DNA of 64,000 nt, from contig JBDNIW010000005.1 in assembly GCA_041688155.1 (NCBI GenBank), positions 1 through 64,000 of the forward strand, read 5' to 3'. Origin of the DNA: Minisyncoccota bacterium (GTDB taxonomy: Bacteria > Patescibacteriota > Minisyncoccia > Phycocordibacterales > UBA918). The first letter of the stretch is position 1, and each line of letters opens with the position of its first letter. The notes below the pieces were generated by a model that ran no database searches, was not told the origin of the DNA, and saw only the letters and a program-made list of their open reading frames with translations. Of this stretch, positions 1 to 64,000 are shown piece after piece. Made by a program: the position numbers and the translations under genes.

Positions 1-95
1 CGGGACACCCCTCACTTGTTCGCAGGCTCACAGCGCTCCGGCGTTCGATTCCCTCCGTAAGCAAAACTTTTTGCTTACTCCACCCGCCCACGAAA

Positions 96-121
96 AAAGA
101 CCCTCAGGGGTCTCTTTTCTT
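96..121. terminator. Bidirectional intrinsic terminator
   Basis: Hairpin gaccctcaggggtc with an A-run on one side and a T-run on the other, directly downstream of the tRNA-Gly 3' end. Confidence 0.55.
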
Positions 122-123
122 TG

Positions 124-194
124 TGCGGGTGGAGGGAATCGAACCCTCACATTCAGCTTGGAAGGCTGACATTCTACCACTAAATTACACCCGC
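124..194 (-). tRNA. tRNA-Gly (anticodon TCC)
   Basis: The reverse complement folds as a 71-nt cloverleaf: acceptor GCGGGTG/CACCCGC, anticodon stem TCAGC/GCTGA with loop CTTCCAA, T-arm GAGGG-TTCGATT-CCCTC. Confidence 0.85.
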
Positions 195-260
195 TTTTGA
201 AGCTTCACAATCCTACCACACCCACTCCCAAATTCAACCAAACTGCTATACTGCACCCAT

Positions 261-545
261 ATGCCTACACCATCCACCATTGATAAACTAGAAGGAGAGA
301 TTCATAGACTGACTGAGGCTAGCAGCAATGTTACTGAGCACGCTCGAGGGTTGCGCAACTCTACCTTTGCGCGGTTTCCGATTATTTTTACCTTGCTGAC
401 CACTTTTGGTTTGGTGGCGACACTCTATGGGTTCGAGAAAGTGATTGACCGGATTGATTTCTTTACGGCCTATCCAGAGGTACTCTTGCTGATTGGCCTC
501 GTGACGTTGGCTGGGACTGGTACGCTGTACAAAAAGCTCCGCTAG
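261..545 (+). CDS. Small hypothetical membrane protein (94 aa)
   Basis: ORF with a hydrophobic C-terminal half; I recognise no motif. Confidence 0.35.
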   Translation: MPTPSTIDKLEGEIHRLTEASSNVTEHARGLRNSTFARFPIIFTLLTTFGLVATLYGFEKVIDRIDFFTAYPEVLLLIGLVTLAGTGTLYKKLR

Positions 546-566
546 CCTGGATGCTATACTTTTACT

Positions 567-1655
567 ATGTCTTTTCTTACCGATACTTTGGTCGCTGTGC
601 TGACCGTTTATATTTCTTTTACCAACACGTTTGCGGTTGCGGTCACCGATTGGTTCACCCCGGCCTCATCTGAGCAGTTTGTAGCAATCGAGCCGGTAAC
701 CCAAACGGATGAAAAGCTGACAACACTACCATCAAGGTTCTCCTCTATCCCTGACTTGCTGCGACAAAGCGTCCAGTACCAACAAGCAACCGTCATTGGA
801 GCAGACGGATTGTCCGCCCCAACGGTGACCGACCCGATTGAGGCAATTGTAAATATTTTTTGTACCTTCCGCAGTAGCGGTTCAATCAAAACCACCACCG
901 GTACCGGGTTTTTTATTGACGCTGACGGGGTGATTATGACCAATGCGCACGTGGCGCAGTTTCTGTTGCTCGCTGAGGCTGAACGCGCTGGCGACGCTGA
1001 GTGCATCGTTCGTGGGGGCAATCCAGCCAGCCCTTTGTACACCGCAGCGCTACTCTACATACCCCCAGCCTGGGTGCTCGAGAACGCCGCTGTACTCAAT
1101 GACGAGCAGCCGATGGGCACCGGCGAGCGTGACTACGCACTGCTCTACGTCGATGGGACAGTGAACAACCAACCACTGCCGGCCACCTTCCCCGCCCTAC
1201 CGTTCTCAAGTGAGCTACTTTCTACCCGCATCCGTAACGCGGGCATCGTCGTGGCTGGCTACCCCGCTGGTGACCTGCTCGCCCGCGGGTCGTTGGTTGA
1301 CCTGATTCCTCACTCGGCTGACACGAGCATTTCTGAGTTGTTTACCTTTGGTTCCAACCGGGCAGATGTGTTTTCTATTCGCGGCAGTGTTGTTGGTGCT
1401 CAGGGAGCGTCTGGTGGACCAGTACTCAATGCAGCGGGTGAAGTCATCGGTATGATTGCCACCCGCGGAGATGATGCGGTTGATGGGGCGGGTAGTCTAC
1501 GGGCCATCACTCTGTCACACGTGCACCGGACGATGCTGCAGGAGACAGGGTTTAGTTTAGCTGAGAATCTCGACGGGAACTTGGCCCTGCGCTCCCAGGT
1601 GTTTGCCGACACACTCACTCCATTTTTGTTGTCAATTCTACAAACCGCGCAGTAG
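567..1655 (+). CDS. Trypsin-like (S1/HtrA-like) serine protease, no PDZ domain
   Basis: His motif GVIMTNAHV and Ser motif GASGGPV (GDSGGP-like). Hydrophobic N-terminus. Confidence 0.7.
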   Translation: MSFLTDTLVAVLTVYISFTNTFAVAVTDWFTPASSEQFVAIEPVTQTDEKLTTLPSRFSSIPDLLRQSVQYQQATVIGADGLSAPTVTDPIEAIVNIFCTFRSSGSIKTTTGTGFFIDADGVIMTNAHVAQFLLLAEAERAGDAECIVRGGNPASPLYTAALLYIPPAWVLENAAVLNDEQPMGTGERDYALLYVDGTVNNQPLPATFPALPFSSELLSTRIRNAGIVVAGYPAGDLLARGSLVDLIPHSADTSISELFTFGSNRADVFSIRGSVVGAQGASGGPVLNAAGEVIGMIATRGDDAVDGAGSLRAITLSHVHRTMLQETGFSLAENLDGNLALRSQVFADTLTPFLLSILQTAQ

Positions 1656-1728
1656 CTAATTGCAGACACTCAAAAAGCGGCGCCTACCGGCGCCGCTTTT
1701 TGAGTGTCTCTTGTCTCCCGGCCACCAA

Positions 1729-2838
1729 CTAACCAATAGTCTTGGTGTAAATAGTCTGGGTTGGGTAGGCGAAATCAATCCCCCGTTCAGCAAACTCTTT
1801 CATCAGGGTAAAGTTAAACGTTTGTTGGATATCGAGATAGTCAGCGTATTCAGCCGACTCAACGTGGTATACCACGTCAAACAGTAGGGCTGAGTCAGCA
1901 AACGTCGTAAAGTGCACCCGGTCGAGCCTCGCACCCTCTATGGCTGCAAACGCTCGCTCGACAATACTGTTGACTTGCTCCACTTGCTCGCGCGGGGTTT
2001 CGTAGGTGATACCAAACTGGGACGCAATCCGACGTTCAGCCATTTTTCTGAAATTCTGCACGCGGACGCTAGTGAGCTCGTTGTTAGCCACAACCAACTC
2101 TTCACCCTGCAGGGTTCGGATTCGGGTGGATTTGATGCCAATTTTCTCCACGTTACCCGAATCAGTCCCCAGCACAACGTAGTCACCAATCCGAAATGGT
2201 TTATCAAAGTAAATCGAGAACGACGCAAACAAGTCAGTCAGCACACCTTGCAGCGCAAAGGCAATGGCAATCCCACCAATCCCTAGCCCAGCAATCAATG
2301 ATGTCACTTCAATTCCAACGTTCGACAAGACAAATATCGTCCCCATTACCCACAGCACGATACCAGCAATCATCGTAATCAGGTCAGACGCTGCGGCGGC
2401 GGCCGGATCTACCACCCCATCGCCATCCTCGTCGGTCTCGACGTAATTCGTAACACCATACCGGATAAAACAGTTGGCAATCTGAATCCCCTGCCACACA
2501 AACGTAAAATACAGTACCCCAGTGATGATTTGATCAGCGAGGGTAGGTAGGGTGTACAGCTGCAACGCGACGTAAAACGCAATCAAATTGTAGACCCAGG
2601 GACGTACGCTTTTGCTCGCCGCAACCAGCGTGTCGTCAAACTGCTGGGTGGTTTTCTGGGCCAGGGCATCAAGCCGAACAATCACCACTAGCCGAATAAA
2701 CCAAAACAGCACCGAAATCCCCACAAACAACCCTACCGCAATGGTCAGTTTCTGCACATCAATCTCCCCAAGTAACGGGATAGTTGCGGTAGCGGCGGGG
2801 ACCAGCTGCGACAGTGAGGTAAATAACGAATCAAACAT
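1729..2838 (-). CDS. MscS-family mechanosensitive channel
   Basis: TM helices followed by the conserved MscS beta-domain (FDKPFRIGDYV...IGIKSTRIRTLQGEELVVANNEL). The track ORF extends to 3093, but the likely start is the ATG at 2836-2838 (MFDSLF), after an upstream hairpin. Confidence 0.75.
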   Translation of the reverse strand: MFDSLFTSLSQLVPAATATIPLLGEIDVQKLTIAVGLFVGISVLFWFIRLVVIVRLDALAQKTTQQFDDTLVAASKSVRPWVYNLIAFYVALQLYTLPTLADQIITGVLYFTFVWQGIQIANCFIRYGVTNYVETDEDGDGVVDPAAAAASDLITMIAGIVLWVMGTIFVLSNVGIEVTSLIAGLGIGGIAIAFALQGVLTDLFASFSIYFDKPFRIGDYVVLGTDSGNVEKIGIKSTRIRTLQGEELVVANNELTSVRVQNFRKMAERRIASQFGITYETPREQVEQVNSIVERAFAAIEGARLDRVHFTTFADSALLFDVVYHVESAEYADYLDIQQTFNFTLMKEFAERGIDFAYPTQTIYTKTIG

Positions 2839-2929
2839 AAAATAGTTGCTACTGAGTAAATAGATACACAGTAACAAATGAACAGCATCATGCAAAGAAA
2901 AACGCGCCCGAGGGCGCGTTTGGGCGTTA

Positions 2930-3121
2930 TTACTCGAACGTACCGCCAGGACGACACTGCTCTGGAAAGTCTGGGTCAGCCGGGTCAGCCGGACACTGCG
3001 ATAGTCGAGACTCTGCGTCGATTTCACGTGTTGCCTGATCATCAGACGGAAAGGGCCTCCCATAGCTTCCAGACTGCCCTCTGGTGAGTACAAAATTGCC
3101 GATGCTTTTAGTTCTTGTCAT
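2930..3121 (-). CDS. Possible small protein (63 aa) upstream of the MscS gene
   Basis: An ATG preceded by a strong RBS (AGGAGGAG) at the right spacing; no recognisable domain. Confidence 0.25.
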   Translation of the reverse strand: MTRTKSIGNFVLTRGQSGSYGRPFPSDDQATREIDAESRLSQCPADPADPDFPEQCRPGGTFE

Positions 3122-3443
3122 ATTCTTCTCTCCTCCTTCTTGTATAATCACCCCTCCCAATTCGGGTAGTGATCCGCTCGCTTAGTTGCAAGTCGGTGGC
3201 AAGATAAATCGTTGTTTATTCTGCCACCGACCGACAATCCCTGAAACCAACACGACTCACCTGGTGGGCGAGTCGTTTTGGTTTAGGATTCTTGATCTAT
3301 ATACCAACCGACCCGCCGTAAGCGAGAAGCACCAGTACAAACAAGACAAACTGTGACCGGCGGCTGTCTGTACTCATGATGGTGGCATATGTCTGGGTCA
3401 TATAAATAATATACGCTGAGGCTTATCGCCTGTCAATTTGTGA

Positions 3444-4823
3444 CTAGGTAGTAGTGGCTGTGGTGGTAGGAGTAGTAGTGCCAACGGCAGAGGCAGGCGT
3501 CGTGGTACTCACCGTTGTCGTCGCAGCAGCCACTGGCACGGCAACAGCTGGTGCCACCGGTCTGCCATCAACACCAACGAGTGTCAGCGCGTCGGCCGCC
3601 AGGGCAAGCGACTGGTCGCTCTGTCGGATGAAGTCTTGGTAGACCGTCATAGTCTGGAGTTGGGGCAGATCGACTGCTAGCTGGTGCAGTACAGCGTTTG
3701 CTTTAGCGAGGATGTCTTGGTCAGTGACGGTAGTGACGGCCGTGGTGAGCTGGCTGATGGCGTTAGTCAGCTCAGTCTGGCGCTGTGACCGTTCAACTGC
3801 CATCTCGTCTGCGGTCAGCACTACCGGTACGACTGACTCGATCGCGACCTGCTCACGCACCGCGAGGTTTGTCATAAAAACAATCAACTTTTGCGTCCGC
3901 ACCAGGACGTCGACGAGCGCTTCACGGGCAGCCAGTTCAGTGTCTGGGGTTCCCGCTTGAGTAATAGCCGTGCTGATAGTCCGGTCAATATCCTCAATCC
4001 GACGCGTGACATCTACTAGTCCTTGGTTAGATACTGAACCGTCTAGTGAGTTCAGCAGCTCCCGCACGCGGGTGGTGTTCATTTCTACCCGGGCCATCAA
4101 TTTGTTGTACGCTGGGACGGCGGGCGTCTGGGTCTCAGGGTCTTTGACCAGAGACGCGTCAATTGCATTTCCAATCAAATCGCCGGGCTGGGCAGCGGTG
4201 CCGTCAACATCGTTCCGGTTAAGCGATTGGGCTTGGACCCGCAAACTAGAATCAAACGCGATGGTCGCAATAGTGGCTCCGTCTGCGTCAGAAGCACGCA
4301 AGACTTCGATCTCACGTTTGGCGTTATCACTGTGGACTTTGACTGCTGCTGCGACAGATGCCTCTACCTCAGTGGTCAGTAGGCCTTCATCTGCGAGCAG
4401 ACGTGCTTCGGCAATCCGACGGTTGAGGCGGGTGGTTTCCCATTCGACTTTTTCGTAACTACCCCAGGTGAGTGTGCTGCGGACTTCTTCATTAAATTGC
4501 ACCTTGACCGCGTAGAGCGTGTCGCCAGGCACGGTTCGTTCAGCCATAAACGGAACAAACACCAGCACAAACACCGCCGCTACCCCACCGATTTTAAACA
4601 ACAGCTGGTATGGAATCATAAACTGTCCAAACGTATCGGTTAGGATTTGAGTGCGAGCAGCGTTCTTGATGCTTGAACCTTGCGCTTTTGCTACTTTCAT
4701 CGACGCTGGCAACGGGTGATACTCCATGTACGATACAACCCGTGCACGCAAATCAGCCTGTTCACTCTTTTTGAGTTTCACAGTCTGTGATTGTTTATGC
4801 AGTTGTTCGCTAAAGCGTTTCAT
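3444..4823 (-). CDS. Putative membrane-anchored anti-sigma factor with a large extracytoplasmic coiled-coil domain and a Thr/Ala/Pro-rich tail
   Basis: Sits immediately downstream of the ECF sigma gene, with the start ATG MKRFSEQ at 4821-4823 abutting the sigma stop. Topology is about 60 aa cytoplasmic, then one TM (IGGVAAVFVLVFVPFMA), then a long helical ectodomain. The anti-sigma role is inferred from context. Confidence 0.4.
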   Translation of the reverse strand: MKRFSEQLHKQSQTVKLKKSEQADLRARVVSYMEYHPLPASMKVAKAQGSSIKNAARTQILTDTFGQFMIPYQLLFKIGGVAAVFVLVFVPFMAERTVPGDTLYAVKVQFNEEVRSTLTWGSYEKVEWETTRLNRRIAEARLLADEGLLTTEVEASVAAAVKVHSDNAKREIEVLRASDADGATIATIAFDSSLRVQAQSLNRNDVDGTAAQPGDLIGNAIDASLVKDPETQTPAVPAYNKLMARVEMNTTRVRELLNSLDGSVSNQGLVDVTRRIEDIDRTISTAITQAGTPDTELAAREALVDVLVRTQKLIVFMTNLAVREQVAIESVVPVVLTADEMAVERSQRQTELTNAISQLTTAVTTVTDQDILAKANAVLHQLAVDLPQLQTMTVYQDFIRQSDQSLALAADALTLVGVDGRPVAPAVAVPVAAATTTVSTTTPASAVGTTTPTTTATTT

Positions 4824-4824
4824 A

Positions 4825-5484
4825 TTATATAGTTTTTTTGTCAGCGGCTCTTTTGCGGGCAGCACTCTTTCTCTTTTCGTCGGCAAATTCATCTTGGGCT
4901 TCGATTTTTTGCCGGAGCAGCTTGAGTCCGCGGTGGATCCGAACTGAGATGACATTTTCCTTCTCTTCGGTCAAGACACTCATTTCTTTGGGGCCGAGTC
5001 CGTCGACAAACCGCAGGATGAGGACTTCTTTGTACACGTCAGGGAGTTCTGCCATCAGTTCAAACGCTTTGCGACCGTCAATGGTGGCGGCCAGTGCTTC
5101 GGCCGAGCTTTCGGACAGTTCCTCGAACGATCCTTCGTCTATGCCGTCGATATCGAGCAACGCGTCGAGTGAGGCCTCTTTTTTCTTCCGATAGGTATCA
5201 ATAATGAGATTATTGAGTACTTTGTATAAAAACGGTCGGAATTGCTCGATATCGTAGCCCTTGCGCACATAAGACCACACTTTGGTGTACGTGTCATGGA
5301 CCAAATCAATCGCTTTTTCACGATCACTGATCCGCATACACGCGTGCCGAAACAGCGCATCGTTGTATAACTCATATGCATCAAGGAACCGCTGTTCGTG
5401 GCCACTCAGGTTATCAGTAGATTGCTCAGCTGCCATGTTGTGACCATTATACTCGAAGACGCACGAGTTAGCTAAAACTTTCAA
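4825..5484 (-). CDS. ECF-type sigma-70 family RNA polymerase sigma factor
   Basis: Region 2 (YELYNDALFRHACMRISDREKAIDLVHDTY) and region 4 HTH (LILRFVDGLGPKEMSVLTEEKENVISVRIHRGLKLLRQ). The real start may be the internal Met near 5436. Confidence 0.75.
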   Translation of the reverse strand: MKVLANSCVFEYNGHNMAAEQSTDNLSGHEQRFLDAYELYNDALFRHACMRISDREKAIDLVHDTYTKVWSYVRKGYDIEQFRPFLYKVLNNLIIDTYRKKKEASLDALLDIDGIDEGSFEELSESSAEALAATIDGRKAFELMAELPDVYKEVLILRFVDGLGPKEMSVLTEEKENVISVRIHRGLKLLRQKIEAQDEFADEKRKSAARKRAADKKTI

Positions 5485-5506
5485 GAGAAATACTCTGTGC
5501 TATGAT

Positions 5507-5914
5507 TTGTACATGTTTGAAAAATTACGAAATATGGCAGAAGCAGGTAACCAACGCGCTGCTGAGAATCTTGAAAGGGAACGAGCGCGAGGTAGAGAAC
5601 TTGATGCTGAATTAGAACAAGCAACCGCTGATGTTGCAGCTGCTGACGAAAGGCTAGCTAATATAGATCAAGAAATAGCAACGGATAAACAGGTAGTCCT
5701 TGATAGAATTACGCATTCAGAAGCTCGAATAGCGGCAGCGGAAGCTGCTGCAGCGCAGATTGAAACCGAACATCAAGAGAACATGGATCGTCACCGTGAA
5801 GATCTCAGATTAGCAGAACTGAATCTTGCAGCAGCCAAGGCAGAGAGACTTGAGGCTGAAAAAGGTCTTACAGAGACAGTGGAACGAATAGCTAATGATG
5901 GTTCTGTGGACTGA
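5507..5914 (+). CDS. Coiled-coil hypothetical protein, atypical codon usage
   Basis: Ala/Glu-rich heptad-like sequence. A/T-ending codons, unlike the neighbouring genes. Confidence 0.3.
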   Translation: MYMFEKLRNMAEAGNQRAAENLERERARGRELDAELEQATADVAAADERLANIDQEIATDKQVVLDRITHSEARIAAAEAAAAQIETEHQENMDRHREDLRLAELNLAAAKAERLEAEKGLTETVERIANDGSVD

Positions 5915-5929
5915 CGGGGTTAAAGTTGA

Positions 5930-6547
5930 CTAGCTTAAACCCCTAATCCGCTCCACCAATTCCGGCAATTCTTCCACCAAAAAGTGGTTTTTGTCGGTAA
6001 ATGTCACTAGTTCTGCCTCGGGCAGGGCCGCTTTATACTTGAGAGCGTGTTCATAGGGTACTATAAAGTCATCTGTGGAGTGCATCAGAATAATTTGTTC
6101 GGCTTTTCCAGACAGTTTTGACAGATCTTCATTTTTAAACCGAAAACTGCCAGAGTCTGCGTCGTAAAAACCTTCTTCTTGGACTGGGCACGACATAATA
6201 ATCAGTGCTTTTACTCGAAAAGACACTTCGTTTTCAGTGAAATAGCGAGTGAGAAACATCGCCCCTAGCGAACAACCGATCAAAATTACATCATCTCGCA
6301 AGTGTTCAAAATGTCGCTCAAACCAAATCTTCCATTCTTCGTACAGCGCATTGTTCTTGTTAGGCATCGCCGGCATAAACACTTCATACCCATCACCTAA
6401 ATCAGCCGCCAGGGTACCAGTCCATTTTTTAGATGATTGGGACGAAGGCAGGTCCCAAATATCTTTAGTTTGTAATCGTTCAATAAACCTAGAATGCGTT
6501 TCAAACGACTCTCCCCCATGAATATAAAATACTTGTTTCTTTTCCAT
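5930..6547 (-). CDS. Alpha/beta-hydrolase, YdeN/RBBP9-like serine hydrolase
   Basis: GxSxG nucleophile elbow (GCSLG) and a C-terminal His/Asp region; about 200 aa. Confidence 0.6.
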   Translation of the reverse strand: MEKKQVFYIHGGESFETHSRFIERLQTKDIWDLPSSQSSKKWTGTLAADLGDGYEVFMPAMPNKNNALYEEWKIWFERHFEHLRDDVILIGCSLGAMFLTRYFTENEVSFRVKALIIMSCPVQEEGFYDADSGSFRFKNEDLSKLSGKAEQIILMHSTDDFIVPYEHALKYKAALPEAELVTFTDKNHFLVEELPELVERIRGLS

Positions 6548-6553
6548 ACTCTA

Positions 6554-7477
6554 CTATAACCAATCGTTTCGTTTAAACAAGAACAACACCAGCGACACCA
6601 GCAGGACAATCGTGCCGAGCACCACTGCAAACGCCCAGGGTGACTGCATCCCTGGTAACGGCACGTTCATACCGTAGAGTGACGACACAATAGTGGGAAT
6701 CGTCAGGAGGATGGTGAGTACCGTAAGGGTCTTGATGCGATTGTTTAGGGTGTTTTGCAGGATCGCCTCGGCGGCACTGCGTACATTTTGGATGGTTTTA
6801 AGCACTGAACGGGCACTATCGACCAACTGGGCGTTGTCGATGGTAAGGTCTTCCATCAGTTCGTCGTCTTGGCTGTAAAACGGCAGCGCTCGGGTTTTGG
6901 TCACTTGCAACAGAGCGCTGTTGGTCGGTAATACAGCCGCAATCATGTCGTTGAGCTTGTTTTCATACGTCACAAACCGCACGATTTCGCGACTACCGAT
7001 CTGGCGCAGCTGCGCGCGGTCTTTGTGCACGGCGCGGCGCAGCTTGACCAACTCCTTCTCAAAGGAAACCACGATTTCTTGTAGGATTTGGATAAACAGC
7101 TTGGTTTTCTGCGTGGTATGAACCACGATAGTGCCTTCGAGCAGAGGTTTGAGCTGTGGCACAGCTCGCTGCGCGACCGTCAGCACAAACGACTCCCCGA
7201 CGCAGATCATCAGCGGCGCCGTCTCGGTATCCTCTTTTTTCTCGGCAAACGGGTAACGGGTAAAGAAATACGTCACACCAGCCGACCGTTCAAACCGTGG
7301 AACCTCGTAGAAATCCAGCGCATCCTCAATCAAAGCATCATCGAGCCCCAATTCCACAAATAGCTCCGTCAGCTCGATTTCAGTCGGTGCCACCGCATGA
7401 ATCCACACCCCAGAGCGAGTCTCAGTGACTTCTTTTAGTTCAGTATCTTTCAGGGTGCGGAAGTAGCGAGTGATCAT
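6554..7477 (-). CDS. corA: CorA magnesium/cobalt transporter
   Basis: C-terminal two TM helices with the signature YGMNV (GMN motif). Confidence 0.85.
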   Translation of the reverse strand: MITRYFRTLKDTELKEVTETRSGVWIHAVAPTEIELTELFVELGLDDALIEDALDFYEVPRFERSAGVTYFFTRYPFAEKKEDTETAPLMICVGESFVLTVAQRAVPQLKPLLEGTIVVHTTQKTKLFIQILQEIVVSFEKELVKLRRAVHKDRAQLRQIGSREIVRFVTYENKLNDMIAAVLPTNSALLQVTKTRALPFYSQDDELMEDLTIDNAQLVDSARSVLKTIQNVRSAAEAILQNTLNNRIKTLTVLTILLTIPTIVSSLYGMNVPLPGMQSPWAFAVVLGTIVLLVSLVLFLFKRNDWL

Positions 7478-8151
7478 ATGAGTTCTTTTTTGAGCTGTTC
7501 GAGGAATTGATGGAGGATTTCGGTTCGTTGCTGCGCAATTACCCTTGCGGTATCAGTGTGCAGTCGGTCTTTTGCAATTAGTAGTCGTTCGTAGAACAAA
7601 TCTAGGCTCTGTAATTTGGCATCAGCTTCTCTATTTTCAGCAAATGGGTCTGTGCGGTGATACAACGGTCGTCCCATCTGCCCACCTGAAGAAAAGGTGC
7701 GCATGATGGATACAGCCCCAGTAGCTTCTAACTTGTCTGCGTCACAGAGGATTTTTCCTTCGAGCGTTGCGGGAACTTCTTTCTTGTTAAACGAACAACC
7801 GGAAATCACTGCCATCACTTGGCTGATTTTCTCTTGCGGATAACCAGAGAGGTTTTCGAGCACATGTTTGGTTAAAACTGCACTTTCTGCTGGCGCTTGA
7901 TCGGATTTGGGGTCGTTTTTGGCGTAAATCACTACGTCATGCAGCAGTGCCGCCGGGATCAACACATCCAAATCTCCACCTTCGGCAGCAGCAATTTGCT
8001 CAACGTTTTTCAACACCTGCAACGCATGACTTCCATCATGACTGGGATCATTCCCCCGTTCATCAATAATATGTAACGCCTGATCAATTAGTTGCTGTTT
8101 GAGCGTGTTATTCATGCGGCTAGTATAGCAGACACCATCCTCGACTTGCAA
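7474..8151 (-). CDS. HD-domain phosphohydrolase
   Basis: H...HD motif (SHDGSH...ALLHDVV). The stop overlaps the corA start, suggesting an operon. Confidence 0.6.
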   Translation of the reverse strand: MQVEDGVCYTSRMNNTLKQQLIDQALHIIDERGNDPSHDGSHALQVLKNVEQIAAAEGGDLDVLIPAALLHDVVIYAKNDPKSDQAPAESAVLTKHVLENLSGYPQEKISQVMAVISGCSFNKKEVPATLEGKILCDADKLEATGAVSIMRTFSSGGQMGRPLYHRTDPFAENREADAKLQSLDLFYERLLIAKDRLHTDTARVIAQQRTEILHQFLEQLKKELI

Positions 8152-8180
8152 AAATGTATAATTTGTATATTATATACAGT
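8148..8180 (+). promoter_or_regulatory. Putative promoter/operator of the Phd-MazF module
   Basis: TGTATAAT (-10-like) followed by the perfect palindrome TGTATATTATATACA, directly before the antitoxin ATG. Confidence 0.4.
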
Positions 8181-8402
8181 ATGAAAAGCTACACAGCGAC
8201 TGAATTACGCAAAAAGTTCCACGAAGCCTACAACCAGGTGCGGTTTGGGGGTGAGGCTATCACGATCACCCACCATGGAGATGATTCTGTGATCATGATT
8301 CGTAAGGCTGACCTGTACCCAGAGCCAACCGCAGACGAGCTATTTACCGTTGCGCGCCACAGCGGCGTCTTTACTGATACTGACGACGTAATGTATGAGT
8401 AA
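8181..8402 (+). CDS. Phd/YefM-family antitoxin
   Basis: About 73 aa with a YefM-like N-terminal fold (YTATELRKKF...EAITITHHGDDSVIMI). Overlaps the downstream toxin by 8 nt. Confidence 0.55.
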   Translation: MKSYTATELRKKFHEAYNQVRFGGEAITITHHGDDSVIMIRKADLYPEPTADELFTVARHSGVFTDTDDVMYE

Positions 8403-8751
8403 TCAAACAGATCAATTGACTACTGTACTCCAAACCGGAGACATCGTACTAGCACCATTTCCGTTTGCCGATCATTCAATCACCAAACTGCGACCCGCTA
8501 TCCTCGTCAGTCAACTGCCACGCAGCGGATGGCTCGTCGTCTACATCACCTCCGCCGATAGCGACACCGCACCATACGACGTCCCCCTCAGTCCAGACAG
8601 CACTAATAACCTCAAAAAACCCTCAGTGGCAAGGGTGAACCGGATGACCGTCATTGCTGAAACCATGATTGTCCGGCACTTTGGACAATTGAGCCCTGCA
8701 GACAAAATCAATATACAGAGCAAACTACAGAGCATCAGTGCAGATTTTTAG
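8395..8751 (+). CDS. MazF/PemK-family toxin (mRNA interferase)
   Basis: GDIVLAPFPFAD...KLRPAILVS matches the PemK/MazF consensus GD(I/V)...FPF.D...K.RPA.V(I/L)S. Confidence 0.65.
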   Translation: MSNQTDQLTTVLQTGDIVLAPFPFADHSITKLRPAILVSQLPRSGWLVVYITSADSDTAPYDVPLSPDSTNNLKKPSVARVNRMTVIAETMIVRHFGQLSPADKINIQSKLQSISADF

Positions 8752-8780
8752 CTGTCCAACACCGAGTGTAGGACATGTTT

Positions 8781-8994
8781 CTACCCCAAAAACGCCAACG
8801 AGACCACCGAAAAAACTATCGCTACTACTTTCTGCCAGTTCATGTGTTCTTTGAAGAAAATAACCGCTAAAACAATCGGGATCAGGATATACATCGAGTG
8901 AATGGTCTGTACGACCGAGAGGCTTCCGCCCTCCGAAAAAGCAAACAGCATTAGCCAAGCTCCAGAGAAAGCGTTATGACCCGTGGTTAGCAGA
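8781..8994 (-). pseudogene. C-terminal remnant of an EamA/DMT-family transporter
   Basis: Minus-strand frame encodes ...SLSVVQTIHSMYILIPIVLAVIFFKEHMNWQKVVAIVFSVVSLAFLG*, which resembles the last TM pair of EamA domains. There is no in-frame start and an upstream in-frame stop. Confidence 0.35.
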
Positions 8995-9049
8995 TGTTAG
9001 ACACCGACTGGGGCCATATCAAAACTGCCCGACATGTGTCGGGCAGGGT

Positions 9050-9643
9050 TTAGTTCTTCTGAAGAATCATGGTAAACCACTCTTCTTGCCGACTTTGTTG
9101 ATTGCAGTACACCTCGGTCAAGCTGTCAGGCTTCACGCCCAAAACCGTTTCTCGTGTGTAATAGTAATACCGTCGCTTGGTATGACCGTCATCGACCACA
9201 GCGGTTTCATACTGGTCACGACGCTTGAGCGAAATGAACACTACTCCACCAGGATTAAGGGCCGTAGCCACTGCTTCCAGCACAACCTGCAAATCTTCTT
9301 TGGGGTTATGAAGTAACGAAGCAAATGCAAACACTACATCCAACCCATTTGGAAAATGGTACCGCATCACATCTGCGACTTGAAAATTACCCATTGGATT
9401 CTCATTCCGAGCCATTTTGATATAGACCGAAGAAATGTCGATCCCTAAGTAGCTAGGGGTTTTCGTCAGGATGTACTGTGCCTCACGACCGTACGCACAT
9501 CCAATCTCGAGTACCACCGGTGTTTCAACATCAACGTAGCTGAAAGCAAGATCAATATCGTCTACCCGTGGTGGTATCCCGTCATATTGCCGACGATACT
9601 CATTGGCACCTGCATTGTAAGCATCTTTGATTGATTGATTCAT
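9050..9643 (-). CDS. Class I SAM-dependent methyltransferase
   Basis: Motif I VLEIGCAYG and a post-I acidic residue; about 197 aa. Confidence 0.7.
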   Translation of the reverse strand: MNQSIKDAYNAGANEYRRQYDGIPPRVDDIDLAFSYVDVETPVVLEIGCAYGREAQYILTKTPSYLGIDISSVYIKMARNENPMGNFQVADVMRYHFPNGLDVVFAFASLLHNPKEDLQVVLEAVATALNPGGVVFISLKRRDQYETAVVDDGHTKRRYYYYTRETVLGVKPDSLTEVYCNQQSRQEEWFTMILQKN

Positions 9644-9870
9644 AACTTAACCAATATACCATCGACGTCTTCGTACAGATGGTCAATCGAGCCGCAGGCA
9701 CCATTGACCGCAATCAAGGTCCGCGCATCTTTGTGATTAAACGGACCCCGCCAAATTAGCTCATCAGAAAATGGTTCATCTGAGCAGACAAAGTAGGTTC
9801 TCTGGCTGCGCACTCGACGCAATTTGCCCGCCAGTCGGACTGGCCATGTCACAATTGAAGAAATTTCCAC
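9640..9870 (-). CDS. Hypothetical 76-aa ORF translationally coupled (ATGA overlap) to the methyltransferase gene
   Basis: Its stop overlaps the methyltransferase start. The 5' half lies inside repeat R2, and the second R2 copy carries a degraded version of it. Confidence 0.3.
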   Translation of the reverse strand: MEISSIVTWPVRLAGKLRRVRSQRTYFVCSDEPFSDELIWRGPFNHKDARTLIAVNGACGSIDHLYEDVDGILVKL

Positions 9871-10090
9871 TGGTCACCTCGCTTTTTGCTTAACAATCTG
9901 ACTTGAAAATACTACAAATTTAGACTAAAGGCAATGATGTCTGAGATTTTGCAATCAGCATTGAAGTGATGGAGCTATAAAACATAAACAGCTCAGCGTT
10001 GCAGTTGCGAGCAGCGGCAATTTTAAAGAAAAAGTTACTAACTCCCGAAGCAATCGCCCCGCAAACAGCTACCACAAACCAGAGTTCCAT
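9761..10090. repeat. Repeat R2, copy 1 (about 330 bp, about 93% identical to 14742-15067)
   Basis: Direct comparison of the two copies. The high-coordinate end begins exactly at an ATG that opens a conserved 56-aa mini-ORF on the minus strand. Confidence 0.8.
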
Positions 10091-10098
10091 ACTTCGTA

Positions 10099-11142
10099 CT
10101 AACGAACTTCTCCTGGCATTGATAATACTTCGATAAACTCTTCTTTATTGGACTTCATCATTTCGAACTCCTCGTCAGTTAGATCTAATTCGACATTGTC
10201 TATTACAAACTCAATAATGTCCCGAGCTTCATCTGCCGTCACGCCGTTGTTACTAAACAAAAAATCAACCGTTCCGTCGCCATCGTAATCGAAGCGCCAC
10301 TGGTATATATCAATTTTTGTATCAGTAGTTACGACTGTGGCCGAGGCGAGCATATTTGGTGTCGTCAATATATATAGTTGTCTAACAGTAGTCCTGCCTT
10401 CTGAGTAATATGTATAGTCAATTGGGAAAATACCAAAATCAGTGCCTCGCATCATCAGCGTAAATTCTGGCGCTGCGTTTAGGTCCACTTCAATGCCTTG
10501 GTTAATAAACGAACTGGGTCCAACGTTTTTGATTTCTGAATATGGCAGCTTGAACTCCTCGTGTAATTCCAAAATACCAGAAAATGCGCCGGTTGGATCG
10601 ACTGCGTAGATGGATACCGGCGATTCTCTATGAGCACTTAATTCAAATCGAAAGAACGAACTAGGCTGCTCTTCAATCCCAACACCAGTAGTTGATCGAT
10701 AATCTGTCGGCTCAGGTAGTGGATTTTTGTTTATCCCAGCCAGAGCAAATACGTCTTGTGATTCGAGATAAGCCCACAACGGCGCTTCTATCCAATCATC
10801 TACGATAGCAAATTCCTCTTCCATATCAATCCCGACTAAAGTACCCAGGACGAATTGTTCAACAATTGCATCGAGCAGCTCTATTGATGGGTTTCTGGCA
10901 GCGTCAATCATCTCTTGCGTGGGTTCGGTTGCTAGATTAATGACCGATTCAGCCAACACTCTACGTTCCGCAAGGAGCTGTTCTCGGGGTGATAACTCAA
11001 TTTCCTCGACCGCTGGATTAGTGGACTCAGTAGTAAGGTTCGATTGCAGAGATTCAGCTGGCGCTTGTACTGTTTGGCTCCAGAACACAAACCCAAATAA
11101 AGCCAAGACTACTACTACAATTGCCAGTTGGATTGATTTCAT
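10099..11142 (-). CDS. Secreted/membrane-anchored hypothetical protein (347 aa)
   Basis: N-terminal signal anchor, acidic, with a C-terminal DYDGDGTVD calcium-binding-like motif. Confidence 0.5.
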   Translation of the reverse strand: MKSIQLAIVVVVLALFGFVFWSQTVQAPAESLQSNLTTESTNPAVEEIELSPREQLLAERRVLAESVINLATEPTQEMIDAARNPSIELLDAIVEQFVLGTLVGIDMEEEFAIVDDWIEAPLWAYLESQDVFALAGINKNPLPEPTDYRSTTGVGIEEQPSSFFRFELSAHRESPVSIYAVDPTGAFSGILELHEEFKLPYSEIKNVGPSSFINQGIEVDLNAAPEFTLMMRGTDFGIFPIDYTYYSEGRTTVRQLYILTTPNMLASATVVTTDTKIDIYQWRFDYDGDGTVDFLFSNNGVTADEARDIIEFVIDNVELDLTDEEFEMMKSNKEEFIEVLSMPGEVR

Positions 11143-11162
11143 AGGTATAGGAAACTGGTTTA

Positions 11163-11645
11163 TTACTTACTTTTCAATTTGTTCCATATTTGTTTACCGA
11201 TACTAAAGGCAACAAACCCAGCCAACAAAATTAACCAAAAACTAACAGCAGTTCCCATCATTGCTGAGGCATTGAAAGCAGGAGCAAACATTGACCCAGT
11301 TCCTGGACTAGTCGGGACACCACTCCAATATATAAGGAGACCTGCTGGTATAGACCAACTTGCAATGTACTTGAGCCAGTTGTGGAGGAGAGTTAAAGGC
11401 AGAAGTAAGAGGCTGAGAAAGAATATATTTAATTCAAAAGACGCCATGGAAAATGGTCGGATAAAAGTATCAATGTAAGAAATTTCACAATTTAATCGAA
11501 TTAAGTTTTCCGGTACATAGTTACAATGTGTGTAGTAAACAGTACTAAAACGACCTACGAACCAACTAGCAAACAGTAGGAAAGCTAGGACTAGCTTTTC
11601 AGGACTCCAAAATTCTTTAAGATATTGAACGATATTGGTTTTCAT
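11163..11645 (-). CDS. Hypothetical polytopic membrane protein (AT-rich gene)
   Basis: Four to five hydrophobic segments. GC is markedly lower than in flanking genes. Confidence 0.4.
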   Translation of the reverse strand: MKTNIVQYLKEFWSPEKLVLAFLLFASWFVGRFSTVYYTHCNYVPENLIRLNCEISYIDTFIRPFSMASFELNIFFLSLLLLPLTLLHNWLKYIASWSIPAGLLIYWSGVPTSPGTGSMFAPAFNASAMMGTAVSFWLILLAGFVAFSIGKQIWNKLKSK

Positions 11646-11724
11646 ACGTAGTAATTACGAGTAGTGGTAGTTGTTTAGTTTATCGTATCATGGAGTGAAG
11701 CGTTTTTGCCTCGTGAGGTAATTT

Positions 11725-14382
11725 TTATTCAACTAATACTTGATTGACCAAGGCCTGTTGTAAAGCTTGGAGTAGTTCCGTTAATACCTGTGACTCACCA
11801 GCAGTTAAGTAACTACGCTGCTGCAACACTTGTGCCAGCTGCTGCAGCGCAGCTGAGATGACTGCAGCGCTATCAGACTGGTCGAGAACGTTAGTTGACG
11901 TCGCGATTCCGAGTACTTGGGCACTTGGAGCTCTCGATCCGACACGAGTGGCTGATGATGATTGCGGTTGAGAGTCGGTGACTTTTATCGCAACTTGTTC
12001 TATTGATACAGGTTGACCACTCGGTGAATAAACCTCGTCGACCACTCCGTCACCATCTATATCAACCCGTACGTTGCTAAATACGTCATCTTCTTTCGCA
12101 AATACGGCTGTGGTAAATGGAGTAGTGGTGATGTCTTCTCTCCGGAACCTCGTCTTGGTCGGCTCACCTTCTACGATATCTTCGATAATCAGACTAAAGC
12201 TACCCTCGGCGTACCCATCAATGAATACTTCGTATTCGGTTGCGCTGGGAATATACAAATACGAACTACTCCCGATTTGGAAGAATCGGCTGCCAGGTAT
12301 ATTTTGCGCGATCACTGGAAAACCATCTATTACCCCAGTGACACCAGTCTGATTACCGTTTGAATCCTTTGCAAAAAGGTGTACCGGCGAGTACGTGGAG
12401 AGACCGTCGTATGACTCACCGTCATACGCTGGCAAGGTGGTCGTGATGTAATCACTATCAGGCAAGGCGCTGCGGCTCATTAGAGCGAATATCAGGTCTT
12501 GTACGTCCGCTGGTTCTGACAGGTTGGCATGAATGGCAGGTAAAATATCATCACTATCTTCATCTGAAGCAAGAAGATTGTAAACCAGCAAATCAACGTA
12601 GTATGTTTCTTTTGCACCTTGATATCCCTCTGCCGACAAAGTCATCACCGTTTGATCGCCGTACAAGCTCATCTGGGGGCGAACTTTGGTAAGCGAAACA
12701 GCCGGGTCACCACAAGAGAAAAAACAGTTACGGCCAAATGTACTGTCATATATGATACCGGCTGTAGTAAGCACCCCCGTACCAACTATTTCAATCACTT
12801 CAATGTTTTCTGGTATTTCGTACGCTGAGAGACTATTGATGGCTTCCAAGCCTTGACGGACGATAAAATCGTTTAATACGGTTGGTTTTTCTAATTCAGC
12901 ATCGCGAGGATCCTTTCTACCTTCAGCACCAGTTAAAAACTGCTTTAACTGCGTCTGGTTTTCAATACCGTTTGGGTAGAGCATCCTGATATCAGACAGA
13001 TACGCCCCAATACCGGTGAAGGTGATCATTGGGTTGGATAGACTCTCAAAATAAGCAGCACTAGGCAATAGCGCATTCGCGCCAGGCAAATTACGCACGG
13101 TGCGCCGAAAACTAATTGGCTCCAGCACAAGTTGCTCAGGACGAGACAGGCCTTCCAGACCATGCAACAATCGGTTTATGGCTTCTGGAGTACCTAATTG
13201 CGGGCTACCAAGTAAAATAAGCTTGTCTATGTATTCCAGAGGGCACTGGTCGGTTGGATTGTCAGCACAACTCTTTTCTAGTGATTGCAACATCGCTTTG
13301 GCCAACAGACCCCCGTTGGAATGAGCGACGATGGTTACTTTTTTGCTGGGGGTAGCTCGAGCTAGTTTGACCAGCTCATTTGTCGGGAACAAGGTTGTTT
13401 GCTCTGAACCAACGATTGTTCCGTTAGCGACAATATCCCGAACATCATACCGCCAGTCATACGCGAACACTTTGTAGTCATTGATAACTCCTGCAATTTT
13501 CTCTGCCTCCAATCGCTCAAGCCACGTGTCATACACAATGAGATCAGCCCCAGCTAAATAATTGGTACGACCAATTACATCTCCAAACTTTGTATAAACA
13601 TCATTAACAGACTGACCTGCCTCATTCATACGCAAATCAGTTATGTCTTGTCCCCGATTTACTGACGGCTCCCACAGCTGATCCTCTGTCCCAAGTGCAC
13701 CGTCTTTATACAACCGACTAGCCTGAATCCCGGGGAGGAATAGGACACTGGAAGCGCCGACTGGTTCTGGTTCGGCCAACTCGACCGCGAACGTTATGAT
13801 TGTGGTATCAATCAGTACCAAGAACCCAGGGTTAAACTCTAGCTGTGCGTACGCTACTGTTGGTAACATCCAGTCAATCAATACTTCGTACCAGTTCCTT
13901 TGTACCTGAAATACCGGGCCAATATTTTCTAGTACCTCGCTTACTAAAGTATAAGTACCTGTAGCAACAAACGGCGGTATGTAGTTTAGAGGAAGGTTTT
14001 CGTACACAGTGTAACTATCGCCGTCGTGATAATACAGACGATTAAACACACTCCAATCAGGATTATCTGGCTTGGCAATACTGGTGATTGCAGCTGATGT
14101 TGGGATTTTATCAACAATGACAGTGTCACCAGCCCCAAACTCAATCCCGTTGTATGCATGAGCGACTGATTGCACCTCACCGCTCCCCAACTCTAGCCCA
14201 AAAGGGTTATTGCAGTCAGTAATCTCCTCTGAAAACTCCCCCATTCCATTCATCACGTCGATATAAGTGATGGATCCGCAATCAGCCTGTACCAGTGCGG
14301 GTAGAGCACAAAAAATCGCCAGCAAGGCGATACAGAGTAGGGAGAGTTGATAAGACGTTCTAACCGATGGGCTTAATTTCAT
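11725..14382 (-). CDS. Large secreted alpha/beta-hydrolase (LCAT/PGAP1-like lipase/esterase core) with shared N- and C-terminal modules
   Basis: Signal peptide MKLSPSVRTSYQLSLLCIALLAIFCALPALVQA, GxSxG motif VTIVAHSNGG and LLGSPQLGT (LCAT-like), a DIDGDGVVD motif, and a C-terminal helical tail of about 75 aa homologous to the tail of 15263-16084. The track ORF runs to 14613, but that N-terminal extension is conserved upstream DNA rather than protein. Confidence 0.6.
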   Translation of the reverse strand: MKLSPSVRTSYQLSLLCIALLAIFCALPALVQADCGSITYIDVMNGMGEFSEEITDCNNPFGLELGSGEVQSVAHAYNGIEFGAGDTVIVDKIPTSAAITSIAKPDNPDWSVFNRLYYHDGDSYTVYENLPLNYIPPFVATGTYTLVSEVLENIGPVFQVQRNWYEVLIDWMLPTVAYAQLEFNPGFLVLIDTTIITFAVELAEPEPVGASSVLFLPGIQASRLYKDGALGTEDQLWEPSVNRGQDITDLRMNEAGQSVNDVYTKFGDVIGRTNYLAGADLIVYDTWLERLEAEKIAGVINDYKVFAYDWRYDVRDIVANGTIVGSEQTTLFPTNELVKLARATPSKKVTIVAHSNGGLLAKAMLQSLEKSCADNPTDQCPLEYIDKLILLGSPQLGTPEAINRLLHGLEGLSRPEQLVLEPISFRRTVRNLPGANALLPSAAYFESLSNPMITFTGIGAYLSDIRMLYPNGIENQTQLKQFLTGAEGRKDPRDAELEKPTVLNDFIVRQGLEAINSLSAYEIPENIEVIEIVGTGVLTTAGIIYDSTFGRNCFFSCGDPAVSLTKVRPQMSLYGDQTVMTLSAEGYQGAKETYYVDLLVYNLLASDEDSDDILPAIHANLSEPADVQDLIFALMSRSALPDSDYITTTLPAYDGESYDGLSTYSPVHLFAKDSNGNQTGVTGVIDGFPVIAQNIPGSRFFQIGSSSYLYIPSATEYEVFIDGYAEGSFSLIIEDIVEGEPTKTRFRREDITTTPFTTAVFAKEDDVFSNVRVDIDGDGVVDEVYSPSGQPVSIEQVAIKVTDSQPQSSSATRVGSRAPSAQVLGIATSTNVLDQSDSAAVISAALQQLAQVLQQRSYLTAGESQVLTELLQALQQALVNQVLVE

Positions 14383-14651
14383 GTTTTTGATTGTATCAAT
14401 TTCGCTCCAGGAGGACAGTTGATAACTTTTTGGATAACTTGGGGATAAAGTACATCCACCTAGAACTGTGTACTTGGTGACTACTCGCAATTTTCTCTCA
14501 GAGGTGGTATATCTTGCGGACTTTGGTGATGATTTGTCACTGGAGTGGGTAAACCAGTGGTAATGGGTTGAAACGGAGTGTATCTCCAATCCTTCCCTGC
14601 CTCGCTCAGTCATGATGTGCTACAAGCTCTGCTTGTAGCTAGTCAAAATTT

Positions 14652-14740
14652 AGAAGAATTATTGAGTGTCGTGGGTGTAAGCAGAAGCTTCCACCCCTTC
14701 GCTCGGGAACTAAATGCAAGCCAGCTTTCATTTAGTTCCT
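14652..14740. repeat. Repeat R1, single unit plus hairpin tail
   Basis: AGAAGAATTATTGAGTGTCGTGGGTGTAAGCAGAAGCTTCCACCCCTTCGCTC followed by GGGAACTAAATGCAAGCCAGCTTTCATTTAGTTCCT. The same module is tandemly duplicated at 16218-16374. It lies immediately 5' of the minus-strand paralog gene. Confidence 0.8.
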
Positions 14741-14741
14741 C

Positions 14742-15067
14742 TCATCAAAAAACGGTTCATCTAAGCAGACAAAGTAGGTTCTCTGGTTGCGCACTCGACG
14801 CAATTTGTCCGCCAGTCGGACTAAACACGTCACAATTGAAGAAATTTTCACCGGCTATACCTCGCTTTTTGCTTAACAAGCTGATTTGAAAATACTCTAA
14901 ATTTAGACTAAAAGCAATGAGGTCTGAGATTTTGCAATCAGCATCGAAGTGATGGAGCTATAAAATAGCTCAGCGTTGCAGTTGCGAGCAGCGGCAATTT
15001 TAAAGAAAAAGTTACTAACTCCCGAAGCAATCGCCCCACAGACAGCTACAATAAACCAGAGTTCCAT
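14742..15067. repeat. Repeat R2, copy 2
   Basis: About 93% identical to 9761-10090. Encodes the mini-ORF MELWFIVAVCGAIASGVSNFFFKIAAARNCNAELFYSSITSMLIAKSQTSLLLV* on the minus strand. Confidence 0.8.
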
Positions 15068-15082
15068 GGGATAAGTATAGCA

Positions 15083-15112
15083 AAACTACCCGACTAATGC
15101 CGGGTAGTTTTG
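15083..15112. terminator. Bidirectional intrinsic terminator
   Basis: aaaactacccgactaatgccgggtagtttt: perfect stem with A and T runs on either side. Confidence 0.6.
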
Positions 15113-15262
15113 ACCTTAAGAACTATAAGCTTCCGTCCTTTCTAAACCTCTCAAGCTAAGAATCAGGTACTTTATTTATTTACACCAGTTTACAGTAGAG
15201 TCGTTGCATGAGCGCACAGACAAGTGAACACCCGCACAACACGAATCTACACTGTACTATTA

Positions 15263-16084
15263 CTAGTCTCCTACACTCACTCGATCAGATAAAATCAGAC
15301 TGATCGCTGACAGCAGTTGTTTTAGTGTTTGAGCTTCACTCTTGGTCAAGCTCTCACGCTTTTGCAAGACCTGAGTGAGCTGCCCAAGCGCATTAGTGAC
15401 CAATATACTAGTATCAAGTTGTTTAATTGCATCTTCTGCTGCGGAAACCTCCAACCTTTGTTTTCTTAGCAATCTGTCCCCCACACGGGTGGCAGAGCCA
15501 GATTGTGTACGAACAGACTCAGGCAGCGCAACGATGAACGTGATGGTCGTAAGTTCAAGCGGCCCAAACTGGGCATGTGCAGTTGTAACAAATAGCTTAC
15601 GCAGCCACCGCATGGGTGCAAATACTTGCTGCGGAGTGCCTCCAAGCCCTGCAGAGTCTATTGTATGTACTAGTGTGTAGGTACCAATAGCATTAACTGT
15701 GTATGAATGGTCATTAACATAGTCCGCACCAGCATGGTGATACAACGTGAAACTAGGAGTGGAAGTAAGTGATGTATTATCGTCGAACGTTGCTGTTGGA
15801 CTAAGGTCTACCGGCAAGCTATCGAGAGTCAATGTCATCCCATCAGTAATAGACTCCCCACCAATACTGATATCGACGTTACTAAACCGTGAGCCATCAA
15901 CTATACCAAATGGATCACCACAGTTAGCTGGCAAACGCGACTCCTCCTCACCAGTAGATGAGTTGAGCTCTACAATGGCGCCACAAGACCCTAGAGCGTC
16001 TTTTGATGTTGACATCACCAACAGAAAGATCATTCCAACAATTAGCCAACCTTTATTACTCAACAATAAATTTTGTGTATTCAT
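15263..16084 (-). CDS. Short secreted paralog sharing the N-terminal Cys-containing domain and C-terminal helical tail with 11725-14382
   Basis: Likely start MNTQNLLL with a signal peptide. Shares CG..I....G...C..PFG near the N-terminus and ATRVG.R...Q..L...L.QVLQ.R at the C-terminus. The upstream DNA (TCACCAAAGTCCGCAA[G/A]ATATACCACC) is conserved with the paralog. Start coordinate is within about 1 nt. Confidence 0.5.
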   Translation of the reverse strand: MNTQNLLLSNKGWLIVGMIFLLVMSTSKDALGSCGAIVELNSSTGEEESRLPANCGDPFGIVDGSRFSNVDISIGGESITDGMTLTLDSLPVDLSPTATFDDNTSLTSTPSFTLYHHAGADYVNDHSYTVNAIGTYTLVHTIDSAGLGGTPQQVFAPMRWLRKLFVTTAHAQFGPLELTTITFIVALPESVRTQSGSATRVGDRLLRKQRLEVSAAEDAIKQLDTSILVTNALGQLTQVLQKRESLTKSEAQTLKQLLSAISLILSDRVSVGD

Positions 16085-16217
16085 AATTTGAGTATACCAC
16101 CAGACCATTCGCTTTTTCTTGGCTGGGGTGGTATATTTTGCGGACTTTGGTGATACGTTATTACTAGAGGTTTGAGAGAAATTCTGATGAGTTGAAAGCA
16201 AGGATTAGAACCTAGAT

Positions 16218-16374
16218 GCAGAAGAAATATTGAGTGTCGTGGGTGTAAGCAAAAGCTTTCACCCCTTCGCTCATAGACAAAGTGCAGAAGAAATATTGAG
16301 TGTCGTGGGTGTAAGCAAAAGCTTTCACCCCTTCGCTCGGAACCTAAATGCAAGCCAGCTTTCATTTAGTTCCT
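16218..16374. repeat. Repeat R1, two tandem 66-bp units plus hairpin tail
   Basis: Two copies of AGAAGAAATATTGAGTGTCGTGGGTGTAAGCAAAAGCTTTCACCCCTTCGCTC separated by a 13-nt spacer, then GGAACCTAAATGCAAGCCAGCTTTCATTTAGTTCCT. Each unit contains the hairpin GGGTG-t-AAGC-aaaa-GCTT-t-CACCC. Confidence 0.8.
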
Positions 16375-16378
16375 CGCT

Positions 16379-16452
16379 CGGGGTGTAGCATAATGGTAGT
16401 GTACGCGCTTTGGGAGTGTGAGGCCGGGGTTCGATTCCCCGCTCCCCGACAA
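16379..16452 (+). ncRNA. tRNA-like structured element A (strand uncertain)
   Basis: About 74 nt, opening CGGGGTG..AATGGTAG (D-loop-like) and carrying a canonical T-arm CGGGG-TTCGATT-CCCCG and acceptor-like CTCCCCG-A. The 5' CGGGGTG can pair with CTCCCCG with one mismatch. There is no convincing D- or anticodon stem, so I do not call it a tRNA. It is followed at 16457-16491 by an intrinsic terminator hairpin. Confidence 0.4.
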
Positions 16453-16499
16453 TAAGAAAACATCCAGAACTTTATGTTCTGGATGTTTTCGTATAGTTC

Positions 16500-16643
16500 G
16501 AGCGGGGAATCGAAAAGAGCGAATGTATCGCCCGGAGCAAAGCGAGGACGATTTGAGCGCCGGGGTCGCGTCGCACAGTAGTTTGGAGTCGTGAGACGAA
16601 CATAATACTGCTGCAAAGGCGACCGATTCCCCGCTCCCCGACA
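16500..16643 (+). ncRNA. Structured element B with 13-nt terminal inverted repeats (small-RNA or MITE-like; strand uncertain)
   Basis: The 5' end GAGCGGGGAATCG is the perfect reverse complement of the 3' CGATTCCCCGCTC. The 3' terminus CGATTCCCCGCTCCCCGACA is identical to those of A and C. Internal hairpins include GTCGTgagACGA. A terminator hairpin follows at 16650-16690. Confidence 0.4.
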
Positions 16644-16690
16644 AATACAAAAGTTCCTGGAAATATTTTCCAGGAACTTTTGTTATTTTC

Positions 16691-16836
16691 GGCGGAGGAG
16701 AATGTGAATAGTTTCACATTCGTGGGGAATCGAACGCCGGAGTCGTGTTGCTACGCAACAGACGAGGTGTGTCCCGCGGCACTTATGAGCGTAAGCGAAT
16801 TTGTGACCGTCAGGACGATTCCCCGCTCCCCGACAA
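16691..16836 (+). ncRNA. Structured element C, related to B (strand uncertain)
   Basis: 5' hairpin GAATGTGAAtagtTTCACATTC, then GTGGGGAATCG complementary to the 3' CGATTCCCCGC, and the shared motif GGAGTCGTG. It has the same 3' terminus as A and B, then the terminator hairpin at 16840-16880. Confidence 0.4.
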
Positions 16837-16839
16837 TAA

Positions 16840-16880
16840 GAAAAAGACTGAAACCTAGTGTTTCAGTCTTTTTCTTATTG
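16840..16880. terminator. Bidirectional intrinsic terminator
   Basis: aaaaagactgaaacctagtgtttcagtctttttc. It also serves the convergent PCD gene. Confidence 0.6.
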
Positions 16881-16881
16881 T

Positions 16882-17184
16882 TCAGACTAAGGGCCTCTCC
16901 AACACTTCACTAACCCGCCCCGCCAGCTCCACGTCCTTATCTGTTATCGTATTCCCAGCGTCATGTGTAGTCGTCTCAATTCGCAGCGTATTGTAGCCAT
17001 AGGTCACCGTCGGATGATGATTCAACTCATCAGCTAGATCGCAGACTGCCGGTACAACTGCTTGCAACTCGGTAAAATCATTGAATTTCCAGTTCCCTAC
17101 TAATGTTTCACCTGAAACGGTCCAGGCTGGGTTGTTTGCCAGTAAATATGTAATAGAATCTTTTATAGCTGGTTTCATGTGCAA
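16882..17184 (-). CDS. Pterin-4a-carbinolamine dehydratase (PCD/DCoH)
   Basis: ELNHHPTVTYGYNTLRIETTTHD matches the PCD signature; about 100 aa. Confidence 0.8.
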   Translation of the reverse strand: MHMKPAIKDSITYLLANNPAWTVSGETLVGNWKFNDFTELQAVVPAVCDLADELNHHPTVTYGYNTLRIETTTHDAGNTITDKDVELAGRVSEVLERPLV

Positions 17185-17292
17185 CAGTGTATCATATCTG
17201 GCAAATCTGCCGGGTAAAACACCATTCGTTCCATATGAAACGTTTCACGTGGTACACATATCTCTTGTTCCACATGGCACCGATCTGCTCAA

Positions 17293-17715
17293 TCACAGGA
17301 TAACGTTAGGGATATACTTCACAGAAGCGTACTTATCTGCAACCACAATCCTCACGGCGGCAATATCTATCTGCCACTCCAGATAACATTGATTTTCTAA
17401 TAGCCAAGATTCAATCGTGCGGTTCATCCGCTGGATCTTTTTAAAATGCACGTTGTCCTCTGGTTGCCAAGTTTCATGTGTAACAGCTCGCTCTAGCGCC
17501 GCTTTAGTTTCATATGAAACGGTTTTAACCTCGACAAACCGGATTATAGCGGTATCACCTGTCGTTTCCCGTGCAACGATGTCAATCTCACCCCACTTCT
17601 TGAGGTAATTAATCTCTAACACAATAAAACCTTTGCTTTTCAGGTAATTGACGGCGAGTTGCTCGCCGTACGCGCCGATTTCGTTTTTTCTCCCTTTTTT
17701 ATTTGCTTGTTTCAT
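17293..17715 (-). CDS. YraN/UPF0102-family endonuclease-like protein
   Basis: GEQLAVNYLKSKGFIVLEINYL...GEIDIVA matches the YraN consensus. The likely start is MKQANKK, and the ATG lies inside a palindromic repeat. Confidence 0.65.
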   Translation of the reverse strand: MKQANKKGRKNEIGAYGEQLAVNYLKSKGFIVLEINYLKKWGEIDIVARETTGDTAIIRFVEVKTVSYETKAALERAVTHETWQPEDNVHFKKIQRMNRTIESWLLENQCYLEWQIDIAAVRIVVADKYASVKYIPNVIL

Positions 17716-17960
17716 ATGAAACGTTTCACGTGGCATGTTTATCTCATTTCACGTGGAATACCCTGGTAGTATAACAAATAAAAATAAAGGACAGATTACT
17801 AATCTGTCCTTTATCCACATATCCACAGTCTTATACACAGTTGTACACCGTTACTTATAAAAGACTCACTCATTGGTCCGTACCTGCCTTGGATGGTGAC
17901 GCGGCCGATGTACTCGCTTCGCTCCGTGCATCATGCTTCCGGTGGTTTCGATTACCCCGA

Positions 17961-18030
17961 AAGACACATTTGTGTCTTTCTCCAGGCCTTCAAATACAAA
18001 ACACACCCAGACGGGTGTGTTTTGTATTTG
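17961..18030. terminator. Two consecutive hairpin terminators downstream of tRNA-Gly(GCC)
   Basis: gaaagacacatttgtgtctttc, and the perfect 18-bp stem CAAATACAAAACACACCC-agac-GGGTGTGTTTTGTATTTG. Confidence 0.6.
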
Positions 18031-18101
18031 TGCGGCCTGGGGTAATCGAAACCCCGACTGATCCTTGGCAAGGACCCGTTATACCACTTAACCAAGGCCG
18101 C
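18031..18101 (-). tRNA. tRNA-Gly (anticodon GCC)
   Basis: Reverse complement GCGGCCT-TG-GTTA-AGTGGTA-TAAC-G-GGTCC-TTGCCAA-GGATC-AGTC-GGGGT-TTCGATT-ACCCC-AGGCCGC-A. Confidence 0.9.
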
Positions 18102-18116
18102 ATGGTGTAATTGTAC

Positions 18117-18782
18117 TTATTTTACTAGGTCTGTTTGCATCAGATTGATCCAGGTGGTCAACTTACGCTTCAGGCCAGTGCTGCCGATTATAGTATTTCC
18201 CACCCCAAAGTGCAATGGCTTGGTTTGGGTACTAGCAATAACCTGAGTGCGGTGAAATTGCGCGTAGGGGAGCCGGAGCGCCTTGGACCAGCGTTTCATA
18301 CAGATCGACTCCGTGTGGGCAGGGTAGAGCACCAGCTGGGCCCGTACTTGGGTACGTTCCACCCCGAGGTATTCACTCAAAAACCGCAGAAATATCGCGT
18401 GACTATTTATTGACGTACCTGACAGACGGATTGTCCGCTTGTCAGCCATGTCACCGTGCCCGACGTACAGCATCAACCCCGCCACAAACAGGGGATCGGT
18501 CTTGTAGTGCTTGAATTCAGTGGCCGCTGAGCGTTCTAAGGCTTGGTAATTGGCGCTACGCTGCGTGCCAAGGGTCTTGTTGACCAGTCGCAGCCGTTTG
18601 GCGTTTTCCTGACCAGCCCGGCGTTTGTTCTGTACGGTGACAGAAGCCGACACAGCGTTACCAGCCAACCATTTGGAGATGGTGGATTTGCTCACGGCAC
18701 AGACCTTGGCTATTTCTGCCAAGGTAAAGCCGCGCCCGCGTAACCGTATGGCCTGGTCATAGTTTTCTTGATTTCGAACCAT
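18117..18782 (-). CDS. HTH-domain protein of unknown function
   Basis: N-terminal HTH (FTLAEIAKVCAVSKSTISKWL), resolvase/sigma-r4-like. The C-terminal 150 aa is unassignable. Confidence 0.4.
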   Translation of the reverse strand: MVRNQENYDQAIRLRGRGFTLAEIAKVCAVSKSTISKWLAGNAVSASVTVQNKRRAGQENAKRLRLVNKTLGTQRSANYQALERSAATEFKHYKTDPLFVAGLMLYVGHGDMADKRTIRLSGTSINSHAIFLRFLSEYLGVERTQVRAQLVLYPAHTESICMKRWSKALRLPYAQFHRTQVIASTQTKPLHFGVGNTIIGSTGLKRKLTTWINLMQTDLVK

Positions 18783-18801
18783 ATGGTTCGTTTATTATAC
18801 A

Positions 18802-19254
18802 CTAGTTGTATATGTTTCGTTTGGGTATAAAAAGGCCGCCTGGGGAGGGCGGCCATGGTTTAGTCCTGTTATCCACTGATTGCAGCGACCCACCCATTGG
18901 ACAAGATTGCAATAATCTCTGGGGCGGCCACATTCCTTGGTTTTCAGTTTTCCTCACCTGTTCTTCACGATACTCCGATGCGATATCGGGTGACACATAG
19001 CCAGCGCCAATTCCCAGCGCCTGGACTGGGCTTTTCTCGCCGCAAAGTTCAGCAACCTCGTGAACATAATCTTCTGGTCGTGGATCTAATGTGCAATCCA
19101 CAAGTGTCATCTCAAACCCATCCAGCTGCGCGTCAGCAGCTAGTTCAAAGATGCGGTCTGCATGTGAATACAGGTTGGTATCATGGGCGCCTTGTACGTG
19201 TCCACAGCGCATACATACGTAAGACATAGAAATACTCCCTACATATACACGCAT
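18802..19254 (-). CDS. Hypothetical protein
   Basis: ORF with CxxC (CMRCGH); no confident family. The start may be an internal Met. Confidence 0.3.
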   Translation of the reverse strand: MRVYVGSISMSYVCMRCGHVQGAHDTNLYSHADRIFELAADAQLDGFEMTLVDCTLDPRPEDYVHEVAELCGEKSPVQALGIGAGYVSPDIASEYREEQVRKTENQGMWPPQRLLQSCPMGGSLQSVDNRTKPWPPSPGGLFIPKRNIYN

Positions 19255-19346
19255 TTCCGATGCGCTCGGTTAACTTCTACCTGTAAGATATGTGAAATAG
19301 CCAATGTTTGCAAGTGCTATAAGGATGATGGGTCACAAAATAGACT

Positions 19347-19667
19347 CTACGGGCCCTCCTCAAACTCTTCGCCAACCACGACAGACCACCCTCGGTCGCC
19401 GACGGTGGCGGTGTGTAACGCTCCAATTGGTACATCTAGTCTGTCGCCAACCTTGAGTACCTTGATAGTACCCTCAAAATCAAAGGTCACAGAGCCATCG
19501 GTAATGTACAGTGACACCTTGCCTTTGTGCGCGTGCTCGGGGTATTCGGTCCGAGCTGGGTCGGTCCACTCGAAGACTGATTCAAAGCCCTCTTTTTCTA
19601 AAGTCTGCATGCAGCGTTCTGATAGTTCCATATAAGCAGTATAGTCGAGATTTACTATGTTTTCCAC
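19347..19667 (-). CDS. Cupin-domain protein
   Basis: Cupin motifs (PEHAHKGKVSLYITDGSV...ALHTATVGD). Confidence 0.55.
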   Translation of the reverse strand: MENIVNLDYTAYMELSERCMQTLEKEGFESVFEWTDPARTEYPEHAHKGKVSLYITDGSVTFDFEGTIKVLKVGDRLDVPIGALHTATVGDRGWSVVVGEEFEEGP

Positions 19668-19836
19668 ATTTCCACAAGTGTAATACTAATTAGTAGAAAT
19701 GTTATAATTACAAAGTAAAAGTCTGCACCACTAAGTAACAGACTTTTACACTTAATCACTACAAGTGAATACATTGATTTTATACCTGTGCTGCAGCCAG
19801 GTCAAGATTTTGTATTCACACTAACTTCATAAAATT

Positions 19837-20139
19837 ATGGTGAACCAGACCTTTCTTGATGCTGTTCAAGACACAAAATTAGTAGAACTTACCTTTGACT
19901 CAAAAGAAAAAGGTGTAATCACGTGCACTTGCGCCCCAATGGACTATGGCCACATGCGAAATAGCAATTCTCCTGAGCTAAAGTATCACTTCTATAACTT
20001 AAAAAGCAACCACCCAATGCCAATCTCTGCTCAGCAGATTATTAAAATGAGGGTGTTAGAAGAAAAATTCGAGCCTAAGAATATCATAAGCTGGCAGCCC
20101 GATTGGCATATAGTACGAGACTGGGGAATATACTCCTAA
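19837..20139 (+). CDS. Hypothetical protein (AT-rich)
   Basis: ORF only. Confidence 0.3.
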   Translation: MVNQTFLDAVQDTKLVELTFDSKEKGVITCTCAPMDYGHMRNSNSPELKYHFYNLKSNHPMPISAQQIIKMRVLEEKFEPKNIISWQPDWHIVRDWGIYS

Positions 20140-20182
20140 AACAAACAAAAACCACTGCAATTGCAGTGGTTTTTGTTTGTTG

Positions 20183-20254
20183 TGCACCCAGAGGGACTCG
20201 AACCCCCAACGACTGATCCGAAGTCAGTTATGATATCCATTTCACTATGGGTGC
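20183..20254 (-). tRNA. tRNA-Arg (anticodon TCG)
   Basis: Reverse complement GCACCCA-TA-GTGA-AATGGATA-TCAT-A-ACTGA-CTTCGGA-TCAGT-CGTT-GGGGG-TTCGAGT-CCCTC-TGGGTGC-A. A terminator hairpin sits at 20143-20178. Confidence 0.85.
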
Positions 20255-20353
20255 GATTGCGAATGTGTGCCGAAACAACACCTTTTCACGTGCGCACTAT
20301 AATACGTCGAAAAGCGAGAAATAGCAACGGTTTTTTGCTACAATACTGACACT

Positions 20354-21826
20354 ATGCAGATTACAAAGGATTCTATTCCGTCGGAAGTACTATCAGTCGC
20401 TGAAACCCTGGAACAGGCTGGGTTTGCTGGGTATCTGGTCGGTGGCTGTACGCGCGACTTGCTACTAGGGAAGACGCCTAAAGACTGGGACCTAACCACG
20501 GACGCCCACCCCGAGCAGATCCAAGCGCTGTTTCCCGAGCACTACGCTAACAATGACTACGGCACCATCGGGGTCAAAACCGACAGTGAGGACCCAACCC
20601 TCAAAATAATCGAAGTCACTCCGTACCGGACCGAGAGTGGCTATAGCGATGCGCGGCGGCCTGACGCGGTTGCATTTGGCGTGTCACTAGAAGAGGACCT
20701 GCAGCGGCGCGATTTTACCTTTAACGCGCTGGCGTACCGGCCGAGCACTGGGGAAGTGGTTGATCTATTTGAGGGGCAGGCTGACTTGGCCGACAGGCGC
20801 CTGCGGACCGTCGGTGACCCGGACGAGCGCTTTGCCGAGGATGCATTACGGATGATGCGAGCGGTGCGACTGGCGGCTGAGCTCGAGTGCGTCATTGACC
20901 CAGCTACAATGGCAGCCATCAGCCAACATAGCCAGGAAATTACGCGTATTTCCATCGAACGGGTGACGATGGAGTTCCTCAAACTCATCAATTCAACTAC
21001 GCCAATGCAGGGGATTGTGTTCCTCGAGAAACTAGGGCTATTGCAGCACTTCCTGCCCGAGCTGCTAGATACCATCGGCTGCGAGCAAGGAGGAATCCAC
21101 GCGTATGATGTCTATGAACACTTACTACGTACGCTGCAGGGCGCAGCGGACAAAGAATTCACGCAAACACTGCGCCTAGCGGCGTTATTCCACGACATTG
21201 CCAAGCCAACAACCAGACGAGAGGGCGGTAAGAACAAGAAATACACGTTTTTTGGGCACGAGGTAGTCGGGGCACGAATGACTAAAAAGATCCTTGAACG
21301 GCTCAAATTACCGCGCGAAACCATTGACGAGGTAGTCAACCTGGTACGTTGGCACATGTTTTTCTCTGATCCAGCTGAAATTACGTTGTCAGCGGTACGA
21401 CGTACAATCACTAAGGTAGGGGACGACAACATACAAGACCTGTTAAACCTCCGCGTCTGTGACCGAATCGGGACTGGGCGGCCCAAAGAGCAACCATTTC
21501 GGTTTCGCCAGTACAAAGCGATGGTGGATGAAGCCTTACGAGACCCAATATCGGTTAAACTACTCAAAGTAAACGGGGACCGGCTGATGGAACTGACCGG
21601 GGAGCGTCCGGGGCGTAAATTAGGCTATGTTTTACACGCTTTGTTGGAAGAAGCCCTCGATGAACCGGGTCTGAACACCGTTGATTATATGGAAAAAAGA
21701 GGGGTAGATCTGTACGCCTTACCCGAAGCCGAGCTACAAACCCTGGCCGAAGCTGGCAAAGCCAAACAAGCCGCGGAAGAAGCTACTGCTCTCAAGGACA
21801 TCCGCCGCGAGCACAAGGTGGGATAA
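20354..21826 (+). CDS. cca: CCA-adding tRNA nucleotidyltransferase with HD domain
   Basis: Pol-beta nucleotidyltransferase motif GYLVGGCTRDLLLG...DWDL and HD motif LAALFHDIAKP. Confidence 0.8.
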   Translation: MQITKDSIPSEVLSVAETLEQAGFAGYLVGGCTRDLLLGKTPKDWDLTTDAHPEQIQALFPEHYANNDYGTIGVKTDSEDPTLKIIEVTPYRTESGYSDARRPDAVAFGVSLEEDLQRRDFTFNALAYRPSTGEVVDLFEGQADLADRRLRTVGDPDERFAEDALRMMRAVRLAAELECVIDPATMAAISQHSQEITRISIERVTMEFLKLINSTTPMQGIVFLEKLGLLQHFLPELLDTIGCEQGGIHAYDVYEHLLRTLQGAADKEFTQTLRLAALFHDIAKPTTRREGGKNKKYTFFGHEVVGARMTKKILERLKLPRETIDEVVNLVRWHMFFSDPAEITLSAVRRTITKVGDDNIQDLLNLRVCDRIGTGRPKEQPFRFRQYKAMVDEALRDPISVKLLKVNGDRLMELTGERPGRKLGYVLHALLEEALDEPGLNTVDYMEKRGVDLYALPEAELQTLAEAGKAKQAAEEATALKDIRREHKVG

Positions 21827-22516
21827 AGGACAAACAAAAAACCGCTCAGATCAGATTGATCGGGCGGTTTTTGAAACTTTACTACTATTCCCCATCACGG
21901 GAATATTTGATCACTTGATCAAGAACTTATGTACTGAGTCCATCAATCGAACAATAGGTTCCTTCGATTGAGACTGGTTGGTCGCTTTGCTGCTGGGCGC
22001 TCGTTTATGAAAGGCCTGGAGAAGTCAGTTGACGAGAGCTGGGAGGTTCTCACTAACTGGCTTCCCCAGGCCTTTGTGGAGAGCTTATGTTGAACTATGA
22101 AGTTCAGGCTGGCGCATATATTTGTGCTAACCAAATTGGTGCTCTATGTTGTATTTGGATACCGTTTCTATGTGGGTGGTCGAAACCGTATCCATCTTCG
22201 CTGCTTTAGTTGTGGTCCAAACGATTGTTGCCGTTTGGGTTGAGTTAGTATCTTGCGATACTATTGGAGGTAATACTCAATTGGATTTTGAATGAACTCT
22301 TGAAGGGTTAGCGGGAGGGACTTGGTTGGAACGATTGTTCTACTCAAGTCTCTCCCGGTAACTGCTTGCCCTTTCTGGGCCTACCAACAATATACTCCTA
22401 CTCAAGGACATGGTAAAGGACAAAGCAGGGGATAAGTGGGGATAACTGTCCTTTAGGACTTTTGTTTGACTTGATTGTGTTTCGTGTTGTTATGTATAAC
22501 AACTAGCAGACAATTT

Positions 22517-23329
22517 TTATAGCTCTAATGCCAAGTCAACCGAGACGGGGCAGTGGTCACTTCCTAGAACGTCAGGGTGAATTCGCGCTTGTTTTACTAG
22601 CTCTTTGAGCGTTTCGTGGACCATCACGTAGTCAATGCGCCAACCAACGTTGCGTTCACGCGCGCCCCCGAAGTGACTCCACCAGGTGTACTGTTCTAGC
22701 GCAGTAGGATGGAGTAAACGCAACGAGTCTACAAAGCCACACTTCAGCATCGCGTCAATACCAATTCGCTCTTGCGTGGTGAAGCCTTTTTTGCCCACGT
22801 TTGGCTTGGGTCGCGCCAGGTCGATCTCGCTGTGAGCGACGTTAAAATCACCACAAAAAATCACCGGCTTGACGACCTGCAGCTGGTTCATGTACTGCAG
22901 ATACGCCGGGTCCCATTGCTGTCGCATCGGAATTCTAGACAGGTCGTCTTTGGAGTTGGGGGTGTATACGGTGCTGACATAAAACGCTTCGTATTCTGCC
23001 ACCATCACCCGACCTTCGTTGGCAGTGTCACCATACTCGTCGGTCAGGTTATACGCTTCAATTATATGAGCCGGAAATCCGTTTACAATGTCGAGTGGTT
23101 CTTCTTTTGAGAATATTGCCGTGCTGCTGTAGCCTTTTTTCTCAGCCGAGTACCAATACTGGTGGTAGTCGGGGTACAACGCTTCAAATTCGGCAGCCAC
23201 TTGCTCGGGCTGAGCCTTGGTTTCTTGTAAACACAGGATATCCGGCTGGTGAGTAGCTAAAAACGGCGCCAACAACCCCTTTTTCTCCACCGCCCTGATG
23301 CCATTAACGTTCCAAGAGTAGATTTTCAT
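22517..23329 (-). CDS. xth: Exodeoxyribonuclease III (ExoIII/APE1 family)
   Basis: MKIYSWNVNGIRA...LCLQETK...PNVGKKGFT...WRIDYVMV...GSDHCPV. Confidence 0.85.
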   Translation of the reverse strand: MKIYSWNVNGIRAVEKKGLLAPFLATHQPDILCLQETKAQPEQVAAEFEALYPDYHQYWYSAEKKGYSSTAIFSKEEPLDIVNGFPAHIIEAYNLTDEYGDTANEGRVMVAEYEAFYVSTVYTPNSKDDLSRIPMRQQWDPAYLQYMNQLQVVKPVIFCGDFNVAHSEIDLARPKPNVGKKGFTTQERIGIDAMLKCGFVDSLRLLHPTALEQYTWWSHFGGARERNVGWRIDYVMVHETLKELVKQARIHPDVLGSDHCPVSVDLALEL

Positions 23330-23664
23330 AGCCTGAGTATAGCAAAATCTGCGTAATTGCTATATATTTCGGTTGCCGGCAGTACTACGGATTGACGGAC
23401 GGGTGACTTATTTTGACCAGCCGAATGAACCCGCAATGCAAGACAACGGTTCGCGGACGACCGAACAGTCACCCGACCCAGTCTTGAGCGAGCGTCCACT
23501 CGTCGACGCCTGAGGTAGGCGACAACCAGTACTTATATATGAACACCAAAGCAGCGCCCCAAAGCGGCCGCTTTTTCTTTGGTTTGATTTTAGTTTAGGG
23601 AGATTATGCGGTCGGGCGATTATAATATTGAGAAAGTGGGTAAAAATGCTACTCTTAACCCATC

Positions 23665-26391
23665 ATGATCAGTCAAAACGAGATTCGTCGTAGAGCTGCT
23701 GCCTTTAGTCACGAGTTTGCCGGTGATGATGATGAGAAAGGCGAAGCCTCAGCATTTTGGGAACAATTCTTCGATGTGTTTGGGGTGTCACGACGCCGAG
23801 TGGCTTCGTTTGAATACCGAGTCAAGAAAGCCGACGGTGCCCAAGGGTTCATCGATGTGTTCTGGCCGGGTGTGCTACTAGCCGAGCATAAAAGCGAAGG
23901 TCGTAATCTCGACAAAGCCTACCAGCAAGCGCTGGGTTATCTTGACGGTTTACAAGCGGGGGAGTTGCCTCGCTATATCGTAGTGTCTGATTTTGCGCGG
24001 ATGCGATTGTATGACCTCGAAGAAAAAGATGAGTTTGAATTTACCCTCAGTGAATTCTCCAAACACATCGACCGGTTTGGGTTCATTTCTGGCTACGACG
24101 TACAGAAATACGAACAAGAGGAACAAGCTAGTATCAAAGCAGCGGAATTGATGGCTGAATTCCACAATGCAATCGCAACTACTGGCTACTCTGGCCACGC
24201 ATTAGAAGTATTCTTGACTCGCGTATTATTCTGCCTCTTTTCTGAGGATACGGGTATATTTGAGCGGCGACAGTTTCAACTATATATAGAACAGCGAACC
24301 AATGAGGACGGTAGCGACCTAGGGATCAAGATTTTGGAGCTGTTCTATGTCCTCAACACGCCAATAGCGGGGCGGCAATCTAACCTCGATGAACAACTCG
24401 CCGCTTTTCCATACATTAACGGCCAAGTATTCACCGAGCGACTCAATCCTATCTCGCTTGATGCCGCTGCCCGCAACACGCTTCTCAAATGCTGTGCGTT
24501 CGATTGGTCACAGATCAGCGCGGCGATATTTGGGTCACTCTTTCAAGGTGTCATGGACAAAGACGAGCGGCGACAGCTGGGCGCCCACTACACCAGCGAG
24601 TTGAACATCATGAAAGTCATCCAGCCGTTGTTCCTCGACGAGCTGTACACCGAGTTCGACACCGCCAAACGCAGCAAGAAACAGCTGGAAACCTTTCATC
24701 TCAAACTGGCCACTCTCAAATTCCTCGATCCAGCCTGTGGCTGTGGTAATTTCCTCGTGACCACGTACCGCGAACTACGTAAACTAGAGCTAGAAGTCCT
24801 CAAGAAAAAGCGTAAGTCTGGCGCGCAGAGTCTGCAGGCGTTCGGGACCGAGGATTTATCATTCATTCACGTTAACCAGTTCTATGGCATCGAAATCGAA
24901 GAATTCCCAGCGCTCGTCGCCCGCACCGCCATGTACCTCGCCGACCACCAAGCGACCCTAGCGATGGAACGTGAATTTGGGCAAGCTATACCGCGAATCC
25001 CGCTAGAAGAACCAGCCACCATCGTGCACGCCAATGCTCTGACTCTCGACTGGGGCGAGGTCATACCGCCCACCGATCTCAACTACATTTTAGGTAACCC
25101 ACCGTTTTTGGGTGCGCGAATTATGAGCAGAGAGCAAAAAGCAGATTTACTAGCCGTGTTTCCACCGAAACTAAAAAACATCGGTAACTTGGACTTTGTC
25201 GCTGCCTGGTATGAGAAAGCTGCTCAATATATAGTAGGAACACAAATCAAAGTCGGTCTAGTATCGACCAACTCGATCACTCAAGGTGAACAAGTCAGTA
25301 TTCTCTGGCAACATCTGCACGAGCAGTACGGCATCGTGCGGCACTTCGCCCATCGAACGTTCAAATGGCACAACGAAGCCAGAGGCAAAGCTGCGGTATA
25401 CTGCGTCATCATCGGGTTTGCGAACTTTGAACCAGTCAAGAAGTATCTGTATTCATACGAAACAGTGCAGAGTGAGCCAGTAGAAATCGAAGTAGGCAAC
25501 ATCAACGCGTATTTGGTAGACGGGCCAGAATTGTTGATAGAAAATCGAACAACAGCTTTATGCGGTGTTCCAAAAGTAAGTTACGGCAGTTTTGCTCTAG
25601 ATGACGGTAATTACACACTTAAGGCTGAAGAGGCTGACGATTTGATTGCAGATAATCCGAAAGTACAAAAATATATCCGACCTTTTATTGGCGGGCGCGA
25701 ACTCATACATAACGAAGCAAGGTTTTGTCTCTGGTTAGCAGAAATTAGCCCGACTGATTTGAAAACTATGCCAAGTGTATTGCGTCGAGTTGAAAACGTA
25801 CGTCAGTGGCGATTGTCCAGCTCACGAGCAAACACAATTGAGATGGCAAAAACGCCAACCCTTTTTGCTGAAGTTAGACAACCTACAACCAAATACATCG
25901 CGTTTCCAACATTATCTTCTGAAAATCGAACTTACATTCCAATTGCGTATCTTGAACCAGAGGTGATAGCCTCAAACCAAGTCTATGTTATCGCTGGTGC
26001 AGACTTATTTCACTTTGGTTTACTGACGTCTGCAATGCATATGACTTGGGTTACATATGTTGGTGGAAAATTAGAATCTCGTTACCGATACTCAAGCAAA
26101 CTTGTCTACAACAACTTTCCGTGGCCAGGCTGCGCTACAGGTGAGTCAGTCAGCGACACCACCAAAACTAAAATCGAAACCTGTGCCCAAGCCGTCCTCG
26201 ACGCTCGCGCAGGGTTCCCCGACAGTTCACTAGCCGACCTTTACGACCCACGCACCATGCCCCCCGCCCTAGCAAAAGCCCATGCCAACCTAGACAAAGC
26301 TGTCGACCAAGCCTACAACTACAAAGATACGGGCAGCGAACCCGACCGAGCAGCGTTTTTGTTTGGGTTGTATGGGGAGATAACTAAATAA
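23665..26391 (+). CDS. Type IIG restriction-modification enzyme (MmeI-like: N-terminal PD-(D/E)xK nuclease, gamma-class N6-adenine methyltransferase and target-recognition region)
   Basis: N-terminal D-x8-EHK (FIDVFWPGVLLAEHK). Methyltransferase motif I LDPACGCGNFLV and motif IV ILGNPPFLG. At 908 aa the size matches MmeI. Confidence 0.7.
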   Translation: MISQNEIRRRAAAFSHEFAGDDDEKGEASAFWEQFFDVFGVSRRRVASFEYRVKKADGAQGFIDVFWPGVLLAEHKSEGRNLDKAYQQALGYLDGLQAGELPRYIVVSDFARMRLYDLEEKDEFEFTLSEFSKHIDRFGFISGYDVQKYEQEEQASIKAAELMAEFHNAIATTGYSGHALEVFLTRVLFCLFSEDTGIFERRQFQLYIEQRTNEDGSDLGIKILELFYVLNTPIAGRQSNLDEQLAAFPYINGQVFTERLNPISLDAAARNTLLKCCAFDWSQISAAIFGSLFQGVMDKDERRQLGAHYTSELNIMKVIQPLFLDELYTEFDTAKRSKKQLETFHLKLATLKFLDPACGCGNFLVTTYRELRKLELEVLKKKRKSGAQSLQAFGTEDLSFIHVNQFYGIEIEEFPALVARTAMYLADHQATLAMEREFGQAIPRIPLEEPATIVHANALTLDWGEVIPPTDLNYILGNPPFLGARIMSREQKADLLAVFPPKLKNIGNLDFVAAWYEKAAQYIVGTQIKVGLVSTNSITQGEQVSILWQHLHEQYGIVRHFAHRTFKWHNEARGKAAVYCVIIGFANFEPVKKYLYSYETVQSEPVEIEVGNINAYLVDGPELLIENRTTALCGVPKVSYGSFALDDGNYTLKAEEADDLIADNPKVQKYIRPFIGGRELIHNEARFCLWLAEISPTDLKTMPSVLRRVENVRQWRLSSSRANTIEMAKTPTLFAEVRQPTTKYIAFPTLSSENRTYIPIAYLEPEVIASNQVYVIAGADLFHFGLLTSAMHMTWVTYVGGKLESRYRYSSKLVYNNFPWPGCATGESVSDTTKTKIETCAQAVLDARAGFPDSSLADLYDPRTMPPALAKAHANLDKAVDQAYNYKDTGSEPDRAAFLFGLYGEITK

Positions 26392-26468
26392 TTATTTCAT
26401 CACGGGAGAATACCAATACTAAGCTGCTGGAAACAACGTTTCCGCTTTATTCTAAATACCTACTTGAG

Positions 26469-27032
26469 ATGTGCCAAGCTGATAGCGGAAAAATATTTCC
26501 AGTGGATCTATTTTTTATAGCCAATATTCAACGCTCGCAGTTTGTAATACAGGGATTTCTGATGCTTATAAAAGAAAAGAATTTCTTTGCTGCTGCACCC
26601 CTCATACGGCTGCATCTTGATAACCTCGTACATATTTATGCGGTGTTCATTCATCCAAACCCACATGAGCTAACCACTAATTTAAATCGTGGTAAAAAAA
26701 GACTTGAAGACTACAGAGATAAAAATGGTAAACGTCTGACTAACAGCAATGTACTAAAAAAATTTTTTACTGATACCGAAAATAAAGAGTTTTTACCGTT
26801 ACGAGATATTTACGATGAAACCTCAAAGTTTATACATTTCAGTGAAAAACACATGCAGTCTATGTTTACTACTGAAACGAAAGATAGTACCAAGACCAAG
26901 ATAAGTATTTTAGCTAAGGAATTTCCCATATCTCAAACAGAAGAAGATCTGGCAATTCAGGCTATGGTAATGATTACCAGAGCTCAAATTAAATACCTAA
27001 TCGGGTGGACTGCAACGAAGAACGGCAAATAA
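26469..27032 (+). CDS. Hypothetical protein in an AT-rich island adjacent to the restriction-modification gene
   Basis: ORF only, no recognisable motif. GC is far below the local average. Confidence 0.3.
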   Translation: MCQADSGKIFPVDLFFIANIQRSQFVIQGFLMLIKEKNFFAAAPLIRLHLDNLVHIYAVFIHPNPHELTTNLNRGKKRLEDYRDKNGKRLTNSNVLKKFFTDTENKEFLPLRDIYDETSKFIHFSEKHMQSMFTTETKDSTKTKISILAKEFPISQTEEDLAIQAMVMITRAQIKYLIGWTATKNGK

Positions 27033-27186
27033 ACTATTTGTACGGAGCTAAATATCCAGGTTGGCCATTTTGTGTCAAAATTGGTGGTAACCCTTGAATC
27101 TGCCTGCAACTGAGTGTACACTTATAAATGACATGACCAGCGCCCTCTGCCACCCGGCAAGCGCTGGTTGTTCGTTATGATAGAGT

Positions 27187-27408
27187 GTGGAGATGGACCG
27201 GATGCCTTACAACAAACCATTTTTGACAGTGTCAGAGCAATTAGAGCAATTGCAGTCTCGTGGGATAAGTGTGACTGATGTTGACCGAGCTAAACGGGAC
27301 TTGCGAGCAATCAACTATTACCGTTTGAGTGGCTACTTGTACCCGCTGCGCAAAAAAGAGCCAGCTCCGCCTAGGCAAGGCCTAGGCGTTTTGAAATCGT
27401 TATATTGA
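27187..27408 (+). pseudogene. Truncated abortive-infection gene (Abi_2/AbiD-family N-terminus only)
   Basis: KPFLTVSEQLEQLQSRGISV...INYYRLSGYLYP matches the Abi_2 N-terminal consensus, but the ORF stops at 73 aa, where a 30-bp hairpin repeat begins. Confidence 0.5.
27363..27392 (+). repeat. 30-bp hairpin direct repeat, copy 1 (CAGCTCCGCCTAGGCAAGGCCTAGGCGTTTT)
   Basis: Perfect 9-bp stem CGCCTAGGC-aag-GCCTAGGCG plus a T-run (terminator-like). The second copy is at 28061-28090. Confidence 0.7.
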
Positions 27409-27440
27409 CATGTAGCTACAAAATGTTAATGTAGCTACAT
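27405..27440 (+). promoter_or_regulatory. hicAB promoter with a tandem palindromic operator
   Basis: TTGACA followed by two copies of the palindrome (A)TGTAGCTACA(T), spaced 8 nt apart and overlapping the -10 region. Confidence 0.45.
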
Positions 27441-27479
27441 GTCGCGCTGCACTTACATTTCCTAACTTTCCTCTGTAAC

Positions 27480-27719
27480 ATGACACAACGCGATAAACTA
27501 TTTAATAATTTTTTAAAGAATCCTGAAAGCGTTAGCTACAAGGAAATGAATAAAATTCTAAAATGGTACGAGTTTGAAAAAATAGAAGCCAAAGGTAGCC
27601 ATGTAAAATTTAAACATCCACTTTTTCGAAGAGATCTTATTGTGGCTGTACACAATAATGAATGTAAAGGCTACATGAAAAAAGAGGCGTTGCGCAGAAT
27701 ACAGATAATTTTAGGATAG
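27480..27719 (+). CDS. hicA: HicA-family toxin (mRNA interferase)
   Basis: KGSHVKFKHP...LIVAVHNNECKGYMKKEALRRIQ matches the HicA GSH..FKHP motif. Confidence 0.7.
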   Translation: MTQRDKLFNNFLKNPESVSYKEMNKILKWYEFEKIEAKGSHVKFKHPLFRRDLIVAVHNNECKGYMKKEALRRIQIILG

Positions 27720-27731
27720 TAGAGTTAATAT

Positions 27732-28049
27732 ATGAATATGAAAACAACAAATGGAAGTATCCTATCCGGAAACAAAAAGTATCAATACATCATGACAGAA
27801 ACACCAGGAGGAATGGTGTACGTTGACTGTGAGGCAGCCAGTGTTGGACAGGAATTCGAGGCTGAGGATATCGGCGCACTTATTTTAGACTTACCAAATC
27901 TGATTGAAGCTGAACTGTCATATAAAGAAATACAATCTGGTACGATTCGTTTTCGGACTACAGTAGAAGAGCGTAAAAAAATAGAAGCGAATGCAAAAGC
28001 CAGTGGTAAAAGTATTTCAAAATTCGTCCGCGATTTGGCGGTAGGGTAA
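27732..28049 (+). CDS. hicB: HicB-family antitoxin with a C-terminal RHH DNA-binding domain
   Basis: HicB-like N-terminal domain plus KASGKSISKFVRDLAV (ribbon-helix-helix), immediately downstream of hicA. Confidence 0.6.
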   Translation: MNMKTTNGSILSGNKKYQYIMTETPGGMVYVDCEAASVGQEFEAEDIGALILDLPNLIEAELSYKEIQSGTIRFRTTVEERKKIEANAKASGKSISKFVRDLAVG

Positions 28050-28060
28050 ACTTCTAGCTC

Positions 28061-28090
28061 CGCCTAGGCAAGACCTAGGCGCTTTGTCGG
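28061..28090 (+). repeat. 30-bp hairpin direct repeat, copy 2
   Basis: AGCTCCGCCTAGGCAAGACCTAGGCGCTTT; 28 of 30 positions identical to copy 1. Confidence 0.7.
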
Positions 28091-28192
28091 CGCTAAGGGG
28101 TTGACAGGTGACTAAAACAGTGCGAATCATAATTACATTATGAAACAAGCAATCAAGGGGTTGGGGAGTATGGGGTTGGGTTTGTAGTTGGG

Positions 28193-28492
28193 ATGCTTTT
28201 GGCTGTGCTGGTACTGCCAGCGGCTGCGAGTATTCCTGATGTGTACACCAACGATAATATCTGGACGAGCACTCACGATGCACCAGTGACTATTAACCTT
28301 GATGAGGCAAGGAATTTCTATGGCACTACTGCCACTGGCAAGCTGTTTAGTCAGACTCGGATTGAAAACAGCCTGAATGTCCGCCTGCAGAAATTTGCGA
28401 TTGATGAGGCGTTCTTTTATATTTCTGACCGCGGAATCATTAATGCTGAATCAGACGTTGTGGCGTTGTCGATTTATTTGACGTTGGGATAG
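28193..28492 (+). CDS. Small secreted hypothetical protein
   Basis: Signal-peptide-like MLLAVLVLPAAASIP. Confidence 0.3.
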   Translation: MLLAVLVLPAAASIPDVYTNDNIWTSTHDAPVTINLDEARNFYGTTATGKLFSQTRIENSLNVRLQKFAIDEAFFYISDRGIINAESDVVALSIYLTLG

Positions 28493-28726
28493 GGACACAA
28501 CCAGTGGCAACCGCAACGTCGGCGATTAGTAATAGTAATGGGGTGATTTGATTATATACCGACTTAGGGACAGATCACATTGCATCAAATATAACTCAGT
28601 TTGGTGTTTTGGTTCCTCCTGCACTAATAAAAACCCACAGGTCGGTAAATAATACACGACAATCAGAAAGGCGATGTTCTGGCGCCGCTTTTTAATTTGC
28701 TATACTGTGGCTACTTAGACATATAT

Positions 28727-29149
28727 ATGAAGCAATTTTTTATCTCCTTCCACCACTGGGTCGAAACCATCCCAGACAAACTGTACCCTTTTCAACAAGA
28801 AATCGAAGGACATTGGGTACGGGGTCAACGCGCGTACGAGCAAGCACTCCATGATGGGATCAAAATCCACGGCCCTGGACAGACCAGCTACCGACTGATG
28901 ATCTATCGGGGAACGTGGCACTTGTTTGGATCGATTGTGTTGATGACGAGTCTGACTATCGTTGCGCATCAGTTGCTGGGTAGTGAAGCTGCCCTCTATG
29001 TATTGCTCGCCGCCGCAATCGCAGCCCTGTGCCTCCAGGAATTCATCCTACACCCCAAACGTTACGGTCAGACCACCCGCAAGGGCGTCATCGACATCGT
29101 CACCTGGGTCGCCCCGATGGCGGTGTATATGGCGTTTTTAGTGTCGTAG
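28727..29149 (+). CDS. Hypothetical membrane protein
   Basis: Two to three TM segments. The likely start is MKQFF. Confidence 0.35.
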   Translation: MKQFFISFHHWVETIPDKLYPFQQEIEGHWVRGQRAYEQALHDGIKIHGPGQTSYRLMIYRGTWHLFGSIVLMTSLTIVAHQLLGSEAALYVLLAAAIAALCLQEFILHPKRYGQTTRKGVIDIVTWVAPMAVYMAFLVS

Positions 29150-29200
29150 TCACCTGGGAGTCGGGTTGCCTAGTGTATAAACATTGTATATACTATATCA

Positions 29201-29443
29201 ATGGAAACCAAAATTCTGAAATGGGGCAACAGCCTCGGGGTACGGCTCCCAAGTGATATCGCCAAGCGGCAATCACTGCGAGCCGGGAGTGTGGTTGTAG
29301 TCGAAGAAACTGACGGCGTAATCACTATCAAGGTAGCCAAACAAAAGCCACAAACACTGGCTGAATTGGTGGCGCAAATGCGCGAACAAAACCAACCAGA
29401 CTTAATCGACGGGGGTGAGCCGCGGGGCGCTGAGATATGGTAA
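29201..29443 (+). CDS. mazE: MazE/PemI (AbrB/SpoVT-fold) antitoxin
   Basis: KWGNSLGVRLP motif. Confidence 0.7.
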   Translation: METKILKWGNSLGVRLPSDIAKRQSLRAGSVVVVEETDGVITIKVAKQKPQTLAELVAQMREQNQPDLIDGGEPRGAEIW

Positions 29444-29763
29444 CGCCCAATCGAGGTGACCTGATCTGGATTGACTTTGACCCAGCTCGCGGGCGCGAAC
29501 AAAAACACCATCGACCGGCGTTGGTGATTTCTCCATTGTCATATAACAAATACAGCAAATTGATTCTGGTGTGTCCAATCACCTCTAATCTGCGCCCCTA
29601 CGCGTTTGGCGTGCCGGTTGATCACAAACAAGTTGCCGGTATGGTACTGGTAGATCAGATCAAAGCCTTTGACTGGCTTGACCGTGGTGCCAAACGAATT
29701 GGTACGTGTGATCAGGCCACCCTAACGACCGTACTGCAGAAATTACGAGTTTTGGTAGAATAA
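29437..29763 (+). CDS. mazF: MazF/ChpB-family toxin endoribonuclease
   Basis: GDLIWIDFDPARGREQKHHRPALVIS. Overlaps mazE by 7 nt. Confidence 0.75.
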   Translation: MVTPNRGDLIWIDFDPARGREQKHHRPALVISPLSYNKYSKLILVCPITSNLRPYAFGVPVDHKQVAGMVLVDQIKAFDWLDRGAKRIGTCDQATLTTVLQKLRVLVE

Positions 29764-29767
29764 AGTT

Positions 29768-30109
29768 ATGAAAACGCTCAAATTTAGATCTGACTTGTGT
29801 GAACAGATTATTGCTGGAACAAAAACAACCACCTGGCGCCTGTTAGATGACAAAGATTTGCAAGAGGGAGATAGCCTAGAGTTTATGAACTGGGAAACAA
29901 GGGAAGTGTTTGGGGCTGGCAGTATCACGGCCCTGAGTATCAAAACCCTTGGCAGTCTAGAAGAATCAGACTGGGAAGGACACGAACAATTTGCGTCAGA
30001 GTGGGAAATGTACGCGACGTATCGCACATACTATGGTGATGCAGTGGGTCCAGAGACCGAGGTAAAGATTATTGATTTTAGTTTCAATCCTGACGTGGCT
30101 AATAAATAG
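29768..30109 (+). CDS. ASCH-domain protein
   Basis: ASCH signature IIAGTKTTTWR near the N-terminus. Confidence 0.55.
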   Translation: MKTLKFRSDLCEQIIAGTKTTTWRLLDDKDLQEGDSLEFMNWETREVFGAGSITALSIKTLGSLEESDWEGHEQFASEWEMYATYRTYYGDAVGPETEVKIIDFSFNPDVANK

Positions 30110-30228
30110 TAGCTTGTATTTTCTCCTGCACGTGCTATAAATTGAGTAGCGAAACACAACTCCTTTGAAGTACGGACAAAGTGAAAAAGAAGTGACGTTT
30201 TGTATTAAAACAAATAAACAAACACAAG

Positions 30229-30516
30229 ATGAAAGGAACAATCATTCGAAAGCGAGACGAGGGGTACGGTTTTATCAAACCAGAAACTGGTGACAAAGAC
30301 GTGTTCTTTCACGCCTCAGCACTAGAACTCGTTGAGTTCGACGATCTACAAGAAGGTGATGTGGTGTCATTTGATATCGAAGAAGGTCCAAAAGGACCAG
30401 CAGCGGTAAACGTAGACCGCGCAGCAGCTACTCCAGCGACAGATGATGCAGCATCAGACGATACTGCAACTGACGCTCCAGCAGGAGAGGCAACCGAAGA
30501 AACTCCAGCGGCGTAA
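30229..30516 (+). CDS. Cold-shock protein (CspA family) with an acidic C-terminal tail
   Basis: RNP1-like GYGFI and DVFFH motifs. Confidence 0.8.
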   Translation: MKGTIIRKRDEGYGFIKPETGDKDVFFHASALELVEFDDLQEGDVVSFDIEEGPKGPAAVNVDRAAATPATDDAASDDTATDAPAGEATEETPAA

Positions 30517-30536
30517 TCGACGCCCTGAGTAAAAAA

Positions 30537-30574
30537 CCGGTGGGCATCCCTAGGGATGCCCACCGGTTTTGTTT
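30537..30574. terminator. Bidirectional intrinsic terminator
   Basis: The perfect palindrome AAAACCGGTGGGCATCCCTAGGGATGCCCACCGGTTTT. Confidence 0.65.
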
Positions 30575-30979
30575 GCTATACTACAATCAATGTTCTTCGC
30601 TGCTATCATTCAGGATTATTTTGTCTGGCACTACACGCGGGCGTGGTGGCAGATGTGGGGAGTGTGGCGGAATTTCCTATGGGTCACGATTCATTTCTTT
30701 TCTATTCCTCAGATGCTGCAATCGTTGTTGTTGCCATTCAAACGCACCACCCAAACGCGGGGGGATACGTTTAGCCTAGAGGATCTCGCTGCGTACGTCA
30801 TTATCAATATCATCTCCAGGATTATTGGCGCGATCATCCGGACAGCTATCATTATGGTTGGGTGCATTGCCCTACTTGTTACTATCGCTGGTGGGTTTCT
30901 GGCGTATCTGTTTTGGTTGGTGGCGCCATTGTTGGTTATTGGATTACTGGGGGCTGGTATTAGTTTGTTACTCATATAG
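30569..30979 (+). CDS. Hypothetical membrane protein
   Basis: Several TM helices. Confidence 0.35.
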   Translation: MFAILQSMFFAAIIQDYFVWHYTRAWWQMWGVWRNFLWVTIHFFSIPQMLQSLLLPFKRTTQTRGDTFSLEDLAAYVIINIISRIIGAIIRTAIIMVGCIALLVTIAGGFLAYLFWLVAPLLVIGLLGAGISLLLI

Positions 30980-30981
30980 AT

Positions 30982-33429
30982 ATGTATACGCTCCACGATA
31001 ATATTGGTGAATTCAAATCAGCGGTTCGGCTAGAGCAGCTGGTGTCGCGGCGAGTGCTGGGGTACGTTCGGTTGACTGGGCTGACGACGTTTTTGCTCGC
31101 GAGTGGGACGGCGGGTGCGTTGTATTTATTTCCAACCATTCTAGGTGACTATTATATGTATCGCAATGTGGCGGCTGGGGTAGGATTGTTTGGCCTCGCG
31201 TTATGGATTGATGGGTTGCTGGCTATCAGCTATCACAACAGCTACTATTTTAAGGGGCTCAACTCGCTACTCGGACTCGAAGAAACCCCCGTCACTGGTG
31301 CGACCTATGACGTGGCCAAAGTTGCTTTGGCAAATCTTGATGATCTTGGGGTTGCATTTGTACATTCGCGTTGGGGTCAAACGATACTGTTGCGGGCGGG
31401 ACTAACCCCAGACATGGTTGCTGAGTATGTCCGCTCCAACCGTCAGCCACTGACAGCCAGCATGGTGCCTCTGCCCGAGGGAGAGATTTTTAGTATTATC
31501 GGGCTAGGTAAATATCTGTTGTCACACGACGCGGCGTTCGCGGCGTTACTACAGAGTAACGGTATCCTGCCGGAACACTTTTTGGGTTCACTGCGTTGGG
31601 TAATCGGTACCTACCACCAAGAAAAAAGACAGGCTCGCTGGTGGAGTCGGGACAACCTGTCGCAGACCACCAGCATCGGTACCGAACTGGCATACGGTAT
31701 AGCGTATCAGCTACATCGCTACGCCAAAAACATCAATACGACCGCGGTGTTTTCTACCCTCGCGCGGGACAGTTCGTTCGCGGCCGAGAAAATTATCGAA
31801 ATCGAAGCAACGCTGGCCCGAGGCAAATCATCAAACGTCCTACTAATCGGAGAAGCGGGGGTAGGCAAAACTGACTTGCTGATTGAAGTCCAACGACGGA
31901 TGAACACTGGCCAAGCAATTGCGGCGCTACAAAACGAGCGGTTGATTGTACTGGACACCAACCGACTGTTTGCCAACCACAAAGATAAACAATCACTCGA
32001 ACACACGCTACTCACAATGTTTAACGAAGCCGCCCTCGCGGGACATATCATCGTCGTGATCGAGAACCTGAGCGCAGTGGTCAAAGAAGCGGAGGCGCTT
32101 GGGGTATTTCTCCCTGAGCTGCTCGACGAGTACCTCGCTATGCCAAGTTTGCATTTTATTGCGACAGACACCCCGGCGGCATACCGCGCTGACCTGCAGA
32201 CCAAAGGCGGGTTTGTCCGGCGGTTTGCCGAAATCCTCATCGAGGCGCCGGACAACAGTGCCACGGTTCGAGTACTACAAACCATCGCACTCCAAGAAGA
32301 ATCCCGCCACCACGTCGTGTTTACCTACAGCAGCCTAGTCACTGTGGCGGCGGCCGCTAGCCGGTACATCGTCGAAGGCGTCATGCCAGACAAAGCCGTC
32401 AGTCTGTTGCTGCAAGTCGCGAGTGCCGCCCGCGCAAGCAACCTAGTCCACATCACTGACGATTTTGTCTACGAACTAGTCAGCCAGAAAACCGGCGTCC
32501 CAGCTGGACCCATCAAGGCTACCGAGCGGGACCTGCTCCTCAACCTCGAGGATAAATTACACCAGCACGTGGTTGGTCAACGTGCAGCGATTGATGCCAT
32601 TGCCAAAACCATGCGCCGGGCACGTACGGGGATCCAGGCGAGCGACAAACCGCTCGGGTCATTTTTGTTCCTTGGACCAACTGGGGTGGGTAAAACCGAA
32701 ACCGCAAAAGCCTTGGCCCAAGTGTTTTTCGGTGGGGAACACACGCTGCAGCGGATTGATATGTCTGAGTACAGCGGTACGTCGGGGCTAACGCAACTAA
32801 TCGGGACGACCGATTACCCTGGTACGCTGCCGACGCTATTACGCGAACACCCATACTGCGTGGTGCTGCTGGACGAGTTAGAAAAAGCCAACCAGTCTGT
32901 ACACGACGTATTTCTGCAAATTCTCGACGAAGGGGTGTTTACCGACGGGCGCGGGGAACAGGTCAATGCGCGCAACACCATCATCATCGCAACCAGCAAC
33001 GCCGGTAGTCAACTGATACTCGAAACTGTCCAAAGCCGCCAAACCCTCGCTCACCTCAACCAAACCATCATCGACCGTATCATAGCCGATGGTTTGTTCC
33101 GACCAGAGTTGATTAACCGCTTCTCCAGCACAATTATATTTGAACCACTTACTATTGAGGAGCAGGGACAAGTCGCCGGGCTAATGCTACGTGACCTACG
33201 AGAGCGAATCAAATCAAAGGGCTACGATCTAGTCGTCGGACAAGAGCTGCTGCAGATCCTCGTCCAAAAAGGCTATCACCCAGAATTCGGCGCCAGGCCA
33301 ATGCAACGCGTCATGCAGGATATGCTCGAAGAAAAAGTCGCCCAGAAAATAATCGCTGGCACAGTACATAAAGGAGACACCATTAGTCTGACGGTGGCTG
33401 ATTTCAATCCAGCCGATCTAGCAATATAA
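30982..33429 (+). CDS. ClpA/ClpB-family double AAA+ ATPase with an N-terminal transmembrane region instead of a Clp N-domain
   Basis: D1 Walker A GEAGVGKT. The D2 segment LFLGPTGVGKTETAKALA...RIDMSEY...VVLLDELEKA...LQILDEG..TDG.G..V...NTIIIATSN aligns closely with ClpB D2. The first roughly 110 aa contain two to three TM helices. Confidence 0.7.
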   Translation: MYTLHDNIGEFKSAVRLEQLVSRRVLGYVRLTGLTTFLLASGTAGALYLFPTILGDYYMYRNVAAGVGLFGLALWIDGLLAISYHNSYYFKGLNSLLGLEETPVTGATYDVAKVALANLDDLGVAFVHSRWGQTILLRAGLTPDMVAEYVRSNRQPLTASMVPLPEGEIFSIIGLGKYLLSHDAAFAALLQSNGILPEHFLGSLRWVIGTYHQEKRQARWWSRDNLSQTTSIGTELAYGIAYQLHRYAKNINTTAVFSTLARDSSFAAEKIIEIEATLARGKSSNVLLIGEAGVGKTDLLIEVQRRMNTGQAIAALQNERLIVLDTNRLFANHKDKQSLEHTLLTMFNEAALAGHIIVVIENLSAVVKEAEALGVFLPELLDEYLAMPSLHFIATDTPAAYRADLQTKGGFVRRFAEILIEAPDNSATVRVLQTIALQEESRHHVVFTYSSLVTVAAAASRYIVEGVMPDKAVSLLLQVASAARASNLVHITDDFVYELVSQKTGVPAGPIKATERDLLLNLEDKLHQHVVGQRAAIDAIAKTMRRARTGIQASDKPLGSFLFLGPTGVGKTETAKALAQVFFGGEHTLQRIDMSEYSGTSGLTQLIGTTDYPGTLPTLLREHPYCVVLLDELEKANQSVHDVFLQILDEGVFTDGRGEQVNARNTIIIATSNAGSQLILETVQSRQTLAHLNQTIIDRIIADGLFRPELINRFSSTIIFEPLTIEEQGQVAGLMLRDLRERIKSKGYDLVVGQELLQILVQKGYHPEFGARPMQRVMQDMLEEKVAQKIIAGTVHKGDTISLTVADFNPADLAI

Positions 33430-33492
33430 ACAATTATATCCGGCTCGCTTGAGACGGTTTTTGTTTCTCGGATTTGAGCGTATAATGGATGT

Positions 33493-34386
33493 ATGAATAC
33501 ACAAAATATTGTTATTGCATTACTAGCTTTAGTACTAATTGGTGGGGGAGCGTATTGGTTCTTGAATAGTCAGGGTGACATTGTGACTGATCCAAATGGA
33601 ATGATGCCGGTTGAGCCTGACGGAGGGATTGGTGATGGTGCACAACCGCTAGATGAGTTAATCGGGGAAGGTGAACAAGTTAATACCCTAACCTACACCA
33701 GCGAAACGGTGATGGGTTCATCAGTACGAGGGACGGACATTATTGCTTACCATTTTGGTAATGGAGGCGATGAGTTACTGCTTATTGGTGGTTCCCATGG
33801 AAGTGATGCCCCAAACACATCCGAGTTAGCTGAGAAATTTATTACGTACCTGGCTGCAAATGAAACTGTCATACCAGCAAACATGCGAGTTACTGTAATC
33901 CCAAGAGTTAACCCTGACGGATTAGCAACTGATGGAACAGCCGGTCGCTTTAACACAAACATGGTTGACCTTAACCGAAACTTTGATTGTGACTGGGCGC
34001 GTACGAGTATGTGGCGACAGCAAGAAGTGAGTGGTGGAACCGCTGCGTTTTCAGAGCCAGAAGCTAAAGCAATCCGAGACTACGTATCAGAAATTAATGC
34101 AGTTGGCGCGATTGTATGGTTCGCATCTGAAGGAAAAGTGTATCCATCTGCCTGTGGAGGTAACCCATCAGCCGCAGCGACTGACCTGGCAGCGACTTTT
34201 GGAAGTGCGGCGGGATATGGGGTTGAACAAGAGTTTGACGCCTACACCATCAATGGTGACATGGTGAACTGGATGGCCAAGCAAGGCGTGCCAGCTATCA
34301 GCGTCCTACTGACTGATCGTGAAGGAATAGAATGGGCAAAAAACGAGGCTGGATTCAAAGCCGCGTTAAACCTACTCTCTAACTAG
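33493..34386 (+). CDS. M14-family zinc carboxypeptidase-like protein (secreted)
   Basis: DLNRNFD motif, and a signal anchor. Paralog of the next gene. Confidence 0.55.
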   Translation: MNTQNIVIALLALVLIGGGAYWFLNSQGDIVTDPNGMMPVEPDGGIGDGAQPLDELIGEGEQVNTLTYTSETVMGSSVRGTDIIAYHFGNGGDELLLIGGSHGSDAPNTSELAEKFITYLAANETVIPANMRVTVIPRVNPDGLATDGTAGRFNTNMVDLNRNFDCDWARTSMWRQQEVSGGTAAFSEPEAKAIRDYVSEINAVGAIVWFASEGKVYPSACGGNPSAAATDLAATFGSAAGYGVEQEFDAYTINGDMVNWMAKQGVPAISVLLTDREGIEWAKNEAGFKAALNLLSN

Positions 34387-34389
34387 CAC

Positions 34390-35229
34390 ATGAGTAAATT
34401 CATAATTGCTGGAGCCCTCCTGACGCTGACTGTAGTTGGACTAGCAATGTGGGCATACTGGCCGGCGCCGATGGCGCCGGCCGTTGCCGTCCCAGTTGTA
34501 CCAGCCACTGAGTCAACTTCAATCACCACTTCAAGCCAAACCGTCATTGGCACCTCGGTCCAGTCACGACCAATCGAGGTCTATACTTTTGGTACAGGTG
34601 ACACTGACCTATTATTTGTCGGTGGTATTCACGGTGGGTACGAAGCCAACAGTGTCAGGCTCGCCGAAGCCATGATTGATGAATTCCAAATGCGCCCAGA
34701 AATGATTCCACCCGCAGTTACCGTGCATATTATTCCGGTTCTCAATCCAGATGGGCTCGCATTGCCGACTACAGCGGCTGATCGCGACCGTCGGTTTAAT
34801 GCCAACAGTGTTGACCTCAACCGGAACTTTGATTGCAAGTGGGCACCGCAAAGTAGTTGGCGTAGTGAGACAGTCAGCGCCGGCACCGCACCATTTTCTG
34901 AACCAGAAGCGGCGGCGCTGCGTGACTACGTAGCGCTCATAAACCCCAACGCCGCGGTGTTTTGGCACAGTCGCGCGAACACCGTGTACGCTAGTGAGTG
35001 CCATGCTGGAGTACTTGATTCCACCCGACTACTCATGAATACCTACGCCACTGCCGCTAACTACAACACCGTAGAAAAATTTGACGCCTACCCAATCACT
35101 GGTGACGTCGAGGGGTGGTTCGCGAGTATTGGCATACCGGCGGTGACCGTTGAGCTCGAGACACGCGAAAGCATCGAGTGGGAACGCAACTGGGCTGGTA
35201 TGCAGGCGACGTTAGAACTGTACCGCTAA
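34390..35229 (+). CDS. M14-family zinc carboxypeptidase-like protein (secreted), tandem paralog
   Basis: HGGYE (HxxE zinc ligand) and DLNRNFD. Confidence 0.6.
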   Translation: MSKFIIAGALLTLTVVGLAMWAYWPAPMAPAVAVPVVPATESTSITTSSQTVIGTSVQSRPIEVYTFGTGDTDLLFVGGIHGGYEANSVRLAEAMIDEFQMRPEMIPPAVTVHIIPVLNPDGLALPTTAADRDRRFNANSVDLNRNFDCKWAPQSSWRSETVSAGTAPFSEPEAAALRDYVALINPNAAVFWHSRANTVYASECHAGVLDSTRLLMNTYATAANYNTVEKFDAYPITGDVEGWFASIGIPAVTVELETRESIEWERNWAGMQATLELYR

Positions 35230-35237
35230 CAATATAA

Positions 35238-35278
35238 ATAAGACAAAGGCGGACACCTTGCGGTGTCCGCCTTTGTCT
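35238..35278. terminator. Intrinsic terminator
   Basis: Perfect 18-bp stem AAGACAAAGGCGGACACC-ttgc-GGTGTCCGCCTTTGTCTT. Confidence 0.65.
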
Positions 35279-35292
35279 TGACATAATACTTT

Positions 35293-35556
35293 TTGAGTAG
35301 TATATTGCGGGCAATGTTTACTAGCAGTCAGCGATTATTGATTCTCAAATGGGGTGGTTTGACGCTTTTTTCACTCAGCCTGCTCCCGTTACTCATGCAC
35401 GGAGTATTTTTTATCGTGCTGTTCCAGTACTATCTCCCGGCGGCGATTATCGGCTACGCAATATATTTTAGTTATCTAAAAATCAAGCACATCGACATGT
35501 ACGATACTGACATCAGAACTATCTTCAAGTCGTTTTTTGCTCGTCCGCAAAAGTAG
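35293..35556 (+). CDS. Possible small membrane protein (87 aa)
   Basis: Strongly hydrophobic ORF starting after the terminator. It overlaps the 3' end of the recombinase gene on the opposite strand. Confidence 0.25.
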   Translation: MSSILRAMFTSSQRLLILKWGGLTLFSLSLLPLLMHGVFFIVLFQYYLPAAIIGYAIYFSYLKIKHIDMYDTDIRTIFKSFFARPQK

Positions 35557-36325
35557 GGGTAGAGCGCAGTAGTTGCGGTGTCACTGCGCGGGTGATTCCT
35601 GCTTCGGCGGCATAGGTTCTGACCAGTCGTTGCACGAGTTTTGGGTGGAGTCGTTTAGCACCACCGTCGTTGGCTTTGCGGCCGTAGCGAACAAATAGCA
35701 TCGGCTCACTATCAACGCGCGCCTGCAGATACTGTCTGATAAAACAACTAGCCTGGGACGACACCGATACCCAATAGATACCGGCGGTATCTCTGCAGAT
35801 AGACATCGAACCGTCGAGGAGTTTAATGTCTTTGGTTGTGAGTGTGCACACATCAGCCACGCGCAGTTTAGTATTTAGAAACAAAGCCAAGAGTGCCACG
35901 TCGCGCTTTCCCTCAAGGGTAGTTTGATCTGGGACAGCTAGCAACCGGTCTTGTTCTGCCACCGTCAGAGGCTCCGTTGGCGCAGTTGGAACTCTCGCTA
36001 ATTTGATCTGGTTAGGGGTGATGGTGGTGATCCCGACACTAGCGAGATAAGTAACAAACATCCGTAACGCTGTCAGGTGATAATTCTGCGTGCGCTGCTT
36101 CATAGGCTGGCTACTGACACCGACGACCGTTCCAGACTGATGACTCAGGTACGTACAAAACGCCGTGATGTGTTCCGCGGTGATGGTGGCTGGTTTGACG
36201 CCATCAGTACATGCTATAAACCGTTCCAAATAACGATTATAATTCTCAACCGTCTTCCTACTTCTTCCCCGTTCGACTTCGAGTTGCGTGAGGAATTGCT
36301 GTTTCAGTTTGCGCAGGTCTGCCAT
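35525..36325 (-). CDS. Tyrosine-recombinase (XerC/D-like) homolog, apparently catalytically degenerate
   Basis: N-terminal core-binding domain and a box I Arg (LNTKLRVADV). The C-terminus reads RLHPKLVQRLVRTY...LLRSTPTFADEQKTT*, which lacks the HxxR His and the terminal nucleophile Tyr (normally LLGH...TTQIYTHV). Confidence 0.45.
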   Translation of the reverse strand: MADLRKLKQQFLTQLEVERGRSRKTVENYNRYLERFIACTDGVKPATITAEHITAFCTYLSHQSGTVVGVSSQPMKQRTQNYHLTALRMFVTYLASVGITTITPNQIKLARVPTAPTEPLTVAEQDRLLAVPDQTTLEGKRDVALLALFLNTKLRVADVCTLTTKDIKLLDGSMSICRDTAGIYWVSVSSQASCFIRQYLQARVDSEPMLFVRYGRKANDGGAKRLHPKLVQRLVRTYAAEAGITRAVTPQLLRSTPTFADEQKTT

Positions 36326-36401
36326 GAGAGTTTCATTATACCTACAGGAGGGTTACGCAGCGATACCTGACTGGTCGGGTAGTCGACAATGACAGGTTCC
36401 A

Positions 36402-36436
36402 CATTGTTGACTTTGCTGCAAAATATGCTAGTATGG
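36402..36436 (+). promoter_or_regulatory. Putative sigma-70 promoter of rpsO
   Basis: TTGACT, a 17-nt spacer, then TAGTAT. About 100 nt of leader follows before the rpsO ATG. Confidence 0.4.
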
Positions 36437-36537
36437 TTGCAACCTAATCCAGGTTATCGACCGCACCAATGCAGTGCCCACACTTAGTTGGGACCAACAC
36501 TTCAGGCTGCGTAACTAATGTAACAACTCTATATATG

Positions 36538-36801
36538 TTATCGAAGCGAATTAAAGAAAATGCTTTGGCAAAAGGACAGCGTCACGACGGTGACACTGGT
36601 TCAGCTGAAGCCCAAGTTTCACTACTGACCCGCAAGATTGAAGAGCTATCGCAACACCTGCGTAAGCACAAAAAAGACTTTCACTCCCGCCGCGGACTAC
36701 TACAGATGGTAGCTGACAGGCGTAAGCACCTGAAATACCTGCAGCGAAAAGATCACTCAGTGTACGAAGGTCTGATTGCGAAGCTAGGACTGAAGCGATA
36801 A
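36538..36801 (+). CDS. rpsO: 30S ribosomal protein S15
   Basis: LRKHKKDFHSRRGLLQMVADRRKHLKYLQRKD..Y..LIAKLGLKR. The track ORF starts earlier at an in-frame upstream Met; MLSKRIKE is the likely true start. Confidence 0.85.
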   Translation, partial: LSKRIKENALAKGQRHDGDTGSAEAQVSLLTRKIEELSQHLRKHKKDFHSRRGLLQMVADRRKHLKYLQRKDHSVYEGLIAKLGLKR

Positions 36802-36941
36802 TTGTGTAACACCTTCCTCCGATCTGCGGGGGAATTTGTTTTCAACTGGATGATCTATGGGTTTCGCGCTATAGTAGAGCAGAAGCGAAGGATGCATTTT
36901 TATATTAGAAGAACTCGGAGTAAATAATTAAAACAACCTAT

Positions 36942-37574
36942 ATGGGAGTAATTAGACACCCTGATCAGCGCGTGGCGGTGATCATTGATACGCAGAATTT
37001 ATATCATTCAGCCAAGAACCTGTACAAAGCCAAAGTGAATTTTGCCAACGTTGTTGCTGCCGCTGTACAAGATCGCAAAGTCATCCGTGCGATATCGTAC
37101 GTGGTGAATACCGAAAGCGGGGAAGAAGGGGCGTTTTTTGAAGCGCTCGAAAAAGTCGGCATCGAGATCAAAACCAAAGACCTGCAGATTTTCTATGGCG
37201 GCGCTAAAAAGGCCGACTGGGACGTGGGGATGGTGGTCGACGCAATCAAACTTGCCCACAAAGTGGACGCGATTATTTTTGCCACCGGTGACGGTGATTT
37301 TATCCCGGGCGTAGAATACCTCCAGCACATGGGTTGTCAGGTAGAAGCGATCACGTTTGGTCGCAGTGCCAGCTCGGCACTCAAAGCGGCCGTTGATGAC
37401 TTTATCGATCTCGACGACGATCCCCACCAGTTCCTACTTGGGTACCGCGGTGGTGGTCGTAAAAACGGTCGCAACACCAGAGCCACACCCAAACGAGCCG
37501 CCGAACGAGACGGTAAAAAATCTCCCGCTGCCCAAGTGAACAAAGTCGTCGGAACAGACACTGACGACCTGTAG
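36942..37574 (+). CDS. NYN/LabA-like (PIN-related) domain protein
   Basis: VAVIIDTQNLYHSAK...IIFATGDGDF; sits between rpsO and pnp. An intrinsic terminator follows at 37590-37632. Confidence 0.6.
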   Translation: MGVIRHPDQRVAVIIDTQNLYHSAKNLYKAKVNFANVVAAAVQDRKVIRAISYVVNTESGEEGAFFEALEKVGIEIKTKDLQIFYGGAKKADWDVGMVVDAIKLAHKVDAIIFATGDGDFIPGVEYLQHMGCQVEAITFGRSASSALKAAVDDFIDLDDDPHQFLLGYRGGGRKNGRNTRATPKRAAERDGKKSPAAQVNKVVGTDTDDL

Positions 37575-37641
37575 GCAGAATAACAACTAAGCCGTCTGGT
37601 GCCTTGGGTACCAGACGGCTTTTTTGTTATGATGTCTGCAC

Positions 37642-39768
37642 ATGCAATCTAAATTATTTGAACTGGAGTGGGGCGGCAAAACATTGGTAGCTGAGTTTTC
37701 AGATTTAACCAACCAAGCCAATGGTTCAGTACTACTCAAACTGGGCGAAACAGCCATTTTGGTGACAGCGGTAATGAGTAACCAGATGAGTGGCGCTCCA
37801 TATTTTTCTTTGTCGGTTGAGTTTGAAGAAAAATTCTATGCAGCTGGTGCAATCCTCGGTAGCCGGTTTTCGAGACGCGAAGGTCGCCCCAGTGAAGCTG
37901 CCATTCTTTCGGCGCGGGCAATCGACCGGACAATCCGTCCGTTGTTTGATCAGTCGATCCGTCACGAGATTCAGGTATGTGTCACTGTACTGGCTATCGG
38001 CGAGGACAATCCTGATGTTCTTGGTATCATCGGAGCATCGCTAGCACTCGGGGTGTCGGACATCCCTTGGCGCGGGCCAGTTGGAGCGGTGCGGATTGGG
38101 AGGCGGAAATCTGACGGGGAAATATTTGTCAACCCAACCTATACCAATCGAGCAGCTGCGGCGCTCGATTTAGAAATCCTCGTCTGTGGTCAGGACGGCT
38201 CAATCAACATGATAGAACTAGCTGGAAACGAAGCGCAAGAACCAGATATCGTAGCAATCCTCAACGCCAGCTGCTCGCTACACGCTCAGGTAGAACAGTG
38301 GCAACACAACATCATCAACGAGATCGGTGTAACCAAACAGGCAGTACTCACTCCGACGTACCCCAGTGAAATCGCTACCCTCTACGCAGCGCAATTCCAA
38401 GATCGGTTATTTGCCACGATTTTTTCTGACCAACCGGGTAAAGACCACATCCAAGCCTGCGCTAAAGAGTTTGTCACGTTAGTTACCGAAGCTGAGTTAG
38501 ACAACGCCAACGCTGCTGCTTATTTTGCTGAGCAGATTAACCAGACGCTACATAAGGGGGCGTTGCTACACAACAAGCGCGCTGACGGTCGGGCGTTTGA
38601 TGCTGTTCGCCCACTGTTTGGCAAAGCTGGGGGAATTTCTCCGGTACTGCACGGCTCGGGAATATTTTACCGGGGAGGCACCCACGTTTTTTCAGCCCTC
38701 ACGCTCGGTGGTAGAGAAGCGGCAGAGCAGTTAGATACCATTGAAACGCGCGGCACTAAAAAAACGTTCATGCACCACTACAATTTCCCGCCCTATTCGG
38801 TCGGAGAGACTGGACGCATGGGAGGATATAACCGGAGGATGATTGGTCACGGTGCCTTGGCAGAAAAAGCGCTGCTGCCAGTGTTACCAGCAGCAGCCGA
38901 TTTTCCTTACACGATTCGTATCGTGTCGGAAACCCTCGCCAGCAATGGATCAAGTTCGATGGGTTCAGTCTGTGCAGCTAGCATTGCCCTGATGGATGGA
39001 GGAGTGCCGATAGCGCGGCCGGTAGCTGGAATCGCGATTGGAGTTCTGATCAACGGTGACGAGTACCAAATCATGACTGACATCCAAGGACCAGAAGACG
39101 AGTACGGTGACATGGACCTCAAAGTGGCCGGCACCACGGTCGGCGTCACCGCCACGCAGATGGACGTGAAAGTCGCCGGGGTGTCAATCCAAATCATGGC
39201 CGAGGCGCTCGAACACGCACGGATTGCGCGCCTGCATATTTTAGAATCCATGCTGGCGGTAATCCCGCAACCAAGAGACAGTGTCTCACCACGTGCGCCG
39301 CAGATCAGCGTACTGCAGATTCTTCCCAGCCAAATCGGCTTGTTGATTGGCAGCGGTGGCAAGACTATCAACAAAATCCAAACCGATACTGGGGTGACAG
39401 ATATTAGTATTTCCGACGATGGGTCAGTGTATGTAACTGGTGTTGGTGACACCGTTGCACTAGCAGTACAACGGATACAGCAATTGACTAAAACGTATAC
39501 CATCGGTGAGGTTGTGGAGGTAACCATTATGAAACTGACTAAATTTGGAGCGTTTGCAAAACTCGATAACGTGCACGAAGGGCTGATTCGCGTATCTGAA
39601 CTAGCGCCGTACTATATAGAAAAAGCGTCAGACATCCTCAGCGAAGGGGAAGTGGTAACGGTACAAGTTAGTGAAATCCAAGACGGTAAAATTGGATTAT
39701 CCATCAAACAACATAATCCAGAATTTGCTGCAAGCAAAGGAGTGCTCGAGACAAAGGTGAAAAACTAA
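37642..39768 (+). CDS. pnp: Polynucleotide phosphorylase
   Basis: Two RNase PH domains, a KH domain and a C-terminal S1 domain; 708 aa. Classic rpsO-pnp neighbourhood. Confidence 0.9.
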   Translation: MQSKLFELEWGGKTLVAEFSDLTNQANGSVLLKLGETAILVTAVMSNQMSGAPYFSLSVEFEEKFYAAGAILGSRFSRREGRPSEAAILSARAIDRTIRPLFDQSIRHEIQVCVTVLAIGEDNPDVLGIIGASLALGVSDIPWRGPVGAVRIGRRKSDGEIFVNPTYTNRAAAALDLEILVCGQDGSINMIELAGNEAQEPDIVAILNASCSLHAQVEQWQHNIINEIGVTKQAVLTPTYPSEIATLYAAQFQDRLFATIFSDQPGKDHIQACAKEFVTLVTEAELDNANAAAYFAEQINQTLHKGALLHNKRADGRAFDAVRPLFGKAGGISPVLHGSGIFYRGGTHVFSALTLGGREAAEQLDTIETRGTKKTFMHHYNFPPYSVGETGRMGGYNRRMIGHGALAEKALLPVLPAAADFPYTIRIVSETLASNGSSSMGSVCAASIALMDGGVPIARPVAGIAIGVLINGDEYQIMTDIQGPEDEYGDMDLKVAGTTVGVTATQMDVKVAGVSIQIMAEALEHARIARLHILESMLAVIPQPRDSVSPRAPQISVLQILPSQIGLLIGSGGKTINKIQTDTGVTDISISDDGSVYVTGVGDTVALAVQRIQQLTKTYTIGEVVEVTIMKLTKFGAFAKLDNVHEGLIRVSELAPYYIEKASDILSEGEVVTVQVSEIQDGKIGLSIKQHNPEFAASKGVLETKVKN

Positions 39769-39805
39769 TCAATCCTACCACCCGACCTGTGCGATACTAG
39801 TAGTA

Positions 39806-41446
39806 ATGAGTAATGTTGTAAAAAACAAAAAAGGCATGCGCACCTTTGCGTCTGATTTCGCCCGTGCCAAAGAAACACGTACTCCAAAAAGAACGCCAGT
39901 GCCACCAGCACCCCAAAAACCTTCAGCACCTACAGTGCCTCCGGTGCCAGTGACAAAACAACCACAAACTATCCAGACGGCTCAGACTGTGACCAAGATA
40001 CCAGCTTTTCACGAACTACAAAAAACTGTCACCGACATTGATTTGTCCGGTAAAGCAGCACTCCCTGAAAAACCATCAACCCTACACACCGCAACCAATC
40101 GGGCAGTTGGTGGTGGAGCAATTATTACTGACACCCGGACGCACTCCTTTTCACTATTTCGTGAAAGTAAAAAAAATATCAGTGCCTGGTTTAAAAATAG
40201 AAAAAAGAAACCAACCCCCAGACTAGCAGTAGCAGACGCTGGTCGCCGCAAAGGTGTCATCCAACAAGCGACGACCAAAAGTGGAACTATTTTTACCGCT
40301 GATAGTGAAACCTTACGGGAGCGTATTCTGGAACGAAACCGTCAGAGTAATACCAAAAAACCAGAGACCAGCTGGTCACCTTACACTGAACCAGGCTATG
40401 ACTTGCTACCAGCTGCTACCGGACCGATTGCGCGACCCACAACTGAGAATGTGGTAGTCGAGTTCAAAAAGCGATCAGTCCCTACTCCGCCGCCTCCAGC
40501 CATCTCTGAGCCCGCGGAACCAGAATACAGTACTGAGTCACACGATGAGATTGCATCAGAGCCGATAGAGGTGACTGTGCCGGTAGAGGCCGAGATGACG
40601 GCAGAAGTTCAGGTACTACCAGTACCGATAGTAGTGCCACCTCCGGTACCAGAAGAAATCATCGAATCAGTCGAAGTGCCGGTGGAGGCAGAGGAACCAG
40701 AAGCATATGCTGAACCAATTGCCCTACCGTTAGATGTACCACAAGTGGAGCCAGAACCAGAAGAACCGGCTCCAAAAGTAGTTGTTACTAGTGATTCAGA
40801 AACTGAATTGCTGGACCGGCCGACCGTCGGCATTTCCACCAACCAGCTCACGCTCTACATTTCAGCGGGACTAGCATTGGTATTGGTAACGATATTTTTT
40901 GTCTGGTTTATTACAAACGCTCAAAACAACCAGACGACGTCCGAACCAGACCTCGCCATCAACAGCGATATCGACACAGTACGGTATCTCATTAGTGACA
41001 GTTTTTCTCCAGCGGCATTGCGCTTATACACTGGCACCCGTCAGTTCACTACTCTCGTGTTAGTCAATGAGCAAGATGAACTCCTCCCAAGCGCTCTAGT
41101 GTTTGACCGCGTTGTTCCTGACCTGCCAGTTAGTATTCGTCAGCACGTCACCGCCGTGCAGTTTATACAATACGACACATCGATACCCCAACTTGTACTC
41201 ACCATCAGTGATCCATCCTCAGTCACCGGTGCAATGTTGAGCAGTGAGCTGAACCTCGCTGAAACCCTAGCGCCACTCTACGGGAATGCACTCACTGGTC
41301 TATTCATCGACCAGACAATCAGTGGGGTTGACGTCCGCACCCTGCGAGGATCATCCTTAACGTACGGAATCATCAATGGAAATACCCTGGTGATTGCCCT
41401 TTCCCCTGAAGCATTTGCCAACACGGTAACAGCGCTGACAAACTAA
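39806..41446 (+). CDS. Proline-rich hypothetical membrane-anchored protein
   Basis: Low-complexity Pro/Thr/Glu-rich N-terminal half, one TM at about aa 345-365, and a C-terminal globular domain. Confidence 0.35.
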   Translation: MSNVVKNKKGMRTFASDFARAKETRTPKRTPVPPAPQKPSAPTVPPVPVTKQPQTIQTAQTVTKIPAFHELQKTVTDIDLSGKAALPEKPSTLHTATNRAVGGGAIITDTRTHSFSLFRESKKNISAWFKNRKKKPTPRLAVADAGRRKGVIQQATTKSGTIFTADSETLRERILERNRQSNTKKPETSWSPYTEPGYDLLPAATGPIARPTTENVVVEFKKRSVPTPPPPAISEPAEPEYSTESHDEIASEPIEVTVPVEAEMTAEVQVLPVPIVVPPPVPEEIIESVEVPVEAEEPEAYAEPIALPLDVPQVEPEPEEPAPKVVVTSDSETELLDRPTVGISTNQLTLYISAGLALVLVTIFFVWFITNAQNNQTTSEPDLAINSDIDTVRYLISDSFSPAALRLYTGTRQFTTLVLVNEQDELLPSALVFDRVVPDLPVSIRQHVTAVQFIQYDTSIPQLVLTISDPSSVTGAMLSSELNLAETLAPLYGNALTGLFIDQTISGVDVRTLRGSSLTYGIINGNTLVIALSPEAFANTVTALTN

Positions 41447-41449
41447 CCT

Positions 41450-42961
41450 ATGGAAGTTGCACGTGTCACAACCGTTCAACCACATGTCCTCTCCGGTACT
41501 ATTGTCACGATTGAAACTGACATCTCACGTGGGCTGCATTCGTTTGCAATTGTAGGACTCGCTGGTAAAGCTGTCGACGAGGCCAAGGACCGCGTTGGCA
41601 GTGCCATCAAACACACCGGTTACGAATCACCCAAAACCAAGAATCAAAAAGTCATCGTCTCACTGGCACCAGCTGACCTCAAAAAAGAAGGACCGCTGTT
41701 CGACCTCCCCATCGCCATAGCATATTTGCTGGCAGCAGGGGACATCGAGACCGACGACACCAAACGCGTGTACGTCGGAGAACTCAGTCTTGATGGCTCG
41801 CTCCGGCCCGTACGCGGGATACTCAACTGCGTGACCGCGGCTAAAGCCGCAGGGTTCATAGAGATTATCGTGCCCCAGATGAACGTCCAAGAAGCGGCGT
41901 TGATAGAAGGTATCGACATCTATGGCGCCAGCACACTGACCGAGGTGATTGACCACATCCACACTGATGAAACGAGGCCACGTTTGCCAGTCCAAGCTGC
42001 TACCATTATCACTGACACTTGGACCAATGCCTCAACTAAACTAGAGGATATCAAAGGCCAAGAAAGTGCCAAGCGCGGACTGATCATCGCCGCGGCTGGT
42101 CGACACAACGTCATGTTGGTTGGACCACCGGGCACCGGCAAAACCATGTTGGCCCGGGCGTTGCGTGGGTTGTTGCCGCCACTATCGAGAAACGCTGCAC
42201 TTGACGTCACCGCTATCCATTCAGTCTCTGGTGGTGAATATGTCATTTCAACCCAAGCGCCATTTCGGGCTCCGCATCACACGGCGTCACACACCAGTCT
42301 CGTCGGTGGTGGCGCCAACCCCAAACCAGGTGAAGTCACCCTCGCACACCACGGCGTGCTTTTTATGGACGAATTCCCTGAGTTTGAACGCCGGTCAATC
42401 GACGCGCTACGACAACCACTCGAGGATCGCGTCGTGACTATTTCTCGGGTACAAAGCACAGCAGAATTTCCCGCTGATTTTATCCTCGTAGCTGCCCTCA
42501 ACCCGTACCGGGGAAGCGAAGACGGTACCAAAGACCTCGCTGCGGCCATGCGCGACACCTATAAAAACAAAGTCTCTGGCCCCATCCTCGACCGCATCGA
42601 TTTATGGATTGAGGTACCACACGTCCCATACGATACCTTGACTGCTCTCCCGAGTAAGATTGACGAAACCAGCATCGCCCGAACCAGCATCCAGTCAGCC
42701 CGCACCATGCAACAAACTCGCTACCAAAAAGACAGCGAGTACACCAACACTAACCTCAGCGCTAGAGAAATCGAGGAACACATCATAATCAAAGACGACG
42801 TCAAAGCCCTCCTCAAACTATCAAGCGAACGGTTAAATTTATCACCCCGCAGTTATCACCGGCTAATAAAAGTCTCCCGCACAATTGCCGACCTAGACGG
42901 AGCAGCAGATATAGAAACCACCCACGTCCTGGAAGCGTTGCAGTATCGCGTGAATGTGTAA
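41450..42961 (+). CDS. comM: YifB/ComM-family Mg-chelatase-like AAA+ ATPase
   Basis: Lon-like N-terminal domain, Walker A GPPGTGKT, and ChlI-like C-terminal region. Confidence 0.8.
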   Translation: MEVARVTTVQPHVLSGTIVTIETDISRGLHSFAIVGLAGKAVDEAKDRVGSAIKHTGYESPKTKNQKVIVSLAPADLKKEGPLFDLPIAIAYLLAAGDIETDDTKRVYVGELSLDGSLRPVRGILNCVTAAKAAGFIEIIVPQMNVQEAALIEGIDIYGASTLTEVIDHIHTDETRPRLPVQAATIITDTWTNASTKLEDIKGQESAKRGLIIAAAGRHNVMLVGPPGTGKTMLARALRGLLPPLSRNAALDVTAIHSVSGGEYVISTQAPFRAPHHTASHTSLVGGGANPKPGEVTLAHHGVLFMDEFPEFERRSIDALRQPLEDRVVTISRVQSTAEFPADFILVAALNPYRGSEDGTKDLAAAMRDTYKNKVSGPILDRIDLWIEVPHVPYDTLTALPSKIDETSIARTSIQSARTMQQTRYQKDSEYTNTNLSAREIEEHIIIKDDVKALLKLSSERLNLSPRSYHRLIKVSRTIADLDGAADIETTHVLEALQYRVNV

Positions 42962-42971
42962 CCATGTATTA

Positions 42972-43715
42972 ATGGAACAAATCGCAAAAGCTCTATATGT
43001 AGGAAACCTACAACCAAAAGATATTAAGATTACCGTCAGTGATTCTAATCTTATTTTAAGCCCAGAAATTGAACAGCGGATCGGAGAAATATGGAAAGAA
43101 AAACTCGTTGAATCTAAAAACCGTGGGAAAGAAATATTCAACGGTTCTTCCTACCGAGTGAATCATTGGAAATTAATAGAAAATATTCTCTCGATACAAC
43201 TAGCTAGTTACGACTTTAAGAATCGACTGGGATTATCCGTGATGATTAGACAGGCTGAAATAAGTCCAGCTGACTACAATCACGGTGGTTGCTTTGTAGG
43301 AGCCACAGTTGTAACGGCTGATAATAAATATGTCATGGTCGAGTTGTCTGGAAAATCCATGAATAATAATACCTTCGAGATTCTAGGTGGAATGGCTGAA
43401 ACAGATATTGAAATGACCTCTGACGGTTTATACCTGTTTGATGCTCTGCACCAAGAACTGCTAGAAGAAGCGGGTATACAAAAAAGTGAAATCAGTCAAG
43501 AGTATTTACAACTTTTCTTTAGGGGGCCTAATGCAGACTACGGTTTTCATTTTCATGTGGAGACAGCTCTCACTGAGAAAGTAATGATTGAGCGTTTCAT
43601 AAATAACACTGACGTTGATATTGCAGCACTATGTTTCTTTAATAAGAAAGAGTACCTAGAAAAACTTCGAGGCGGCAGTCTAAACAAAATACTAATTGCT
43701 AGTCATCTTAAATAG
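42972..43715 (+). CDS. NUDIX-hydrolase-like protein (AT-rich gene)
   Basis: Nudix-box-like GGMAETD...LHQELLEEAGI. Confidence 0.45.
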   Translation: MEQIAKALYVGNLQPKDIKITVSDSNLILSPEIEQRIGEIWKEKLVESKNRGKEIFNGSSYRVNHWKLIENILSIQLASYDFKNRLGLSVMIRQAEISPADYNHGGCFVGATVVTADNKYVMVELSGKSMNNNTFEILGGMAETDIEMTSDGLYLFDALHQELLEEAGIQKSEISQEYLQLFFRGPNADYGFHFHVETALTEKVMIERFINNTDVDIAALCFFNKKEYLEKLRGGSLNKILIASHLK

Positions 43716-43829
43716 AGTAACCAAGGAATTCATTTAGAGTAAAATGCGCGGCGACAAATAAAAATTACTCACCCTGATAGCGAGAAACCCATTTTAGGAT
43801 GAGCTATGCGGAGTCTAAGAAAAAAGCTG

Positions 43830-43872
43830 GCGACCGGGACACATGTCCAGGGAGCCAGCTTTTTTCTGTAAC
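43830..43872. terminator. Bidirectional intrinsic terminator in a convergent intergenic region
   Basis: AAAAAAGCTGGCgaccgggacacatgtccagggaGCCAGCTTTTTT. Confidence 0.55.
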
Positions 43873-43887
43873 GACAAAGTAGATCGC

Positions 43888-44769
43888 CTAAAACGGGTTT
43901 CTCGCGCCGCGGATTTCGAAGTGTAGGTGGGTCCCAGTCGACCGTCCCGTATTACCCATCGCTCCGATCGCTTCACCTTGTGCGACATAGGCTCCAACCC
44001 CAACGTAGTTTTGTGAGAAGTGGGAGTACAACGTCTGGGTACCGTTGGCGTGTCGAATCACGATATATTGCCCGTACCCACCGTTCCAACCAGAACTTTT
44101 CGATACAATCACTTCACCAGCGGCGGCCGCCCGAATAGTTGTCCCGTGCCCAGCTGCGAAGTCAACCGCGTTATTTCCGTGGATACCTTGGGTGCGGGTT
44201 GCGCCTGGTACTGGATGGATAAACCCGGCACTCGACGCTACGGTTGAGCCAGAAATTTTGACTGGTTTGGCAGTTGCGGCTCGAGCTTGGACTGACTGTA
44301 CAGTGCCACCAGGGATAATTAGTGTATCTCCAACACTGATATCACCCGCGTCTACTAGCTGGTTGAACGACAGTATCTCGTCAGCATCGCCGTCGTACTT
44401 GCTAGCAATCGAAGAAATCGTATCACCTGAAGCAACTCTGTGTTGTACCCCAGCTACTGGCAGGATAACTAGTACATCGTCAGGCTGGATTTGGGTTGCG
44501 CGAGGGAGGTCGTTGGCCCACAAAATGGTGTTGGTAGTCACACCAAACATCTCGGCTACCCGCGAGAGGGAATCACCTTCACGCACGGTGTACACGCGGA
44601 TCTCGCTGGTACCAGCTGGGGCTACATCGTTGGACCCAATGAACCCTGATGCAAGTAGCGCACTGTCTTGGACGACAATGTCACCACCCCCTTGGGCGAC
44701 GTCAGTCACCGGACTAAGACTAGCCGACAGTAGTGGCATATCAACTGCGTGGATACTGACCCCAAGCAC
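43888..44769 (-). CDS. M23-family peptidase with two LysM domains
   Basis: C-terminal HxH (GTHLHFEIR) and GAxGxxV motifs of M23. Two LysM repeats (DTLxxIA, GDSLS). Confidence 0.7.
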   Translation of the reverse strand: MLGVSIHAVDMPLLSASLSPVTDVAQGGGDIVVQDSALLASGFIGSNDVAPAGTSEIRVYTVREGDSLSRVAEMFGVTTNTILWANDLPRATQIQPDDVLVILPVAGVQHRVASGDTISSIASKYDGDADEILSFNQLVDAGDISVGDTLIIPGGTVQSVQARAATAKPVKISGSTVASSAGFIHPVPGATRTQGIHGNNAVDFAAGHGTTIRAAAAGEVIVSKSSGWNGGYGQYIVIRHANGTQTLYSHFSQNYVGVGAYVAQGEAIGAMGNTGRSTGTHLHFEIRGARNPF

Positions 44770-45126
44770 GACTCGTGCGGGCGTATTAGTGTCTGGAAAG
44801 AGCGAGCCAAAAAACGCGTGGCCCGCGAGCGGAATCGCAACTAGTGCTGCTACTCCTATGTATGTATATGGTAATCGATGGGCAAATGGTCTACCCGGTT
44901 CATCGATCTCTGATGGTGTGTATTTTATAAGCAGTTGGTTTGGTCGCGCCGCAGTTCAGTCGTTACAGTCGTGCTAGAAGGTGCGATACAGGTGTATCTT
45001 GAGTACCGTTTTAGGTATGGGCAATATTGTACTAGAGCAACTCGATAGAGCAATTGACGTTCTACCCAGGTTTGGTGCTATGACGTGACGTCATTTTTGG
45101 GTTGCAAAACAAGGCTGTTTTGATGT

Positions 45127-45155
45127 TGACACTTTATAAAATTGTGATATATTTA
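45127..45155 (+). promoter_or_regulatory. Putative sigma-70 promoter upstream of the ABC exporter leader
   Basis: TTGACA, a 16-nt spacer, then TATATT, in an AT-rich tract. Confidence 0.35.
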
Positions 45156-45442
45156 TTTTATGCGACTTATTGCACACATTTTAAAGACAACAGCAGCGGC
45201 ACAGCCGTGGGTGATTTGCGACTCACGATACACCGCGCACATCCCAGTATGTACTGGGTCTATGGTGCTGTCTTTATTTGGTAGGCAATATGGTTTGAAT
45301 ATATAACTCTTTCTCCAACTGTAACGGGGAAATCCGTTGTGTCATCAAAGCATCTTGTCTCCTACAGACAAGATGCTTTGTTCTTTGGCGGCCACCTGAG
45401 GTGGATGCGTCTGATCTTTAACATAAACAAACCGGAGGGGCA

Positions 45443-47276
45443 GATGTCCATACTAAGAATCAGGAGTTTCAACACCGAGGCGTGGCAAAGTTTCGTTGAG
45501 TCAATCAACACCCTTAAGTGGATTTGGAGTGACTTACTCCCAAACCGCGCTCGGTTCCACACTAAAATTGCGATGGGGCTGATGCTGATTGGCATGCTGT
45601 TCACCATGCAAGTGGTGAACGCACTCAACCAAACAGTAACTGCACTGAGTGAAAACAACCAAGCAGGCGTACTAGCTGGTCTAACCGGCATAGCCGCCTT
45701 TTGGGTAATCTCTAGAGTGATCTTGGGTTGGCAGAATGTCCACCGGGAGTTGGGTTGGAACTTGGGAGCTCGCTATACGCCAGTCAGGCTCAGCGAGCTG
45801 CAGTTCCGCAAAACCCACGGTGAGTTGCGCAGCGCCAAAGACGGCGTTAGCGCCGAGCAGATCGAGATTGTCAAAGACAAGTCCGGCAACATTATGTACG
45901 CCGTACAGTTTGATGGTAGCGAGACATTCGCTATTCTCCTGAGCTCAATGGTGTTTGTCACCATGTACGACCTGGTAGCTGGTCTTTTGATGATCGTGCT
46001 TATGCTCATCAACAGTATTGTCTTTTTGTTTGCGAACCATCACTTTAGTGGTCGCCTTAAACAAATTGACGAGGATTGGCGTAAAGCACAATCATGGACC
46101 AGTGAACGCTGGAATCAATTCAGCTTGGTCAAAGTAACGGGCACAGAAGAGTTTGTGAAAGCCACTATGAATGTCATGTTTGGCAAAGCGCTTGATCCTG
46201 ACTTTCGGGTTTGGGGGATAGACTTCCAGATTGTCGATCTGATTCGATCACTCTTCAATATTCTGTTTGTCTGGGGTGTACTGTGTTACGGCGCACTCTA
46301 TGGTAACTGGGATATTGGACTGTTTCCAGCCATGTATTTGTGGCTGAACTACATCAAAGACCAGCTGTGGCGGATTGGATCACTGCAGCGTCACTTGATT
46401 GAAAACACTGAGCGCGTTCGCGCGATCAGGGTGCCACTCACCAAAAAATCAAACTTCAACCACAACGAAGGAATAGAATACGTACCAACTGATGGGAGTA
46501 TGCACTATGAGCTACGCGGTGTCTCACACCGCTTTGGCAACGGGGCCTGGGCCCTGCGCAACGTCAACCTCATCATCAACACTGGTGATCGGGTGGCGTT
46601 GATTGGTGAAAGTGGTGCTGGTAAATCGACTATCAAGTCGCTACTCCAGCGCGACTTTGACCCCACGCAAGGGGTGGTGCTCCTCGACGGTCGAGACATC
46701 CGTGACTACTCACTGAGCAGTATCAAACGGTATCAAGGCTCAATCGAGCAAGACTCACCAACCATGAGTGGTACCGTGCGAGACAACTTACTGTTTGGAC
46801 TGACAGCACAATCAAGAGCAGCGACCACAGACGATGAACTCGTCAACGTGCTGTGCAGCATTAGCGAGGGGTTCTGGGAACGTTTACAACGTGAAAGTGG
46901 ACTTGATTCGGACGTCGGCAAAGACGGCTTGGAACTGTCAGGGGGTGAGCGGCAACGACTATCGATTGCGCGCGCACTACTCAAACAGCCCTTGTCAATC
47001 TTTATCGATGAAGCAACGTCTGCCCTTGATCCCAAAACTGAGACTGAGGTACAGACCGGGATTGATCGAGTACTCTCATCGGGGGTTACGGCGGTGACTA
47101 TCGCACATAAGTTTTCTACCTTAAAACAATGTACCAAATTTGTGTGTCTCAAGGTGGTTAGTGAATGCGCAAAAGGTGAATCTCAAATTGACGCGCAAGC
47201 GGACACGTTTGAGGAACTCTACGAACAGTCACCCACCTTCCGTGGTCTCTACGACGAGCAACGGATGGCGTTCTAA
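45443..47276 (+). CDS. ABC transporter, fused permease/ATPase exporter type
   Basis: Six-TM domain plus Walker A GESGAGKST, signature LSGGERQRLSIARAL and Walker B IFIDEATSALD. The start MSILRIR is preceded by the GGAGG RBS. The track ORF begins 104 nt earlier and would run through a hairpin. Confidence 0.7.
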
Positions 47277-47341
47277 AAAGCAGTTGGGCGGCAAAGCCGC
47301 CCAACTGCACAAAAATAACAAAACAAGCATTGGAGAAATGA

Positions 47342-47923
47342 ATGACTGAAGCAATACCGTACCAAGGAGTGGTATGGCGGCGTGGGAAGAAAACCCTGCT
47401 CTGTCCAGTAGAGGAATCTGACCTGCCACACTTTCAGGAAATGGTAAACGACGAGAAGGTACAAAAATTCATCATCGTCGATTGGCCACTGTCTGAAGTA
47501 GGTCAACGAGCTTGGTTTGAGCGAGTCAGCAAACCTGACCCGCAGAACATCACCGTTGCCATTCGCACCCACGCAGGTGATCTGATTGGCAACATGGCGA
47601 TTCACTTCGATGAAAAGAAACGTATCGCCAAGACTGGTTCGCTCATTGGGCACGGAGACTACCGTGGCAAAGGCTACGGCACCGACGCCAAGATGACCTT
47701 GCTCAATTACGCGTTTAATTGGCGTGACATGCGTAAGGTAGTCTCGCCGATTATCGGCTACAACGTGCGTAGTCGGAAATACGCCAAAAAGTGTGGTTAC
47801 CGATTTACCGCCCGGATTCCTAGTGAACATTATCGCTTTGGAAAGTGGCGGAGCGAAGTACTGTACACCTGCTTCAAAGAAGAGTGGCAACCACTGTGGG
47901 AAACGTACCAAAAAGATCTTTGA
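47342..47923 (+). CDS. GNAT-family N-acetyltransferase (RimJ/RimL-like)
   Basis: Motif A HGDYRGKGYGTDA. A terminator follows at 47933-47965. Confidence 0.65.
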   Translation: MTEAIPYQGVVWRRGKKTLLCPVEESDLPHFQEMVNDEKVQKFIIVDWPLSEVGQRAWFERVSKPDPQNITVAIRTHAGDLIGNMAIHFDEKKRIAKTGSLIGHGDYRGKGYGTDAKMTLLNYAFNWRDMRKVVSPIIGYNVRSRKYAKKCGYRFTARIPSEHYRFGKWRSEVLYTCFKEEWQPLWETYQKDL

Positions 47924-47976
47924 AGACAACCAAAAGCCCGGCTTACGCGCCGGGCTTTTTTCCTGTCTGGTTATAA

Positions 47977-48237
47977 CTAGCCGTACAGCTCACTATGACT
48001 GCCAATTTTTATAAATAAGGCTGTTTCTCCATCTAGTAACTGATAAATCATTCGCATGTCTCCGGTGGCGTTAATGCTGTAATAGTTCGCGTATGTTCCG
48101 CGTAAACCATGATTATTTAAAATCGGATCAGTCGGATTGACTGCAAATAACTGGAGGCGAGCTTTAGCTTTTGATTTGGTAGTGGCAGGGAGTTTTTTAT
48201 ATTGTTTCTCGAACTGACGATGTACATGGACAATCAT
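47977..48237 (-). CDS. RelE/ParE-family toxin
   Basis: About 86 aa, RelE/YafQ-like (IYQL.DGE.ALFIKIGSHSELY). Its start overlaps the antitoxin stop. Confidence 0.6.
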   Translation of the reverse strand: MIVHVHRQFEKQYKKLPATTKSKAKARLQLFAVNPTDPILNNHGLRGTYANYYSINATGDMRMIYQLLDGETALFIKIGSHSELYG

Positions 48238-48509
48238 AAACTATCGAGATAATCACCAATTTCCTTTGGGTCAGATAATGCTGGCGACATATTTTTGCCA
48301 GTTTTTATATCTACCTCAACTTCAGCGATAATCCGCTCAAGTGCCGGAGTCATGGTCGGCACCGCCGAAAATGAAATACTCCGCGTCCGGATAAACTCCT
48401 TGAGAAAAGCATTGATCACCCCCGACAAGGGCAGTCCCAACGCACGCGCAATTTCTTGCGCCGATTCTTTCACCTCTTTATCAGCCTTAATATTAATCAT
48501 GGTTTTCAT
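48234..48509 (-). CDS. RelB/DinJ-family (RHH) antitoxin
   Basis: MKTMINIKADKEVKESAQEIARALGLPLSGVINAFLKEF matches DinJ/RelB. Confidence 0.6.
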   Translation of the reverse strand: MKTMINIKADKEVKESAQEIARALGLPLSGVINAFLKEFIRTRSISFSAVPTMTPALERIIAEVEVDIKTGKNMSPALSDPKEIGDYLDSL

Positions 48510-48627
48510 AAGTCTATTGTATATATAACAGACTTATTGTCAACCATGAACCTGGCATTGATATAAACTGTTGGACATCCAGTGTCCAACAGTTGGGATT
48601 GTTTTTATATTTTGATAAAATAATGAT

Positions 48628-49131
48628 ATGCCTCCCATCCCACTGCTTACAAAATTACAACTACTCGAAGGAAATGCAACTGCCCTTGATGTTGGAACTA
48701 AGGACGGCAAAATTGCGCAACAGTTAGCCCAACTTGGCTTCAGGGTTGATGCAATTGATGTTGAATCACTGACGGAAGAAATACATGGCATTAATTTTGA
48801 ACAAGTTTCGTTGGAAACTTTTTTAGAGAAAAATACGAAACGGTACGATATCGTTATTGCCCGACACGTTCTACCGTTTACTAGTGATCCACTGACACTA
48901 ATTACAAAACTAAACACTATTTCCAACATCTTTGTCTTTACTTGTTTTGGACCGACAGACGACTGGAAAGATGAGGATCATATCATCACACTGACCAAAG
49001 ATGAGCTGTACGATTTATTTGCACCAAATACAATCAAACATTATTCGGAAACATTTGAAGAAACAAAAACCTATAAAGGAGACAGCAAATTCTGGCACTA
49101 TCATACGTTTGTAACTGATAACCGAGCGTGA
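48628..49131 (+). CDS. Methyltransferase-like protein (degenerate class I SAM fold, AT-rich)
   Basis: ALDVGTKDGKIAQQLAQLGFRVDAIDV resembles motif I and post-I. Confidence 0.4.
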   Translation: MPPIPLLTKLQLLEGNATALDVGTKDGKIAQQLAQLGFRVDAIDVESLTEEIHGINFEQVSLETFLEKNTKRYDIVIARHVLPFTSDPLTLITKLNTISNIFVFTCFGPTDDWKDEDHIITLTKDELYDLFAPNTIKHYSETFEETKTYKGDSKFWHYHTFVTDNRA

Positions 49132-49159
49132 TTTCCGCTCAAAATCTGGCCGTGCTATC

Positions 49160-52100
49160 ATGGCACACATTATGACTGACACTCCCAACCAACCATACAC
49201 CGAAGGACTAAACGAACCGCAGCGCCAGGCGGTGTTACACACTGAGGGACCGCTGATGGTGTTGGCTGGGGCGGGGTCTGGCAAGACTCGAGTGATCACC
49301 CACCGGATTGTGCATCTCATCCATCAAGGGATTGCGCCGCACAATATCCTGGCGATGACATTTACCAACAAATCAGCTGGTGAAATGCGGGAGCGGGCGA
49401 TTGCTTTGACCAAAAAATACCCCCCTTCTGATCGAGCGGTCATAGACAGTATGCCAGTGGTTACTACTTTCCACGCGTTGGGGGTCCGGTTACTGCGCGA
49501 GTTCCACGAAGCGGTTGGGTTGCGTCGGCACTTCACCATCTATGATCGCAGCGACAGTCAAAAAGCAGTGAAACAGGGAATCGAGCAAGCCGGATATAAC
49601 CCCAAAGAATTTGAACCACGCAAAATCCTGTCGATGATCAGCCGGGCCAAGGGTGACGCGATAACACGTTTGGCATACAGCGACGCAGCTTCATCGTTTC
49701 TCGAAGAAGTGGTGGCCCAGGTGTGGGAGAAATACGAAGACATCCTGCACAAAGAACAGTCGCTTGATTTTGATGACCTCTTGGTCAAGATGTTGCGGAT
49801 GCTCGAGGATAATAAAACCATTCAGGAACGACTCCAACAACGCTACCAGTACATCCACATCGACGAGTACCAAGACACCAACAAAGTCCAGTTCCGGATT
49901 GCTGAACTACTCGCCGGTGACGCCCACAATATATGTGTAGTAGGGGACATCGACCAGTGCTTGGTAGGTGACACACTGGTGACAATGAGCGACAGCAGCC
50001 AGAAACCAATTAAACAAGTAAAGTTAGGCGAACAGGTATTATCAAACTACGGCAGCGGTGATTACCGGCCAGCCGCAGTTACCAAAGTGCACACTAATAC
50101 TCCCAAGACCGATTTGGTCACCATCAAAACAGAAGCGGGACGCACTCTCACCTGCACTCCGCACCACTTACATTTTGCCGGGTATCGACTGGACATTTCA
50201 CCTCAACTGCATTATGTGTACCTGATGCGCAGAGACGGTATCGGGTACAGACTAGGCACGTCGTCGGTCTACACCAAAGGCCAAGTCAAACCAATACTTG
50301 GGTTTGTCCAGCGACTGAACCAAGAACATGGCGACGCAATCTGGGTGCTTGCAACCTACAATACCGTCAACCGAGCCCGCGCAGCAGAATACGAACTATC
50401 CCTGCGCTACCAGATTCCGACCATTCCATTTGTCGCCAGGAAAGGTGTCAGTACTGGCGGCTACGTGCACGATCAGATTGCTCTTGATAAGATTTTTGCA
50501 CAGTTTGACACGGCTGCTAGCGCCACCAAACTACTCAAATCATTTCACTTGCAAACTACCTACCCACATCATCGACCACAAGTAAGCAAAAGCAATCGAC
50601 AAAACATCCTCGTCACGCTGTGCGGAGACCATCGTGGAGCCACGCCAATGCACCGGATTAGTGTCGCTGGTAGTTCACCCCACACCAAACAAATTTTAGA
50701 GCAAGCTGGGTATTCCATTAGATCAGCCAAGATCGGTTCAAAGAGTTGGCGCTATGAAACCTGCGATCAGTCGTATCAGAAAATCTGCACAGTCGTCAAA
50801 CAATTACAAACCTTGCTGCCAGACGCGATTGTAATCGAGCAAGGAAGACTAGGGACTCAAACAGATGTCCGTAATAAAAACTCGCTCCCAGTACTGCCAG
50901 CTGCATCAGTCCGGCCAGGGATGGTTATGTTTGCAGCAGACGGTACGTACGACATCGTCACAACCGTGACCCACGACACCAAAACACAACCAGTATTTGA
51001 TCTCACTATCACCCCAACCCACAACTTTATCGCTAACGGAATTGTGACCCACAACTCTATCTATAGTTGGCGAGGGGCAGACATCAAAAACGTTCTACAG
51101 TTCGAACGCCACTTCCCGAACTCGACCACCATCCTACTCGAAGAAAATTACCGCAGTACCCAGACCATCATCGCGGCGAGTAACGACATCATCAAGAAAA
51201 ATAAAAACCGGGTAGAGAAAAATGTATTCACTAATAATACGCAGGGCGACAAAATCACGTTGTACGCTGGCATGACCGGGTACGACGAAGCGGAGTATGT
51301 CGCACTCACTGCCAAGTCACTCATTGCAGACGGCACCGAGCCGTCGTCAATCGCAGTATTGTATCGAACCAACTTTCAATCCCGCGCTCTCGAGGAAGCG
51401 TTTCTTAATTTTGAAGTACCGTACCAGCTGCTCGGGACGAAGTTCTTTGAACGGCGCGAAGTCAAAGATGTACTGTCGTACCTACGCCTGGCCCTGAACC
51501 CAGGCAGTAACGCCGACCTCTCTCGCGTAATCAACAACCCTACCCGCGGAATCGGCAAAGTCACCATGCTCAAAGTCATCGCGGGCGACCGGGCCAGTCT
51601 GAACGCCGGAGCAATTGCCAAAGTGCAAAAGTTCGACAACATCATGATGGACATCGCGAAGGCAGCCACTGAGAAAAAACTGTCTGACACGATCAAGTTC
51701 ATCATGAAGCGATCCGGGCTAGAGGAGCAGTTCATCGAAGAGGGGACCGAGGAAGCTATGGAACGGATTGAAAACCTCCGCGAATTGGTAACACTCGCCA
51801 GTCGGTTTGACACAGTCGACCCGAACGAAGCCATCGAACAGCTACTAGAGACCGCCGCCCTCCAGAGCGACCAAGACGAAATAAAAGACAAAGAGGAACT
51901 CAACGCTGTGCGACTGATGACCATCCACGCCGCCAAGGGTCTAGAGTTCGCGTACGTATTTGTCACTGGTTTAGAGGAAGGATTGTTTCCACACGAACGA
52001 ATTGATGACGGCAAGACCGACAACGAAGAAGAGCGTCGATTATTCTACGTCGCCCTCACTCGAGCGGAGAAAAAAATCTACCTCACCTACGCCCACATAC

Positions 52101-52243
52101 GAACAATTTTTGGTCAGCAAAAAGTAAACCTACCGTCATCGTTTATCAATGACATCAGCAAAGATCACGTCGAGGCTGCTGACCCATTTGGCCGGGGAAG
52201 TAGTACTAGTAGCGGCTATGAGACGACGGTGTATCTAGATTAA
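49160..52243 (+). CDS. uvrD: UvrD/PcrA-family DNA helicase interrupted by an in-frame intein
   Basis: Helicase motifs I GAGSGKT, II DEYQDT and Q. The conserved VVGDIDQ|SIYSWRGA motif is split by a 366-aa insertion that begins CLVGDTLV and ends IVTHN, followed by S. Confidence 0.85.
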   Translation: MAHIMTDTPNQPYTEGLNEPQRQAVLHTEGPLMVLAGAGSGKTRVITHRIVHLIHQGIAPHNILAMTFTNKSAGEMRERAIALTKKYPPSDRAVIDSMPVVTTFHALGVRLLREFHEAVGLRRHFTIYDRSDSQKAVKQGIEQAGYNPKEFEPRKILSMISRAKGDAITRLAYSDAASSFLEEVVAQVWEKYEDILHKEQSLDFDDLLVKMLRMLEDNKTIQERLQQRYQYIHIDEYQDTNKVQFRIAELLAGDAHNICVVGDIDQCLVGDTLVTMSDSSQKPIKQVKLGEQVLSNYGSGDYRPAAVTKVHTNTPKTDLVTIKTEAGRTLTCTPHHLHFAGYRLDISPQLHYVYLMRRDGIGYRLGTSSVYTKGQVKPILGFVQRLNQEHGDAIWVLATYNTVNRARAAEYELSLRYQIPTIPFVARKGVSTGGYVHDQIALDKIFAQFDTAASATKLLKSFHLQTTYPHHRPQVSKSNRQNILVTLCGDHRGATPMHRISVAGSSPHTKQILEQAGYSIRSAKIGSKSWRYETCDQSYQKICTVVKQLQTLLPDAIVIEQGRLGTQTDVRNKNSLPVLPAASVRPGMVMFAADGTYDIVTTVTHDTKTQPVFDLTITPTHNFIANGIVTHNSIYSWRGADIKNVLQFERHFPNSTTILLEENYRSTQTIIAASNDIIKKNKNRVEKNVFTNNTQGDKITLYAGMTGYDEAEYVALTAKSLIADGTEPSSIAVLYRTNFQSRALEEAFLNFEVPYQLLGTKFFERREVKDVLSYLRLALNPGSNADLSRVINNPTRGIGKVTMLKVIAGDRASLNAGAIAKVQKFDNIMMDIAKAATEKKLSDTIKFIMKRSGLEEQFIEEGTEEAMERIENLRELVTLASRFDTVDPNEAIEQLLETAALQSDQDEIKDKEELNAVRLMTIHAAKGLEFAYVFVTGLEEGLFPHERIDDGKTDNEEERRLFYVALTRAEKKIYLTYAHIRTIFGQQKVNLPSSFINDISKDHVEAADPFGRGSSTSSGYETTVYLD
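49958..51055 (+). other. Intein (366 aa) within the uvrD helicase motif III region
   Basis: Starts with Cys (CLVGDTLVT, block A) and ends with HN followed by the extein Ser (block G). Its size suggests an embedded homing-endonuclease domain. Confidence 0.7.
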
Positions 52244-52322
52244 ACGAATCCCTGTTACGTCACTGACTGAGTTTGACTTTCTATGGGTTTGACTTCAAAC
52301 TATTTCAACGTAATCTAGCATT

Positions 52323-53123
52323 ATGAGTTTCCAGCATAAAAAATCCCTTGGCCAACACTTTCTCAACAGCGATTTTGTGCCGAAAAAAATGTGTAACGCG
52401 GCCAACCTACAAACCGGGGAGACGGTATTAGAAATCGGGCCTGGTACCGGAATATTGACCGCGGAAATTTTGAGACGAGGGGCAAATGTTATCGCCATTG
52501 AAGCCGACACCCGGGCGATTACAGAACTAGAAGAAACGTTTGTAGCCGAGATTACGGCCGGACAACTCACCATCCACCATCACGATGCGCGTCAGCTTGA
52601 TCTCGCGCAGTTTGGTTTGGTCGACCAACAGTTCAAAATCGTTGCTAATATTCCCTACTATATTTCTGGACTGCTGTTCCGGCTCTGTCTCGAGTCAGCC
52701 ATCCAGCCGACGACACTCGTGTTCCTGGTCCAAAAAGAAGTGGCGTTGCGCATCGCCCGCGACCCAAAAGAATCCATCTTATCCCAATCGGTCAAAATCT
52801 ACGGCGACCCAACCTATATCGATACCATCAAGCGTGGACATTTTACCCCGTCACCAGCGGTTGATTCCGCCATCGTTGCCATCTATGACATCAACAAAAC
52901 GCGGTTGCAAAATATTGCTGAAACGCTATTTTTTGACATCATCCATGCCGCCTTTGGACAAAAACGCAAGCAGCTCGCCGGCAATCTTTCAAAGCAGTAC
53001 GACAAGCAGTACGTGATTGATTGTCTAACCAAACTTGGACTATCACCCCAAAGCCGAGCTGAAGACCTCTCCACCAGTGATTTTGTGAACTTGATCACGC
53101 TTTTGGGAGAAAAACGGGACTAA
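52323..53123 (+). CDS. rsmA: 16S rRNA (adenine1518/1519-N6)-dimethyltransferase
   Basis: LGQHFL...VLEIGPGTG...NIPYYIS, KsgA family. Confidence 0.85.
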   Translation: MSFQHKKSLGQHFLNSDFVPKKMCNAANLQTGETVLEIGPGTGILTAEILRRGANVIAIEADTRAITELEETFVAEITAGQLTIHHHDARQLDLAQFGLVDQQFKIVANIPYYISGLLFRLCLESAIQPTTLVFLVQKEVALRIARDPKESILSQSVKIYGDPTYIDTIKRGHFTPSPAVDSAIVAIYDINKTRLQNIAETLFFDIIHAAFGQKRKQLAGNLSKQYDKQYVIDCLTKLGLSPQSRAEDLSTSDFVNLITLLGEKRD

Positions 53124-53195
53124 TTCTCCCCAGAAAGCCACATATACAGGTAGTAACTACCGACTGGCTGCTGGCTGGCTGCTATACTAAACGGT

Positions 53196-54089
53196 ATGGA
53201 ATGGAATTTACATCCGCGGATTATCGGCGCTTGTCTGGTCGGATTTGCTTTAGTAGCCGGGGCCTATGTGCTCAGTACGTTTGGTGAGTCCAACTTTCGC
53301 AGTCAGCCAGCGGCGGTAGCAGTTGCGGCCGCACCGCGGGTGGCAATTGCAGTTACTGACAACGATAACAACGGCATTGAGGACTGGCGGGACGAATTTA
53401 TTACAACCAAACCAATCATCCTTGATCCCATTGATTCAACCTACGAACCACCAACTACGCTGACTGGACAATTGGGGATTGATTTTTTTGAAAGCTATAT
53501 CCGATCAAAAAGTGCTGGTCCGTTTGGAAGTAGTCGAGAGGAAGTAGTCGAACGAGCAGTCGAAACCATGAGTGTCCAAGCAGTGTATACCCTATATGAC
53601 ACACCTGATATTACTATCATGACTACCTGGGACAACGATGACATTTTGACATACGCTAATACCGTTGCCCTGGTTATCACTAACAATAACATTGCTGATA
53701 GTCGTGGCGAGATTGCTATTTTGTCCGATGCGCTCAGTCAAGTAGAACCCGATATTGAAAACATTGAGCAACTAGCAGAAATTGCCGCGGCGTATCAAAA
53801 CATGCGTGACCAAACGCTCGCTATCCCAGTCCCAGCGTTTGCTGCCAAACAACACCTCGATTTGATCAACACCTATCACGCTCTCTACGAAAGCATAACC
53901 GCGATGGCGATATCGATTGAAGACCCAGCCTTTGCATTGATTCGTATCAAACGCTACCAGGATGATGCCACTGGACTGCAGATTGCGTTGCAGAATATGT
54001 ACGATACATTCGAACCGTACGCGTCGTTGCTTGGACCAGACGACCCGGCATTATTATTCGTTCTCTTTAGTCCGGAGTTTAACTCTTAA
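53196..54089 (+). CDS. Hypothetical membrane-anchored protein (first gene of the T4SS-like cluster)
   Basis: N-terminal TM; no recognisable domains. Confidence 0.35.
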   Translation: MEWNLHPRIIGACLVGFALVAGAYVLSTFGESNFRSQPAAVAVAAAPRVAIAVTDNDNNGIEDWRDEFITTKPIILDPIDSTYEPPTTLTGQLGIDFFESYIRSKSAGPFGSSREEVVERAVETMSVQAVYTLYDTPDITIMTTWDNDDILTYANTVALVITNNNIADSRGEIAILSDALSQVEPDIENIEQLAEIAAAYQNMRDQTLAIPVPAFAAKQHLDLINTYHALYESITAMAISIEDPAFALIRIKRYQDDATGLQIALQNMYDTFEPYASLLGPDDPALLFVLFSPEFNS

Positions 54090-54094
54090 TTAAT

Positions 54095-55555
54095 ATGGAT
54101 ACTTTTTTTCTTGGTTTAAAAAAACTGCTCGTCACGACGATGTTCGTAGTGTTTGCCTTTGTCATGATCTATGTGCCACAAGCACCTACCAGTAACGTTG
54201 CCGAGGTTAACGCTGGCGGATTTGGGGGTATCGTATTTGACCCAACTAACACCGCTCAAAACCTCAACACAACTATCCAAAGTACTATAAGTGCTGCCGC
54301 TAACACTTTGAACTGGACCAAAGAGAATGTTCTCGACGGGATTGGCTGGGCACTCGCCAAACGAGTGGTCTCTGGCATGGTCAGTAGTCTGATCGACTGG
54401 GTGAACTCGGGGTTCCAGGGTCGACCGGCGTTCATCACTGACCTCGGTGGGTTTTTGCGTAACATAGTTGATGAGGAACTCGGGCGAGTCATCAGCGAGC
54501 TCGGGGCCGTGGGGTCGTTTATTTGTTCGCCGTTTCGACTCGACGTGCAGGTATCGATTGCTACCCAGTATGCGCAGTTTGACGCCGACGGTCGTGAGCA
54601 ATCCGCCCCAACTTGTACCCTCACTGGCGTCATTGACAACATCCAGGGATTCATATCAGGCATTGATCCGGGTCGTGGGTTAGCAGACTGGTTGACCATC
54701 ACCGCAACACCAGAAACCTACACCCCATATGGTGCACTCCTGAGTGCCCAAGCAACCGCGCGGGCCCGACTAATCAACGCCGAGGGCACCACCCTGACTG
54801 AGCTTAACTGGGGATCAGGGTTCTTATCACAGAGCGTCTGCCAGGCTATCGAAGGCACCAGCGGCGCCCAGGACTGTTCCATCGTCACCCCCGGTGCCAT
54901 CATCCAAGACGCCCTGACCCTCAACCTCGACTCTGGTCGCCAGGTGCTGGTTCAAGCTGATGAGATCAACGAACTTATTGGTGCCCTACTTGGACAGCTG
55001 GCTAACAAAGCCATCACTGGTATTAATGGACTGCTCGGACTATCAAGTGGTACCGGGTTTACCTACACTGACTACGGCGCCGGGTCGTTCCTTGACGCCT
55101 TAAGAGCAGAAGCTGACGTCACCGTAGCCAGCTCAACCGGGGACGGATCTAGTCTTATGACTGACACCCTCCGAGCCGAACGCAACTCCCGATCAACCAA
55201 CATTCACCTGCTGGACAAACTCGCTGCGTTTATCGTCGACCCACGCAACGCCACCGGATCGCGTGAGATAGCCACCATCCTCAACGAAGAGATATTTGTT
55301 GAGGTACAAAGAAGCAACAACATCATCATCGCGTTGACCCAGTACGTAGCTGAGTTCGACACCGCCAGTACCAGCCGACAAGTCGAAATATTTGTCGAGT
55401 ACAGTAACCTCGACATCACGAGCGAAATCCGCAAAGCCCAAAACATTGCCGATTGGCAATCCCAGATGAGCCTACTAGGGATTGACCCAACCGACAGACG
55501 AGGCTTAGAAGAAATCATCAAAAGCCAAAACGCAGCTACCACTACCACCCCCTAA
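54095..55555 (+). CDS. Hypothetical secreted/membrane protein (T4SS-associated?)
   Basis: N-terminal TM and a large extracytoplasmic region; separated by 3 nt from the preceding gene. Confidence 0.35.
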   Translation: MDTFFLGLKKLLVTTMFVVFAFVMIYVPQAPTSNVAEVNAGGFGGIVFDPTNTAQNLNTTIQSTISAAANTLNWTKENVLDGIGWALAKRVVSGMVSSLIDWVNSGFQGRPAFITDLGGFLRNIVDEELGRVISELGAVGSFICSPFRLDVQVSIATQYAQFDADGREQSAPTCTLTGVIDNIQGFISGIDPGRGLADWLTITATPETYTPYGALLSAQATARARLINAEGTTLTELNWGSGFLSQSVCQAIEGTSGAQDCSIVTPGAIIQDALTLNLDSGRQVLVQADEINELIGALLGQLANKAITGINGLLGLSSGTGFTYTDYGAGSFLDALRAEADVTVASSTGDGSSLMTDTLRAERNSRSTNIHLLDKLAAFIVDPRNATGSREIATILNEEIFVEVQRSNNIIIALTQYVAEFDTASTSRQVEIFVEYSNLDITSEIRKAQNIADWQSQMSLLGIDPTDRRGLEEIIKSQNAATTTTP

Positions 55556-55560
55556 TCCCC

Positions 55561-57906
55561 ATGCAACGATTCCTACCAGCCTTACGACCACGCACCTGGC
55601 TCATCCTGGCTGGTTTGCTGGTGCTAGTGGGATTGTTGTTGCCGCTTGACGTCATCCACGGCGAAAGTTTGCTTGACGGAGAAGGTCCCATCAGAAGATT
55701 CCTGTTTGGGGTAATCATCAACCTCACTGGATGGTTTTTGTGGCTCGGGGGAGCTATCCTCGACTACGGCGTTAACGCCTTTGTAATCAACTTTGGGACT
55801 AACTTCAACCAAAACGGTGTCGGGGTAGCGGTCAACCAACTGTGGGTGATTGTGCGCGATTTCTTCAACATCTTGTTTATCTTTGGGTTGGTGTACATCG
55901 GTTTCAAAATGATCCTCAACAGTGACGACTCCCAGACCAAACAAACCCTGGTGTATCTGATTATGGCGGCGCTGCTGATCAACTTTAGTTTGTTTATCAC
56001 CAAATTCGTGGTTGATTTTACCAACGTCCTAGCGAGTGAGGTAGCGGTCGCGGGGTTTGCTGCCGCTACCGGAGGGGGAACTGAGATAGATGGTAATGCC
56101 CGCAACAACGTGGCTATTGGTGATACCTTCTTCAGGTTGATGGGCATTCAGCAGAATGTCCTCTTGACCCCAGTGGGAATAGAAAGTAATAAAACATCGC
56201 CCTGGTCGTACATATTTGGAGTTGGAATTATCAACATCATCGGAGCGTTTGCGTTTGGGGTCGGGGGGATTATGTTGATTATTCGGTTCGTCGCCCTATC
56301 GGTGTACATGGTGCTGTCACCGTTTATGTTCCTAGGGTGGATATTTCCTGGATTCCAGAGTATGAGTAGCAAGTACTGGAGCGGATTCCTCAAACAAGCC
56401 TTCTACGCCCCAGTGTACATCGTGATGATTTTCTTCGCGGCGACGATTCTCAATAACTTCTTTCGAGTCGGAGGATCATTTGAAAATGCAAATCTGGGTA
56501 GTTTGGCTGGTGATGAAGGATTGCTTGGATCAATAGGAGGGGAGGCAGTAGTGTTCGGTGCTGGACTAGCTCCATTTATCCTCTCCGCTGCTTTCCTCAT
56601 CGCCGCCGTCCAAGTAGCCGGCAAACTAAGCGCCGACGGCAGCACCGTCATGAGTAAAGTAGGTGGTGCTGTACAATCCCGAGTGCGGGGGGCCATACGT
56701 GGAACTGGCAGATTCGCTGCCAGGAATACGCTTGGGTATGGGGCTAGAGGTGCAGGGTTAGCTGGTGAAGCTGGACGCAGGAGGCTTAATCGCCTCACAT
56801 CATCAATGGCACAAAGTGACAGGTTTGGTGCACGCACATTGGCTCGTGGTTTGGATGGTAGCGTTGGAGCCGGACTTGATACAGTAGCTAGAGCTAGAGT
56901 AGCTGGTTCAGAAACCGCAGCCGAAAAGCGTACTCGTATTGACGCAGCCCAAGTACGATTTAATAATACTGCAACAGAAAATCAGCGGGCGACTGATCTA
57001 ACCGCAGCACGAGCTGCCTTAGCTGCCGCTTCCATACCTGCTGATCGGAAAACAGCTGAAAACAAAATCAAGAAACTTACTGGTAAAATGTCTACTGCAG
57101 AACTACAAAATCTGGCACCAGCTGAGCTCAAGACACTGATGGAATCAGGTTTAGTGAACAGTACTAAAATGAAGGAACTAGCCGGTACCGGCCAGTTCTC
57201 TAATGCTTACATGAAAGCTGCTGGCAAAAAGAGAGAGGAAGCATTATTTGGAGACATTGAAAAAGTGTTTGCTAAATCTAATGCCACAGCCATAGAACTC
57301 ACAACTGCAATTGAAGACCTGTCCAAAGAAATTGAGGCTATGACCGACGAAGAAAAAAGTAACGTCGATTTCAACCGCCTTAATTCACAAGTTATTGCGA
57401 GCCAACTATCAGAAAAATCAATGGACTCTATCAGAGATTCTGGGAATCTTACATCGTCTGAATTTTCAGATCTTAAGAAAACTCGCACAGCTGGTATTCA
57501 AAATATTCTCGCTACCGGACGAATTGGGGCAGAAACCAGAGATACTAATGGCAAAGTCATTAGCGCTACGCCAGCAACGGTTTCTAACACACCTGGAACC
57601 ACCGACGCAGCTGCCTTTGTCAAAAAACAGCAAGATAAACTGGTCAAAGGTAATGCCGAGACTATCGGTAAACTACCATACGAAGCTTTCTTCAACACAA
57701 CTACTGGTATCCTGACTGACGCCGGTAGAAGCATGACAGTAGATGCTATGAAAGCTATTGCAAGAACCGCTAACCTAGGTAGGGGCAGTATGTCTGCCGA
57801 TGAGCGATCTGACCTAGCGAAAGCCGTTAGATTACATAATGGTACAACTTCTAAAATGGCAGCCTACTTAGCTACACAGAAAGCAAAGGAAGATTTCCTA
57901 CTGTAA
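55561..57906 (+). CDS. Large polytopic membrane protein (VirB6/TrbL-like?) with a C-terminal coiled-coil domain
   Basis: At least six TM helices in the first roughly 380 aa, then a soluble helical domain. The VirB6 analogy rests on context alone. Confidence 0.35.
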   Translation: MQRFLPALRPRTWLILAGLLVLVGLLLPLDVIHGESLLDGEGPIRRFLFGVIINLTGWFLWLGGAILDYGVNAFVINFGTNFNQNGVGVAVNQLWVIVRDFFNILFIFGLVYIGFKMILNSDDSQTKQTLVYLIMAALLINFSLFITKFVVDFTNVLASEVAVAGFAAATGGGTEIDGNARNNVAIGDTFFRLMGIQQNVLLTPVGIESNKTSPWSYIFGVGIINIIGAFAFGVGGIMLIIRFVALSVYMVLSPFMFLGWIFPGFQSMSSKYWSGFLKQAFYAPVYIVMIFFAATILNNFFRVGGSFENANLGSLAGDEGLLGSIGGEAVVFGAGLAPFILSAAFLIAAVQVAGKLSADGSTVMSKVGGAVQSRVRGAIRGTGRFAARNTLGYGARGAGLAGEAGRRRLNRLTSSMAQSDRFGARTLARGLDGSVGAGLDTVARARVAGSETAAEKRTRIDAAQVRFNNTATENQRATDLTAARAALAAASIPADRKTAENKIKKLTGKMSTAELQNLAPAELKTLMESGLVNSTKMKELAGTGQFSNAYMKAAGKKREEALFGDIEKVFAKSNATAIELTTAIEDLSKEIEAMTDEEKSNVDFNRLNSQVIASQLSEKSMDSIRDSGNLTSSEFSDLKKTRTAGIQNILATGRIGAETRDTNGKVISATPATVSNTPGTTDAAAFVKKQQDKLVKGNAETIGKLPYEAFFNTTTGILTDAGRSMTVDAMKAIARTANLGRGSMSADERSDLAKAVRLHNGTTSKMAAYLATQKAKEDFLL

Positions 57907-57925
57907 AAGGTGATATAAATTAAGT

Positions 57926-58483
57926 ATGAACTTTACTGATCAACAACGAGACGACGCATACGGAGCTTCATCCGAAGTGCAGAAATCTCTATACGAAGGA
58001 CCAGCGAGTGGGCAAGCTCTGTATGACATAGGGAAAAACCACGGGCTAGTTGAGGTGGAAGTACGTATGTCATTTCTTATCGCCGTCGGGGACGTTGTTA
58101 TTGGCCTGGTACCACAGGCCCAACTACCTCAGCTGATGATTGAGAGGTTGGGTGTGTCGCAAGCAACTGCTATGCGGATCACCGCAGATGTGCTTGATTT
58201 TTTGGAGCCACTTGATGCAACTAAAACCGCTGCGCCGGTAGCAACCAACATCCCCATCCAAACACCAACTGCGGTCGCTGACCCTGGACCCATCTCGCTC
58301 GCAGACGAGCTCGCTGCGGCTGAAGCTACATTTCACCAACTCCAACCCATCAGAACGATGGCGGGGGATATGCAGACCCTTAAACATGACGTTCCAATCC
58401 ACCAGGCAGCCAGCCAGGAGACCCTCCTCAACGGTGACGGCAACGGAAAGAAAAACCCGGGGGCACAATGGGGTGAACAATAA
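57926..58483 (+). CDS. Hypothetical protein
   Basis: ORF within the cluster. Confidence 0.3.
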   Translation: MNFTDQQRDDAYGASSEVQKSLYEGPASGQALYDIGKNHGLVEVEVRMSFLIAVGDVVIGLVPQAQLPQLMIERLGVSQATAMRITADVLDFLEPLDATKTAAPVATNIPIQTPTAVADPGPISLADELAAAEATFHQLQPIRTMAGDMQTLKHDVPIHQAASQETLLNGDGNGKKNPGAQWGEQ

Positions 58484-58500
58484 ACCCGCGCGCAACTACG

Positions 58501-58953
58501 GTGGTGCAGTGTATACTAGAGTTATCTATGCGGTTTGAAGTACCACAATTCATCGAAATCGAAGATAAGATTTTTGGTCCCTTGACCTGGCGTCAGTTCG
58601 TATACCTTGGTGGTGGGGTGGGGATGGCGGTGGTAATGTTTTTGGTGTTTGGATTTTTAGTGTTTGTGCTGGCGGGATTGCCGATTGCGCTCCTGGCCGG
58701 TGCGCTCGCGTTTTATCCCATCAATAACCGGCCGTTCTCATATTTCCTAGAGGCTGTCTACAACTACATTGTCAGTGACCGGCTGTATCTCTGGCACCAG
58801 AAACCCGACATGGTATACAAAGAACCCACGCAAAAGAAAACTGCCGCCAGTGAGTTGTATACTATCCAAGCCTCTAACCGCGGTAGCGCCCACAAAAGTA
58901 TCACCTCGCTCACGCGCTCACTGGAATTACAAGCGCTCCAAAAACCCGAATAA
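58501..58953 (+). CDS. VirB3/PrgI-like small membrane protein
   Basis: Two adjacent TM helices (VYLGGGVGMAVVMFLVFGFLVFVLAGLPIALLAGALAF), encoded immediately upstream of the VirB4 gene, as is usual for VirB3-like genes. Confidence 0.4.
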   Translation: MVQCILELSMRFEVPQFIEIEDKIFGPLTWRQFVYLGGGVGMAVVMFLVFGFLVFVLAGLPIALLAGALAFYPINNRPFSYFLEAVYNYIVSDRLYLWHQKPDMVYKEPTQKKTAASELYTIQASNRGSAHKSITSLTRSLELQALQKPE

Positions 58954-58958
58954 GTATT

Positions 58959-59594
58959 ATGCCCAATCAAAAAGCCGCCACGCAACAATTCGTACCAATC
59001 CGTGACATCAAAGACGGGGTGGTTATCAAGCGCAACGGTGAGATGTTGACGGTCCTGCTGGCGTCGTCGGTGAACTTTGCGCTCAAGTCACTCGACGAGC
59101 AACGGGCGATATTGCAGCAGTTCCAGAGCTTTCTCAACACGCTTGATTTCAGTTTGCAGATCTACGTGCAGTCGCGCAAACTCAACATCGAGCCGTACCT
59201 CGCTATCCTAGCAGGGCTTGAGAGCAAACAAGACAACGACCTGATGAAAATCCAACTCCAAGAATACATGGAGTTTATACGCTCGTTTACCACTGACGTG
59301 GACGTGATGAGTAAGAGCTTCTTTGTAGTGATCCCGTACTCACCGACTAAACTCAACCTCTCCAAAGGTGTAAGTAGTTTCTTTTCCAGTGGGGGATCAG
59401 CGCCACTCTCTAACGACCAACAGTTCGAAGAACACCGTCTACAGCTAGAACAACGCGTCGCGATGGTCGTCCAAGGCCTAGCCGGGGTCGGTGTCCGCAC
59501 CATGAAACTCCAAAAAGACGAGTTGGTCGAACTGTACTACCACCTATACAACCCAGGTGATCCAACTGGTGCCGCTCCTAATGTACAATCATAA
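58959..59594 (+). CDS. VirB4/TraC-family N-terminal domain (split from the ATPase domain)
   Basis: FVPIRDIKDGVVIKRNGEMLTVLL... resembles the CagE/TrbE/VirB4 N-terminal domain. It ends 2 nt before the next ORF, in a different frame. Confidence 0.5.
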   Translation: MPNQKAATQQFVPIRDIKDGVVIKRNGEMLTVLLASSVNFALKSLDEQRAILQQFQSFLNTLDFSLQIYVQSRKLNIEPYLAILAGLESKQDNDLMKIQLQEYMEFIRSFTTDVDVMSKSFFVVIPYSPTKLNLSKGVSSFFSSGGSAPLSNDQQFEEHRLQLEQRVAMVVQGLAGVGVRTMKLQKDELVELYYHLYNPGDPTGAAPNVQS

Positions 59595-59596
59595 CT

Positions 59597-61393
59597 ATGG
59601 CCTTGTTCGACTTTCTACAACCGCAAACTAACCAAACCAACGATCCCTTCAAAGATCAGTTAATGACCCTGACTGATGTGATTGCCCCGTCAGCTATCAA
59701 AATCACTCCGCGTACTATTAACATCAGTGGCATCAATGCCCGGACGTACTACGCCGTATCATACCCCCGGTACCTCAACGACGGTTGGATTGAACCAGTA
59801 TTGAACCTAGCCAAAGAAATCGATGTATCTATTTTTATCCATCCCGTCGACACCGCCGAGAGCCTCAAGAAATTCCAGAAAAAAGTCGCTGAGGTCCAGA
59901 GCCAAATCAGTATCAAAGAAGAACGCGGTGAAGTCCGCGATCCACAGCTGGAGGCATCGTGGCGCAACCTCGAACAGCTACGAGACAAACTAATGCAGGC
60001 CGAAGAAAAACTGTTTGACGTGGGGTTTTATATCTCGATTTATGGTTCAGACGAGGCCACCATCGACAAAGTTGAGAACGACATCAAAGGCATGCTCGAC
60101 TCCCGGTTAATCACCATGAAACCAGCCTTTTTCCAACAGGAACAAGGCATCAAAAGTGTCTTTCCTCTCAACGACGACCTGCTGCGCGTGCACAGCAAAT
60201 TCAACTCTTCACCATTATCAAGTTTCTTCCCATTCACGTCGTTTGACCTCACCTCAGACACCGGGATCCTCTATGGTATCAACCGACACAACTCGTCGCT
60301 GATATTGTTTGACCGGTACAGTCTGACTAACTACAACTCAGTGACGTTTGCGACCTCAGGCGCCGGGAAATCATATGGACTGAAACTAGAAATCCTCCGG
60401 TCGCTGATGTTCGGGACCGAAGTCATCGTGCTCGACCCCGAGCGCGAGTACGAATACCTGGCTGAGGCCACTGGTGGACGGTTTTTTAACATTTCGCTCT
60501 CATCTGATCACCACGTCAACCCGTTTGACTTGCCGCCACCAGCCAATGACGAAGACCCACGCGACGTCCTGCGCTCACATATCATCGAACTCATCGGACT
60601 GTTCCGCCTGATGTTTGGTGGGCTAACCCCTGAGGAAGAGACCATCCTCGACCTCGCCATCCAAGAAACCTACGCCCTCAAAGACATCACTGGTGACGTT
60701 GATTTTTCAGTGATGGAACCACCGTTGCTGTCCGACTTTGAGATGGTGTTGGCCGGGATGGACGGTAGTGGACCATTGATTGCGCGGCTAACCAAGTACA
60801 CCAGCGGAACCTGGTCTGGGTTCATGAACCAACCAACCAACGTCGACATCAACCAGAAATTCGTCGTGTTTAGTCTGCGCGACATGCAAGACGAACTCAA
60901 AACCATCGCCATGTACATCATTACCAATTTCATCTGGGGCAGTGTCAGGCGGCGCTTGGCCAAACGCCTGATGGTCATCGATGAGGCCTGGTGGATGATG
61001 AAGTCAGAAGACACCGCGTCGTTCTTGTTTTCGCTCGCCAAACGTGGTCGCAAATACTACCTCGGGATTGCCACCATCACGCAGGACGTGGACGATTTCC
61101 TGCGCTCACCATACGGTGTGCCAATGATCACCAACTCCAGCATCCAGCTGCTGATGAAACAATCACCCACCGCGATTGATAACATCCAAAAAACCTTTAA
61201 CCTCACCGACGAAGAAAAATACCTACTACTGGAGTCCAACGTCGGAGAGGGGATATTTTTCGCCGGTCTCAAACACGTCGCCATCAAAATCATTGCTAGT
61301 TACACCGAAGACCAAATCATCACCTCTGACCCGTCCCAATTGCTCGCCATCAAACAAGCCCGGGCCGAGCTCGAAGCCGCCGGGTTGTCCTAG
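59597..61393 (+). CDS. virB4: VirB4/TraC-family type IV secretion ATPase (C-terminal NTPase domain)
   Basis: Walker A ATSGAGKS and Walker B LMVIDEAWW. Confidence 0.75.
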   Translation: MALFDFLQPQTNQTNDPFKDQLMTLTDVIAPSAIKITPRTINISGINARTYYAVSYPRYLNDGWIEPVLNLAKEIDVSIFIHPVDTAESLKKFQKKVAEVQSQISIKEERGEVRDPQLEASWRNLEQLRDKLMQAEEKLFDVGFYISIYGSDEATIDKVENDIKGMLDSRLITMKPAFFQQEQGIKSVFPLNDDLLRVHSKFNSSPLSSFFPFTSFDLTSDTGILYGINRHNSSLILFDRYSLTNYNSVTFATSGAGKSYGLKLEILRSLMFGTEVIVLDPEREYEYLAEATGGRFFNISLSSDHHVNPFDLPPPANDEDPRDVLRSHIIELIGLFRLMFGGLTPEEETILDLAIQETYALKDITGDVDFSVMEPPLLSDFEMVLAGMDGSGPLIARLTKYTSGTWSGFMNQPTNVDINQKFVVFSLRDMQDELKTIAMYIITNFIWGSVRRRLAKRLMVIDEAWWMMKSEDTASFLFSLAKRGRKYYLGIATITQDVDDFLRSPYGVPMITNSSIQLLMKQSPTAIDNIQKTFNLTDEEKYLLLESNVGEGIFFAGLKHVAIKIIASYTEDQIITSDPSQLLAIKQARAELEAAGLS

Positions 61394-61420
61394 AGTTGAG
61401 TGTAGTACACTGGATATAAT

Positions 61421-62257
61421 ATGGCCGTAAGCAACGTGTCCCGAAAATACAAAGACCCTGACAACCGCGGGTTGCGTGACACAGTGCCTGCGAACGAAAA
61501 CCGCCGACCGGTCAGGGGGAAAGTCGTCCCGTTCCCGACCGGGCAGGCTAGCGATAGCAACCCCCTCCACCAGACACAAGACGAAGCGTTCAGCACCCGC
61601 TACCAAAACCCCTGGACCAGGAATGATGAAAACGTAGCCAAACAGCGAATCAATCGCGTCGAGCGCCAATACGCCCCAGCGGCCGAGCCCAGCTACAGAG
61701 AAACTCGGATCCCAATTATCCGAAAAAAAGTCAAACACAAGGTACCAACGAGCGAGAAAGTAATCGCCCGATTGAAAGTTTCCGCGATTAACGGGTGGGT
61801 GATTAGTTGGGCAGCAGCCTGGTATTTTTCTTTTCAATGGTGGCTTTCATTACTGAGTTTAACTGGACTAGGAATGGCTGTCGCTGCGTACGCAATTATA
61901 GATTCTATTGAAGAAACGTTTCTAGGAGGTGTATTGACGTTCTTTATTGGTAGTGCTGAGGATGGATTGAGTGGGGATGGGATTATAAATAAAGTTATAG
62001 CTGGTGCTTTTTCTTTATTTGGTATAAGTTTTGATCCGCTTTTATTGTTTATAGCACCTTCTGCCATTTTATTAATAGTTGGTGTGGCGCAACTACTCAT
62101 AACTTGGTTTATGTATAGTGGTGCCCGAGTAAAATCGCTTTCAGGAACACACGGCGGTTTAAAACAGCTATCATTTGTATTAGCACTTATTTCATCAGTT
62201 ACTCCAATTCCATTGATTTTTATTTGGATAGCTGTTGTATGGGCATATCCTAAATGA
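61421..62257 (+). CDS. Hypothetical membrane protein with an Arg-rich N-terminus
   Basis: Four TM helices in the C-terminal half. Confidence 0.35.
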   Translation: MAVSNVSRKYKDPDNRGLRDTVPANENRRPVRGKVVPFPTGQASDSNPLHQTQDEAFSTRYQNPWTRNDENVAKQRINRVERQYAPAAEPSYRETRIPIIRKKVKHKVPTSEKVIARLKVSAINGWVISWAAAWYFSFQWWLSLLSLTGLGMAVAAYAIIDSIEETFLGGVLTFFIGSAEDGLSGDGIINKVIAGAFSLFGISFDPLLLFIAPSAILLIVGVAQLLITWFMYSGARVKSLSGTHGGLKQLSFVLALISSVTPIPLIFIWIAVVWAYPK

Positions 62258-62294
62258 AAGCCCCACAGCCAGGTTGGCTGTGGGGTGATGTACT

Positions 62295-62576
62295 TCAACC
62301 AACGCGGAAGAAGTGATATGGAGGGATGTTGCCATCGGCATCTAGGAAGTCCCTTATGTTTGGGTTGAGGTCCTCAACCTCGTTGACGGTTCGGAAGGCT
62401 GGGAGAAAGTTGCCCTCTTGGAAAGGAATTGGATTTCTCCCAACCTGACAAACAGCACCCGAGTTTACTGTTTTGGAACAATCTTGATTGATGAACACCA
62501 CGTCTTGGGCGAAAGCCGGGAGGGTTGCGACGGCCAGAGCTGCCACGGTGAGAAGGGAAGCGACGAAACGTTTCAT
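62295..62576 (-). CDS. Small secreted hypothetical protein
   Basis: Likely start MKRFVASLLTVAALAVATLPAFA, which reads as a signal peptide. Confidence 0.35.
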   Translation of the reverse strand: MKRFVASLLTVAALAVATLPAFAQDVVFINQDCSKTVNSGAVCQVGRNPIPFQEGNFLPAFRTVNEVEDLNPNIRDFLDADGNIPPYHFFRVG

Positions 62577-62808
62577 TTCAGTAGTCCTTTCGTTTTGGGC
62601 GACAGGCTGTCGCGAGGATTGAAGTGTGGCGAACCACAGTGGAAAAGTGCTGTTGACACAAATGTGTCCTACATTCATATATACCACCTAAACCCGTAAA
62701 GCACAAGGGGTTGTGTCCACTCTTTTGCGGGTACAACCTGGGGATAGATGGGGGATAGTTCGTATAACTTGGCTGTTCTCTGGCAAGGTTCTGCTACTAT
62801 ATAGGTAT

Positions 62809-63786
62809 ATGTGGTACCGCTACTGCTTTTTATTTATCTTGGTTATCCTGCCGGTTGTTAGTGCAGCGCAGCTGGGTAATTTTGACAGCCTCACCTCTGG
62901 CGGGCAACAACCGACTATCACCCTCGACCCGCGGTTCCCTGGACCAGGTGAGTCGTTTACCGCCACTCTGCAGGACTACAGCGGTACGGTGTTTGGATCA
63001 CAGATCACCTGGAGGTATAACGACGTCGACATCCCTGACGGACTAAACAAACGCTCAATCGAGCTCACCGCCGGTGCCGCTGGAACCAGCAACCGTCTGG
63101 TAGCGGGGCTGCGCACAGTAGAGGAGCGTACCGCGGAAGTCAGTATCACCATCAACCCCATCTTCCTTGATATCATCGTTGAGCCTCAAACTCGGGTACC
63201 AGATTGGTACATCGGCCGCGCCTTGCCGAGCTACACCAGCCAGGTCAACGCCACGGCACTACTGCACGATGGGACTAGGTTCCTGGATCAGACCCAGCTC
63301 GTGTATTCCTGGCGGGTAAACCAAAACCAAATTGACGGCGGTACTATCCGCGGTGGAAACAAAGTGTCGTTCGCGACTCCACGTGGTTCAATGCCAACCC
63401 TAGTAGTAAGTGTCATTAACCTGCAAGGCGAGATGATTGCCAGTCGCGCCCTCGCTATGCCGAGTGTCTTGCCCGAGCTCGTCTACTACGAGAAACACGC
63501 CCTCTATGGGTTGAGTCGACTGTCGATCAACTCTTCAGCTGCTTTGATCGGTAACGTCCTGACGTTGCAGGCCGAGCCGTATTTCCTTGATACTCGTGTA
63601 TACAACCAGCCAGACGTCGCGGAGTGGGAGATCAACGGTGTGGTAACCAACAACGGCAGCAACAACCCCTATGAGATCACCCTCAGTCGCGGAGGGGCGA
63701 GTGGTCGGACGCTGCTCAATTTCCACGTACGGTCACTACAAGAAGTATTACAAGGGGTCGAAGACCGGGTAATGATTAATTTTTAA
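62809..63786 (+). CDS. Secreted hypothetical protein
   Basis: Likely start MWYRYCFLFILVILPVVSAA (signal peptide). Confidence 0.4.
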   Translation: MWYRYCFLFILVILPVVSAAQLGNFDSLTSGGQQPTITLDPRFPGPGESFTATLQDYSGTVFGSQITWRYNDVDIPDGLNKRSIELTAGAAGTSNRLVAGLRTVEERTAEVSITINPIFLDIIVEPQTRVPDWYIGRALPSYTSQVNATALLHDGTRFLDQTQLVYSWRVNQNQIDGGTIRGGNKVSFATPRGSMPTLVVSVINLQGEMIASRALAMPSVLPELVYYEKHALYGLSRLSINSSAALIGNVLTLQAEPYFLDTRVYNQPDVAEWEINGVVTNNGSNNPYEITLSRGGASGRTLLNFHVRSLQEVLQGVEDRVMINF

Positions 63787-63788
63787 GT

Positions 63789-64000
63789 ATGAAACGCACC
63801 ATACTGATAGTGAGTGGCGTGGCTGTAGTACTGCTGTTGATCGGTGTCTGGGCGTATATTCTATTCACCGGCACAACTAGTGAGACAATTTCGTTTAATG
63901 ATTTTGGGTTTGGTGATACAACCGACCCGACGGTGTTGTTGCCAGTAATCGAAGAGACCGAACCAGACCCAGTGGCTGGTGGCCCCAATGAACGTCTACG
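63789..64000 (+). CDS. Hypothetical membrane-anchored protein (partial, runs off the window)
   Basis: MKRTILIVSGVAVVLLLIGVWAYILF, an N-terminal TM. Confidence 0.4.
   Translation, partial: MKRTILIVSGVAVVLLLIGVWAYILFTGTTSETISFNDFGFGDTTDPTVLLPVIEETEPDPVAGGPNERL

Follow-up and report, generated by a model that had tools for sequence, protein, structure and literature searches.

A tRNA gene and two satellites

The region comprised between positions 16379 and 16881 of the window, i.e., of the whole 64-kb stretch of DNA that was analysed, contains one ordinary tRNA gene followed by two satellites, rather than the three short structured elements initially proposed. The features of this region, together with two further satellites present in the window, are the following:

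16379–16450, + strand, canonical tRNA-Pro(UGG) gene, element A (ARAGORN; Rfam RF00005, full length)
16449–16497, + strand, terminator-like hairpin 1, 22-nt arms followed by a T-run (inverted-repeat search)
16500–16643, + strand, unit B, type-B satellite (inverted repeats, fold, alignment A2)
16638–16692, + strand, terminator-like hairpin 2, 26-nt arms followed by a T-run (inverted-repeat search; terminator scan)
16693–16835, + strand, unit C, type-C satellite (fold, alignment A1, model R1)
16833–16881, + strand, terminator-like hairpin 3, perfect 22-nt arms followed by a T-run (inverted-repeat search)
17903–17990, − strand, 3′-truncated type-C satellite of tRNA-Gly(GCC) (sequence reading; BLAST match 17904–17965)
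1–90, − strand, type-C satellite of tRNA-Gly(UCC), cut by the window edge (sequence reading; BLAST match 27–53)

Element A had been described in the original prediction as devoid of foldable D and anticodon arms and, like B and C, as something other than a canonical tRNA. Neither statement holds for A, that is called tRNA-Pro(UGG) by ARAGORN and matched by RF00005, the latter covering it end to end with 58.7 bits (gathering score 29) and recognizing all four arms, with a single non-canonical acceptor pair; CCA is not encoded. On the other hand, B and C are indeed no ordinary tRNAs: ARAGORN and RF00005 find no match in 16500–16835, even at E ≤ 10, and neither unit has a T-loop hairpin or an anticodon arm. 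The search of B and C against the other Rfam families at E ≤ 10 yielded only microRNA-type noise on the terminator hairpins, and in the window region hammerhead, group I intron, tmRNA, Y RNA and RtT gave no Rfam match at the same level.

What A, B and C have in common is, as correctly predicted, the identical 20-mer at their ends. This sequence, CGATTCCCCGCTCCCCGACA, occurs exactly three times in 64 kb (at 16432, 16624 and 16816, the spacing being exactly 192 and 192 nt) with 0 copies expected from 100 shuffles, a recurrence far beyond chance; the repeated “core” corresponds to the last 20 nt of the tRNA-Pro plus the start of its trailer (16432–16451).

Unit B begins with a 5′ arm (16500–16512/14) that is an inverted copy of the tRNA T-loop, of the T-stem 3′ strand and of the start of the acceptor 3′ strand, continues with a multi-hairpin body and ends with the 3′ core (16624–16643). 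The 13-bp terminal helix attributed to this unit is found as a perfect 13-nt inverted repeat (16500–16512 with 16624–16636), and the predicted fold has an energy of −64.2 kcal/mol (z = −5.3 vs its shuffles); the P1 and P2 helices of the full-length family members are missing. In unit C the 5′ strand of P1 (16693–16700) pairs with the acceptor 3′ strand, P2 is a 9-bp hairpin (16700–16721) and the 5′ strand of P3 (16722–16732) is an inverted copy of the T-arm; these elements are followed by an internal domain (16733–16815) containing CCCGCGGCAC...GTGACCGTCAGG and by the 3′ core (16816–16835). The closing helix of C consists, as anticipated, of 11 bp with one G–U pair, and the fold reaches −71.3 kcal/mol (z = −6.6 vs its shuffles). 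Model R1, a covariance model of the type-C internal domain and not of the full-length unit, scores 66.5 bits at 16764–16814. The motif GGAGTCGTG, already noticed as common to the two units, is located at 16585 in B and at 16739 in C. When the 5′ arms are compared with the inverted T-arm of the tRNA, 15/15 nt match in B and 16/17 nt in C; that these arms are inverted T-arm copies had been overlooked in the original prediction.

A long hairpin and a T-run come after every copy of the 20-mer, in agreement with the terminators initially assigned to the three elements, but a strict terminator scan of the + strand flagged only one of the three (hairpin 2). In the strains of the L004 type the changes in the stem of hairpin 1 are compensatory (16461/16463 with 16483/16485); L004 belongs to the related loci, designated by L numbers, that were gathered via YraN homologues.

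Distribution of the satellites

The two units of the window linked to tRNA-Gly had been missed at first, as had the P1 strand and the P2 hairpin of C. The host tRNA of the 17903–17990 unit, tRNA-Gly(GCC), occupies 18030–18101 on the − strand; only the P1 5′ strand and P2 are left of this unit, together with GGGGTAATCGAAAC, its inverted T-arm copy, and with the first hairpin; full-length orthologues of the unit are found in L004–L010. The unit at 1–90, whose host is the tRNA-Gly(UCC) at 123–194 of the − strand, extends from the P1 5′ strand through P2 and its inverted T-arm copy (GGAGGGAATCGAAC) into the internal domain, of which only the start is included.

In the related metagenomic loci, satellites bearing the tail of their own tRNA follow tRNA-Pro, tRNA-Gly(GCC), tRNA-Gly(UCC) and tRNA-Arg, being present behind 40 of the 79 tRNA instances and co-oriented with the tRNA genes. 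Three types of internal domain (B, C and D) are common to different tRNAs: type C is found with both Pro and Gly ends, the type-B body of the Pro-linked unit of the window is 88% identical to that of the Gly-linked unit of L032, and lineages sharing as little as 67% identity in the YraN protein still have these bodies in common. A GAGC-GNRA-GCGA mini-hairpin is a recurring element as well. As to whether the copies are dispersed or syntenic, a question left to a BLAST search by the original prediction, both BLAST and model R1 place them, in the window and in the related loci, only directly downstream of tRNAs, save for one displaced unit; a scan of a genome collection for non-tRNA copies of the 20-mer gave one match, located inside a coding region and due to chance. 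B and C are members of a conserved, structured, non-coding family situated downstream of tRNAs, the host of which is one uncultured lineage that probably belongs to the Patescibacteria. The family is previously undescribed, no earlier description of tRNA-linked satellites having been found in the literature.

Termini that follow the neighboring tRNA

The “top half” of the host tRNA serves as the framework of each unit. The 3′ end consists of the 3′ part of the T-loop, the 3′ strands of the T-stem and of the acceptor, and the discriminator; the 5′ part provides the complementary strands and comprises, in full-length units and in this order, the acceptor-like P1, the P2 hairpin, that takes the site of the D and anticodon arms, and P3, a T-stem extended by pairs with bases of the T-loop, the position of the T-loop being occupied by one of the three types of internal domain.

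The 3′ end finds its best match in its own tRNA in all nine units compared, and the same is true of the reverse complement of the 5′ region in 10/10 units, one of these being a tie between two tRNA-Gly(GCC) variants; for the unit at 1–90 the best match of this region is the tail of tRNA-Gly(UCC). Furthermore, in L028, L034 and L040, where the T-stem of the tRNA-Pro is CCGGG/CCCGG, matching changes are found in both the 3′ core and the 5′ arm of the satellite, and the tRNA-Gly acceptor variant AAGCCGC of L015 and L045 is mirrored in the satellite tail and in P1. The termini match the adjacent tRNA in every case and change with it.

These data bear on the idea, one of three originally advanced, that the units are scars of serial site-specific integrations at the 3′ end of the tRNA-Pro, each phage or island duplicating the tRNA 3′ end and bringing its own terminator, with later deletions leaving the junctions. 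Islands and prophages that integrate into tRNA genes are flanked by attL/attR direct repeats of the tRNA 3′ end that begin in the T-loop, and tandem arrays are possible. Here, too, direct repeats of the tRNA 3′ end begin inside the T-loop, each with a different terminator after it, and the locus is a hot spot of rearrangement: L012 has an ABC transporter gene, L030/L050 have an island with a serine recombinase, and in L032 three genes separate the tRNA from a B unit. However, unlike attL/attR, the units are ~190 nt long, with no integrase between or beside the repeats and no island between them, and possess tRNA-complementary 5′ strands that change together with the tRNA end as well as a conserved, covarying internal fold common to units behind different tRNAs, neither of which would be carried by a scar, where unrelated element DNA would adjoin nothing more than a direct fragment of the tRNA 3′ end. 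Moreover, the start of the tRNA identity varies within the T-loop from unit to unit, so that there is no fixed crossover, the core has no counterpart on viral contigs, and the L030/L050 island abuts another motif downstream of the satellite. Integration scars therefore fail as a full explanation, and this reading, largely refuted, must be regarded as very improbable.

The proposal that the units are MITE-like elements was also rejected: no target-site duplication is present at the boundaries of B and C, and in the 64-kb window and the related loci the copies are not dispersed but lie only directly downstream of tRNAs, their inverted arms being not constant but specific to the local tRNA.

Conservation of the folds, strand and selection

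In alignment A1 of type C, 96.1% of the cells are paired and 16 of the 35 pairs are changed on both sides, compared with 8.8 ± 1.6 in shuffles (0/500 reaching 16) and at most 6 in slid registers; in alignment A2 of type B the corresponding values are 94% and 12 of 43 pairs, compared with 3.0 ± 1.4 in shuffles (0/500 reaching 12), all of these changes being counted on the same small alignments (8 and 7 sequences, respectively) that gave the consensus structures. Covariation at homologous loci, on which the original prediction had been made to depend, is thus present, and types B and C keep their folds through compensatory changes.

Of the 14 curated units, 12 fold better on the tRNA-sense strand and the remaining two slightly better in antisense, and in seven of the eight type-C units the sense fold is better by 5–16 kcal/mol; with automatically trimmed units, some of which were cut into by the trimming, the proportion of 12/22 is uninformative. 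G–U pairs outnumber A–C mismatches in the consensus helices by approximately 2:1. Overall, the strand evidence for a sense RNA is moderate. As far as selection is concerned, unit C plus its terminator shows 0 differences from L020 over about 216 nt; with flanks that are ~6% diverged, purifying selection on unit C is visible.

The satellites could be non-functional by-products that unequal crossing-over created and keeps homogeneous, either decaying partial duplicates of tRNA genes or a 3′ flank acting in cis, with no role beyond the termination or insulation of tRNA transcription. The acceptor and T-stem 5′ strands of the tRNA itself recur as the P1 5′ strand and the GGGG of P3, as fits the duplication of a tRNA gene; many units are truncated (e.g., window 17903–17990, the third unit of L015, L040), many orthologous tRNAs lack a satellite (the tRNA-Pro of L032, L040–L044, the tRNA-Arg of the window), and the Rfam class of RtT, the E. 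coli element dealt with below, is “Cis-reg”. Neutral decay, however, would not preserve the bodies across lineages (down to the YraN identity given above) and across tRNAs, nor does it agree with internal helices unrelated to the tRNA that keep pairing through both-side changes, or with a unit C devoid of any change between diverged flanks, so that this interpretation seems quite unlikely.

Mobile DNA as an alternative

An unlikely alternative is that the units are selfish DNA cassettes homing to tRNA genes, the internal domains being mobile modules bounded by AATCGAA...TCGATT, an inverted repeat derived from the T-loop, that insert into, or are exchanged at, the T-loop region of tRNA genes or of copies of these, perhaps as folded single-stranded DNA with the aid of a recombinase of the host, e.g., Xer; in that case the folds would be of use to recombination and not to an RNA. 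Indeed, presence and order of the units vary among near-identical strains (tRNA-B-C, tRNA-B, tRNA-C, tRNA-C-C′), the divergence between the window and L004 is confined between two cores, with 15 of 20 differences in 16461–16620, and one and the same body is found with the ends of different tRNAs. Furthermore, a type-D insertion is nested inside the B unit of L012, an orphan B unit lies 2.5 kb from its tRNA in L032, the arms form a duplex identical to the T-arm DNA of the tRNA gene, resembling in this the folded attP of CTX phage, and an Xer-like recombinase is encoded in the window. On the other hand, the Xer-like gene is 19 kb away and housekeeping-like, and no array of the window or of the related loci has a recombinase, transposase or reverse transcriptase beside it; copies away from tRNAs are lacking save for the displaced unit, none occur on viral contigs, and the arms match the local tRNA instead of being carried with the body. 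The sense-strand G–U pairs and the stability bias favor an RNA, unit C is frozen under purifying selection, and most of the polymorphism is accounted for, without mobility, by units being lost when direct repeats recombine.

Concerning viruses, the locus has no match in 50,697 phage records (blastn and megablast), and the 20-mer core has 0 matches in the IMG/VR viral contigs. The 80 viral matches obtained with a gapped type-C motif are attributable to chance, these sequences being of ~67% GC, with no similarity beyond the pattern and R1 E-values of ~0.5–1. The large serine recombinase of L030/L050 was discarded as the responsible enzyme, its island abutting a different motif downstream of the satellite terminator, a motif that is also found in the island-free L028. 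A retron ncRNA was likewise discarded: a closing helix is present, but there is no reverse transcriptase gene among the large ORFs of the window or the neighbors of the related loci.

It is also conceivable, if fairly improbable, that the cassettes are enzyme-less and self-propagating, the internal domain moving between tRNA loci and gaining the direct and the inverted local tRNA 3′ end, perhaps via recombination or copying at the T-loop sequence, that is universally conserved. Were this the case, each colonised tRNA would have its specific “top-half mimic” RNA, perhaps a decoy or a regulator, and RtT of E. coli would represent this principle too, either domesticated or arrived at convergently.

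A probable tRNA-end-mimicking RNA

With a confidence little better than even, we are inclined to believe that the units are tRNA-linked structured RNAs mimicking the acceptor/T-stem half of the tRNA and probably matured by the tRNA-processing enzymes. Among the three original readings, that of a family of tRNA-derived small RNAs comes closest to this view, in light of the conserved folds, the tRNA-copying termini and the tRNA-adjacent, co-oriented position. Transcription would proceed in the tRNA sense, by read-through or from a start belonging to the units. Owing to their imitation of the acceptor/T-stem stack, the units would be trimmed to tRNA-like ends by the same enzymes that process the tRNA, which lacks an encoded CCA: RNase P would cut at P1, and an endonuclease or exonucleases would act on the 3′ side, at the discriminator, possibly joined by the CCA-adding enzyme, whose gene is located 3.5 kb away, at 20354–21826. 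The products would be stable RNAs of ~115–150 nt in which the internal domain represents the working part. The repeated cores and terminators may allow the arrays to grow, shrink and swap cassettes by recombination, and this same recombination could keep the tail of each unit identical to its tRNA.

Some aspects fit this scheme less well. A scan of the window found no promoter for B or C, and the strong hairpins between the units, which being palindromic are therefore bidirectional, count against simple read-through. Since B has no acceptor-like P1, RNase P would not act on it as suggested for C, and many units are truncated or polymorphic between near-identical strains, as would also fit selfish or decaying DNA.

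Comparison with known systems

RtT-type repeats behind E. coli tyrT have been known for decades. Like the satellites, the RtT/rttR units (E. coli tyrT-tyrV, RF00391) immediately follow a tRNA gene, share its strand and are arranged in tandem. The layout of E. coli rttR, checked on NC_000913.3, has a period of 178 nt, compared with 192 nt here, and a repeated tRNA tail that starts inside the T-loop and measures 19 nt of tRNA-Tyr in tyrV-rttR, compared with 20 nt here; in both cases a multi-branch domain is closed by an inverted copy of the tail (GGGGAAGGAT for E. coli and GAGCGGGGAATCG for the satellites), a short overhang remaining at the 3′ end. However, RF00391 (threshold 45 bits) has no match in window 16000–17000 at E ≤ 10, the E. 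coli units used as positive control scoring 133–137 bits, and model R1 finds no match in the E. coli rttR locus. The link to RtT is thus one of architecture, without detectable homology of sequence or structure. Unlike the near-identical RtT repeats, the satellites have three types of bodies and a terminator hairpin between units, the full-length ones add the acceptor-like P1 and the P2 hairpin, and no fewer than four tRNAs are served by the family, the termini agreeing with the tRNA in each case; the host is an uncultured lineage, probably Patescibacteria, whereas that of RtT is an enterobacterium. According to PMC4986893, RtT is set free from the transcripts of tRNA operons when the tRNAs are processed, and its function is still described as unknown (10.1101/2024.07.17.603846).

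The satellites also share the design of the acceptor/T-stem stack with the tRNA-like minihelix mimics. It is via this stack that mascRNA (MALAT1), the viral 3′ tRNA-like structures and the tRNA-like domains of the YrlA Y-RNA and of tmRNA borrow the proteins that process or bind tRNA. The minihelix mimics keep the T-loop and usually the D-loop elbow and reproduce a generic tRNA shape, whereas the satellites replace the T-loop by a long helix with an inserted domain and copy the exact sequence of the neighboring tRNA. No tRNA-mimic family was matched in the Rfam search, mascRNA scoring 20.7 bits, but on no sequence other than the true tRNA, and permuted tmRNA scoring 12.8 bits.

In Patescibacteria, group I introns of tRNA genes are located at position 35/36 of the anticodon loop (PMC13011429). 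A group I intron was rejected for the present locus: RF00028 has no match at E ≤ 10, the units are without an anticodon arm and the inserts are of ~85–110 nt.

Implications

The satellites constitute a second family of the RtT design, unrelated to it in sequence and richer in variation, with four tRNAs, three types of bodies and tRNA-tracking termini. The recurrence of an RtT-like design shows that this is a selected solution and not the oddity of a single operon, and the natural variation, by separating constrained helices, tRNA-specific parts and generic parts, offers handles for functional tests. The family is at the same time a new class of conserved non-coding elements in the very small genomes of an uncultured lineage, probably Patescibacteria, of whose RNA-based regulation little is known. 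For annotators, the lesson is that fragments of a tRNA 3′ end behind tRNA genes can be neither pseudogenes nor attachment sites.

As a minor observation, the ORF of PCD (pterin-4a-carbinolamine dehydratase), for which an exact protein look-up gave no match, has been called with a spurious N-terminal extension.

The tRNA-Pro array and its genomic context

The 64-kb window carries the 20-mer CGATTCCCCGCTCCCCGACA at three positions, 16432, 16624 and 16816, whereas 100 dinucleotide-preserving shuffles of the window gave no copy at all, the array being a real, non-chance feature. The copies are spaced by exactly 192 and 192 nt although the bodies of units B and C are unrelated, and behind each copy lies a long hairpin with a T-run after it. 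Direct reading of 16379–16881 bore out the sequence observations of the original prediction on this three-copy locus, but its statement that none of the three elements is a canonical tRNA was wrong. Indeed, ARAGORN identifies element A as tRNA-Pro(UGG) and the Rfam tRNA model matches it end to end with 58.7 bits (gathering score 29), all four arms being present with one non-canonical acceptor pair. On the other hand, B and C found no match among 4,227 Rfam families at E ≤ 10, the terminator hairpins giving only microRNA-type noise. Because A is a normal tRNA, the feature had been partly misdescribed; the locus consists of a single tRNA gene with two units behind it that are not tRNAs.

Features of the array, and the recombinase gene of the window
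16379–16450, element A, tRNA-Pro(UGG) (ARAGORN)
16449–16470/16476–16497, arms of hairpin 1, T-run after
16500–16643, unit B, beginning with GAGCGGGGAATCGAA
16638–16663/16667–16692, arms of hairpin 2, T-run after
16833–16854/16860–16881, arms of hairpin 3, T-run after
35525–36325, minus strand, short (266 aa) Xer-like tyrosine recombinase, 19 kb from the array

The window represents ordinary bacterial chromosomal DNA (about 49% GC), in which the array is flanked by the gene for a 312-aa protein of unknown function and by that for pterin-4a-carbinolamine dehydratase (PCD); nearby lie tRNA-Gly(GCC), tRNA-Arg(UCG), the gene for the CCA-adding enzyme and a YraN-family gene, the only named relative of whose product comes from “Patescibacteria group bacterium”, so that a placement in Patescibacteria is tentative. 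No integrase, transposase or reverse transcriptase was found among the window genes near the array, the Xer-like gene is the sole recombinase-family gene among the large ORFs of the window, and 50,697 phage records contained nothing similar to the locus. The earlier suggestion that the elements are scars of serial site-specific integrations is very improbable and can be considered largely excluded.

Elsewhere in the window, 23665–26391 encodes a complete restriction-modification enzyme of the MmeI type (type IIG), with five of five MmeI domains, and a UvrD-type helicase gene (49160–52243) is split by an intein (Intein_splicing and Hint domains, residues ~265–632). At 53196–63786, co-oriented ORFs lacking Pfam matches surround a TraG/VirB4-like ATPase gene (59597–61393), a run that may represent a type IV secretion-like or pilus-related cluster.

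Architecture of the units

The 5′ end of B, GAGCGGGGAATCGAA, is a perfect 15-nt inverted copy of 16430–16444, which spans the T-loop, the T-stem 3′ strand and the first acceptor bases of tRNA-Pro, and forms a 13-bp pairing with B's own 3′ core. In C, GGGGAATCGAACGCCGG (16724–16740) is an inverted copy (16/17 nt) of the whole tRNA-Pro T-arm; furthermore, two features had been overlooked, namely a 5′ strand CGG(A)GGAG (16693–16700) whose pairing partner is the acceptor 3′ strand CUCCCCG, and a perfect 9-bp hairpin (16700–16721). The folds predicted for B (−64.2 kcal/mol, z = −5.3) and C (−71.3 kcal/mol, z = −6.6) place a multi-branch domain inside a long closing helix.

Satellites, as we call such structured units lying downstream of a tRNA and ending in its 3′ end, share a common plan, of which the window's B, devoid of P1 and P2, is a short form. 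From the 5′ flank onward, a full-length unit comprises a terminator hairpin, the P1 5′ strand, the P2 hairpin, the P3 5′ strand and the internal domain, followed by the T-loop 3′ part, the T-stem 3′ strand, the acceptor 3′ strand, the discriminator and a terminator hairpin. The P1 5′ strand is complementary to the acceptor 3′ strand and amounts to the acceptor 5′ strand of the tRNA itself, the P3 5′ strand corresponds to the T-stem 5′ strand plus the T-loop complement, and a mini-hairpin GAGC-GNRA-GCGA is recurrent. Since the T-stem and acceptor strands are contiguous on the 3′ side exactly as in tRNA, a full-length unit mimics the acceptor/T-stem “top half” of tRNA, with P2 standing where the D and anticodon arms would be and the inserted domain replacing the T-loop.

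In every strain and relative seen, the acceptor of tRNA-Pro has a U-U mismatch (positions 6 and 67; window 16384 and 16445); the corresponding position of P1 in type-C satellites is a standard A-U pair.

Satellites in related loci and behind other tRNAs

About 50 related metagenomic loci were gathered by exact look-ups of YraN homologues and by one scan of metagenomes for 20-mer copies outside tRNAs. The arrangements found in these relatives are tRNA-B-C, tRNA-B alone, tRNA-C alone and tRNA-C with a truncated second C, so that B and C are independent modules. In locus L012 the B unit (oriented coordinates 1494–1761) carries a 73-nt nested insertion consisting of a P2-like hairpin and a type-D body; the same locus has an ABC-transporter gene at the site of the window's unit C. 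Units downstream of the relatives' tRNA-Gly(GCC) and tRNA-Arg(UCG) end in those tRNAs' own 3′ ends, and the window itself contains Gly-linked units.

Gly-linked satellites of the window
about 17903–17990, minus strand, 3′-truncated type-C satellite of tRNA-Gly(GCC) (18030–18101)
about 1–90, minus strand, type-C satellite of tRNA-Gly(UCC) (123–194), its arms matching that tRNA; cut by the window edge

Loci L004–L010, having identical YraN genes, possess a full two-unit array behind tRNA-Gly(GCC), about 560 nt longer than the window's. Satellites are sporadic, being present after 40 of 79 tRNA instances (not independent of each other) in the related loci and absent behind the tRNA-Pro of L032 and the tRNA-Arg of the window.

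The termini track the adjacent tRNA, and the internal bodies are modular across tRNAs. Thus, in three loci (L028, L034 and L040) the tRNA-Pro T-stem is CCGGG/CCCGG instead of CGGGG/CCCCG and the satellites have a matching 3′ core, CGATTCCCGGCTCCCC, and 5′ arm, GCCGGGA(A)TCGAA; likewise, satellite tail and P1 change with the tRNA-Gly acceptor variant AAGCCGC of L015 and L045. The best match was the unit's own tRNA for the satellite 3′ end in 9/9 units and for the reverse complement of the 5′ region in 10/10, one of the latter being a tie between two tRNA-Gly(GCC) variants.

Body types and the tRNA ends that carry them
Type B: ends of Pro and Gly (the window's B is 88% identical to the Gly-linked unit of L032)
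Type C: ends of Pro, Gly(GCC) and Gly(UCC)
Type D: ends of Arg, Pro and Gly

Distribution and divergence

BLAST with the internal bodies and R1, a covariance model of the type-C domain that is independent of the tRNA, revealed copies only directly downstream of tRNAs, with the sole exception of a displaced type-B unit of L032 (8515–8660). The Pro tail of this orphan is degenerate; 2.5 kb holding three genes separate the unit from the tRNA-Pro upstream, and the duplication of the terminator and of an EamA-family gene start on both sides of the unit suggests segmental duplication or insertion between core copies. R1 gave no significant hit when run on about 750 kb of unrelated viral DNA and on the E. 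coli locus, and the 20-mer is absent from IMG/VR; 80 viral pattern matches in GC-rich DNA were rejected as chance.

The window and L004 show 20 differences within 1.5 kb, and 15 of these lie in 16461–16620, which coincides exactly with the cassette bounded by the first and second 20-mers; several of the changes are compensatory. Such cassette-bounded divergence, the polymorphism of the arrays between relatives and the nested insertion in L012 are what a selfish DNA cassette homing to tRNA genes could produce; nevertheless, this would be a cassette without any enzyme, dispersed copies or element-borne ends, and we deem it rather unlikely.

Conservation of the folds, and strand

Eight type-C units (three Pro-linked, five Gly-linked) were aligned, the YraN identity of their lineages reaching down to 67%. 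The structure predicted by RNAalifold has 35 pairs, with 96.1% of the cells paired; 16 pairs changed on both sides, as compared to 8.8 ± 1.6 in shuffles (0/500 reaching 16) and at most six in slid registers, the counts being taken on the same small alignments of related sequences (eight type-C, seven type-B) that gave the structures. P2, which has no tRNA counterpart, has both-side changes in six of its nine pairs in type C. For the seven related type-B units, 94% of cells are paired and 12 pairs changed on both sides versus 3.0 ± 1.4 in shuffles (0/500). Both folds are therefore likely to be under selection, as judged from these alignments. Unit C with its terminator is identical over about 216 nt between the window and L020, their flanks being about 6% diverged. 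That the units are non-functional duplication debris or a purely cis-acting flank is distinctly unlikely, being at odds with the covariation of the folds and with this frozen C unit.

In 12 of 14 curated full-length units the more stable fold is that of the tRNA-sense strand (by 5–16 kcal/mol in 7/8 type-C units), the consensus helices contain roughly twice as many G-U pairs as A-C mismatches, and identity to tRNA is perfect at the sense-strand 3′ end, the 5′ arms being imperfect; this fold bias, G-U excess and 3′ identity favor, short of proof, a sense-strand RNA. No promoter-like site for B or C was found at the locus, and each terminator hairpin is palindromic.

Altogether, the data establish the existence of a tRNA gene and of a family of conserved, structured, tRNA-adjacent satellites, each copying the end of its own tRNA. 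We further regard as somewhat probable a scheme combining sense-strand RNAs that borrow tRNA maturation, an internal domain serving as functional cargo, and core/terminator recombination. Because the satellites imitate the tRNA top half, their RNAs would be matured by RNase P and 3′ trimming, perhaps with addition of CCA; the internal domain would be the cargo of the RNA, and recombination between repeated cores and terminators would keep the tails identical to the tRNA and lead to cassette gain, loss and exchange.

Relationship to RtT

In E. coli, tyrT is followed by about three repeats of a 178-bp unit, each containing a tRNA-Tyr end. Testing this layout on NC_000913.3, we found that the 19-nt tRNA-Tyr tail AATCCTTCCCCCACCACCA, beginning at the T-loop, recurs every 178 nt after tyrV and that the annotated 171-nt sRNA RttR contains GGGGAAGGAT, an inverted copy of this tail, which pairs with it, closing a three-hairpin domain and leaving a short 3′ overhang. 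Unit B has the same architecture, a tail and its inverted copy closing a hairpin domain. However, the RtT model RF00391, which scores 133–137 bits on the E. coli units, has no match in the window at E ≤ 10, so that B and C are RtT-like in layout without being detectable family members; moreover, the satellites are richer than the E. coli case. According to PMC4986893, which cites Bosl and Kersten 1991, RtT is set free from the transcripts of tRNA operons as the tRNAs are processed, and it is linked to the stringent response; its mode of action is still termed unknown (10.1101/2024.07.17.603846). In the literature no description of such tRNA-linked satellites in Patescibacteria was found; recent work on tRNA introns of this group concerns anticodon-loop group I introns (PMC13011429). 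The satellites are best filed as a new, sequence-unrelated form of the RtT-type tRNA-linked repeat RNAs.

Other features of the tRNA flanks

Just upstream of tRNA-Pro (16217–16348) a 66-nt unit is present in two copies (91% identity), each with a hairpin GGGTG-TAAGCAAAAGCTT-CACCC and the end CTTCGCTC; since relatives also have structured repeats there (e.g., three ~55-nt hairpin units at L028 8210–8400), the 5′ side of tRNA-Pro gathers repeats too. In L030, L031 and L050 the PCD gene is separated from the Pro satellite and its tRNA-Pro by a ~4.5-kb island (L050 10826–15600), which encodes a large serine recombinase of 562 aa. The boundary motif of this island, GTTCAAGTCTCTCAGCGCGCAC, occurs also in the island-free L028 and is thus probably that recombinase's own attachment site, unrelated to the satellites. 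Finally, one strain (L011 1092–1631) has a fragment of an rve-family (IS3-like) transposase inserted close to tRNA-Gly(GCC), a further indication that rearrangements concentrate at these tRNA flanks.

Follow-up and report, generated by a model that had tools for sequence, protein, structure and literature searches.

New anti-phage systems have often been found among genes nested in defence operons, and the concept of a second-line gene embedded in a restriction-modification (RM) operon is by now established (PMC3710099; bioRxiv 10.1101/2024.01.29.577857). An association with RM operons has been described for at least 16 clades of HEPN proteins (Anantharaman et al. 2013, PMC3710099). PrrC, encoded within such an operon, is inactive while bound to the RM enzyme and is freed by a phage anti-restriction factor. 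AbiV, a lactococcal HEPN RNase (PDB 9bj5, 9bj7), requires its N-terminal segment for activity. The locus described here lies in a 64,000-nucleotide stretch of DNA (the window) from a Paceibacteria-like CPR bacterium with a reduced genome, and the defence repertoire of the CPR is poorly known. What our analysis adds is a large unannotated family, represented here by gene X, at an unusually specific spot behind the methyltransferase gene of four RM types. We tentatively read gene X as a mobile DUF5677-related gene inserted at the stop codon of an MmeI-type gene, where it may serve as a second-line defence or addiction module beside restriction, and we would give this reading a probability of roughly 0.45.

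Gene content of the island

The island occupies a cassette hotspot flanked by xth and a cold-shock gene, and was confirmed to hold a full-length MmeI-type IIG enzyme gene, gene X, an AbiD stump, hicAB, mazEF and a marginal ASCH gene (Table 1). An earlier note on this DNA had listed these as consecutive genes; all are present and every coordinate it gave proved accurate, but two ORFs of 99 and 150 aa (orf99 and orf150) had been left out. The GC trough it described is also there, gene X and hicA having a GC content of 0.355 and 0.317, respectively, against 0.486 for the window.

Table 1. Features of the island, in coordinates of the window
Feature	Coordinates	Strand	Basis or remark
MmeI + X cassette	23660..27081	.	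blastn: no L038 homology between 23659 and 27082
MmeI-family type IIG restriction-methylation enzyme, full-length, 908 aa	23665..26391	+	Pfam, PADLOC, 5hr4 alignment
Gene X, DUF5677-related all-alpha protein	26388..27032	+	Frame open from 26388; earlier ATG at 26469
Small hairpin with T-rich tail	26428..26444	+	Within X N-terminal extension; terminator-like scan
Terminator-like hairpin, CCGGCAAGCGCTGG + TTGTTCGTT	27154..27167	+	Downstream of X; backbone DNA common to L038
AbiD (Abi_2) remnant, 73 aa	27187..27408	+	First ~58 codons, then out-of-register sequence
hicA-hicB-orf99 cassette	27394..28531	.	Absent from L038; in L043 without MmeI
TTGACA, then two 10-bp palindromes TGTAGCTACA (27411-27420, 27430-27439)	27405..27439	+	Read from sequence
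HicA toxin, 79 aa	27480..27719	+	PF07927, 36.3 bits (cut-off 27)
HicB-type antitoxin, C-terminal ribbon-helix-helix, 105 aa	27732..28049	+	NikA-like RHH, 36.4 bits
orf99, 99 aa	28193..28492	+	No family match
orf150, 150 aa, membrane-like	28697..29149	+	Backbone gene, conserved in relatives
MazE antitoxin	29201..29443	+	PF04014, about 41 bits
MazF toxin	29437..29763	+	PF02452, 89.8 bits
ASCH-domain protein, marginal	29768..30109	+	PF04266, 22.1 bits (cut-off 21.2)

The identification of the 908-aa protein as a type IIG enzyme was well founded, as it carries all five MmeI Pfam domains, matches PADLOC REase_MTase_IIG at 1168 bits, and aligns over residues 2-907 with the sequence of the MmeI crystal structure 5hr4 (974 bits). 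The nuclease D...ExK and methylase motifs I and IV (DPACGCGNFL, NPPF) are kept, and the gene displays the five-domain architecture, D..ExK and gamma-class N6A methylase motifs that characterize the MmeI family. The closest sister strain (L038) lacks the MmeI + X cassette and carries a RadC/HNH/HpaII-fragment segment in its place.

That the Abi gene is truncated was likewise correct. L038 has an intact AbiD of 317 aa (Abi_2, 181 bits; PADLOC AbiD, 233 bits), while in the window residues 8-55 of the remnant correspond to positions 3-50 of the 277 in the PADLOC AbiD model (5.9e-13), with no complete Abi_2 domain in 27187-27408. Window positions 27082-27360 align with 5616-5338 of L038 and 27363-27393 with 4515-4485, and from this jump we conclude that 822 bp of AbiD have been deleted in the window. 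The terminator-like scan gave 13 matches, against 6.3 expected by chance.

As for the addiction modules, the HicA/HicB call stands in that a toxin gene adjoins one for a ribbon-helix-helix antitoxin, both above Pfam cut-offs, although the HicB domain of the latter scores 16.9 bits, under its own cut-off. The sequence at 27405-27439 probably comprises the promoter and operator of hicAB. A tblastn map showed that orf99 accompanies hicAB in L043 and is found alone at the same hotspot in other relatives. MazE and MazF are indeed an adjacent pair above the Pfam cut-offs; against the NCBIfam models, MazE scores 40.2 bits (3.2e-10), under a cut-off of 113, and MazF 114.5 bits, slightly under the equivalog cut-off of 120. 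The ASCH domain is marginally above threshold (the same protein scores 23.8 bits against DUF3850), but the gene, kept in L038 (94%) and in L050 (62%, without mazEF), belongs like orf150 to the backbone of the locus and not to its cargo, and the domain match is silent on any defence role.

Reading frame, conserved residues and family of gene X

The 187-aa ORF first reported for gene X (26469-27032) exists but is probably too short, with a wrong N-terminus, since both the open frame and its homology to relatives reach back to 26388. The 27 additional in-frame codons encode a conserved helix that aligns to the N-termini of the relatives P0002 and P0003, and in a 214-aa structural model (pLDDT 86.5) this extension scores 90-96. 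No ATG, GTG or TTG is present among these codons, and the likely start is an ATT at 26391, overlapping the MmeI stop TAA (26389-26391). The lack of a conventional start codon, when the closest homologues use ATG, is one reason to ask whether the window copy is a decaying, non-functional remnant, whatever the role of the family, much like the adjacent AbiD stump with its deletion. The ATT, however, coincides exactly in position with a TAATG in the sister strain L047, a GGGGAG lying 12-17 nt upstream, and a run of 214 open codons at 35.5% GC would arise by chance with a probability that we estimate at about 1e-7. Similarly, the window copy is the sole case among 112 family members with N at position 92, where D is 96% conserved, and it is changed at two other well-conserved sites, so that its function may be impaired; yet of 16 highly conserved columns just 2 are altered in it, a number equalled or exceeded by 21 of the 112 members, and its sequence is identical in all 13 contigs that carry it. 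On balance, we regard decay of this copy as somewhat unlikely.

The 187-aa ORF has no match in Pfam, PADLOC, NCBIfam or PHROGs, but to call gene X motif-less is not quite accurate: R47, Y115 and H123 are invariant across the 112 homologues, and conservation reaches 96% or more at D51, S125 and H128, the conserved histidines being arranged H123-x-S125-x-x-H128. The string RLHLDNLVH pointed out in the earlier note is present, yet its only conserved positions are R47 and D51, H55 being R in 81% of members; its remark that no clean HEPN Rx4-6H motif can be seen was right, as none is conserved among the homologues. The conservation of the polar residues R47, D51, Y115, H123, S125 and H128 suggests an enzyme, and our most likely guess as to its chemistry, judging from these residues, would be a metal-independent nuclease.

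A typical family member is a protein of about 215 aa with a single all-alpha domain. Clusters defined at 50% identity number about 1,500 in all (1,478 at E<=1e-3 and 1,094 at E<=1e-10 in our profile search), and all named members are annotated as hypothetical. At E<=0.01, 25 of 112 members match DUF5677 (PF18928), P0006 with 28.2 bits against a gathering threshold of 27.1. The window protein itself, tried as a DUF5677 member, gave no match even at E<=0.1, and neither did the family consensus at E<=1. On sequence grounds, the family is a divergent branch outside Pfam coverage, related to DUF5677 distantly and indirectly. No relatives were found in 50,697 phage genomes and IMG/VR. The PADLOC and Foldseek searches proposed earlier were both run: PADLOC (PADLOC-DB 2.0) matched neither gene X nor the family consensus, with weak matches among relatives (P0006 to PDC-S32, 1e-3; P0142 to PDC-M29B, 4.7e-6), and Foldseek returned no significant structural neighbour of the X model (best E-values 1.1-2.5), its HEPN and AbiV matches having a TM of only 0.25-0.49.

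Genomic neighbourhoods and the candidate role of gene X

Recurrence of homologues beside RM genes, which the earlier note had proposed to look for, was found at 13 of about 36 independent loci, in RM operons of types I, II, IIG and III (P<=1e-8, on the assumption that methylase genes make up 1-5% of the background), and at 11 of 15 loci among closer relatives. The gene lies 3' of an MmeI-type enzyme gene in the window, L019 and L037, of an Eco57I/TaqI_C-type IIG enzyme gene in L004 and L030, of an EcoRI-type methylase gene in L013, and of a gene for a 797-aa protein with methylase motifs in L007 and L118; the order is hsdM-X-hsdS-hsdR in L008-L010 and Mod-X-Res in L014-L016 and L020, and L012 and L124 have it within type I operons. 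It is co-oriented with the methyltransferase-bearing gene, at gaps of -14 to +36 bp, most copies abutting or overlapping the 3' end. The link to neighbouring defence genes suggested earlier holds for the methyltransferase gene of RM operons, but not for the Abi remnant.

This family being found repeatedly, in four kinds of RM system, directly behind the methylase gene makes gene X a good candidate for a back-up anti-virus gene. The earlier proposal of an uncharacterised defence gene is strengthened to that extent, and weakened by the fact that about 60% of the sampled loci have no RM link, some relatives lying amid ordinary genes (L023, L029, L126). Some are solitary on plasmids. The same arrangement could also be that of a restriction-system helper, such as a regulator, an assembly factor or a methyltransferase modulator that sets, for example, the balance of methylation and cutting, with no independent defence function. 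Within RM operons, in fact, gene X always comes directly after the methyltransferase-bearing gene, in the mod/res or hsdM/hsdS interval, and never after a nuclease gene, and the overlapping or abutting frames suggest matched expression. A helper is nonetheless improbable in our view, as the partner methylases span classes and RM types, which makes a single shared partner unlikely, over half of the sampled family has no RM neighbour at all, and orthologous MmeI genes function with quite different genes, possibly none, at their 3' end.

Those orthologues amount to a natural experiment, with four different cargoes at the stop codon of one and the same MmeI gene. The window, L041 and L047 are homologous up to that codon; beyond it, L041 has genes of 123 and 193 aa and L047 has one of 183 aa and a PycTM-like one of 157 aa; in L048, MmeI is followed by a gene of 230 aa, its product bearing an RNSILHG motif, and by a DUF4160 gene. 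As these sister-strain genes are AT-rich and differ from one another, the 3' end of MmeI is a swap slot. At 11 of 12 loci, the X gene has a GC content 4-15 points lower than that of the methylase gene of its host operon, plasmid copies adjoin genes for IS110, a serine recombinase and an integrase, an enrichment of DUF5677 in the vicinity of serine recombinases has been described (PMC12632615), and the window island holds the addiction modules hicAB and mazEF. All of this would suit a selfish AT-rich hitchhiker, be it a toxin-like addiction gene or other cargo of mobile elements, that settles in RM sites that are tolerated, expressed and mobile and confers no benefit against phage. We consider this unlikely, however, because its precise and repeated siting at the methylase stop in four RM types seems too ordered for random landing, gene X carries no mobility gene with it, and the alternative cargo of the slot includes a relative of a Pycsar-type membrane effector.

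Our preferred reading, that of a second-line module, would have gene X acquired horizontally, inserted at the MmeI stop codon, co-transcribed and translationally coupled with MmeI, and translated in the window probably from the weak ATT, its product then acting alongside restriction in the manner of an abortive-infection or addiction system. Such a role is inferred much as has been proposed for many HEPN and other RM-embedded genes. A DUF5677 gene was assayed in Enterococcus faecalis, but it is not one of the five ORFs for which protection was reported (PMC12632615). A more general version, in which the family would be a guard, that is, a latent effector made together with a type I, II, IIG or III methyltransferase and firing once the RM system has been put out of action, for instance through phage anti-restriction proteins or S-adenosylmethionine loss, with the 3' end of the methylase gene as a dedicated docking slot for effector exchange, strikes us as quite doubtful. 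If the family is active, the notion of a second line behind restriction would be widened from type I to single-polypeptide type IIG and to type III systems, and part of DUF5677 would gain a function.

Comparison with known systems

The closest relative by sequence is DUF5677 (PF18928), which relatives of gene X match over the N-terminal two thirds of their own length; similarity to DUF6988 is weaker. AbiV resembles gene X in being all-alpha and about 200 aa long, and was among the better Foldseek scores, although not a significant one (E 3.6-7, probability <=0.14, TM 0.25-0.41), and the PADLOC AbiV model did not match gene X. The PDC families of Payne et al. (bioRxiv 10.1101/2024.01.29.577857) rest on the same guilt-by-embedding inference as gene X, but their models match neither it nor most of its relatives, the two exceptions being the weak matches given above; DUF5677 is not mentioned in the portion of their supplementary material available to us. 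With PrrC of the EcoprrI type I operon, gene X shares the arrangement of a small non-RM gene nested and co-oriented within an RM operon. PrrC, however, joins an N-terminal ABC ATPase to a C-terminal HEPN nuclease, whereas gene X encodes a single domain with no ATPase match, and gene X lacks the conserved Rx4-6H motif with which the last core helix of HEPN proteins begins. Foldseek gave no significant match of the X model to their four-helix up-down fold. Finally, while the embedding of PrrC and the HEPN genes concerns one RM type, that of gene X spans types I, II, IIG and III.

Gene content and strain variation of the island

All the genes that the earlier note had placed in the island at 23665-30109 were found by ORF listing and searches of four profile libraries, and the trough in GC content described there is real, with values of 0.355 for X (the AT-rich gene behind the MmeI gene) and 0.317 for hicA vs 0.486 for the window. 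The 908-aa restriction-modification (RM) enzyme aligns end to end with the crystallised MmeI sequence (974 bits) and retains the nuclease D..ExK and methylase motifs I and IV. Pfam thresholds were passed by hicA, the RHH antitoxin, mazE and mazF, and marginally by the ASCH gene. Two extra, previously unlisted ORFs lie within this interval; one of them, orf99, has no family match. It accompanies hicAB in L043, and at least seven other relatives (48–72% identity) carry it by itself in the same hotspot. The TTGACA and palindromes upstream of hicA are probably a promoter and operator for the RHH antitoxin, and the stop codon of the AbiD stump falls inside the TTGACA. An Rfam scan of the window returned four tRNAs and nothing else.

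Coordinates of features in the window and in loci (L-numbers) of relatives
Feature	Position	Description
xth/cold-shock hotspot	23330-30228	contents differ strain to strain (compared with L038-L117)
MmeI-type IIG gene	23665-26391	908 aa; all five MmeI domains; PADLOC type IIG model 1168 bits
MmeI target-recognition domain	25530-26102	homologous to L047; no nucleotide homology to L041 and L048 orthologues
Hairpin in X extension	26428-26444	7-bp stem, T-rich tail; between ATT 26391 and ATG 26469
X	26469-27032	187 aa; frame open from 26388
AbiD stump	27187-27408	match limited to first ~50 AbiD positions
Putative promoter and operator	27405-27439	TTGACA, then two copies of perfect 10-bp palindrome TGTAGCTACA; 40-75 bp upstream of hicA
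orf99	28193-28492	
Second extra ORF (orf150)	28697-29149	
Apparent type II remnant	L038:5864-8262	C-terminal HpaII endonuclease fragment; HNH nuclease (PADLOC HNH 307 bits); RadC/JAB gene
PycTM-like membrane protein	L047:1125-1598, - strand	157 aa; two genes past MmeI
RNSILHG protein	L048:644-1336, - strand	230 aa; overlaps end of frameshifted MmeI
797-aa protein family	L007:1996-4389; L118:2-841	precedes the two closest X homologues; methylase motifs DMCCGVGNL, LINPPYAE

A metagenome scan that used the adjacent exonuclease III gene (xth) as query yielded 80 related loci, in which the order CCA-adding enzyme, xth, variable interval, cold-shock gene, membrane protein, and ClpC-like gene is conserved. 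The distance from xth to the cold-shock gene varies between about 200 bp and about 9 kb, and this interval is therefore a true cassette hotspot. The shortest gaps were those of L089, L096, L099, L101, L103, L104, and L112. Named relatives of the neighboring ClpC-like gene point to a Paceibacteria/Kaiserbacteria-like CPR bacterium as host. L038, the closest strain (xth 97% identical), shares with the window the orf150-mazEF-ASCH-cold-shock block, is devoid of MmeI, X, hicAB, and orf99, and carries RadC, an HNH nuclease, and an HpaII endonuclease fragment at the MmeI/X site instead. This stretch looks like a type II system in decay, and the end of its RadC/JAB gene resembles motif I of a cytosine methylase. 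The same strain has an intact AbiD of 317 aa, and comparison with it traces the stump in the window to a clean 822-bp internal deletion. Such deletion is favored over truncation by hicAB insertion, which was rejected because the window still has, ahead of its hicAB cassette, the 31 bp located just past the AbiD stop in L038. Since orf150 and ASCH are kept in relatives without the rest (L044, L050), they are backbone genes and not cargo.

The MmeI-X junction and the cargo behind MmeI

Upstream of the ATG at 26469, 27 in-frame codons encode IIISSRENTNTKLLETTFPLYSKYLLE. The two closest X homologues have N-termini that align with it (MSFESDLRLLETTFDLYSKYLVEM and MRSNDEYLTLLETTFELYSQEISKM), and each of them begins with an ATG just past its upstream gene. 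AlphaFold gave this 27-residue extension a pLDDT of 90–96, and its inclusion raised the values for the 187-aa protein from 83.0 to 86.5 (pLDDT) and from 0.77 to 0.84 (pTM). The extension contains no ATG, GTG or TTG in the window; an ATT in frame at 26391 shares bases with the MmeI stop (TAATT), the same junction reads TAATG in L047, and a GGGGAG lies 12–17 nt upstream. From these features we infer either that translation of X starts weakly at the ATT, coupled to termination of MmeI, or that the gene is damaged at its 5’ end. A programmed frameshift generating an MmeI-X fusion was rejected, as the junction has no slippery heptamer and the X frame has a TAA at 26385-26387. The hairpin within the extension could be due to chance, or could influence read-through from MmeI.

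In three sister strains an MmeI orthologue occupies this same place, with about 77–79% nucleotide identity over the full gene length, and nucleotide homology with the window stops at the MmeI stop codon. Past this point the window carries X, L041 two genes of 123 and 193 aa, L047 a 183-aa gene followed by a 157-aa membrane protein (PycTM match, 2.6e-6), and L048, whose MmeI is frameshifted, a 230-aa protein with RNSILHG followed by a DUF4160 gene. These cargo genes are all AT-rich (0.29–0.34 in those measured), and they adjoin or overlap the stop of MmeI. The series provides the strongest local evidence that exchangeable accessory modules dock at this stop. Within MmeI itself, the pattern of homology at the target-recognition domain, set against about 77–79% identity in the rest of the gene, looks like specificity-domain swapping. 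The PycTM-like protein matches a Pycsar effector model, and no cyclase is found nearby on the L047 contig. The RNSILHG of the L048 protein is an RNxxxH motif, typical of HEPN RNases; this protein has no Pfam or PADLOC match.

The X family and its genomic settings

Single-sequence scans of X against Pfam, NCBIfam, PHROGs, and PADLOC gave no match, and neither did the family consensus against Pfam and PADLOC. A word-indexed search recovered 11 homologues only; an exhaustive profile search with the family recovered 1,478 clusters at E≤1e-3, every named member of which is labeled “hypothetical”. One homologue passes the Pfam DUF5677 model, 25 of 112 match it weakly, and the window protein itself does not match it in the Pfam scan. 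Across 112 family members R47, Y115, and H123 are invariant, and conservation is at least 96% at D13, R22, D51, D92, S125, and H128. The R/D/Y/H/S/H set of R47, D51, Y115, H123, S125, and H128 is probably an enzyme active site, and no Rx4-6H motif is present, as had been correctly noted before. The window copy, alone among the 112, has an N at the 96%-conserved D92, and its total deviation at conserved columns is not unusual among them; that it is a locally decaying copy seems doubtful to us. In P0035, P0040, P0042, P0142, and P0143, the X domain is fused to other segments, namely DUF7829 (219 bits), a GNAT acetyltransferase, and stretches with weak likeness to RES and to SnoaL.

In a sample of about 36 independent loci of X relatives, 13 place the gene inside an RM operon (P between 2e-17 and 1e-8 if 1–5% of genes are RM methylases, a background that we assumed), which supports the earlier suggestion that X is a candidate defense gene. 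X follows MmeI-type IIG enzymes (window, L019, L037), Eco57I/TaqI_C-type IIG enzymes (L004, L030), an EcoRI-type type II methylase (L013), and an unclassified 797-aa protein that shows methylase motifs I and IV and has no Pfam match (L007, L118); it is also found in type I operons as hsdM-X-hsdS-hsdR (L008-L010) and in type III operons as Mod-X-Res (L014-L016, L020). It lies directly behind the methylase-bearing gene in 10 of 12 loci measured, with gaps of -14 to +36 bp; in the type I operons of L012 and L124, other embedded genes separate the two. With neighbors of four RM types and copies outside any of them, we consider it quite improbable that X is a helper or regulator of the RM system. 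Two further loci have restriction-like neighbors, HARE-HTH/PD-(D/E)XK in L022 and GmrSD-like in L128.

The other loci are solitary, and belong mostly to a more distant Bacteroidota/Sphingobacteriales clade, to plasmids, where recombinase, IS or integrase genes adjoin X, and in few cases to ordinary gene surroundings (L023, L029, L126). The GC content of X is 4–15 points under that of the adjacent methylase gene in 11 of 12 embedded loci, which fits independent mobility. That X is a purely selfish hitchhiker we deem unlikely; its position behind methylases is strikingly specific. A phage origin was rejected, with no relatives in INPHARED or IMG/VR, and so was a conserved partner gene on either side of X, as the neighbors of X (320-aa, 254-aa, 234-aa, 157-aa, and others) are mutually dissimilar. 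The 797-aa family has no Pfam or PDB sequence match and might represent an RM or methylase family that is so far undescribed. L004 and L021, on Gracilibacteria-type contigs, read correctly only under genetic code 25 (TGA as sense); one L004 neighbor gene has 20 in-frame TGA codons, and the database protein P0010 has W at in-frame TGA positions.

Possible function of X

Foldseek searches of PDB and BFVD with X returned no significant neighbor; matches with the top TM-scores include HEPN proteins and AbiV (TM 0.25–0.49, E>3). The only match of the family profile in PDB, ILF3, was at chance level. Because hhalign gave probabilities below 5% against the intact AbiD from L038, the L048 protein with RNxxxH, and a 258-aa neighbor in L025, a HEPN reading of X is kept as a guess only. 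Two X relatives weakly match guilt-by-embedding phage defense candidates in PADLOC. The ORFs reported to be protective in E. faecalis do not include a DUF5677 gene that was tested there (PMC12632615).

Based on genomic context, we propose, with a probability of roughly 45%, that X is a mobile accessory module that would be co-expressed with the RM enzyme and provide a second-line function, abortive or addiction-type. RM-embedded accessory genes are a known kind, and our finding is not categorically new; what it adds is a large unannotated family with such a specific position across four RM types and, behind a single MmeI orthologue, a natural series of swapped cargo genes. Our proposal is modeled on PrrC and the HEPN clades linked to RM operons, which provide the second-line model (PMC3710099), and on the general concept of embedded defense genes (bioRxiv 10.1101/2024.01.29.577857).
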